This document shows, piece after piece, positions 1-64,000 of a DNA stretch of 64,000 bases. The DNA is taken from contig NC_133620.1 of the NCBI RefSeq assembly GCF_048593235.1, forward strand, positions 291,849,765-291,913,764, given 5' to 3'. The stretch comes from Sminthopsis crassicaudata (lineage: Eukaryota). The position numbers and the translations under genes were made by a program. Each line of letters begins with the position of its first letter. Within the stretch, counting starts at the first letter, position 1. Below the pieces are notes generated by a model that worked only from the letters and a program-made list of their open reading frames with translations, was not told the origin of the DNA and searched no databases.

Positions 1-140
1 TTGCTGCACAAGAAAAATCAGATCAAAAAATTTAAAAAAAAAGAAAGAAAATAAAATTCAATCAAACCATAACAAAAAGAGTGAAATGCCATGTTGTAAT
101 CCACCCTCAGTTCCCACAGTCTTCTCTCTCTGGGTATAGA

Positions 141-480
141 TGGTTATAATCATCCAAGAGCCTTGGGGAGGTCAGGGGGAATTTCTTAATCAAATAAGGG
201 ATAGAGTATTAGGTTCTTACTAAGTGCTAAGTCGGTACTTAACAATTCTCTAGTTCCGGCCTTTAAGGGAAGTTTTACTCCTTTGAACTTCTGGGGAGGA
301 GTTTGCATGTTTAAGAGGAGCAAGTTCATTGGTTGAAGTATTTTTTCCCAAAAGCTCCTAAGTTATTCCACGCCCATTCTCTGGGAGGATAAAAGAAGTG
401 ATATTGAGCAAGGAAAAGAAGTCTACTCTAGGTTAGAGTTGGTGGCAGTGGGAAGTTTCTGGAGACAACAGAACATTACA
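141..480 (-). mobile_element. Solo LTR (340 bp) inserted into an L1 3' fragment
   Basis: TG (141) ... CA (480) termini with a 5-bp target-site duplication ATAGA (136-140 and 481-485). Orientation is inferred. Confidence 0.7.
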
Positions 481-1074
481 ATAGAGGAATCGAAAAGCTT
501 TTGTAGGAACAACATAAATGCAGCTAGGATAAGGACACCATTAAGGAAAGAATGTTAAATATCTCATAAACTCATATCCAAGATAACATATAAGAGATAA
601 CACAAATGCACAAAACTAAAAGCCATTCATACCCTTTTGGTTAAGTGATCAAATGATAAGAACAAGCATATCTTCATCTGCTTTGCTTTTTCCTGGTTTA
701 GGTTTAGGTATAAAAACCATATTTATATGGTAGAAGATCACAAGGGTATCTTTTCTTATTACAAATATGTATTATAATAAATTGTTCTTTGAATGTCTAA
801 TAGAGTTCACTTATGAATCCATTTGCTTCTGGAATTTTTTTTTCTTTAGGAGCCCATTTACAATCTAATTTCTTTTTCTGACACTTAGCTAGTTGGTATT
901 TTATAATTTTGTTAAATATCTTTTTTCTCATAAGTTATCACTTCTGTTAGCATAATAGGAGAGAAAAATGGGTCCTGCTAATTTTCTTTATTATTCTTCA
1001 AATTTAAACATTTTTCCTTTTTAATTTTGGATGGGAATAATTTAGTTTCCCATTCTGTTTTTCTAATTTTTCTT

Positions 1075-1203
1075 TTGGAGAGACAGTTGAGGTAAAGTGA
1101 CTTGCCTAGGGTCATACAGGTAGTCATTGACTGAGGATGCATTTCAACTCAGATCCTTTTGACTGCAGGGTCAGAGTTCTGTCCATTAGCCACCTAGCTG
1201 CCC
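1075..1203 (-). mobile_element. tRNA-derived CORE-type marsupial SINE
   Basis: Reverse complement reads GGGGCAGCTAGGTGGCTAATGGACAGA...GACCCTAGGCAAGTCACTTT, the same family as the other SINE copies in the window. Confidence 0.8.
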
Positions 1204-1743
1204 CTCCATCCTCTTTTTAAAAATTAGGTTAGCTAACTGTTCATAAGTTTTTATTGGTTTAAAAAGCTAATATTTTAAAAAATATATTAATTTAATGACT
1301 TTTTGCTTTCAATTTTATAATTCCTTTAATTTTCAGAATTTCTAATAGATGGGATTTTTGATTTGTTATTCATATTTTTTTAAAGTGGATGCCCAATTCA
1401 TCAATTTTGTTTTTCTGTAAGAATAATTTTGGATATCCTAGAGAATTGGTTTACGGATTGTGTCTTTTAAAAAAAGTTGTATTCATTTCAAACTTAAATA
1501 CATAGACAAAAATTAGAACATTTCCATGTAGATGGCATATACTAAAAAGAGAATTCACTAAAAATTCATAAAACCATGAATTTAAATTGCCTACTATATA
1601 CTTTTAAAAAATAACATAAGTACTACTCATTTTCAAAGCTATTCTGCTTTTTATGCTTCCTTTTACATTCTTTTATTCTCTGCTATGCACTTTTTCTTCC
1701 AACTCCTTCCCTAGAGATGACTACCACTTGACAAAATATATGA

Positions 1744-1746
<3 letters not shown>

Positions 1747-1786
<40 letters not shown>
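1747..1786. repeat. (TG)20 microsatellite
   Basis: Seen directly in the sequence. Confidence 0.95.
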
Positions 1787-1791
<5 letters not shown>

Positions 1792-1792
1792 C

Positions 1793-2572
1793 TGATGAGA
1801 TGAAGTCTAGTTTTCAGGACTCCCCACATAGGAACCAAAAATATGATGAGGTTTAGGTTTTGGGGAACTAAATAATGTCTAGATTTAGGGAATCAAAATG
1901 AGATTAGGGTTTCTGGTGGTCAGGGAGTTAAATGATAAGATCTGGTGGCAGGTTCCGGGTTCAGGGAAGCAAATGGAGAGGTTTGACTTCCCTGTACCCG
2001 CTTTGGATTTGGCACAAGGGTAGGGAGTTTTTGGGAACCCCCTTCTGGTGGCGCAGAGGTTCTCTGTAAAAGAATTTACAGACCTGAAAACCTAGATTGA
2101 TAAAAGATTTATTATAGGGATTGGGAAGTAAAGTTAGAAATCCTGAGAGAGAGGCATAAAGTATTGTTAGGGAAATAGGTGAGGATAAAGAGAGGATAGC
2201 ACTGGAAAAGAATATTATTCCAGTGGGTGGAGGCTTCCTTGGTATAGCATGGCAAGTTAAGAACCTCTGCAAAAAGAGGATTTTAGATTGGCTCTTTTAT
2301 AATGGAAGCTTTGGCTACAAGCAGAAGGGGGCTAGTGGGTGGAGTCCCAAATTAGCTCTGGCTTTCAGCTTGAGCTGGAATTTGAATAGAATTGAATGAG
2401 TTTCTTTAATTGAATAGGGTTGGAATTCTTTTGCTCAGGACTGAACCAATCCCACCTAGATAACAGAAAGAAGCTGTTTATCTTGTTTCTCTTAGCAGGG
2501 TTCCTCAATGAGGCAGAGTCCAAGGAGAATTTTTCCTTCAAGGAGTTTTAGTGTTTCAGGATCCCTTCTTCA
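1793..2572 (-). mobile_element. Solo LTR, related to the copies at 2680 and ~3590
   Basis: TG...CA ends with AAAC on both flanks. Carries the reverse complement of the shared motif ATCTAGGTTTT(C/T)(A/G)GG(C/T)CTGTAAATTC and of the terminal CTCATCA. Confidence 0.65.
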
Positions 2573-2679
2573 AAACAATTCCACACATCTATTTATCAGT
2601 TCCTTCTCTGGAGGCAGATAGCATCTTCATAGGTCAGGTCCTTAGTCACCCAAAGTTGTTCTTAAAACATATTCCTGTA

Positions 2680-3308
2680 TGTTGAGGGCGGTAGCCCCTT
2701 GGTATTCCTTGTTTGATCTACAACTTCCTTTGGGACTTGGACCTTTGATACAAGATCTGGTCAAACTAGTCTGGGCTTGTACCCAGCCCCCCACTGGATC
2801 TGAGCTGGCTTGGATAAAGCGGACAAAAATCTGGCCTTCTAGGAATTAACCTGAGCTCCGCCCATGACTTCTTCAAGCAGATAAAAAGAGCAAAGCTAGA
2901 ATCATCTTTGGTTCAGAGATTTGAAAGATGCCAGCCAAGATGCTTGCATCAGAGATTCTCTGTCCCCGCCGCTTTCGGCGTTTATCTTCCTCTATCTAAT
3001 GCCTTTTACTAACCAGATCTTAACCTTGCTTCCAAACCCTGCAATAAACATCTTTTACCCATCTAGGTTTTCGGGCCTGTAAATTCATTTACAGGGGACT
3101 CTCGCCGCCACTAGACCTGATTTAACTTTGTATCCTTGCGCCGAATCCTAAGGGGGTTGCAGGGGAGCTCCATGTGACTCCCTGTACCCCGAATCCTGCC
3201 ACTAGACCTCACTTAATCCTATTGAGGTATATACCTCATTATTAGGTATTTATCTCATGATTTGGTTCAAGTTACCTCATCATTTTGAGGTTCTCTATTA
3301 CCTCATCA
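2680..3308 (+). mobile_element. Solo LTR (629 bp)
   Basis: TG...CA termini, 5-bp TSD CTGTA (2675-2679, 3309-3313), a TATA-like GATAAAAAG and an AATAAA at ~3043. Confidence 0.8.
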
Positions 3309-3588
3309 CTGTATAGCCTTCTCTTGGTTCTGCTCATTTCCCACTTCACTATTTCAGGCAAGTCTTTCTGTGTTTTTCTAAAAAAAATAAACTTATTTCT
3401 TATAACAAAACAGTATTTCATCACGATTTGTTTAGCCACTCACTAATAGACAGGCAAATTCCAGTTCTTTGCCACCATAAAGAAAGCTGTTATATTTTGG
3501 AATATAGATTCTTTTCCTTTTTCCCTTAATCGTCTAGGGAAGCAGACCTAATAGTGGTATTGCTGAGTCAGTGTATAGACAATATAAT

Positions 3589-4060
3589 TGATGGGGGTTG
3601 AGGTCCCATTAAGATTCCTTCCTAATTGCCCAACCCACGACTGACCTTGATTCACAAATCCTGGTCAAAGGCACCCTTTGAATATCTGGGCCCAGCCCCA
3701 CTATCAGCTCAGCTTCCCCCAGCCCTCACTTGATCTGAGCTAACTGAAAAGCCCACCGAGAACTTAGGGGTACTGCCCATCATCTTCTAGATATAAAAAG
3801 GGCCAAGCCGGAGCCCTCTTGGCAGGAGCCCTCCCAGCCAACACATGGTATCCTTCCAGCCATGTAGGGGTTCCTGCCCACCCAGCGGCCACCTCTGGCC
3901 CTGGAGTCTTTCTAACTGAACTTTATTTCCAAATTCCTACAATAAACCTTTTATTTATCAATCTAGGTTTTTGGGCCTGTAAATTCATTTACAGGCGACA
4001 CTGCACCTCATGGGATCTTTGCACGGAGAAATGGGGTCCCCCCTTTCCTTTCCCTCATGA
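3589..4060 (+). mobile_element. LTR-like element of the same family, interrupting an L1 fragment
   Basis: TATAAAAAG, AATAAA and ATCTAGGTTTTTGGGCCTGTAAATTCATTTACA (~3961-3993), nearly identical to ~3061-3092. No clear TSD, so boundaries are approximate. Confidence 0.55.
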
Positions 4061-6129
4061 TTCCAGATTGCTCCCCAAATGGTTGGATTAGTTCACAGTT
4101 CGAACAATAATTAGTTCCCAATTTTTCCTCATTTCCTCCAACATTTGTTACTTTCCCCTTCTATTATTTTAGCCAATCTGATAAGTATAAAGTGATATCT
4201 TAAGGTTATTTTAATTTGCATTTCTCTAATCAACAGTTCATCAACTCAAAGACTCATTGCTTTTAACTTTAAGGTCTGGGTACTCCTCACATTCTACACC
4301 TAGACACGTGAAATAGACTAAAATCTCAGGTGTAATAATCTCAAGTCATTATTTACATTTAGACCTTATCAGTTCTTTCACTTGGAGATAAATTCTATTA
4401 TATTATTAATGGAAAACAAAGGTGGTCAGACTTCTGGATTGAATCAAGTCAACCCATTTGAGAGAAGAGCTTTTGAGCCAATGCTTAAAATTAGATAATT
4501 ATAGAAAGAAAATATATTGTGTTTGGCATAGAGTGATTTAGAAACACTCCTGGTCCTATAGATATCAAAGTAGGGATTTGAGTAAAAAGGCGATTAAGAT
4601 TCCAGCAGGCTTAGAGGAGGTGGATCCTTTGCCCCTTTACCAGAGGATAACAAAAGGGTAGTGTCATATCTCCCAAAGCATATTGACTATGTCATCAAAG
4701 AGACTGGGCCAGTAATAAACAATGTTTCTAGCCAGTAGATGAGAGAGGACCAACAACTAAACAACACTGAGAAAAGACAGCTTTTGGGGGTGGGGTTAAG
4801 TACAGCTATGGATTCCACAAAGGCACTGACCTTCAGAGTCCTTGTAGAGATCTATACCTTGGAGGGACTTCATGAGGATTCCATGAAGAGAGAAAAGGAT
4901 TTCTAATAATCTGGAGCTGTGAGTTGAACCTTTTTATCATGTGTTCATTACTTGTATAATTTGCTATTGACTTTCGTGGAAGAATTGAGTATCAGCTTTT
5001 TGGGGAGAATTCATTTTCCACAAATTTTTATACCAACTTTCCTTACAATAGCAATTTAGTAAATGCCCTTTTAAAAGCTAATTAAATCTGGCAATAATTG
5101 AGAAGCACAAGAGCCTTATATGCAACAATATTAGAAAACCCCTTTAAGGGTAACAGGTATATCCCTGAGACCCTAAAGGGAGAAATAAAACATTAGTGTG
5201 AGAATTTGGAGAGTGAGTTCATAGAGAGTGCTAGACTTTAATAAAAAAAAAAAAAAAAAAGAACTAAGAAATTTTTGGTTTCATATCTCTGTTCTACTTT
5301 TTAAATGGAAATGAGGTTTTCATTAAGTTTAGATATTAAAAATGAACAAAAAGTTTCTGTATACCAGAAATATTCATAGAAGTCCTTTTGTGGTAGTGAA
5401 GAACTGGAAATAAAGCAAAGACTCATTGATCAGCTATTGCTAGACAAATTGAAGTGCATGGTGCATGAATGTAATGAAATATTATAAGAAATAATGAATA
5501 TGCAGGATTCAGAGAAAGGAAGACTCCTATGAATTGTAAAATTTTCTTCCTAGTAAGATAAGAATTCTAACGGAGATCAGGATTTTAGTGCCTGGGAGGA
5601 TAGTAATAAACTGGATTTGGAATGGGGAAGGTTTGGGATTGACAGAAACAGTGAGAGGGGAGATAAGAGCATCAGAATTGGCAGGACTGAAGGTTGAACA
5701 GGATGGAATGAGTTAGAAATGATTTGAGGGCCCATAGAATGTTTATGGGACCCTGCAAATTGTGACAGGAGATGGAGATGGAAAAAGATTATGAAGGCCT
5801 CTGGGGGAAAAGGAAGTAAGGATCATGCTTAAGTTCCTCTTGAAGGGTTTATTTTTTTTTTCCCAAGTGCAAAATCGGAAGCATTTAAAAAAAAAAAAAC
5901 CCAACACTTTTCTTTTTTGGTCATCGACCTCTTTGACAATACTCAAAATAATATTTTTAAGTGCAGAAAATAAAATACATAATACGAGGGGCAAAGTAGT
6001 TATCAATATATTGAAAAAAAAATACAAGGACTCTCCAGGGACCCATGAACCTTTGTTCCAAATGAACCTATCCCAGGTTGGCTGGATTCATTTTGACCCT
6101 CTCTTTTTGGTTCCTTATCACAGCTGAGT

Positions 6130-6700
6130 GGTTGTTAGGACAAAGCCTCAGAGAACACGTCAGGTAATGGCTGGGGCGGACGCGGGGTAAGTAGGGGGTG
6201 GTGGTAGGAGAGTGGAGGGTTGGAGGGTGGATGAGAGGGAAGGCTACAGTAGTAGGAGATTAGGGTGGGAAGTTTAGAGTTGGAGAGGGACGGGAAGCAG
6301 AATAGAGAACTGCATGCACTGGTGCAAAGAAATAGACACCCGAACCCAGAGATACTGCAGGATGATAGTAGAGAGGAAGATGCAGGTGAGCCAGATTGGT
6401 TAGTGCAGAAAGGATAGGTTAGGAAACGGGGAGACTTAGAATGGCGTAGAAAGAGAATGCACATTGGGGCCCGCGGTGATGTCTGTCTTGTATGCTCTGG
6501 CCACGCCCCTCCTTTGAGGATACGCCCCTCACTCTCCCCTCACCCTCCCGGTCACAGCTGCTTCCGGAATCTGCTGTTAGGCTCCGGCCTCCGGTAGTTG
6601 TCTCCTGTCCGGGGACCCCAAGAGCACTCTGCGCTCGAGGTCTGGACGCCTGAGAAGCTCCCTTGCCCCCCTTTCCGGAAGGAGTTTCGTTTACTGTCAG
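6130..6700 (+). promoter_or_regulatory. Probable C6orf47 promoter / CpG-enriched region
   Basis: Local CpG enrichment, GC boxes (GGGGCGGA ~6173, CCACGCCC ~6501), an inverted CCAAT (ATTGG ~6395) and ETS-type CTTCCGG (~6561), all upstream of the C6orf47 ORF. Confidence 0.55.
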
Positions 6701-7442
6701 TGGACCTTCGGACACACAACAGATCATCTCCTGACCTTGGCTGAAGTCCCGACTCCACTGCCGAACCAAGGATTGGCCTGGACAGATTCTGGGGTTTTAA
6801 GACCTCCCAAATCCAAAGCTTGCAGGGGAAGCTTGAATCCAGAGAAGAGTTTTTCAGGAGGGTGGATCACACCACTCTTCCTATTTTTAGACCTCCCCTC
6901 CAGCAGAGAAAGACATTACAGGGGATACAGCTCTCCTAGATACAGAGGAACCTGTGGATCTTGGAACACTTTGAGGGGCCTCATCTCCTGGGAGCACCAT
7001 CGCCCATTTTCCAGTGCATATTGGGCAGTGGCATTGGTGAGTTGAAAACTGGGGTGCCACTTTATAGGGTCCAGAATGCTAAACACAGCAGGAAGACTTT
7101 TGTGAGAGTGCGAGGTTTTGCTTTACTCAAGGCATTTTTGGAATCTTTGCGGGTTGGTAATGAATTTGGAGGTCTATAGCTTCCCCAGTATCAACCCTGG
7201 AATCTCCCGTGACATTCTTGGGAGTAGGAAATACCCCCTCAGACTCTAAGAAGGAACTAAACTCAATCGAAAATTGGGGAGTCTTTGCACAACTACCAGA
7301 GCCACCAAACAGGAACCCTTCCCTGGAGCTGGAACGAAACCTGGCATCTGGGAAGCCTCTTCCAACCTCCCACCTAAGGGCTAGAGGAACATTTGGAGAT
7401 CCCAGAAGTCTGGGGGCGTTCTCCTTACCCATTACCCAAACT

Positions 7443-8303
7443 ATGTTTCTTCGACGTCTGGGTGGTTGGCTGCCCAGTTCCCTGGGCCACCGAAAAGTAC
7501 CCCTGCCTGAGCCTGATCCTGTGAGAAATGATAGCTCTCCTGAGAAGTCAGGGAGTGACTGGGATAGTGCTCCTGACACTGTGGGAGACCCAGGCCAACC
7601 TAAGGCTAGGGATGCCAGGAGACAAATGAATAGAGGGAATTCCCCTGAATGGAGCAAGGGCTGTCCCAACTATGGAGATCCTGAGAGACTGGGGGACAGA
7701 AGAAACTCCCCCAACCTGAGCATTGATGTGCCCCATTGTGAGCAGTCCAGGTCACTGGAAGCTAAGAGAATGATTTCTGTAAATTCTGAAGACTCAAAGG
7801 GAGAAGTAGCTCTTAAAAACTCCTCTAATTCTGAGGCTCCTATAGAGAAAATAAGGCATGGCCATGGGCTGCTGAGCTGGCTTCAGGGGGAAACAAATAG
7901 AGGGTTGGGGGCCCACCCACAGTACTTGGGGGGTTCTGAGGAATGGCTTCAGATCTCCACCAATCTGACCCTGCACTTGCTGGAACTGCTGGCTTCAGCC
8001 TTGCTGGGGCTATGTTCCAAGCCTTTGCGCCTGGTTCTAGATGCCTTAGGTCTTCGGGGGCCTTTGGGGCTTTGGCTGCATGGACTTCTCTCTTTCCTTG
8101 TTACTCTCCATGGACTTCATATGGCCCTTACTCTGCTCACTGCACACCCCTTCCACTTTGCCTGCCTCTTTGGCCTTCTTCAGGCCCTGGTACTGGTTGT
8201 CAGTCTCCGAGAGGGCACCCAGGTGCCTGAGGAGGAAAAGAAATACAAATGGGAGGGGGGGGAAGGAAGAGATAGGGAGAAGGAAGAAGAGATTAAAGGA
8301 TAG
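7443..8303 (+). CDS. C6orf47: C6orf47 (G4 protein) orthologue, single coding exon, 286 aa from the first in-frame ATG
   Basis: Starts MFLRRLGGWL like the human protein. Contains SGSDWDSAP and the hydrophobic block LQISTNLTLHLLELLASALL...GLWLHGLLSFL...HFACLFGLLQALVLVVSLRE. Syntenic next to APOM. Confidence 0.95.
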   Translation: MFLRRLGGWLPSSLGHRKVPLPEPDPVRNDSSPEKSGSDWDSAPDTVGDPGQPKARDARRQMNRGNSPEWSKGCPNYGDPERLGDRRNSPNLSIDVPHCEQSRSLEAKRMISVNSEDSKGEVALKNSSNSEAPIEKIRHGHGLLSWLQGETNRGLGAHPQYLGGSEEWLQISTNLTLHLLELLASALLGLCSKPLRLVLDALGLRGPLGLWLHGLLSFLVTLHGLHMALTLLTAHPFHFACLFGLLQALVLVVSLREGTQVPEEEKKYKWEGGEGRDREKEEEIKG

Positions 8304-9059
8304 GAGGGACTGTGACCATGATATGGGGTGCTGCCTTAGGGTTGAGGAACACTGGGACTTCAGGTAAAAGTCTCCAAGGTGGTACCATAGAGATCCTCTC
8401 CACCCTGCAACATAGGGGTGTTATCCTCTAATTCACCAGCTATTGTCACTTTTTTCTTTAGTGTTATTTTTTTATATCCCAATGGGAAAAAAAAAGTATC
8501 ACACCTCCTCCTCACCCCATTTGTAATGGAGTAAGGACAACAATAACAGGACAGTGCTCTGGGTCCAAGAAGAGGGCGGGCAAAACGGAGGTGGGGGGTG
8601 GGAGGTGGGAAGAGTGGGGATCTATTGGATACTAGGATTTTAGCCATAAATGCATAAAGGGAAGGGGTGTCAGCAAAAAAAACCTGATGGATCAGAGAAG
8701 CATAGATTGAAGAGAGAAGATGTGCTTGAAACTAGAGATCCAATTAAAATTAAAGGAGAAGCATGATGCTCCAGGAAACTTGGCAGAAAAGCCTTAAGAT
8801 GCCACAACAAAGATCTCTGGAAACACCCTCAGCCACCTTGGATTTTTCATTGTTGCACTGCTCTGATGATCTAAATATACCACTACTGAAAGGGAAGTTA
8901 ACAATGCTTCTGGTGTCCTTCCTATCTACAATGAAGCCAAATTTGGGTTTCTGGAGACAGTGAATTATCTTCAGGGAAGAAAGGGCTGGGGGCTGAAAGG
9001 AGGGTAGGGGAGAGAGAAACTGATGCCTGTAAACTTAGCCCCAGGAAAAGATCAGAAAA

Positions 9060-11072
<2,013 letters not shown>

Positions 11073-11159
11073 CCTTAGAGACTGCAGTGTAAGTGCAAGG
11101 GTGGTAGCAACCTGTAACCACTCTTCTTCCATTGCAGCCTCTGGCCCCCTTTCTTCAAC

Positions 11160-11187
11160 CCTTGACCTCCTGGGCCTAATCAGTAAC
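11160..11187 (-). promoter_or_regulatory. APOM proximal promoter motifs: HNF1-like and nuclear-receptor half-site
   Basis: Minus strand reads GTTACTGATTAG (HNF1-like) then AGGTCAAGG (NR/LRH-1-type), ~90-115 bp upstream of the ATG. HNF1A and nuclear-receptor control of eutherian APOM is established. Confidence 0.5.
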
Positions 11188-11552
11188 TCTAGTCTTGTTT
11201 TCCAAACCAAATATGGGTTCTTGACAATGTTCTAGGTTTTCCTCCCTCTCCTCACTTTATATACCACCAGCATAGCTGGGAGCTTAGACCTGGAGGGAGG
11301 GAAGAAAGGAAGGGTGCAACCTTCTAAGTGGAGGACTATGCCACTCCTGCACTCCCCAATTCACTATCAGTATTGTATACCATGTACATAGCAACATAGA
11401 AGCTCTGAACTCAAATGGCTTTATCTAATTAAGGATGCAAATACTCCAGCAAAACCACTACATTACAAAGTAATTATTAAGTACCTAAGTAACTCATGTA
11501 CCAATACTGTGCTGGTTAACTAAAAAGTTGGCCTAGTTCAAACCCTGCATTT

Positions 11553-11700
11553 TTTTTTTCCCTTTTTCTGAGGCTGGGATTAAGTGACTTGCCCAGGGTC
11601 ACACAGCCAGGAAGTGTCAAGTGTCTGAGACCAGATTTGAACTTGGGTCCTCCTGAATTCAAGGCTGGTGCTCTATCCACTGCGCCACCTAGCTGCCCCC
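11553..11700 (-). mobile_element. Young marsupial SINE with TSD
   Basis: Full SINE body with a poly-T tail. AAACCCTGCATT is duplicated on both flanks (~11540-11551, 11702-11713). Confidence 0.9.
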
Positions 11701-11935
11701 AAAACCCTGCATTCTTAACAAATAAATAAACTGAGGTCCTGAAAGAGGGGGACTGATTAATCCAAGGTCACAGTGCTACAAAGCAGCAGAGTTTGGAGTT
11801 AATCCAAATCTTCTGATTTCAAGTCTAGGACTCTTTCCATTAAAACAAATTATCTTCTTTTTATTTTCATTGAACTGGCAATCCCAGTGTACAAAACATA
11901 TAATTATATAGTACAAAGATCAAAGTGTATTATAA

Positions 11936-12065
11936 GGGCAGCTAGATGGCACAATGGATAGAGCACTAGCCCTGGAGTTGGAAGAACCTGAGTTCAAATT
12001 CAGCCTCAGACACTTAATACTTAGCTGTGTGACCTTGGGCAAGTCACTTAATCCCAAGTGCCTAA
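11936..12065 (+). mobile_element. Marsupial SINE
   Basis: GGGCAGCTAGATGGCACAATGGATAGAGCACTAG...GACCTTGGGCAAGTCACTTAA. Confidence 0.85.
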
Positions 12066-12879
12066 ATAAACAAAACAACACCCCCCCCCCAAAAAAAAGT
12101 GTGTGTGTTTTTTTTAATAATAGTTTTTATTTACCAGATATATGCATGGGTAATTTTACAACATTGACAATTGCCAAACCCCTTGTTCCAAAAAAAGTGT
12201 TGTTTTAAAGATGCAAACACTTCAGTGCAAAACAGGATTAGAGAAAAGTTCAGTTGGGGGAAGAGAAGAAGCAAACAGAGAAGGCTTACCATTACTCAAA
12301 GTTGGCCTTGGAGGATGAATAGGACCAAGAGTTAAGGTGTGGGAAGCAAATAATTCAATTTTGCAGAAACTTAAACGTTCAAAAAAGAAATGCACAGTGT
12401 TAAATGTGTTAAATAACAGTGGGAAGCAAGGATTCAAGAGAGATTTTAGGATAACAAATCATAGGCAAACTTAGAAAATCTCAGAATTGTAACATATAAC
12501 CCACTATACTACTTCCTGCCTGCTTCAATCCACTGGGGTCATATACTTATTTTTTAAAAAAGAATCCACTCTACATCATACCCTACTACTGATCATCTGG
12601 TGTTTGATGGAATTAATTCCAATGAGGGGGAAATCCACCACCTAAAAAGGCAGCAGGAAAAAATCTGGCATATTTATTCATTATTCCAAGTTCTGTCAGC
12701 TGGGGCCAAAAAGAAATGGTATTATTGTAAAAGATGACAGCTCTTCTGATACTTGAAGACACCTCTCTCCTTTAAGCCTTATATTTTTCAGCTAACAAAT
12801 TTATCCCTTCAACCATTTATGTGCGTATATATATGTATATGTATGTGTATCTGTATATATATTAGAACAGTTACATATG

Positions 12880-13110
12880 TATATTAAGCACAGTGAATAG
12901 TGTGCTGGGCCTGGAGTCAGGAGGACACGAGTTCAAATTTGGCTTCAGACATTCACCAGCTGTGTGACCCTAGGCAAGTCACTTACTAAGCAAGTCTGTT
13001 TCCTCATCTGTAAAATAAGCTGGAAAAGGACACAGTAAACCACTCCACCATTCTCTTTGTCAAGAAAACACTAAATGGGTTCACAAAGAGTTGGACAGGA
13101 TTGAACAACA
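12880..13110 (+). mobile_element. Older CORE-SINE (MAR1/MIR-like)
   Basis: CORE body GGAGTCAGGAGGACACGAGTTCAAAT...CCTCATCTGTAAAAT followed by a MAR1-like tail. Confidence 0.7.
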
Positions 13111-14289
13111 AAGGTATATGTGTGTGTATGTGTATATAAAATCCTTTCGAGTCCTTCACTATGCTGGTTGGCTGACTTCCTGTCCTGTCTAAAATGTGGT
13201 ACCTCAAAGAAAACCTAAAACAGATGTGATCTGACCAAACTATTTTCCATATTGTGGACAGCAACCCTCTTTTAATACAGGGCTTGAGTTGAGATCTAAC
13301 TGACTGGATTAAAGTGCAATTAATGAAATCGCAAGGAGTAAATAAATCAAAGGGTGTCATCTACACATTGAGAAAGCTATGTAAAAGCAGAGGGGGATTG
13401 TTAAAGCGTTTTAGTTCTCTGTCATCTAGGTCTTCAAAGTAGCCTTAATGGCCACTTAGTTGGGGATTTCTTAGGGAGAAAGAAGCTTTTGCTTCATTCA
13501 AATATGAGTCACAATATGGTGCCTCAGAAGATCCTTACCATTCTGAAATGAAAACTCCAGGGGGACCTCCAAGGTCATCCCAACCACCTAACAATACCCT
13601 TCTAACTCGTCACCTTCCTCTGCAGGATAATCTATGACTTCCCCTCTCAGATCTTTCTGCCTGCCAGTTACTATCGACACAAGCTTCCCCTCCCCCACAA
13701 GCTTTTAACCAAAAGCAACAAAATGGCAGCAATCTCTGCCTTCAAAAAATAGGGTGGTCTCTTTTCCTCATCCCCATCCCCATTCCCTCAATTTAAGGAG
13801 GTCAGTCTTTTAATAGCGATATCAACGAGTGGTTTAACTACCCTCAAGACAGTGGAGAAGGAAAAAAAAAAAGGTAAACGTGTCTACACATTCATTCCTC
13901 TCCAGAAAAACTAAACTAAGCATTGCCCAAAAGAAATATGGCCGCGGCTCAAGCCTCCGCCCCTCCTCAAAATCTACAAGGGAGGTAGTCCCAACATGTA
14001 TCGCCCGTAACCGCCTAGTTAGAAAGTTACCCTAGAAGGGAAGGGAGTGGGATTACTTTAGGTATTTAAAATATTAACGTCCGACCGAGCTGCCAAGGAC
14101 GAATTTCCTCACGTGTTAAAACAACCCGCCAGCCAAAGGCAACACGTGATCAATTCACTAGTTAACAGGCCTTTTAAGAAGTAGGCAGAAAGCCCCAGAG
14201 GGAAAATTACTTTCTGGAATTTGCTGTAGTCATCCGCAAAGAGACTTCCCCCACCCTCACCCTAACCCTCCTCCTCCTCCTTCTGCTCG

Positions 14290-14671
14290 AGCTGTGGCGC
14301 AGGCGCACACAAGGCCGGTAAACCCAATCGGTGGGGTAGATCCTCAATCATGTACGCAGGCGCAGTGTGGTTTGCGCAAGCGCAGTAAGGTCCCCTGGGA
14401 GGCGGCGACGGTGGCTCCTCTGGGTGCTCGGCTTTCTCCCACCTAGGCCGGGCCCTGATTCGTTTCCTCTTAGGGACTCCCCGATACCCGGGGCCGCCCC
14501 TTCCCTCTTCGTACCCAACAGAAGGAAATCTTAGGAACCGAGGGAACCGGAAGTGCCGTCTCGCGATCCCCCAGTTTCTATCGGGGAATAGGAAGTGTTC
14601 GTAGGCGGAAGCTTGGGGGCAGGACCGGAAGTGGCGTTGCCTCCGGGAGGCCGGGGGCGGAGCCACGGGGC

Positions 14672-14673
<2 letters not shown>
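14290..14673 (+). promoter_or_regulatory. BAG6 CpG-island promoter and probable non-coding exon 1
   Basis: CpG-rich. NRF1-like TGCGCAAGCGCA (14373-14384), two ETS/GABPA CCGGAAGTG (14547, 14625), BANP-like TCTCGCGAT (~14559), and a candidate donor CAG|GT at 14673/14674. Confidence 0.75.

Positions 14674-14713
<40 letters not shown>
14674..14713. repeat. (GT)20 microsatellite, followed by a degenerate TA/TG tract to ~14800
   Basis: Seen directly in the sequence. Confidence 0.95.
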
Positions 14714-14723
<10 letters not shown>

Positions 14724-15332
14724 ATGTGTGTATGTGTGTATATGTATGTACACCACCTAGTGTGTATATCTGTATATAAATGTGCATATGTGTTTATGTG
14801 TAGTTCTCGTTGTGCTACCGTGAGGACGGGGTGACATCCAACTACATTGGGGCCTCCCTTTCCTACCGTCATTGTCCCGATTCCCAGATCTATCGCGACA
14901 GAAGCAAGCTCGAGGGTGCCCTATCGCGGTGGGCGTGGCATGGTGCGCGTGTATGGCGCATGCCTCCCTAGTCCCTTCTAACCTTCACCGAAGAGGCTTA
15001 TCCCCACCTTCTTTAGGCCTTTGCCCGTCCCCCATCCCCTTTCTTTCGTGTCAGCCAGGTGGTGATTCCTGCCCAGACGAATGTTGCCTTGATGTCATTA
15101 TAAGTGTTCTTTCAAATTCTCTCCCCATGTCTGAATTCTTGCTTCTGCCTTTTCTTTCTCTCTCACCCTGGGTTGGAGGGAGGGATGTGCGTGTGCTTGG
15201 AGGTGTGGGGGAAGGGGACTGGATTCTTTGGGGAACTATGGCAGAGTTTGAATCAATTTGGCATGTAGGAATTTTATTATACTCTGTGATAATGACTTTG
15301 TTTTCCTTTCTCCTCTCTCCAGCGTGTTGGTC

Positions 15333-18300
15333 ATGGAACCCAGTGACAGTAGCAGCAGTGCTATGGAGGAACCAGCCAGTTTGGAGGTTCTGGTGAAGAC
15401 TTTGGACTCCCAGACTCGGACCTTCACTGTGGGGGCTGAGGTGAGAGCTGAGAGTTCCCAGGGCTTGGAAGATTCTGAAAAAAGTTTTCCCTTCAATTAC
15501 CTTTTCATCCTGGGGCAAGGACTTCCAAATTTCTTGCTCTTCTATTTAGCTATGTTGTCAGTGGATTTTAGAATTGCAGAGTACCTTAGCCATCATCTAG
15601 TTCTCTTAATTTTGTAGATAAAGAAATATTTAACATTCTGATGACTGTTTGGGTTATAGAAAGGCCTGTTTCCTAAAGCACAGTCTCTTTGCCTCTATTG
15701 TGTACACACTTATATTTTTAGGAGAATCTAGAGGCAAAAAAAAATTTTATTTCCTGTCCTTGAAACTCCAGCATTAATGAGAAAAGATATGGAAGCTGTG
15801 GAGTTTGAGGGTGGGGTAAGACACACAGACAGAAACAACAAATAGAGAAAGCATGAGGGTTAGTAGGGATGTTTCTTCTCCTAGCATTGCTGGCTTACCA
15901 GAATTTGGCTCTCTAAAGCAAGGTCAACAAAACTACAAAGCATAGAGTCCCAACAAGCTGGAAAGTTGATGTACTAAATATTTGTCATTTGAGAAGTATC
16001 CTACTCAAAAGAGGTTGATCTGCACAGGATTGGCCTACAGATACATGTTTTTTGTTACAGTTGTGTTTTAAAATTGTTAATTTTTAGAATAGTTGTGCAT
16101 CTGTATCAGTAGAGAAAGTACCACATGGATAAAATCTAGAAGTACAATTGTTTGGGGATATTCCCAGCTTTTGAAATCTCATGGAGAAAAGCCATGTTTC
16201 ACTTCATCACATCACATTCAAATCATTCTCTAGTATCTGGAACAGAGCAAAATACTGGGTTGGGATGCATCATTGATCTGGTGCAGTATTGCAGAAATAA
16301 ATACTTAAGATAGGAAAGATGTGGGTTTGATTCTTTACTCTGACACAGGTAAATATGATCTTGGATAAAATTACACATCTTTAAACCTAAATTTTCTTAT
16401 GGGCAAGAAGAGCTGATAAATTTATAATATCTAACTGTTGCTTTTGCAAAACCATAAAATGCTTTATAAATATTTATTATTATTGTTAACTTTATGTGAA
16501 TATAGCAATGTAAGAAAGAATATATTTGCATGTATATGTGTATGTACACACATTTATGTACTTAATATATGTTTGTGTATCTATAATTAGGTAGATAGAT
16601 ATAAAAAAAACCACCACATTTCTTTGGGTGAATCTAGTCCTGATCTAGTCTGATAAACTGAACACAGTCTGGGACCACGTGCCTGATTACAGTTTCTTTT
16701 TCCTCACAAAATGTTCCCTCATTTCTCATATTTATACCTGTAGTAAGAACCTCCCTATCTGTAACTCCAGACATAGAACCTTTCCTGAGCCTGCCATCTA
16801 GTTTCCATATAAAACCATTGCTGTGATTTCACATGTGAAATTGATATATTACTTGCCTTCTTGGTGAGTGTGGGAGGGAAAGAATTTAGAATTCAAAATT
16901 TTAAAAGAATTTCAAAAATAAATTGCATTTTTTTTAAAATTGCTGTTTTCTCTCAAATATTAACATATAACTTTACAGGCAGTGGATACAAATGTAATAA
17001 AATACGCAGTGATTTTTGTAATTGTTACATGATTTATGTTCTTAGATATTCTCTGACCTTTCTTAATTCTTTTTTATCTCTGCAGATGACAGTGAAGGAA
17101 TTTAAGGAGCATATTGCTGCCTCTGTCAGCATCCCTTCTGAGAAACAGCGACTTATATATCAGGGGCGAGTTCTACAAGATGAGAAGAAGCTACAGGAAT
17201 ACAGTGAGGGGCTAGATGGAGTTTTAGTAGAAGGATTATTTCTGGATAAGGGGGGAGGATTGAGGTACTTAATTGTCTTTCCTCACTCATATTGTCTTCT
17301 TTACTACAGATGTTGGGGGAAAGGTGATCCATCTAGTGGAGCGGGCTCCTCCACAGACCCAGCCTCCATCTTCTGGAGTTGCCACGGGGGCCGGGTCTCC
17401 CTCCTCCACCCATGGTGGGGGACCCCCATCTGGTCCTCGAGGTCCTGGTGTATCTGTCCATGACAGGAATGCTAACAGTTATGTCATGGTTGGGACCTTC
17501 AATCTCCCTGTAAGCTGGCCAGCCAAATTGTGTCTTTGGTTGGGGGAGGGAAGGAATGGTTGATGGAAGTGGCTGGGTGGGAAAAATTGGAAGGTTAGAT
17601 ACTTAGGTCTTTGGGTTGGAAGGTGGGGATTTGGAGGGCATGATAAACCTGTCTCTTGGGTAGTGAGGCTGGAGGGAGAGAGTTGGGGAGTTCTTCTAGA
17701 GCTCAGTTGTCACAGCATCCTCTCTTCCCCCTCCTACCCCTTCCCTCCCTCCCCCCTTCCCCCAGAGCGACGGCTCTGCTGTGGATGTTCATATAAACAT
17801 GGAACAGGCGCCAATCCAGGTATCCAGGGGCTGGGAACATCAGGGTAGGGTATTTGGGAGGGAGTGAACTTGAGATGGGGATTTGTACACAATGTACATG
17901 TAGTGTAATTATCTCCTTAGTGCAGAGCAGTGCAGTACATTGTTATGTTGTATCAGAATGTCACATTGTAGGAAGGAAATTGATAAGCTGAAGAGCATCC
18001 AGCCAGGATGTTGAAAGGGCTCAACATCATGTCATATGAGGATTGGTTGAAGGAATTGGGAATGTCTAGCCTAGAGAAGACAAAAACATAGGATTTGGTG
18101 AACTTGAATACTTGAATAGTTGCCATTATGTGGAAGAGGGATGAGACTTTTTCTGCTAAGCTGCAGCTAAGAATGAGAAGATAAAAACTAACCAATAATT
18201 AGATTATATTTCAAATGTGAAATGGGCTCTCTCAGAAGGCAGTGAGTTCCCCCTCATTGCAGGTCTTTGAGGAAAGGCTGGATGACCAGTTGCTGGGTAT

Positions 18301-21300
18301 GTTGTAGAATGGATTCTTTTTCAGGTATGGATTGAATTATCCGGCCTCTGAAGTTCCTTCCAACTACAGATTCTGTGAGAATGCAGAGGCCTGGTTTGAG
18401 TAGGATTATGGAGCTAATGTCTTCACTCATGTTTTGACCTATTCTCTTTGCTTTTTTATTTCCAGAGTGAGCCTCGTGTTCGTTTGGTTATGGCCCAGCA
18501 TATGCTGAGAGATATACAGGCTGTGTTATCCCGCTTGGAGGTATATGGGGAAAGGCTGACACAGATTTATTCTTGTGCAACTCCTCCTCAGGATTTGACC
18601 ATCTTAAGTTTCTTTGTCTCCGTCTTGTTTTACTTTGGTTTTCTCCTTTCTTGTGAGGGTTGGGGTGGGAAGACAGGGATTTGGAGACACTGTCTTGTTC
18701 ATATTCTACCTGGTTCAGAATTCACATTCTACCTGAGTCCAGAAAGCAATTTCCTAGCTCCTTTCACACAAAAAACCTTTACTGTTTGTAAAACCTTTTC
18801 CTTTCCAAGTAGAAAAATGTTTCACATTCTTTATTAAGGTCCCTCATTTCAATCCTTTAAACAGTACTTACTGAAAGATTTTTTTATTCGGTCTCATTTT
18901 AGTTGTTCCTATGACAGCAACAGTCAGTTAATTATCTTGTTCTCTGTTCTCATTGGAGTTGGGAAATAGTTTTCTTCTTCCTTCCTTCCAGCTGCTGATA
19001 TGTTCGGAGAACTTAAATATTGAATTCCAGTCTTTAGTATTTTAACTTGTATAACTTATTTTGACTCAATCTTGCCTCAGTAATCTTCTTCAATTTTAGG
19101 GCCGAGCCAATGGAGGGCAGCATCAGCAGCAACACCCACCACCACCACCTGTTTCAGAGTCATCATCCTTAAATTCAGAGGCTCCTGAACCATCAGAGGG
19201 TGAACCTCCTTTACGAGAGCCCATGGAAGCAGGAGACCCGGAGGAAAGCACCCAGCCCCGGAGCCCTGAGTCCTCTCCTCCTGGTCCAGCTCCAGCTCCC
19301 GCTCCCAAGTGAGTGATTTTGAATGGCAGGGGAAGTATAGTTAGAGGATAGGAGGGAGGTGAGTTTTGAAAGCAAGGTATTGTTGGGGAGGGGAGATTGG
19401 CTAGGGACTGGACTTTGCCTATTGAATAAAGGAAGTAGATGAAGATTCTGTTTGTGTAGGGTAAGTAAATAAAGAGATGTGTAGGTATAAACCTAAAAAG
19501 TAAGATTATGATAAGCTTAGTGAAAGTGCTGGTTTCTTGGGATAGGAGAATTCTGAAGTTACTTTATTCTCATAAATTCTAATTTCCCCCCAGTTTTTGG
19601 CTAGGAAGTAAACTTATATTTCTGGTTCTTCTAATAGAAAAACTAAGGAGCAATAACATGCTCCAGGGTTTAGGAATGGGTAAGTGAGAGAAAGAGCATT
19701 CACAGCGGGGCTTAGGAAACCTGTAAAAACCTTAATGAATGCCCTGCTATCATTTCTCATAGCCATCCATCCCCTTTGGAGTATGTTGAAGTGCTTCAGG
19801 AGCTACAACGAGTAGAGGGCCGACTCCAGCCCTTTCTACAGCGTTACCATGAAATCCTGGGATCTGCTGCCACCACAGATTATAATAATAATGTGAGTTA
19901 GTTTTTTTTTTTTTTTTAAATGTCCCTTTCATATTGTTTGGTTTAAAGGCAGAACTGATATTGAAATTTACCAGCCCACCCAAGATGGCCATCATATTGT
20001 CCATATAAATTTTTTCCTTCATTCCCCCATGGTCACACATATCTTTTCTATATGACTTTAAAATAAGCCTGATAATCATTCTTAGCATATGTGCAGTACT
20101 TGGAACATTATTTTCCTGCTTTTTTCTTCATCCTTGTTTTTTTTTTTTTTTTTTAAACTCAGTAGCTGATACAGATATGCTTTACTTTAAGCAAAATTAC
20201 AGGAAATTTGAATATGAGAACATGGATTTGAAAAATAATTTACTGGCCAATGATTTCAAAAGAAATCACAAATACTCCTTCCAATATCTAGCTTCAATTT
20301 AACTAATTAAATTTTCAGAAATTTAGTTTATATATAATTGTGTTTGATTTTTTTTAATAAACCTCTAAATACATTTTCGCTTTTCCCCTTCCTCTTATAT
20401 GGAATTCATCTTTTAACTCTTTATTAGAAATTAAATATCAATGCTAAGAACCATATTTGCTTATTAGCTGGCTACATTTTAATTAATTTCAATATTTAGT
20501 ATAACATTTTTTCAGTGTTTTCCTTGAAATCACCATTAGGATTCTTAAGTTTTCTCATTCTTAAGACACTTTTGTAAATATGATCGTAATCAGTTCATAT
20601 TCCATTTTTCTGGTTTTTTTTTTTTTTTTTTTAATAATGTAATATGGGGCAGCTAAGTGGCACAGTGGATAGAGCACCAGCCTTGACTTCAGGAGGACCT
20701 GAGTTCAAATGTGGTCTCAGACACTTAACACTTCCTAGCTGTGTGACCCTGGGCAAGTCACTTAACCCCAGCCTCAGAAAAAGAAATAATGTAATATGAT
20801 AATATTAACTAAATAATGCAAAAAAGTTTACATTATTTTCTAAAGATTTTTCTAAACTTCTTTGTATTTAATATTTATTGTAATTGTTCTATAATATTAA
20901 TATTTAATTGTTCCCCTATTATAAGATTTTTAGGTCACCTCAGTGTTTACCATTTATTTATATATAATGCTGCTATGAAAATCTATAAATAGACAACTTA
21001 AAAAAAAGAAGAATGTCTTGACATGTTTCTAGCAATGCAATTATAGGGCCAAATGGTATGATTAGCTCTTCTCTACAGAAAATATCATTTCAAGGAGATG
21101 TGTGATAATCCCAATCTGTTCTCCCTTTAAATTTTCTTTTCTTTTCTCTCTTTTTCTGGTTCTGGGGGAATGGTTTTAGACTGAAGGACGTGAAGAAGAT
21201 CAGCGAGTGATCAATTTGGTTGGAGAGAGTTTACGACTGCTGGGTAACACCTTTGTGGCATTGTCTGATTTGCGCTGCAACTTGGCTTGTGCCCCTCCTA

Positions 21301-24300
21301 GACACCTGCATGTAGTCCGTCCAATGTCTCATTACACAGCTCCCATGGTGCTGCAACAGGCTGCTATCCCCATTCAGGTTGGTACAGTAGAGTCTGGGGT
21401 GAGGAGCAGATAATAATAATCACACCAAAGAGTAATCTGTGGGGGGAATTGTGGTATAGGAGTGAGTAGTATTTGATTATTGGAGAGTTGGTGCTGACTG
21501 AATCAGAGGAGAATAGTGAGACTGAGAAAAAGCTGTGAAAAAGAATAAGGAATGAAAACTGGAATGGAGGGAGGGATGTAAGAACTGAACAGCTGGTAAA
21601 AAATAAGAGAAGATGGATGAGGAGTTTTATGTTTATGGCTCTAATTTTTCTTGTTTTTCTCTATGTTCTTTCTCAATTAGATCAATGTGGGGACAACTGT
21701 GACCATGACTGGAAATGGGACCAGACCACCACCAACCCCTAGCTCAGAGGCATCACCCTCTGTGCCTGGGCAGACTTCCCCTCCAGCAGCTTCTCCTACT
21801 ACAGGGGAGTCCACAACTGAGGGGGCTCCTCCCACGGGCCCAGCCCAACCCCCTGGGCCTGGCCATCCTAGAGTTATCAGGATTTCCCACCAGAGTGTGG
21901 AACCCGTCGTCATGATGCACATGAACATTCAGGGTGCGCTGGGAAAGTCCATGGTTTGGGAAGAAAACACGTTAGAGTCAGGATAATTTGGAGGAGGGGG
22001 GGGGAATGAGTTGAGTTCAACAGTGAAAGAGACAAGCTGTAGGAATTAGGAGCTAGAAATCATTGATTCTGTACCTAGCTGCACCATGAACTTTTCTGCC
22101 ATGATATTTTTCCTGTCTTGATAAACATGTGACATGTTATTATTTGGGAGACTGAACATCTAAGGTCTTTTCAGTCTAAAGATTAGTAATAAAGGGATTT
22201 CATAACCAAATTTTTCTGTGAATTAGGTGAGGGGGGGATTGAGGGTATCAATATAGGAGAGATGTTGTAAAGTTTGAGTGGAGCTAGAGCCTAAGAAATG
22301 GACAGAAAGATGTTTGGAGGAGAGATAGTAAGTTTCTTAACTTGTCTGTGTGTTTGATTTTATGTTTCCATTTCTTTTTCTTCCAGATTCTAGTTCACAG
22401 ACAGGTAGTGTTCCCAGTGCCCCAACTGGTCCTTCAGGTCCTCCTAGTCATGGCCAGTCCCTGGGTAAGAGTGAGGGAATTTCTGGGAGGGAAATGGAAG
22501 GAATGGGATGGGATTATAGTATTCAATTTGTCCCTTTCCTTTCTAGGTTCTACTCATATTCAATTGCCCTCCCTGCCTCCTGAGTTCATGCAAGCTGTTG
22601 CTCACCAAATCACTCAGCAGGCCATGGCAGCAGCTGCTGCCTCTGCAGCTACAGGTAACTAGTCCTTCTGGAGAAAAGATGGTAATGAATAGTCAGTTAT
22701 CATGTTTGGGTCATTAGGAAGGTGGGAATTGGGAGGAATGGGACCTCAGCTTTTTTGGTTTCTCTTATATGTACTCCCAGGACAGCAAGTTCCAGGCTTT
22801 CCATCAGCTCCTACAAGGGTAGTGATTGCTCGGCCTACCCCTCCCCAGGCTCGGCCCCCCCATCCTGGTGGGCCACCTACTCCTGGAGTTGTGGTGAGAT
22901 AGAAGGGAAGTGGGTGGAAAATTACAAGGGAATTTTGAAGGGTTATGGGAATAAGAGGAATCTTGGACATAGGTGCTATGGAGGGCAGAACTCAATCCCC
23001 CTCCCCTTCTTTTAGGGTCCAGGCTTGGGACCAAATGCATCTCTGGCTCAGATGGTGAGCGGATTGGTAGGACAACTTCTCATGCAGCCTGTGCTTGTGG
23101 GTAAGATCTTTTCCACTTTGCTTCTTGATCCTTCCAAAAAGAGAAAAAAATTCTTATCCCATCTCTCCTTCCAAACTTTTCTAATCTCTTGTTTCTTTTT
23201 AAACTGCCCTGCTTTTCTTTTTCTCAATCGAACTTCAAAATGTGAAGGAAGGTCTAGGGGACAAGAAGCTATAATTTTGTTTGTTTTCTTCTAAACATCT
23301 ATAAATTAAAAAAAAAAGAGGCAATATCTTTGTGTGTGTGTGTGTGTGTCCCTGTTTATTTCTTTCAATGGCAAAAGATAATTTAATGAAGATCACATTT
23401 TTATGCATCTGGATGAATTATGATTTATGTTCTTTAAAAGGCATTTCTGTGGCTTCAGAATTAATACAAAAGTTTTGTTTTGTTTTGTTTTGCTGGGAGG
23501 ATTTAGCCAGTCCTTTTTATTTACATCAATTCTTCATTTATTCAAAGTGAAGACTAGAATATTGAATCCTAGTATAATATTAGTATCATACCATTGTACC
23601 TTTCATCTCTAATCTCAGTCCTGTCCTTAACCTTCTGACACCTTCATATTCCCACTGGATTTTTCCATTTCTCTTTATGACTTTTCAGGTTATTTTTCTC
23701 TCATTTATCATCTTTCTATCACTCTACAACTTCCCTTCCCTCCACCTTCTTTGAGCCCCTTTCTGATAGATAGGTGGTGCCTTGTTGTCTTCTTTGTGCT
23801 AATTATTTCTCTCCAATTCTTCCCTTCTACCTTGATAGCTCAGGGGGCCTCAGGTCTGGCCCCACCTCCTGCCCCAGCTACAGCCTCTGCAAGTGCTGGT
23901 ACCACCAACACAGCCACCACTGCTGGGCCAGCCCCAGGAGGACCTACTCAGGCTCCACCACCACCTCCTCCCACTGAGCTTCAGTTCTCTCAGCTTCTGG
24001 GGAATCTGTTGGGGCCTGGAGGGTCAGGAGTTGGAGGAGCTAGTGTAGGCTCTCCAACCATCACTGTGGCCATGCCGGGTGTTCCTGCTTTCCTCCAGGG
24101 AATGACAGATTTTCTTCAGGTGAGTGGTAAAGCTGCTCAACCATCTCTTGATAGGCCTGTTTCATAATCTCTATCTCTATCTTTGGAATGTGAGCACTGT
24201 GATCTCTCCCATGGTTCATTGAGGGGATAGAAGATATTCAATTCTTAATTCTTTTTGTTAGTTCACCAGTTAACCAACAAATACTTGTTGAATATTTACT

Positions 24301-27300
24301 ATAATCCTGGTGTTTTGTGGGGATGGAGAGAATACAATAAATATTTGGAATTCTTAGCTTTAGGGCCTTAATAAAACCCACTCCACAGTTGGGTATTTAA
24401 CTTAATTTGATCCCTTCCTTTGTACCATTTGGTACAATCTCTTCAGTGTGTTGTATCATCTTCATCCCTCTCTAAGAGTGGGGTCACGATACATTATTTA
24501 GCTTGTTTATTATTTTTACTCCTTGGCACTGATTCCTTTGCTTTTTTACAGGCAACACAGACTGCTCCCCCCCCTCCTCCTCCCCCTCCCCCACCTCCTG
24601 CTCCAGAACAGGCACCTCCACCACCTGGGTCCCCTCCAGCAGGGCTGGGGGCACGTGGCCAAGGTGGGGTGGGACCTGAGAGCCTGCCTCCTGAGTTCTT
24701 CACCTCAGTGGTACAGGGTGTGCTGAGTTCCCTGCTAGGTTCTCTTGGAGCAAGGGCAGGTAGCAGTGAGAGCATTGCAGCCTTTATCCAGCGCCTTAGT
24801 GGCTCCAGCAACATTTTTGAACCTGGGGCAGATGGAGCCCTTGGTGAGTGGGGTGAGGGAGCAAGGGGAAACCTTTGGGGTGAAGAAAATTTTTTTTGAA
24901 GTTAAATGACTTGCCCAGGATCATACAGCTACGAAGTGTTATTAAGTGTCTGAGACCAGATTTGAACTCGGGTCTTACTGACTTCAGGACTGGTACTCTG
25001 TCCATTGCACCAACTAGTTGCCACAAGAAGAAATTTTAAGAATGGGATTGGATCTCCTTAATAGGGAGTTGAGTGTCATCTTCAGGGTGGAAGCCTTTGA
25101 TGGGAAGGGGTTACTTACTGGTCTGCCTCAGGCTAAGAAAGATGATTCCCAGAATGAGCCAAAGAACTAAGGAAGTGTGAAGGGGGTGGGTAAGGGGTTA
25201 AGAGATACTTGGGCTAGAAAGTCTGAATACGTAAAGTGTTCAAGCTGGTTCTTTTTCTAGGTTGATACAACTTTATTGCATATGATAACTTTCTTCAACT
25301 TCTCTCTTCTCTCTGTTTGCAGGGTTCTTTGGGGCATTGTTATCCCTCCTGTGCCAGAATTTCTCCATGGTAGACGTGGTAATGCTCCTTCATGGTCACT
25401 TCCAGCCACTTCAACGACTCCAGCCTCAGCTTCGGGGCTTCTTTCATCAGCACTACCTGGGAGGCCGTGAGCCTACACCCCACAATATCCGGGTGAGGGG
25501 AGCTTCTTTTTTCAAAACTCAGTTTTTAACTGCAGGAACCTATTGCAAATCATGTAACCTTTGTTCTTATTTGTAAGATGAGTGGGTTGAACTTGATGAA
25601 TTAATTCTAAGTCCCCTTTCAGCTTTAAATCTGATCAATTTGCTATAATGTCTACTAGCTGAGGCCTCTAGATTACTGACTGAGCATGCCAGGAAGGGGA
25701 GGATTCTCCAGAAGCTAGTTGCTGACCTTATCTTGGTCTCTCCCACAGATGGCAACCCATACACTGATCACAGGATTGGAAGAGTATGTTCGAGAGAGTT
25801 TTGTGAGTGGTGAAATATAGGAACTCCCACACCCAGCCACTACTTCTCTTTCTGGCTTTGGAGGAGGCAAACCTCACACACACACAAATTTTATCTTCCT
25901 TCACATTTCCAAAGTACAATCCCTTGGGAATCTTGTGTGGGGTGTATTCCCTTCTAGATCCAGAAATAGTTCATTCCACTGTAGTCACTGTTACCTTGTC
26001 TTAATTTTGTCTTTGTTTTTCAGGCCTCTGTGCAAGTACAACCAGGTGTGGACATCACCAGGACAAATCTAGAGTTTCTCCAGGAGCAATTCAATGGCAT
26101 TGCTTCCCATGTCCTGCACTGCACAGGTTAGGGCTAGGAATTTGTGGAAGTCAGGGATTTGGGATTAAGTGTTACGAGAGAACAACTCCTCTCCTTTCCT
26201 TTACAGATGGTGGCTTTGGGGCCCGATTGCTGGAATTGTGTAACCAGGGACTGTTTGAGTGTCTGGCTCTGAACCTACATTGTCTGGGGGGACAGCAGAG
26301 TGCACTCACTGATGTCATCAATGGCAGAATTGTAAGACATGATGACTTATTTGGTCTATTTTTCTCTAGGACTCCCATTATATATACATGGAAGTCCACC
26401 TTCCTCTTCTGTTATTAAAGAGAGAAACAATTTTCATTTATTTTTACCAGCGCCGGATGTCTGGAGGAGTAAACCCATCCTTAGTAAGCTGGCTGACAAC
26501 CATGATGGGACTTAGGCTTCAAGTTGTGCTGGAGCACATGCCTGTAGGGCCTGATGCTATCCTGAGATATGTTCGAAGAACTGGTGATCCCTCCCAGGTG
26601 AGGATGGTGGGATCTTATGCTTGTGTCCCTATGTACTGTGGTGGCATAAAGTGGGAGAATGGTAATAGGCTTAGTTATATTGGGGGATGGGAACCTATAA
26701 AGAGAGCCTATAAAGAGACCTTTCTCTATCCTTCTACTAAATTTCACAGCCAGGTCTTGAGGAACCAATGGAATTCCAAGTTGCTGAAAGAACTCCTGAG
26801 CCCCAGGTATTGGGGAAGAGTTCTCTTGGAAACTGGGTACCTACCTGGGGATAGGAAGTTGGAGAGGGGTTATATGATATCCTCTCTTCTTTTCTTTTAT
26901 CTCTCAGCGAGAGAATGCCTCCCCAGCCCCTGGCACCACTGCAGAGGAGGCCATGTCCCGGGGACCACCTCCTGCTCCTGAGGGTACCTCTCAGGAGGAA
27001 CAAGATGGAGCTACTGCTGAGACAGAGCCCTGGGCTGCTGCTGTTCCTCCAGTAAGTTGTGTGGCTTTGGAGGATGTGGGGGTGCTAAATGTTGTGAAGA
27101 GCTAATTTCCTCACTCTTCCCCAGGAATGGGTTCCAATTATCCAGCAGGATATCCAGAGCCAGAGAAAGGTGAAACCACAGCCTCCCCTGAGTGATGCCT
27201 ACCTCAGCGGCATGCCTGCAAAGAGACGCAAGGTTTGGCTCCTTTCCTGTTGGGGAGATGCCCTCTTAGTCCTGTGGGGTGAAGCAGCCAATTCTTCTGC

Positions 27301-28190
27301 TTGCCCATTTCCTTCCATTCCCGACCCACCTCCTCCACCTGCCCCAGTTTTTGTGAATGTAAATGTGAGCTTAAGTCAGTAAGTATAATTCAATGACAAA
27401 CATTTATTGAGCACCTACTTGGGGCCAGGCAATCTGCCATGGCATCCTCCCTTTCCAAATGTATTCACATGACATTTTCTTTTTCTCTGATAGTTTGGAA
27501 ATTTATGAGTTAAGTTTGTTGTGGGATGGAGAGCTGGTCTGATGCTGAAAGCCATTCTTCTCCCCTTAGACGATGCAGGGCGAGGGCCCTCAGCTGCTTC
27601 TTTCAGAGGCTGTGAGCAGGGCAGCCAAGGCAGCTGGAGCTCGACCTCTAACAAGCTCGGAGAGCCTGAGTCATGACCTGGAGGCACCAGAGGTTCAGGA
27701 GAGCTACAGGCAGCAGGTGCACCCTCTCAAAACAGAATAGCAATTCTTTAGCGAAGTTTCATAAGGGACCTTCATAAGGGAGCTGAAATGGAATAGTCTA
27801 GGGCAGGTGGGTTCATTTTGTAAAGAGGGTGGATTCAAGTGGAAGAGGACCATTAGATCAGCAAAGGGGAGATTAGCTGGGATGGACTGGATCACCGTCA
27901 TTATTTTTGATGCCTCTGGTGAGCGATATTGCCATATACAATCTGCATGGGGAAGATGGATAAGATTTGTCTTCTGAGTCACCATCCTAGTGGAACACAC
28001 ATTTAAGGGAGGGGGGGGGAGGGGGAAAGAGTGTTGGCTCATGTTAAGTTGGGCCTTTACTCAGTTCTTAAACCCATTTGTTCTTTTTCCCCAGCTCCGT
28101 TCTGACATCCAAAAACGACTTCAGGATGACCCCAACTATAGCCCCCAGCGCTTCCCCAATGCCCATAGGGCTTTTGCTGATGACCCTTAG
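15333..28190 (+). CDS. BAG6: BAG cochaperone 6 (BAT3/Scythe), 25 coding exons, 3453 nt = 1150 aa
   Basis: Exons: 15333-15440, 17086-17203, 17310-17509, 17766-17819, 18466-18540, 19100-19308, 19763-19892, 21180-21377, 21681-21933, 22387-22464, 22547-22654, 22781-22893, 23016-23100, 23839-24119, 24552-24843, 25323-25492, 25749-25802, 26024-26126, 26207-26331, 26451-26597, 26750-26806, 26908-27051, 27125-27232, 27570-27716, 28095-28190. All introns GT-AG and phases consistent. N-terminal UBL ([27 protein letters not shown]), NLS (AKRRK) and C-terminal ...[19 protein letters not shown] at 28269-28274. Confidence 0.97.
17960..18375 (+). mobile_element. Ancient CR1/L3-type LINE 3' fragment in a BAG6 intron
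   Basis: Motifs TCATATGAGGATTGGTTGAAGGAATTGGGAATG..AGCCTAGAGAAG and the terminal GTTCCTTCCAACTACAGATTCTGTGA typical of L3/MIR3 tails. Confidence 0.65.
20646..20784 (+). mobile_element. Young marsupial SINE with 14-bp TSD
   Basis: AATAATGTAATATG at 20633-20646 and 20785-20798. Confidence 0.9.
24885..25023 (-). mobile_element. Marsupial SINE
   Basis: Reverse-oriented SINE body (GTTAAATGACTTGCCCAGG...CACCAACTAGTTGCC). Confidence 0.8.
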
Positions 28191-28759
28191 GTTCTTGCTT
28201 GATGGCCACCCCTCACCATCTTCTCCCAGGGACCTCTCTCTTCCCCTCCCCATTCACAGTATTTAAGAAATAAAGTCGGATTTTCCTGGCTTTGGTTGTT
28301 TTTATCCCTCCAAATCGCCACCTCCATTCAATCATTACTAGTCTGAGCTGTCACATTATTTTTTCATTTTACCTGATTTCCACCTGTTCCCCCCTCCCCC
28401 AATGGCCCAGTTAGTTAGTGAACTTGTTCCAAGGGGGTGGAAGTTGGGGTGAAGAAAGCAGGATGTATTTTGACTGTAGTGTTTTCCTTCTGATGGCCAT
28501 TCAGGAGAATATCTGTCCTTCTTACATTCATTTTTCTAAAGAACTTGGACATGGACATAGATATATTTTTTAAATCCTTTTATTCTTTTTTAAACAAACG
28601 GCCCCAAGGATAGGGGCCCAGGGGAAGAGGGGGGAGAGGGAAGGAGGCCCCAGCCCCACAACCCCTCCCCACCCACCCCCTTCCCCCTTATATATTTATA
28701 TCTATGTACAGGCCCCGGGGGGTGGGGTGGGGGGTGGGGTGAGGGGTGGGACAGCTCCC

Positions 28760-41099
<12,340 letters not shown>

Positions 41100-41205
41100 T
41101 CAATGCCAGATACCCACAATTTACATCATTCTTTGATCAAGGGCCCAATCTGATCATTAAACCCTCACTTTGGGATTAGGGCTGAGACTCCATCTCCCTA
41201 AAAAT

Positions 41206-41340
41206 TAATGTAGGACAGAAAGTCCTGGGCTAGCGAGGGTAGGGCAAGCTAGTCCTGAACTTTTCCTAGCCCCTCATTTCTTTGCCTCCGGTTCTTACGT
41301 ATCTATGGATGGGAGGCCACAGACACGCCTTTGTGGGAGG
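41206..41340 (-). ncRNA. SNORA38: H/ACA snoRNA SNORA38 (ACA38) in PRRC2A intron 2
   Basis: Minus strand CCTCCCACAAAGGCGTGTCT...GTAAGAACCGGAGGCAAAGAAATG...CCTACATTA. First hairpin is closed by CCTCC/GGAGG, followed by an H box (AAAGAA) and ACA three nt from the end. Resembles recalled human SNORA38 and sits in the same host intron. Confidence 0.88.
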
Positions 41341-41518
41341 TAAAATAACTCCTATCCAGAATCAGGTCTCTAATCCACTCCCCTCTTTATCCCAGGTGTA
41401 TACCTACTAAGCCCTCTGTGTTCCTTTGGCCTCCCATGTCTCTATGTTTGGATTCCCCAAAGGACCTTGATCACTCCCATCATTTCTGCCCCATCCCCCC
41501 CTACATGGAAACGTTCCC

Positions 41519-41706
41519 NNNNNNNNNNNNNNNNNNNNNNNNNNNNNNNNNNNNNNNNNNNNNNNNNNNNNNNNNNNNNNNNNNNNNNNNNNNNNNNNNN
41601 NNNNNNNNNNNNNNNNNNNNNNNNNNNNNNNNNNNNNNNNNNNNNNNNNNNNNNNNNNNNNNNNNNNNNNNNNNNNNNNNNNNNNNNNNNNNNNNNNNNN
41701 NNNNNN
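41519..41706. other. Assembly gap containing PRRC2A exon 2 (start codon)
   Basis: Minus-strand acceptor CCTGCAG|G abuts the gap. The N-terminal MSDRSG... segment is absent from the called sequence. Confidence 0.85.
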
Positions 41707-43299
41707 CCTGCAGGTAGGGTTCCAGTACCTCACTCCCTGTTCTTTCTTGCCCAACAAAGTGAAAGATATCTTGGATCCCTGGCTCATTCTTTTGCTGAAA
41801 GCCTCAGCCTTCTAACATCCTCAGAAACCCAAACAGCCAAGTTTCTTATACCTTTCAAACTCAGGCAGGGAGATCTGAATTTCAAATCCTGTTGCCTTTC
41901 AACAATTGATCTTTCTACCTGGCTTCACCCTCTGATACCACAATGAAAAGTCCCAAATAATTGGGGGGGGGGGAAGAGAAAGGGGAGTTAGAGGAGGAGA
42001 GAATAATAGCAACTTAATGAATTCATTTTAGGGATCTATGGAACATCAGGTCTCTGATTCTTTATTCCTTGGCTCTTTCCATCTCCCAGCAAATAAACAA
42101 AAACTAAAAATCCGTATTCCAGAGAAAACCAGTAAGATCACAGCTCACAAAAACAGAAATCTCAATCCAATAACTTTTCAAACTTGAACTCTCCACTTAG
42201 TTTTAAAATTCCCCAATCCTGTTTCAGGGCCTAGGACCTTAAGGCTCTATTCCCAGCATGCCTGAGGAAAGAGGGATGCTGGGAGCTTGATGATTTTATG
42301 AGTTCGCCCAGTCAGAGAAATGCTGAGGGGAACAATGTGTTCACCCACACTCTGGGGCTAAAGCATCCGTAAACTACCTACAAAACAGCCCAGGACACTG
42401 CAGACGCAGTAAGGCGTCAGCCAACTTTTGTTTTCCCAAATCCAGATGGTGATGAAACAAAGTAAGTGGCCCAGGCTGGCCCTACCACCAACCCCACAAC
42501 TTTCTCTTTTACCAAACCCCCAAATCCAGGTGGCTTGCCTATCTCCTAATCCCACTTCCCCAGATGCACCGGGACTGCCATGTGTGGAGAAAGGCAGCAA
42601 ACCTTACTTTTTGGGCCCAAGGATGGGAAGCACACTTTCTTTTTGTTAAGCTGGAGAAGGGGGAGGGAGGGGAACACTTCTCTGAGGAGAAGAATACGGA
42701 AGGTAAAATAGGATTTAAACACCCAGCACGTCTCAGGAACTTATTCCCAAAGGGGAAGGCCTGGCTTATCTCCAGAAAGGGGGGAAAGGAATGGGGGCCC
42801 ACTAACGGTGGCGACCAGCGGTGAAGGACCGAGAGGGAAAGGGAGGGGGTCTGGTTTTGTCAGAAGTAGCAAAAACGTGAGAAGGGGCAAGTAAAATGTC
42901 CCCGGGGGAGGGAAAAGTGGCTGATTAAGGCCAGGGTAGAAGAAAACACAACGTGAAAGGTTACGTTAGAGATGATGTGAGGAAAAAAGGGTGGAATGGG
43001 GGCACATGTGAAGGGGAGAGAGGCCGGAAAAGGGGCATTGTGAGGAGAAAGGCAGGGATGAGGGGCAGGGGACAGATCAATATTACCCAGGGGACCGAGC
43101 TGAGCGACTCAAAGGGGGAGAAGCAACCCGGAAGGAGGAGAAATGAAGTGACGCGGGAGGGGAGAAGCCCCAGCACGCAGGGTGAGGGCTGAGACCCAGC
43201 AAGTCAGGCGAGAAGAGTGCGAGGGGCCGGTGTACAATATGGAGGAAGGGGGTAGAGAAGGGTGATTTTGCGGAGAAAGCCATTACCTCTAGTTAAGGG

Positions 43300-44720
43300 A
43301 GATAGGGGTGCCCCAGAAGAGGGAGCGAGGGTCGCCCCGCTAGAAGCTGGGGGAGGCAAGTTATCATCCCCCAGGGAGGGGGGGAGGGGAGCAAGAAAGA
43401 GGTGGGGGAGTCCCGGGGGGAGGGGCGGCCGGACCCCAGCAGCTAAAAGAGGACAAAATGGCGGCGGCGGCTGATGGCTGCTGCTGCTTCTCTACCTCTT
43501 CCCTCCGCCGCTACCGCCGCCTCTAACCCCACTCTTTCCGTCGCAGTTGCCGGCTGCCACCCGCGCCGGGAATGAGGTGGCCGCCCCGCTGCGCGTCCCC
43601 CAGACTCACCTGGCCGGGTGTGCGGAGGTCCGGGGCCGGGGTCTAGGGCTCCCCGGGGCGGGATGGCGGCGGGGCGGGGGCGGATGGCGGCGGATGGCGC
43701 CGGCTTCGGCTCCTCCCGTCTCCCTCGCTCGCTCGGCGGCTCGGCTCCGACTAACGGCCCATCCGGGCAACCGCCACCCCCGGGAGCGCCCCCCCCAACC
43801 TCCCGCCTCCCTCCGCGCCGGGACACGCCCCCTTCATTTGCATAAAGGGTGGAGTTCCCGCCACCCGACCCCACTCTTTAATCACTGTACTGTTCGTTTA
43901 AAAAAAAAAAGGAGGAAAAAGAAAAGGCCTGGAAGAAAAAAAAAAAGGGGGGGGGGAAGCAAAAAAACTGGGACAAGCGAGAGGGAGGATGAGGAGATTA
44001 TTTGCATAAAGAGGTAGGATAAGCCGTAGCTGGGACTGTGGTTGGCTAGGGAGGCAGGCCCATCCCCAGTCGGCCGTTATGGTATGAGACGTGAGGCATG
44101 AGGCGTAAGGCGTACGGGAGAGGCGGGGCTTCGGCGCTGGTCTGCTCGCCTGTTGGTAGATGTCAAGCGTAAGCTACGGAAGAGGCAAAGGGGCGGAACG
44201 TGCGTCTTTGCGTACGCGACGGGAAGAGGCAGGATAGACGTAAGCAGCATAGCTGGAAATAGAGGCGGGACGCGTGGAACTAGTAGAGCGGTAAAGGGGT
44301 GGCAAGGAATAGTCTAATTATTAGTGTACCACCTACGTAGAATGAGATTTGTGCGGGCCTCACGATAATCTCGCGAGAGCGATGCAGACCGTGATGGGGT
44401 AGGGTTTTTAACAGGATTTTGAGAATAAAATATGCTTCGGGGATATTTACTTTTAGATTTAATGTGAAAAAATTGTTAGGAGTCAAATCCGAAGGACGAT
44501 AGGCCAACTTTCTGTGGTATTAGCATGATTCATTCTAAGCCCTGCTGCACGTAAAGATACATGCTAGAGACAATCTGTGACCCGCGCGGGTCCTCTGTCT
44601 TGTGTGTCTGAGAATGGCCTGGAATTCCGTGAGGGTCAGTGACGAGCTCGGTATTCCTGGCCTCTGGGACAGCTTTCCAGCCGCTATTTCCTGCCGCCTC
44701 TATGCCGTGTAATCAGCGGT
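43300..44720. promoter_or_regulatory. PRRC2A CpG island and promoter
   Basis: High CpG density, YY1 motif AAAATGGCGGC (43455-43465), two octamers ATTTGCAT (43836, 44000), and a perfect TCTCGCGAGA (44369-44378). Confidence 0.8.
43610..43800 (-). other. PRRC2A: PRRC2A non-coding exon 1 (5' boundary approximate)
   Basis: Consensus donor CAG|GTGAGT at 43610/43609 inside a strong CpG island. Confidence 0.75.
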
Positions 44721-46409
44721 TCTCAGCCTTTCTGGTCTCCTTTGTAGTCTTCATTATCCAGGGCAACCCTTCCGCCCCGCAGTATTTGTCTGTGTAGATT
44801 ATAGCTGGCAAGTAGTTACCCCATTGAGAGCAAGGGTCTCAAAATTGGGAAAACCATTGTTTACTTTGAATACTGCCTGAGAGTCACTGCCGTTATATAC
44901 AAGTACCTCACATAAGTGAGCTGTTTTCCCAGTGTTTGTTCAACGTACTATGTGCAGTCAGGGATGGAATGCAATATCATCTGTATGACATTATTGTTTT
45001 TGTTATTTATTTTTTTAAAAATTGAATTCCAAGTTCTCTCCCTCCAGTACCTCACTTATGTAAGGCAATGATACTCATTGTATATGTGATGTCAGGGAAA
45101 ACACATGAATCATATTTTCACATGAATCATATTACAAAAATTATAAAAAAAAACAAGAAAAATAAAGTGAAATAAATATGCTTCAATCTACGCTCCGTTC
45201 GTTGGTTCCCTCTCTGAGGGTGGATAGCATTTTTCTTTATGAGTCCTTTGAAATGATATGGTGCAGGGACAGTTAGATAGAACACCAGCCCTGAAGTAAG
45301 GAGGACCCTCATTCAAATCTTCCTCAGACATTTAATATTTACGGGCTGTGTGACCCGGGGCAAGTCATTGCCTCAGCAAAAAAAAAAAAAAAAAAAAGAA
45401 AGAAAAAAATATATATACGCCACATAATGAGAAGTAACTTCCTAGTGTGCTTAATATATTATAACAGATTTTCAAAAGATGGTCTGCAGTACTCCCTCAA
45501 CCTTATTTCATAGCTTCTCCTTTAATGCTGTGCTCCAAGCAGATAAGAGGAGTGAGTGGCCCACTCACTGTCACCGAACATTTTCTGTGATCCCACCATA
45601 GCCTGCCTGTAGAGAGTGCTGTACTTGGATGGAGAGAGGAAGAAATCTGCCAAGATGTGTAAGCATGGGCAAGTCACTCCATCTCACCAAACCTCAGGAA
45701 ACCTTTACGTTCAGTAGACTTAGTGCTCAAGAATGTTCTTACATACATTAAAGGGTACTGTAGAGGATACAAAAATAGACATGATCCAGTTCTTGCCTTA
45801 AGGGAGATATCTTCAGAATATACTTCCAGTTTTAATACAAAAAAAGTTCTCTCAATGACATCTGTACCTACCTAATCTTTGAGGTCCATCTCTACTTGTA
45901 TTACCTGCTCTGTGAAATGATCCCTGAAGTCCCTCTTCAATCCAGAGTAACCTCTACCTGCTCTGAACTCCCCAGAGCATTAATTAGCATATGAGAAGGG
46001 TCTTGTGTTATTATTACTTTAAATATATGTTAGTATCTTTTCTCATCAATCTATCAAATCAGTAAGATATAAGAAAAGGTTATTAAATGTGAAGTCAGAA
46101 GACTTCATTTGGTTCAAATGGATGAGGGCCAGTTAATACTTTCATTTTCTACCCGATCAGGTATACTTCAGAATACTTAATAAATTCCATAAGCTGAGTA
46201 GACATTCACAATATATTTTTTATCAATTGATTACCTAAGTAAAAGGGCTCTTTTACCCTATTCTAATTCTTTCCCCCATCCCAGATAAAGCAAATATTCT
46301 TAATTTTGAGGGGGATAGTATGTATTTGATTCATAGTTTGCTTTCCAGTTTCAGTGCCCAATTTTGGGGTGGAGGAAGTGAACCCCCTGAATAACCCCCC
46401 CCCATTCTC

Positions 46410-47185
46410 TCAAGTCAATTCAGAGATTGCTTTCTTGGCTGTGGGGGAGTGTGTGCGTTGGTTTCTCTTGTACTCTGTTTTTCTCCTCATACATCAGGAT
46501 CCTAAATTGGAGAATTGGAAAGATAGAAGGGTGGGAATAGGCAAGAATCTGCTTGACAAAGGAGTAAAGGGGGTCAGAAGCCAAGTGAATTAAAAAGACA
46601 CAGGTTGGGGTTTGAAAGCAACAAAGGATTTCAGAAACATGAGAGGAAATAGAATTAGTGGAAGAGAAAAGAACCCTATCTTTGTTGGGGAGAATGGACC
46701 AGAATGGGGAAGTTGTCATTGGAAGGTCTGGGGAATGGATAGAAGTAGAACTCAGAAGGTGATTCAGATGAAGAATATGGAGGATCCAGGATAGTTTATG
46801 GGAGTATGACACCTACATTTTAAGAATGGCTGATCTCTTGCCTAACATCATCCTGAGGAAATCCAGATAACAAATGGTCTCCCCGGGGCCATGTGCCACC
46901 TCTCTAATTAATTTCTTCAGTTCTAGGTAGGTCTTAGAGACTCCTAGTTTCCCCAGCATACTCTTCAGAAAAATTATATTTTCAGAGTGATTGGAAAGGC
47001 TCATACAACTTCATTTTTTTACATTTCCATGAAGTAGATTCTACTCTCCCCAGTGAATAGGGTAGAAACCCCATTCTTAGATATGTTTTTAGAAGAATAT
47101 CACTTCCTTCCACCGCTGGGAAGGGGTTGGATGGGGGTATTTACCCCAGGGTCACTGATATTCAAATCAAACTCCCTATATTTCT
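46410..47185 (-). pseudogene. AIF1: Allograft inflammatory factor 1 (Iba1) remnant: three 3' exons, disrupted
   Basis: 47185-47145 EKYREFDLNISDPG (41 nt); 46979-46817 [54 protein letters not shown] (163 nt, acceptor AA); 46501 onward ILMYEEKNRVQEKPT, with the ancestral tail AKKAISEL* in a shifted frame. Syntenic position upstream of PRRC2A. Confidence 0.85.
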
Positions 47186-48789
47186 CTGAAGAGGTTAGGA
47201 AAAAAAAAAAGAGTAGGGAGGATGAGAAGATTGCATTTATAATGGAGGACAGTAGAGACAGGAGAGACAGATTATGGCTAGAGAGTGATTGAGAGGGGTA
47301 GGGTTGGAGAAATGGGATGGGAGGTAGGAACCATTGGGAGGGGTGGGAAGGAGGGAAACAAATAGTTGTTATTGGAAATTAGGTTTGAGTGCAAAGATCA
47401 TGTAAAACAAATGCTCATATTAGCCGTGTTTTTAAAAATAGTAAATAGTAAGAAAAATAAAGTGAGAAAATTATACCTCAATTTGCATTCATCAGAGTTC
47501 ATCAGTTCTCTTTTTTGGAGAGGGATGACTTTTTTTCATGAGTCCTTTGTAATTGTCTTGGATCATTATATGATTAGAGTAACCAAGTCTTTCACAGTTG
47601 ATTGTTATTATAACATTGCTGTTATTGTGCACAATGATCTCCTGGTTCTTTTCATTTCACTTTGTATCAGATTATATAGTTCTTGCCATGTTTTTTTTCC
47701 TTGACGTCTGAGCTGCTTTTTCTATTGGGGGCTTCTTTTTACTTACATGTCACAAATGAAAGTTGGTCCTTCTGTACGGTATTACTCCCTAAGATCTAGC
47801 CCAGTTAATGAAATTTTTTAAGCAGGTAAAATAGCAAACCATTACAATTATGTTGGTTCCATTCCCAACTTCCTGCAGTAATTTATTAGTTAGGTAAATA
47901 TATAGATCCACCTCATATGTAGATTATTGTAGTTTTAATAATTATGAAATCGAAGGATGTAAATCAGAAAAGTTTCTTATATGCAAAGAAATAGGCTTCT
48001 TTTCCCTTTTCCCTTTAGCCTCCTTGAAGGAGAGCAAAGATCACACACATTTCTGAAGTTCATAGACAATAGGACAGGGGAAGAGGTTGTATATCATTCT
48101 TCAGAAAGAAAGGAATATAGAGAGATCAGAGACTTTCCAGACCCCAAGTCTGATTGCTAAACAGGATTCATAGCAGTTTATAATGTTAGTAAGAATGCTC
48201 AACTTGGAATCAGGAGGACCTGAGTTCAAATTCCTTTTCAAATACTATTTGTCAAGTAACCTCTGTGTGCCTTGGTTTCCTTACATGTAAAATAGAAAGA
48301 ATAATATCTATCTCTTATTGCTGTTTGTGAGGATGAAATGAAATATTTGTAAAAGTACTTTGCAAACTTTAATAAAGCATTATATAAATGTTAGTAATTA
48401 TAATTATTTTCATCATCATCAGTATTGTTATTTTTAGTAGTATGGTCTTTAGCAGACTTTAGGTGGCAGACTGTTATGTGGCAAATTCTCCTCATGTGAT
48501 CTGGATTAATACTAGTAATCTAGCAGGCACCCCTTTGGTCATACTTGTAGTCTTTCAAGTGTCATAAATTGACAAAAAGAGAGAATGGTCATAAACTGTA
48601 GCCAAGATCCCTTTTATAATGTTCCCTGTCATAATATTCTCTGTTACAGAGAATCTATGTGATCAAAGGACAGTGTGATTAGAACGATTTCAGAATATGT
48701 TCTTACCCTAGCCTCACTAAAATTGTTTTGGTCTTATGGAAAAACTCTTTTTAAAAATTTAATTATTAAAAATATAAATTTAATTTGCA

Positions 48790-49390
48790 GTAGCCCTTTT
48801 TGAAATGCCAAGGAACTGGAAACTGAGTGGATGCCCCTCAGTTGTTATATGAATAATACGAAATATTACTGTTCTATAAGAAATACACAGCAGGATGATT
48901 TCAGAAAGACCTGGAGAGACTTACATGAACTTATGCTAAGAGAGGTGAGTAGAACCAAGAGAACATTGTACACAGCAACAACAATATTATGCAATGATCA
49001 GTTCTGAGGGAAGTGACTATTTTCAACAGTGAGACAATTCAGGCCAGTTCTAATGGACTTATGATGGAGAGAGCCATCTGCATACAGAAAAAGGACTGTG
49101 GGAACTGAGTGTNNNNNNNNNNNNNNNNNNNNNNNNNNNNNNNNNNNNNNNNNNNNNNNNNNNNNNNNNNNNNNNNNNNNNNNNNNNNNNNNNNNNNNNN
49201 NNNNNNNNNNNNNNNNNNNNNNNNNNNNNNNNNNNNNNNNNAAATGTGTATAGAATAATAGCACATAAGGGGAAAGGAAGGAGAAAAAAATTTGGAACAT
49301 AAGGTTTGGCAAGGGTGAATGCTGAAAACTATGCATATGTTTTGAAAATAAAAAGCTAAAAAAAATAAAATATTTATTTTTGCATGCATC
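48790..49390 (+). mobile_element. Marsupial L1 3' end (gapped)
   Basis: GGAACTGGAAACTGAGTGGATGCCC...GACTGTGGGAACTGAGTGT...GAAAATAAAAGCT, the same 3'UTR motifs as the L1 at 59.2-60.0 kb. Confidence 0.75.
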
Positions 49391-51999
49391 CATAATCTGG
49401 CACTTCNNNNNNNNNNNNNNNNNNNNNNNNNNNNNNNNNNNNNNNNNNNNNNNNNNNNNNNNNNNNNNNNNNNNNNNNNNNNNNNNNNNNNNNNNNNNNN
49501 NNNNNNNNNNNNNNNNNNNNNNNNNNNNNNNNNNNNNNNNNNNNNNNNNNNNNNNNNNNNNNNNNNNNNNNNTTTCATCATAGTACAACAATAACAAAAA
49601 GTCCACATGGATAGTCCAACAACAACAAAAAATTTCTACGTTTATGTATCTGAAAATTTTTCTACATTTTAATTTCATCTATGTGATAGGAGGTGAGTGG
49701 CATGTTTCATCTTCAGTCCTCTGGAATTGTGGTTTATCTTTGCATTGATTCCAAAGTTTTCAAAGTTGTTTTCTTCTACAATTTTGTTGTCATTGTATAA
49801 ACTGTTTTTCTAGATCTGTTCACTTTGATTTGCATTAGTTCATTGAGGTCTTCCCAGATTTCTCTAAAACGGTTTTATTATTTTTTATATCACTAATATT
49901 CCATTATGTTCTCATACCATAATTTACTTAGCCATTCCCCAATAAGATATTCCTTCATTTTCTAATTTTTGGCTACTATGAAAAGAACTTTTATACACAT
50001 TTCTTTTTACATATAGATTTTTTTCCCCTGTATTACTTCAATTTCTAAAGAGTATATGCCTATTTTTGTTTTCTTTTTCAGTTTTTTCCTTTTTGATCTG
50101 ATTTTCCTTGTGTAACATGATAATTGTATAAATATTTTTAATAACTAAATTTTTTACAAGAGTCTTTCCATAAGACCAAAATAATTTTAGTGAGGCTAGG
50201 GTAGAACATATTCTGAAATCGTTCTAATCACACTGCCCTTTGATCATATAGATTCTCTGTAACAGAGAATATTATGACAGGGAACATTATAAAAGGGATC
50301 TTGGCTACAGTTTATGACCATTCTCTCTTTTTGTATAAATATTGTACATATAGTTATATATACGTGTGTATGTATATATTTATTTACAACCATATATATG
50401 TATGTTTGTATATTATACATGTATATATGTATATAAGTGAACTTATCTATAGTAGTCAAAATTTTTTCATTTGCTGTAACTGATGAATGGTTTATTGCTG
50501 GTTGGTGAAGAACCTGTGTTTTCTTGGTGTTAATTGTTAGGCCAAAATTTGTACAAGCAACACAGAATCAATCCCACTTTGTTACATTTTAGTTTCAGAA
50601 GCTGAAATGAGTCAACAATCATGTGAACAAAAAAATCAAATACCAACTCTCTCTGTACTTTAATCTTTGCCTGTAGTCTTTTCAAGTTAAATAATTTAAA
50701 TTAACATATTTTTAAAAACATGTTTGACATATATTGGATTACTTGCCATCTTGGGGAAGGAGTGAGGGGAAAAGAGGGAAAAATTTGCAACACAATGTTT
50801 TGCAAGGGTCAATATTGAAAAAATATCCATGTTTTGAAAATAAAAAGCTGCAATAAAAATAAAAATTTTTGAAAAGAGTATATGCTAATAATGACATCAT
50901 TATGTCAAAAAACTTGCACAACTTTCATGGGCATAGTTTGAAATGACTTTCTAGAATGGCTACATCATTTCAGAATTCCACCAGTACAATACAGCAATGT
51001 ACATGTTTTCCTACAGTCCCTTCGACATTTATCATTGCCTTCTATCATCTTTGCAGTGTGTATGAGTGACTGTGGCTTAATTTGCATTTTTATTAATGAT
51101 TTTTGATACTTTGGGTTTCATCTTTCATCCTGTTCGTATATTTTGACCATTTATCAAATGAGGAATGAGTCTTAGTTTCATAAAATTTTATCAATTCCCT
51201 TAGTATTCTATCTAGGAGACCTCAATTAAAGAAACTTGTTGCATAGATTTTTCCCTCCATATATCTGTTTCTTTTCTAATTTTAACTACTACATTAAATT
51301 TGTTTGGATAAAAACTTTAAAATTTTATGTAATCAAATTTGACAATTTAATCTTGTGTGATCTTTTTTTTTTTTTTTTTTTTACTTATTAGTCACAAACT
51401 CTTCTATCCATAAAGTCTGAAAGGTAATTTCTAACTTGCTCCTTTAATTAATTTATGTTACCTAAATCTATTTGGAGCTTCTCTTGGTAAATGATATGAG
51501 GCCTGATGTAAACCCAATTTCTTTCAAAGTGCTGTCCAGTTTTCCCTGCAATTTTTTAACTAAAGAGACCTTGATAGTGGAAAGATTTAGAGGCAATCAA
51601 GACAAGGCAAAATTCCTCTAGATTATAAAAGCAAAACTATTGGTGAAGAAAAGTAGGGAATAGGGACATGACAGCCTGATCTTATGTAGTCAGTGAGATA
51701 TTTGTGTTCTTAGCACAATGCCTGCCCTATAGTAGATACTATATAAATATTTATTTCCTTCCCACTCTCTGCCTCCTCCTCAATATCCAGTGGTAAGAAT
51801 TTGATTGGAGTAACTCTTACACTGAGGGTCTTTGGGAGAATTGTATTCCTAACCAATCCAGGACCATAAAGGTTCAGAAGGTCAGATGAATTTTTGGCTA
51901 CTGAGATAACTTAATTAGTTGATTAGGAGATCAACCATTTAATTAGATGGGTAGAAAGATGGTGACATATTTGTTCATTTCAAACTGAAGAAGGAACCA

Positions 52000-54130
52000 G
52001 TTCTATTGGTTGGTTGTTTACCTTTATTCTTGAAGAGGACCAAAATGACATTACTATGTTGTAGCCAAAGTATAGTAGATCTAACTGTGGCTAATCAAAT
52101 TATTATGAATTTGGAAAGTTCTGCCACAGGTTGAATACAAACAATTCATATGAACATATGAAGTAGAAATATCTCTAAATTTGCACATCTTTCATTTCTT
52201 TTGAAATACTTCAATTCTGTTTCACTCATAGAGCACAGTGCCTTCTTTGAAGTGAACCTACTATGCTGGGTGGTCCCTTTACCAGTGTCTCTCATGTGAT
52301 GCAATAATTTACAAAGTTCTTGTTCTTTCCAAAGACTGTCATTTATCACTCCTTCTGACCACTATGTAAGCACCTGCCTTACGTGAATTCTCAGTACAAT
52401 AGTACATTTGGCATTCTGACAATGTGGCTAGTCCATCAGAGTTGCACTCTCTGCAATAGAGATTGAATGCTTGGCAGTTTCTCTCAAGAAGGGACCTCAG
52501 TGTCCAGTACCTTATCTTGTCAGGTGATCTTTAGAATTTTTCTGAGGCAATTCAAATGGAATTAATTCAGTTTCTCGGAATGGCACTGGAATACAGGCAT
52601 ACAATAATGAGTTCTGTGTGATGGTTCTGTAGACCTTACATTGGGAGATGTAATACCTTTTCACTCCTACACTTTCCTTGGAGCTTCCCAAACACTCAGT
52701 CAGTTCTGGCAGTACATGTGTCAACCTTATCATCTATGTAGACATATACTAGTGCATATATAGTTATATATACGTGTGTATGTATATATTTATTTACAAC
52801 CATATATATGTATGTTTGTATATTATACATGTATATATGTATATAAGTGAACTTATCTATAGTAGTCAAAATTTTTCCATTTGCTGTAACTGATGAATGG
52901 TTTATTGCTGGTTGGTGAAGAACCTGTGTTTTCCTGGTGTTAATTGTTAGGCCAAAATTTGTACAAGCAACACAGAATCAATCCCACTTTGTTACATTTT
53001 AGTTTCAGAAGCTGAAATGAGTCAACAATCATGTGAACAAAAAAATCAAATACCAACTCTCTCTGTACTTTAATCTTTGCCTGTAGTCTTTTCAAGTTAA
53101 ATAATTTATCATCAGTGTGGTAACTGACCTTGATACCATTTTTGACCTTGTTGAAGACATCTGATGACATTGCTGAAAATATAATTTAAAAAAGCATGGG
53201 AACAAGCATGCAACCTTCCTTTACTCCACTGATAACTGGGAAGTCACAAGAACCTGAATCTGCCCTGAACCTTACCAAAGACTTATACATCTCGTGATCT
53301 TTTCATCATTACATTAATTAGAACTTGTTCTGAAATTGACATAAAATACTGATAAAGGTCTCTGGGCAACCAAATTTTGACATAATTTTCCACAAGCTCT
53401 CCTGATTGATGATATCAAAGGCCTTGGTCAGATAATGTTTATACAAACCTTTGTTCTCTTCTTGGCATTTCTCCTAGAGTTATCAGGCAGCAAATACCAT
53501 ATTGACCATTCATTGGCCCCTTTTGAAGCCCCACTGACTGTCAGGTAGATGACCATCTTCTAGGTGAAAGATCAGTCTATAAAGGACTTAGGCAAAAATA
53601 TTGCCAGCAATACTAAGAGAAATCCCACCACCACCACTGTGATTGTGGATAATGTAGACATCCTTGAACTCCTGAGGGGCGGGGGTAACCTCCTCTTGTC
53701 ATATAACCCAGAAAATTTTACTCAGTTTTTATATTAGCAATGGATTCCTCCTCCCTTCCCCCAGAACAGTATAAATTTTGCCTGGAATAGAATCAGAGAA
53801 TCAGCGTCAGGTGCTTTGCCACAGGAGCCAAATGGCATTCAAAACTTCTTCAGTTAGAAAATTGACCAGAGTGGAATTGACTTCAATCTGATGTCATTGA
53901 AATTCAGCATTGATTGATGACAGTCTGTTGAGAACACTATGGAAGTGTTCAGCTCATCTCTTCCGAATTATGTCCTTATCACTAATTAATGTAGCTCCAT
54001 CAGCATTAAATAGTTGAGATGCACCATGGATTTTGGCCTATAAATAGCCTTTAGAGCATCATAAAAACACTTTAGATTGTTACTATCAGCAAAATATTGA
54101 ATTTCATTTCCTTTCTTACTGAGCCCTAAA
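52000..54130 (-). mobile_element. Degraded RTE-clade LINE (BovB/RTE1-like)
   Basis: Minus-strand translations FYDALKAIY..GATLISDKDII..AEHFHSVLNR and GIKVSYHTDDKLFNLKRLQAK match RTE reverse-transcriptase ORF segments, with multiple stops. Confidence 0.8.
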
Positions 54131-55182
54131 CTTTCAAAAAGGTTATAACTCTACCACTCATTCTTTCTTCCCTCATCCTCCAGATGGCATCATGTAAACC
54201 TGTATTTGGAGTCCTGACATTGCCTATATAATCTTGGTCAAGTCACTTAACCTTTCTGAGCCTGTTTCTTCAACTGTAAAATGAGGGTATTTCATTTCAT
54301 CACTCTAAGAATCCCTTCTACTTATAAAATGATGATCTTGTGATTCTACTCATCAAATGATAATTTCATTTTAGGATAACTATTTGTTAGGATTTTTTCC
54401 TTACAAAGACTTACATTTCCCCCCTGTGTAATTGCCACTCTTTACTTCTAGTTCCAACTTCTGGTACTAACTGTCCTCCCTCTTTCATGTAACAGCCATT
54501 TTGACTATCAATCGATAGTCTTGGTCATTCTCTAGTTTATCAGTATATCCACATTTCCATAGATTTTGTGGTCTCATCAATTGGATACCTTGTTCAAGGA
54601 TTCATACTGTAATTTATTTATTCCCCTTTGTGATGTTTGTCCATATCTTCCATTAAATCCTTACAGAGGAGCCCACCTGTCCTACAGGTTTTCCTCTAGG
54701 TCTCTAGATATTGCTTAGATATTATTGAACTATGTGGGCTGTTCATCAGATCTTCTTCACTCCTTTTTTGTTGTTGTTGTTGTTTAGAGGCAACTAGAGC
54801 TCCTTCATTCTTGATCCATGACTATCACACTTTTTCTGGTCTTTTTTGGTCTGGTCCACACCTTTCACAATTTTCAGTTTGTAATGGGTTGCTATCTTAC
54901 TTATATCTGTGATATCTTACTTATATCTGTGATCTCATTGCCATTTGGATTTTGCTTACCTTTAGAGCCTTAGGATCTATGGTATTTAGGGACTGAAGCC
55001 ATGTGGCCATTATTGTTAAAAAGATGGGCCTTTATTTTAGGAAGAAGTTTGGTGATATTAAAAACACTATGAAATTTTCCAAAGGTAATCTGGTTTATCC
55101 ATGTTCTTTTTTAGATATAGAAGTAAATATGTTATATACATGGTATGATTATGACAGAATTCATGGAGATTTTCAGTTTTCT

Positions 55183-55336
55183 TTTTCTTTTTTTTTTTTT
55201 TTTCTGAGGCTGGGGTTAAATGACTTGCTCAGGGTCACACAGCTAGGAAGTGTTAAGTATCTGAGATCAAATTTGAATTCAGGTCCTCCTGAATTCAGGG
55301 CTGGTGCTCTATCCACTGCACCACCTAGCTGCCCCC
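55183..55336 (-). mobile_element. Young marsupial SINE with 15-bp TSD
   Basis: GATTTTCAGTTTTCT at 55168-55182 and 55337-55351. Confidence 0.9.
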
Positions 55337-57436
55337 GATTTTCAGTTTTCTAATCTAAGAGTTCATTTTTTTTTAACCTTCATATCATAGTGTTGACTTA
55401 TATTGAGCTTACAATTCATGAAAATCCTCATATCTTTTTCAAATGATTTGCTTCTAACAACTTGTACTATTGAAGTTGACTTCATAAAAATATGTGTAAA
55501 ACTTTTCATTTATACCCATAAAATTTTATTTTATTACATTTGACTCAGTGTTCTAGACAGAGACAGAAACTTCCCCTAGCTCTTGCTCAGGTCTTTACAG
55601 TTGCTATCTCTTCATGGTTGGAAAATTCTGTGTTTATGTCTTTCTGTGAATAAATGAAAACAGGGTCTATGAACCAATTTCCTCTTCAACAATTCTCTCC
55701 TCTGCCCTCCCATATGATCTGATATACAATTTTGGCCACCAGGTCAGCCTCTGAATGAATACCACTTAGATGAGCCCCTCAAAGAAATCAGACAATAGGT
55801 TTCTATGCAGGGGTTTTGCTTTCTGTAATACTGGTATTATAGACTGATTATATAATACATAAACATAAAACACTTTCCTCTTTTGAAAGTAATAACTCTG
55901 AGCTGTATTGGGAGAGTAGGAAATCCAGTATAGTCTTGGTGAAAAAGAAGAATTACAGCTGAAAGGGACTTTTCAGATTATCTAGTCGAGTCCCTTTATT
56001 TGATAGATGAAAACATTAAGCCTAGAAAGACTAAATAGTTGTCCAAGATCACACAAGTAGTAAGTAGAAAAATCAGGATTTAAATCCAGATTCTCTGATC
56101 CCAAATTCAGTACTTGCATCATGCTGCCAGAAACTAAAAGTTTCAGGAACCTGGTGACTTGCAGGTGAAGGTAATGCTGTCAGAATAGATGGAATGAAGT
56201 ATTTAAAGGCTATCATGAAATAAGGCAATTGTGAGTGGTCTGGCTGGTACTCAGAAACTTTCTTCATTAAATGTTTTCTTTACCATAGGGACCTGATTCT
56301 AAAAGGGTACAGATTCAGTTATCTAGAAATACATAGAAATAGAGATAGACTTAAATAGAAAGTGAGAATCAGAGACATGAACACAGAGGAGTAGAAACCA
56401 AAAAAAACAGATATAAACCCAGAAACATATCCAGGTAGAGATGGATAGAAACACAGAAATGTTTAAAAAATAAAAAAAAAAAACCCACAGAAATAGAAAA
56501 AGAGATTAAAAACAGTTACACAGACGTAACATGTGACCTGATGTATAATTCTGGCTACCAGGTCAAGTCTTACCTGAGTTTTGGTAGGTACTAAATTTTT
56601 GTAGCTTTCAGTGACATGTTGTTGGGCCATTACCAGTTGTCTTGACTTCTATCTTGCCATTGGACTCTGATAACTGTGAAGGAAAGAAAGAGGCAGATGA
56701 TTTTGTGCAGCTCTTCCTCATGTAAACTCAATTCTCCTAAGTCAAGACATCACTCCTGTGATGTCATTGATCCTTTTCAAGAACAAAGAATGAACAACAG
56801 CAATGATGACATTTACTGTTCAGTTTCCACTCTTTTCTTATATAATTTACATTAAGCGCTAAGTCTGGACTCCTTTGAGCTAACCCTACTGAACTTCTAA
56901 ATCTCTATACACTCAAAGAAACTTTAGAAAGAGGAAAGGGACTTACTTATGTGTGCAAAAATATTTATAAAAGTTCTTTTTATAGTGACAAAGAGCTAAA
57001 AATTAAGCAGCGCCTGTTAGTTGGAGACTGGTGAATATAATGGAATATTATTATACCATAAGAAATGATAAAAGGAACAATTTTAGGCATAGCCAGGAAA
57101 TTTTGTATGAATTGATAAGTAATGAAATAAACAGAATCGTTATATAGTAATAACAGCATTAAAAAAAAACTAAGAAAAATTTCATAACTGATCAATTCTG
57201 ATCAATTAATTATCTAATAAGAATTCCATTGAATCTTTGATGAAGTATGCAAGGATGCAACCACGAATTTAAGGTGCAGAATGACATATTTTCAGACATG
57301 GCCATTGTGGGGATTTGTTTTGCTTTACTATGAATATTTTATATAAGTACTTAGTTTTTCTGTCTTTCAATTTTGGAGGAAAGTAGAGAGTAGTTAATAA
57401 ATTTTTTTTTAATTCCTACTAAATTTTTTTTTTTTT

Positions 57437-60010
57437 AATTCCTACTAAAATCACTTGAGAGTATAGGAATAAATGGACTATTCCTTAAAATAATCAGGAG
57501 CATATATTTAAAACCATCAGTAAATATCATATGTAATGGCAATAAACTGGAACCTTTTCCAGTAAGATCAGGAGTGAAACAAGGTTGTCCACTATCACCA
57601 TTACTATTCAATATTGTATTAGAAACGCTAGCCTGGCCAATAAGAGTTGAGAAAGAGATTAAAGGAATTAGAGTAGGTAATGAGGAAACCAAACTATCAC
57701 TCTTTGCAGATGATATGATGGTATACTTAGAGCACCCCAAAGATTCTGCTAAAAAGCTATTAGAAATAATTCATAACTTTAGCAAAGTTACAGGATACAA
57801 AATAAATCTACATAAGTCCTCAGCATCTTTATACATTACCAACAAAATCCAACAGCAAGAGATACAAAGAGAAATTCCATTCAAAATAACTATTGATAGT
57901 ATAAAATATCTGGGAATCTATCCACTAAAGGAAAGTCAGGAATTATATGAGCAAAATTACAAAACACTTGCCACAAAAATAAAGTCAGATTTAAATAATT
58001 GGAAAAATATTAAGTGCTCTTGGATAGGACGAGTGAATATAAAAAATATGACAGTACTCCCAAAACTAATCTATTTATTTAGTGCTATACCAATCAGACT
58101 CCCAAGAAACTATTTTAATGACCTAGAAAAAATAACAACTAAATTCATATGGAAGAACAAAAGGTCAAGAATTTCAAGGGAATTAATGAAAAAAAAATCA
58201 AATGAAAGTGGCCTAGCTGTACCTGATCTAAAACTATATTATAAAGCAGTAGTCATAAAACCATTTGGTATTGGCTAACAAATAGACTAATTGATCAGTG
58301 GAATAGGTTAGGGTTCACAGGACAAAATAGCGAATAACTATGGCAATCTAGTGTTTGACAAACCCAAAGATCCCAACTTTTGGGATAAAAATTCATTATT
58401 TGACAGAAACTGCTGGGAAAACTGGAAATTAGTATGGCAGAAATTAGGTATGGACCCATACTTAACACCACATACTAAGATAAGATCAAAATGAGTTCAT
58501 GATTTGGGCATAAAGAATGAGATTATAAATAAATTAGAGGAACATAGGATAGTTTACCTCTCAGACTTGTGGAGGAGGAAGGAATTTGTGATCAAAGGAG
58601 AACTAGAGATCATTATTGATCACAAAATAGGAAATTTTGATTACATAAAATTAAAAAGCGTTTGTACAAACAAAACTAATGTAAACAAGATTAGAAGGGA
58701 AGTAACAAACTGGGAAAACATTTTTACAGTTAAAGGTTCTGATAAAGACCTCATTTCCAAAATATATAGAGAACTGACTCTAATTTATAAGAAATCAAAC
58801 CATTTTCCAATTGATAAATGGTCAAAGGATATGAACAGACAATTCTCAGAGGATGAAATTGAACTATTTCTACTCATATGAAAGAGTGTTCCAAATCACT
58901 ATTGATCAGAGAAATGCAAATTAAGACAACTCTGAGATACCACTACACATCTGTCAGATTGGCTAAGATGACAGGAAAAAATAATGATGAATGTTGGAGG
59001 GGATGTGGGAAAACTGGGATATTGATGCATTGTTGGTGGAGTTGTGAAAGAATCCAGCCATTCTGGAGAGCAGTCTGAAATTATGTTCAAAAAGTTATCA
59101 AACTGTGCATACCCTTTGATCCAGCAGTGCTACTACTGGGATTATATCCCAAAGAAGGGAAAGGGACCTGCCAAAATGTTTGTGGCAGCCCTTTTTGTAG
59201 TGGCTGGAAACTGGAAAATGAATGGATGCCCATCAATTGGAGAATGATTGGGTAAACTGTGGTATATGAATGTTTTGGTTTTTTTGTTTTTTTTTTTGTT
59301 TTTTTTCTTCTGAGGCTGGGGTTAAGTGACATGCCCAGGGTCACACAGCTAGGAAGTGTTAAGTGTCTGAGATCATATTTAAACTCAGGTCCTCCTGGAT
59401 TCAGGGGTGGTGCTCTATCCACAGCGCCACCTACCTGCCCCTAGTTTATGAATGTTAAGGAATATTATTGTTCTGTAAGAAATGACCAGCAGGATGAATA
59501 CAGAGAGACTTGGAGAGACCTATATGAACTAAAATGCTGAGTGAAATGAGCAGAACCAGGAGATCATTATACACTTCAACAACAATACTATAAGAGATGT
59601 ATTCTGATGGAAGTGGATATCTTCAACAAAGAGAAGATCTAATTCAGATTCAATTGATCAATGATGGACAGAATCAGCTACACCCAAAGAAGGAACACTG
59701 GGAAATGAGTGTAAACTGTTTGCATTTTTGTTTTTGTTCCCAGATTATTTTTACCTTCTGAATCCAATTCTTCCTGTGCAAAAAAAAAAAAAAAAATTGG
59801 TTCTGCACACATATGTTGTATTTAGGATATACTATAACATATTTAACATGTATGAGAATGCCTGTCATCTAGGGGAGGGGGTGGAAGGAAGGAGGGGAAA
59901 ATTCAGCACAGAAGGGAGTGCAAAGGATAATGTTGTAAAAAATTAACCATGCATATGTACTGTCAAAAAAAATGTTAATAAATAAATAAAATAAATTTTA
60001 AAAAAGAAGA
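57437..60010 (+). mobile_element. 5'-truncated, inactive marsupial L1 (ORF2 RT and C-terminal region plus 3'UTR)
   Basis: KQGCPLSPLLFNIVLE, LSLFADDM, YLGI, WIGRVNI, LPKLIYLFSAIPI and C-terminal CWRGCGKTG..HCWW. Split across frames by stops and frameshifts. A-rich tail ~59975-60010. Confidence 0.95.
59276..59441 (-). mobile_element. SINE nested inside the L1
   Basis: SINE body with poly-T tail, flanked by TATGAATGTT on both sides (59266-59275, 59447-59456). Confidence 0.85.
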
Positions 60011-60923
60011 AGAAAAGTAAGAAAGGAGAATCATTGAAATGAATTTTTAATGCATAGAGAAGAAAATAAGGAAAGTCAATACAACACAAACACACAGGAC
60101 AACTTTGAAAATAACATATTGAATTTGGAGGAAGAAGTAAACAATACAGAATAAAGTTTTGCAGTTGAATTTGCCATCTTTTTCTATTATGCTTTGTATG
60201 TGGAAATCTCATCTTATCTAGTGCTAATAAGTTCAGAACTTTTGAATTATATTAAATTCTTAAAAATAACCCTATTATTGATGTCCTGAAATGCCATCCA
60301 TCATACACTCCTCCATGTCCATAAATAAATCCATACAACTTGGTAATTTGATTTTTTTTTTCAATATAGTATTGACTAAGTTCCTATGGATGTGATATAC
60401 ACAGGGCCTTTTGATTCCAATCCCATATATTAGAGACTTCACAGCCTTCATTAGGCAGTAGATGACATTTAGTAACATTTGATAAATTTAATGATGTATT
60501 TCTTATAAACTCAGTGGCATGATATCTGCTTATTCTAAAAGTATCCCTATAGATTTTTGATTTGTATACTATATGCTCTAAGAATATCTGTCAATCTTCT
60601 TCCTTTTAGATAAGGAAATGTTCATTTTCCTACAGCTACTTTAGGGCAATTGTTCCTATGTATTTTTGTCAGTATACTTTTCAAATTTGGAATAATTCCA
60701 TTTCTCAGTTCCAAAATCATATATTAAGACTGTCATTGACTATATGGACATGTATACATATATTGTATTTAACATATACTTTAGCATGTTTAACATGTAT
60801 TGGTCAACTTGCCATCTTGGGGAGGGGGTGGAGGGAAGGAGGGAGAAAATTGGAACAAAAGGTTTTGCAATTGTCAATGCTGAAAAATTACCCATGCATA
60901 TATCTTACAAATAAAAAGCTATA

Positions 60924-61076
60924 GGGGCAGTTAGGTGGTGCAGTAGATAGAGCACTAGCCTTGAATTTAGGAGGACCTGAGTTCAAATTTGGTCTCAGAC
61001 ACTTAACACTTCCTAGCTGTGTGACCCTGGGCAAGTCACTTAACCCCAGCCTCAGGAAAAAAAAATATAAAAAAAA
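60924..61076 (+). mobile_element. SINE inserted in the A-tail of an L1 3' fragment (60700-60923)
   Basis: AATAAAAAGCTATA is duplicated on both sides. Confidence 0.85.
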
Positions 61077-61179
61077 ATAAAAAGCTATATAAAAAAAAAG
61101 ACTGGCATTGTATATTGTTAATTGTTTTAAACATATTCCTCCTACTCAGCTATGACTTTAGGATATTATATAATAGGTA

Positions 61180-61618
61180 TGTGTGGTACGGAAATGGTGA
61201 GGGGTCACCATTTAATAAAAAAAGCTGGAGAGAGCTCTAGAGAAAAGCAAAGTTTATTGTACATTCTCGAGAGAAGGGCGTCCCACCCTTTGAGCAGACA
61301 ATTGAAGAGAGGAAGGCCTCCTGTGGGCAGGACAGCCCTTTTAATCCCTAACGCAAAACGCCCCCTCCCACCACTGACCCTCATCCTCATTGGCTGAGAG
61401 TCTTACATTCTAAACTCTGCCCATGAAATTGAACTTGACCAATAAGTACATAGTTGCCCATATTTGGCTGAAATAGGGAGATGATATCATGGGAGGGGAA
61501 CGCAATTATGCCCTAGACTTGATGTTTAGAGTTCTTCAGGCCTACTCAAACTTTGAAGTAGATGAAGCCTTACTCGATTTTCACAACTGTCTTGAAAGAT
61601 CTCACCTCATCTTATTCA
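61180..61618 (-). mobile_element. Solo LTR (439 bp), ERV1-like 4-bp TSD
   Basis: TG...CA termini with GGTA at 61176-61179 and 61619-61622. Minus-strand AATAAA and TATA-like TTAAAAG. Confidence 0.8.
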
Positions 61619-62479
61619 GGTAAAATTAATATAAGATATATTATTTCACTGTGTTGCTGTGTAAATCAAATAAGATAATGAATGTAAAGTGCTTTGTAAA
61701 CAATTGTCTAGCTGTCATAATTTCTTGGTGTCTACAACCATTCTGGAATCTATCAACAACAGTTCTTTTGCAACAAGGATTTCTGGGAGGGCATTGTGAA
61801 GGCATTGCAGAGTGTTTTGGGGGAAAAGATATCATAAAATGATGATGGGGGAAGAAATACAGTTCAATGTATTTAAATGTATTTGTCATTTTGAGAATGT
61901 TTGAAGAGATGCTAGTGCTTAGGTTTGTCCCATTCTTTCATTCAGAGAGAATGGGAAGAACTGCTGATTGCCATGACCAAGTGTAGTATAACTGGTGCAG
62001 TGGTCAGTGTTGAATGAACTTGTGGTGACATTGTTTCTTAGAGATATCCTCCCTCCTCTACAACTCTTAAGCGACAGAGGAAGTGACTATATTAATTGCT
62101 CCCTCTCTAAGAGCCTTGAAGCATGAAAAAGTCATTTCCTGCCCTTGTAAGTTAGAAGCTCTATAATGAGTGTCTTTTTCAACGAACTGGGCGGGCTTGA
62201 CCTCTTTTTTTGTCCTTCCTACATGTTTGTTTTTTCTTGCTTTTATAAAAGAAATGAACTCACCTACTTCCATTCTTGCATATTGTTATTTGCAAGATAA
62301 AAACTGGGAACTAAGATAAATCTGTAATTAGGACAGTAGAAGCTCCATTCCTTTCCCTCTTTCCCCACTATGGAAAACCGGGAAGAGTTTGGGTTTTCCT
62401 CGGATCATCACTTGGAATTGCCTGAAGTAGTTTTCTAAGCCATCTCTGGGTGATAAGCAGGGAGAGATTAGTGACAAAA

Positions 62480-63200
62480 TAAGAATCATGATTTTTTGTT
62501 GTTGTTGTCCTTCATTCTTGAAGAGGACCAAAATGATATAACTATATTAGAATCAAATTATAATGTTTCTGACTGGTTGATTAGAGCAATATGAGCTTGG
62601 AATGCTCTATCACAGGCTGGGCACAAATAGTCTATATATACATTTGGGCTAAATTCTTTAACTTTGGACATCTTCCTCCTCTTCTGAGTTACTTCAATTC
62701 TGTTTTGCTTATAGAGTGCAATACCTTCTCTGATAAGGGCATGCCATGCTAGGCAGTTCTCTGCCAGTGTCTCATGTCATGTAATTAATTCTAAAGTTCT
62801 TAAGAGAGAATTTGAAAGTATCCTTTTACTGCTTTTTCTGACCACCACAGTAGCATTTGCCCTATGTGAATTCTTCATGGCATTTGAACAATGTGGCTAG
62901 CCCAATGGAGCTGTGTTTGAATGTTTGACTATTTAGTTTGAGAAAGGACTTCAGTGTGTGGTATGGTATCCTGCCATTGAATCCTAAGACAATTCAAATG
63001 TAAGCAATACAGTTTCCTGGTACAGCATTGGTATACTGTCCAGGTTTCACAGGTATACATCAATAAGATCAGCACAATGGCTCTGTAGATTCTCAGGTTG
63101 GTAGTCAATCATTAATACCTTTTCTCTCCCACACTTTCCTTTGGAGCATCATGAAAACTGAGCTAGCTTTGGCAATGTGCTTGTGAACTAGAATTAGTAC
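62480..63200 (-). mobile_element. Second RTE LINE 3' fragment
   Basis: Similar to 52010-52730 (GAAGAGGACCAAAATGA..., CCAGTGTCTC..ATG, CACTTTCCTT..GAGC). Confidence 0.7.
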
Positions 63201-63610
63201 CTCAGGTATGAGGGCTGCTGAGCCCCTTTGGGCTGCTTTCCACTTTTGGAGTTCATCTCCTTTACTTTACCTCTCACCTGTGGCTCCAAGAAAATGTAGC
63301 ATGCCCAGTGGCCACATATCAATAAATCCTTCAGCAGAGGGCTAAACCAGATTGAGGGTAACCAAGGGATCTCAAACCTTACAGTGATTTAGGGGTTAGA
63401 ATGGGTGGATTAAAACAATTTTTTCCAGTGACTATGAAAACAGGTACTTAGAGCTTAATTAGACAATTTTTTCCCTAGTAAATTTATTTATAGTGCATAT
63501 TACTTTATGAATCATGTTAGGAGAGAAAAATCAGAACAAAAGGGAAAAATGATGGGAGAGATTTAAAAAAAAAAAATGCATTAATGTCTCAGTTTTCCCA
63601 CATCTCCTTC

Positions 63611-63887
63611 TGTAATATTCTGGTTAGCTTTCTGGAGGTCTCAGGACCAGCCTTCTTTTCACCAGAATAATCATCACGAGACTAGTCAAGGATAAAGTCC
63701 AAAAGTCTTTATTATCTCCTTCACAGTCTGTCTCCTTCACCTGGGGCCTGGCTAGCTTTCTGGAGGCCCTCTGGAATAGGTCTTGGTTTCAGTGGAGGAA
63801 ATGCAGGAGAGCCACCACGAGGGTGGTGAAGATGAAATCTCAGTCTCCCAGTCCTCTGTTGGCTCTTATATACGCTAACTCTAAACA
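63611..63887 (-). mobile_element. LTR-like fragment
   Basis: TGTAAT...AAACA ends with minus-strand TATATAAG and AATAAAG. No TSD found. Confidence 0.5.
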
Positions 63888-64000
63888 AGAAAAAGAAGAT
63901 AAAAGTAAACTTTTAATATCACAAATTAATATCACAGTGGAATATGAATTAATATGAATGAAAAAAATTTTTTTTAACAAATTAGATGCAAAATAACTTC

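Follow-up and report, generated by a model that had tools for sequence, protein, structure and literature searches.

Sminthopsis crassicaudata, the fat-tailed dunnart, carries an apparently single copy of AIF1, the gene for Iba1, at its orthologous locus, and this copy has very probably been reduced to a unitary pseudogene. AIF1 is an actin-bundling factor of macrophages and microglia, and Iba1/AIF1 is the default marker of both cell types. Judging from the genomic sequence, a full-length Iba1 of 147 residues is not encodable at the dunnart locus, and dasyurid marsupials probably lack the ability to make the normal protein. The dasyurid gene would thus represent a new case of a familiar event, the lineage-specific unitary pseudogene. 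A preliminary description of this DNA had already proposed a unitary pseudogene, and that proposal is supported here by three lesions common to the dunnart and the devil (Sarcophilus harrisii) and by the intact genes of nine other marsupials. The loss is not limited to the dunnart, because the devil carries the same three lesions.

The AIF1 locus and its lesions

The DNA analysed is a 64-kb stretch of the S. crassicaudata genome, called the window hereafter, which belongs to MHC class III. The Iba1/AIF1 orthologue is located on its minus strand, from 47185 to 46410, as three gene pieces. The 55-codon exon at 46980-46816 (minus strand) matched the human and mouse AIF1 structures among PDB chains with E values of 7.6e-19 to 8.7e-18, and the match to AIF1L was weaker (E 5.5e-15). 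These values place the identification as AIF1 far beyond chance. Exon 5 also matched the Pfam family PF21008 (AIF-1) with an E value of 1.8e-21, and the top database matches of the exon-5 ORF were AIF1 in every case among the matches listed. In a word search, the 63-residue ORF around exon 5 was 100% identical to XP_074120827.1 of S. crassicaudata (92 aa) and 80% identical to XP_003775360.4 of Sarcophilus harrisii (95 aa). Both entries are modelled by NCBI as protein-coding and labelled "LOW QUALITY PROTEIN: allograft inflammatory factor 1".

In devil, bilby and opossum alike, AIF1 has PRRC2A (PF07001) approximately 5 kb downstream in the same orientation, and the dunnart stretch similarly sits just upstream of PRRC2A. 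Local BLAST with positions 36000-43600 of the window showed that the part between 43.6 kb and 37 kb is collinear with devil PRRC2A. The dunnart locus thereby displays the hallmarks of an AIF1 orthologue, i.e., stronger homology to AIF1 than to AIF1L and the slot upstream of PRRC2A in MHC class III. Introns 3 to 5 also align to those of related species, showing that the dunnart stretch is the orthologous locus and ruling out that it originated as a retrocopy.

The exon map was established by placing exact peptide matches of the bilby and opossum AIF1 proteins on their own loci, and the small lesions were judged in a four-species alignment of dunnart, devil, bilby and opossum (alignment A1). The intact bilby and opossum genes have six exons. 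Their exon 4 is 42 nt long and ends with ATTG/GTGAGA (the slash marks the exon boundary), exon 5 is 163 nt long with the acceptor GGAAG/AT and the donor AT/GTAAGT, and exon 6 begins after TTCAG/G. Exons 4 to 6 and introns 3 to 5 can be aligned base by base among marsupials, with a mean column identity of 80%. The following features were identified in the dunnart:

47393-47399, minus strand: deletion junction; the homology of the flank stops at 47399 and intron 3 restarts at 47393
47186-47392, minus strand: remaining 3' part of intron 3, which aligns to intron 3 of bilby, opossum and devil
47156-47185, minus strand: exon 4 remnant of 30 nt (42 nt when intact), from alignment A1
46980-46981, minus strand: exon-5 acceptor, changed from AG to AA, from alignment A1 and the exon phases
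46817-46979, minus strand: exon 5, 163 nt, encoding EF-hand 2, with an open frame, from homology and Pfam
46502-46816, minus strand: intron 5, with its GT donor (46816-46815) and AG acceptor (46503-46502) both intact
46410-46501, minus strand: last coding exon, frameshifted, from alignment A1

For residues 1-51, tblastn searches with the koala, opossum and bilby AIF1 proteins gave no credible match in the 64-kb window, nor did they in the devil locus and the 10 kb upstream of it. In blastn searches with bilby and opossum DNA (10.7 kb), no match was obtained for bilby 9598-10520 or for opossum 8967-10617 (positions are those of the locus sequences, L001 for devil, L002 for bilby and L003 for opossum). 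Both searches confirmed the absence of exons 1 to 3 reported beforehand. The sequences on either side were readily found. Upstream, bilby 4613-4966 and 5382-5495 corresponded to window positions 47979-47610 and 47608-47492, respectively, and opossum 7202-7859 to 48034-47404; directly next to them came an intron-3 block, bilby 10521-10730, at 47393-47178. Fine alignment showed that the upstream homology (opossum L003 ~7859, bilby L002 ~5554) stops at 47399 and that the intron-3 homology (bilby 10521, opossum ~10555) restarts at 47393. The devil flanks meet at L001 9700/9706, with a junction sequence (...TTTTACATGATCTTTGCACTCAAACC...) identical to that of the dunnart. Exons 1 to 3 are thus missing because of a single deletion with its junction at 47399/47393.

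The deletion amounts to ~2.7 kb in opossum coordinates and to ~5 kb in those of the repeat-enriched bilby locus. It took the promoter, ~2 kb of 5' flank and exons 1 to 3, and it reached ~80-120 nt into intron 3, whose remnant keeps both the exon-4 AG acceptor and the polypyrimidine tract. According to Deakin et al. (2006, PMC1654159), a highly conserved element immediately precedes the AIF1 5'-UTR; by its position, it would have been within the deleted segment.

In exon 4, a 12-bp in-frame deletion between 47163 and 47162, found in the dunnart only, removes four codons of the EF-hand-1 loop. The devil, which keeps a 42-nt exon 4, has retained this loop in full. The preliminary description had read DLNISDPG at 47185-47145 and had given the exon 41 nt instead of 42. 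Those letters are present and the lesion is real, but alignment A1 shows that the true change is the 12-bp deletion rather than a 1-nt shortfall, and the orthologous donor gives an exon of 30 nt. The 41-nt version had overrun that donor, GT at 47155-47154, to a later GT at 47144-47143, so that "ISDPG" is partly intron. The +5 position of the orthologous donor is altered in the dunnart (GTGAGA to GTGACC). The Met codon of MEFDL reads AGG instead of ATG at 47177-47175, as noted before, and this change is also confined to the dunnart. The codon is ATG in devil and bilby and CTG in opossum, indicating that this Met is not universally kept.

Exon 5 has the exact length of 163 nt and is preceded by AA at 46981-46980, both as first observed, and the same acceptor is present in the devil: the context is CTGGAAG/AT in bilby and opossum and AAA/AT in dunnart and devil. 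The dunnart exon 5 carries replacements at residues that are invariant in marsupials with an intact gene, namely P80S, H83Y, E75G, M68I, S69F and R72S. In the last exon, a 7-bp insertion is found at ~46454-46448 relative to bilby and opossum, and it is also present in the devil. The earlier claim that this exon is 7 nt too long and that AKKAISEL is out of frame therefore holds against both intact marsupials. In the dunnart, the in-frame end of the last exon is SQESNL (...THTLPHSQESNL followed by the stop codon TGA at 46422-46420). Past the insertion, the tail reads ...EKPTHTLPHSQESNL and a stop in the dunnart and ...THPPPTSQESNL in the devil, and the ancestral tail AKKAISELT, with its stop at 46412-46410, is in another frame in the dunnart. 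Across the marsupial alignment, which had been suggested as a check, the acceptor and 7-bp lesions were seen in the devil and not in bilby or opossum. Of what characterizes a functional AIF1, residues 1-51, canonical splicing and a frame that continues to the tail are absent, and so is the full EF-hand pair in the dunnart.

Distribution and age of the probable loss

An intact AIF1 of 147 aa is annotated, among the matches listed, in nine non-dasyurid marsupials of four other orders: opossum (XP_056673869.1), Gracilinanus, Dromiciops, koala (XP_020829866.1), wombat, brushtail possum, sugar glider, tammar and bilby. The dasyurid entries among those matches are two shortened "LOW QUALITY" models and, from Ensembl, one aberrant model of the devil gene, and no intact dasyurid AIF1 protein was found in annotated proteomes among the matches listed (the best 120 of 692). 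The dunnart locus resembles the other marsupial AIF1 genes in lying upstream of PRRC2A, with which it shares a strand, and in having a 163-nt exon 5. In contrast with their six exons and 147 aa, it has neither the promoter nor exons 1 to 3, its acceptor is AA, its last exon is frameshifted and its EF-hand-1 loop is four codons shorter. The devil relic (XP_003775360.4; UniProt A0A7N4PSY9) differs from that of the dunnart by its 42-nt exon 4, its ATG, its full EF-hand-1 loop and its own replacements M73I and S115L. However, the deletion of the promoter and exons 1 to 3, the change of the acceptor from AG to AA and the 7-bp frameshift are nucleotide-identical in the two species. An orthologous locus with disabling lesions and a gene that is intact in sister lineages are what a unitary pseudogene would show.

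As the dunnart (Sminthopsinae) and the devil (Dasyurinae) span crown Dasyuridae, the lesions that they have in common predate their split. The crown split of Dasyuridae has been dated to 20.6-28.6 Mya and the split from Peramelemorphia to ~48-64 Mya (Kealy & Beck 2017). By sequence comparison, AIF1 broke before crown Dasyuridae but once bandicoots and bilbies had already diverged, and from these two species we infer a family-wide loss in Dasyuridae.

The following course of events would best explain these features. In the ancestor of living dasyurids, one deletion would have taken the promoter, the conserved 5' element and exons 1 to 3 (encoding residues 1-51) together with the beginning of intron 3, and this deletion was presumably the inactivating event. 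The same ancestor would also have had the AG-to-AA change at the exon-5 acceptor and the 7-bp insertion that shifts the frame of the C-terminal tail. The relic would later have drifted, with the Ca-binding loop of EF-hand 1 shortened by 12 bp and the internal Met lost in the dunnart lineage, and with other replacements in the devil lineage. A functional product would no longer be made.

In the tammar, AIF1 was described as a six-exon gene encoding 147 aa; the gene was not found in chicken, frog and zebrafish, and its paralogue AIF1L (C9orf58, on human chromosome 9) may substitute for it (Deakin et al. 2006, PMC1654159). These losses resemble that of the dasyurids in that AIF1 appears to be dispensable in whole vertebrate lineages. 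However, the absences in chicken, frog and zebrafish were inferred from early assemblies, whereas the dasyurid case concerns a mammal with a relic, a breakpoint and a dated window. No published report of AIF1 loss in dasyurids was found in the literature.

Alternative readings and residual constraint

The apparent loss might reflect an artefact: exons 1 to 3 would be concealed by an assembly gap or by the misassembly of a repeat, or else another, intact AIF1 would be found elsewhere in the genome, and the small lesions would be sequencing errors. The window does contain N runs, at 49113-49241 and 49407-49572, and a gap at this locus hid most AIF1 exons in an early opossum assembly (Deakin et al. 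2006, PMC1654159). The suggestion that exons 1 to 3 might be found in repeats or N gaps has nevertheless given way to a deletion with a defined junction. By collinearity, both N runs map at least 5 kb upstream of the place expected for bilby exon 1, so that they cannot hide exons 1 to 3, and no N is present in the loci of devil, bilby and opossum. Moreover, an independent assembly from another genus, with 20.8 kb free of N, shows exactly the same junction and the same two small lesions, and in DNA runs from two samples 97-100% of the words sampled from 46350-47450 are present. An intact AIF1 is annotated in nine other marsupials and, among the matches listed, in no dasyurid. An artefact is thus highly improbable, and this explanation is largely refuted.

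Another reading is that the dunnart locus remains a truncated but functional gene. Transcribed from an internal or new promoter, it would encode a product of ~75-95 aa comprising EF-hand 2 and the C-terminal helix and ending with the SQESNL tail, in loose resemblance to the short isoforms of 93 aa that are annotated for many eutherians. We consider this unlikely. Isoforms of 93 aa are indeed known in rat ("splice variant G1", P0008) and other mammals; they start at the exon-4 MEFDL Met, and their exons are those that survive in the dunnart. However, they have canonical splice sites and an AKKAISELP tail, whereas in the dunnart damage has reached the Met and the loop as well as the acceptor and the tail. 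NCBI has protein-coding models at both dasyurid loci, but both contain pipeline "corrections", and the tail of the dunnart model (...THTSPTAKKAISELT) disagrees with the genomic in-frame end (...THTLPHSQESNL and stop). In both species, the frame is open through exon 5 into exon 6, the shifted tail ends alike, and an in-frame ATG is present near the start of exon 5, at codon 7 in the dunnart and codon 2 in the devil. Nevertheless, dunnart and devil have no start codon in common: the start of the NCBI dunnart model is an ATG within intron 4 (47004), and reading from its devil counterpart meets a stop, and the devil MEFDL Met reads AGG in the dunnart. The exon-5 acceptor is AA in both species, and nearby cryptic AGs, as read by eye from the alignment, shift the frame or meet a stop. 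A single EF-hand without its partner would also be unlikely to fold like Iba1.

The rates of evolution bear on the same question. Between dunnart and devil, exons have diverged as fast as introns (27/285, 9.5%, and 54/617, 8.8%, respectively; Fisher p=0.71), which argues against a truncated functional gene; between bilby and opossum, the divergence is 10% in exons and 23% in introns (p=1e-6). Dunnart and devil differ at 8 of 69 residues, compared with 4 for opossum and koala, a far deeper pair, consistent with accelerated amino-acid replacement. Of 55 positions that are invariant in the nine intact marsupials, 9 have changed in dasyurids. Among them are P80S and H83Y, both within GVPKTHLE, a motif common even to AIF1L, and the replacement of residues invariant in both AIF1 and AIF1L also speaks against a functional product. 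P80S, H83Y and E130V are common to dunnart and devil, and M73I and S115L are found in the devil only.

For substitution counts, the exon-5 and exon-6 codon blocks were joined. The Nei-Gojobori dN/dS of 0.30 between dunnart and devil, from 15 differences in all (7 synonymous and 8 non-synonymous), would favour a truncated gene under constraint, but the signal is non-significant: a neutral simulation with the intron transition fraction gave P=0.094 for at least 7 synonymous changes. Most dunnart-devil replacements are in codons 1 to 9 of exon 5. From codon 10 of that exon on, there are 6 synonymous and 2 non-synonymous changes, which again would fit a truncated gene, with a split that was picked after viewing the data. 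The dasyurid stem has 9 synonymous and 4 non-synonymous changes, suggesting that AIF1 was still constrained for much of the stem. The frame of exons 5 and 6 has stayed open in both dasyurids after >20 My, and in neutral simulations with 28 mutations ~41% of the sequences gained no stop; the open frame is thus weak evidence against a pseudogene. The part encoding EF-hand 2 may be under residual constraint.

A further point in favour of a truncated gene is that sequencing runs guessed to be RNA contain the stretch. Five such small runs contained 0.61, 0.39, 0.31, 0.12 and 0.08 of the words of 46350-47450. The share of sampled words was 0.87-1.00 in same-organism DNA runs from two samples, and ~0.07 in runs of five other organisms, as expected at ~8% divergence. 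Exon remnants make up an estimated one third of 46350-47450, and the share of 0.61 would then mean that intronic words are present too. The relic may be transcribed, the 0.61 share being compatible with an unspliced or read-through transcript if that run is RNA at all.

Iba1 staining and dasyurid biology

If AIF1 is a unitary pseudogene in dasyurids, they represent a natural knockout of more than 20 million years, which can be compared with Aif1-null mice and could serve to ask to what extent AIF1L substitutes for AIF1. It is conceivable, though quite improbable, that living dasyurids, as knockouts for full-length AIF1, have measurably altered macrophage activation, graft or tumour rejection, or microglial behaviour that AIF1L does not fully compensate. 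Altered rejection, if it occurred, would be relevant to the transmissible facial tumours of devils.

The practical consequences concern markers and annotation. The fat-tailed dunnart is an emerging laboratory marsupial, and devil immunology is intensively studied because of transmissible tumours. If AIF1 is lost as proposed, single-cell marker lists based on it would mislead in dasyurids, and alternative markers would be needed. Annotation pipelines "repair" dasyurid AIF1 into a protein, and a pseudogene flag would be preferable.

Common anti-Iba1 sera are raised against a C-terminal peptide, which is out of frame in dasyurids. If full-length Iba1 cannot be made, anti-Iba1 staining of dasyurid tissue would fail or misreport, especially with antibodies to C-terminal peptides. 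With the AKKAISEL epitope out of frame, it is plausible that staining in the dunnart is absent or cross-reactive, as had been predicted. In a control lymph node of Sminthopsis douglasi, the Julia Creek dunnart, Iba-1 labelling was described as "minimal", with some clusters of reactive cells. This observation is only weakly supportive, because CD68 and CD45 labelling also failed in S. douglasi tissue. In the opossum, whose AIF1 is intact, microglia can be stained with an antibody against the C-terminal peptide of the human protein.

Possible transcription of the AIF1 relic

The region of the window encompassing the AIF1 relic (46350-47450) was compared with sequencing runs by the share of its sampled words that each run contains. 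Five small runs from the same organism, guessed to be RNA, contain 0.61 to 0.08 of these words, a share that exceeds, by our own estimate, what the exon remnants alone could supply. The relic may therefore be transcribed without being spliced. Runs from five other organisms contain approximately 0.07 of the words, the level expected for relatives that are approximately 8% diverged.

At the Tasmanian devil relic (locus L001, 9992-10825; protein models P0002 and P0005), two annotation pipelines span identical lesions in different ways. The NCBI model (XP_003775360.4, 95 aa) accepts AA as the splice acceptor and removes the frameshift by a "correction". The Ensembl/UniProt model (A0A7N4PSY9, 91 aa) relies on unusual splice sites and translates intronic sequence.

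Runs of N and gene calls around PRRC2A

Two runs of N in the PRRC2A part of the window have devil counterparts by collinearity:

Window 39723-39878, N run; devil L001 17930-18083
Window 41519-41706, N run; devil L001 16086-16273

The devil PRRC2A gene call starts at L001 16148, inside the counterpart of the second run. Both runs appear to be conserved exons that have been masked, and not places where synteny is broken.

Positions 43682-43734 of the window are part of a GC-rich stretch upstream of PRRC2A. In the opossum locus (L003), a 157-aa gene call lies between AIF1 and PRRC2A on the minus strand (14156-14629); it has no Pfam match and is probably spurious or repeat-derived.

Repeats in the window

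A SINE-like family with a unit of approximately 120 to 170 bp is present in at least nine copies, on both strands:

11550-11718, SINE-like copy
11936-12063, SINE-like copy
12888-12985, SINE-like copy
20630-20786, SINE-like copy
24897-25037, SINE-like copy
45266-45401, SINE-like copy
55177-55373, SINE-like copy
59281-59444, SINE-like copy
60920-61087, SINE-like copy

Five copies of this family are found upstream of AIF1 in the bilby, three of them within the segment that is deleted in dasyurids.

The window also harbors a LINE fragment, a 234-aa ORF on the plus strand (57574-58275) that matches reverse transcriptase (PF00078, E = 2.3e-16). Its surroundings, upstream of the AIF1 relic, are AT-rich and filled with repeats.
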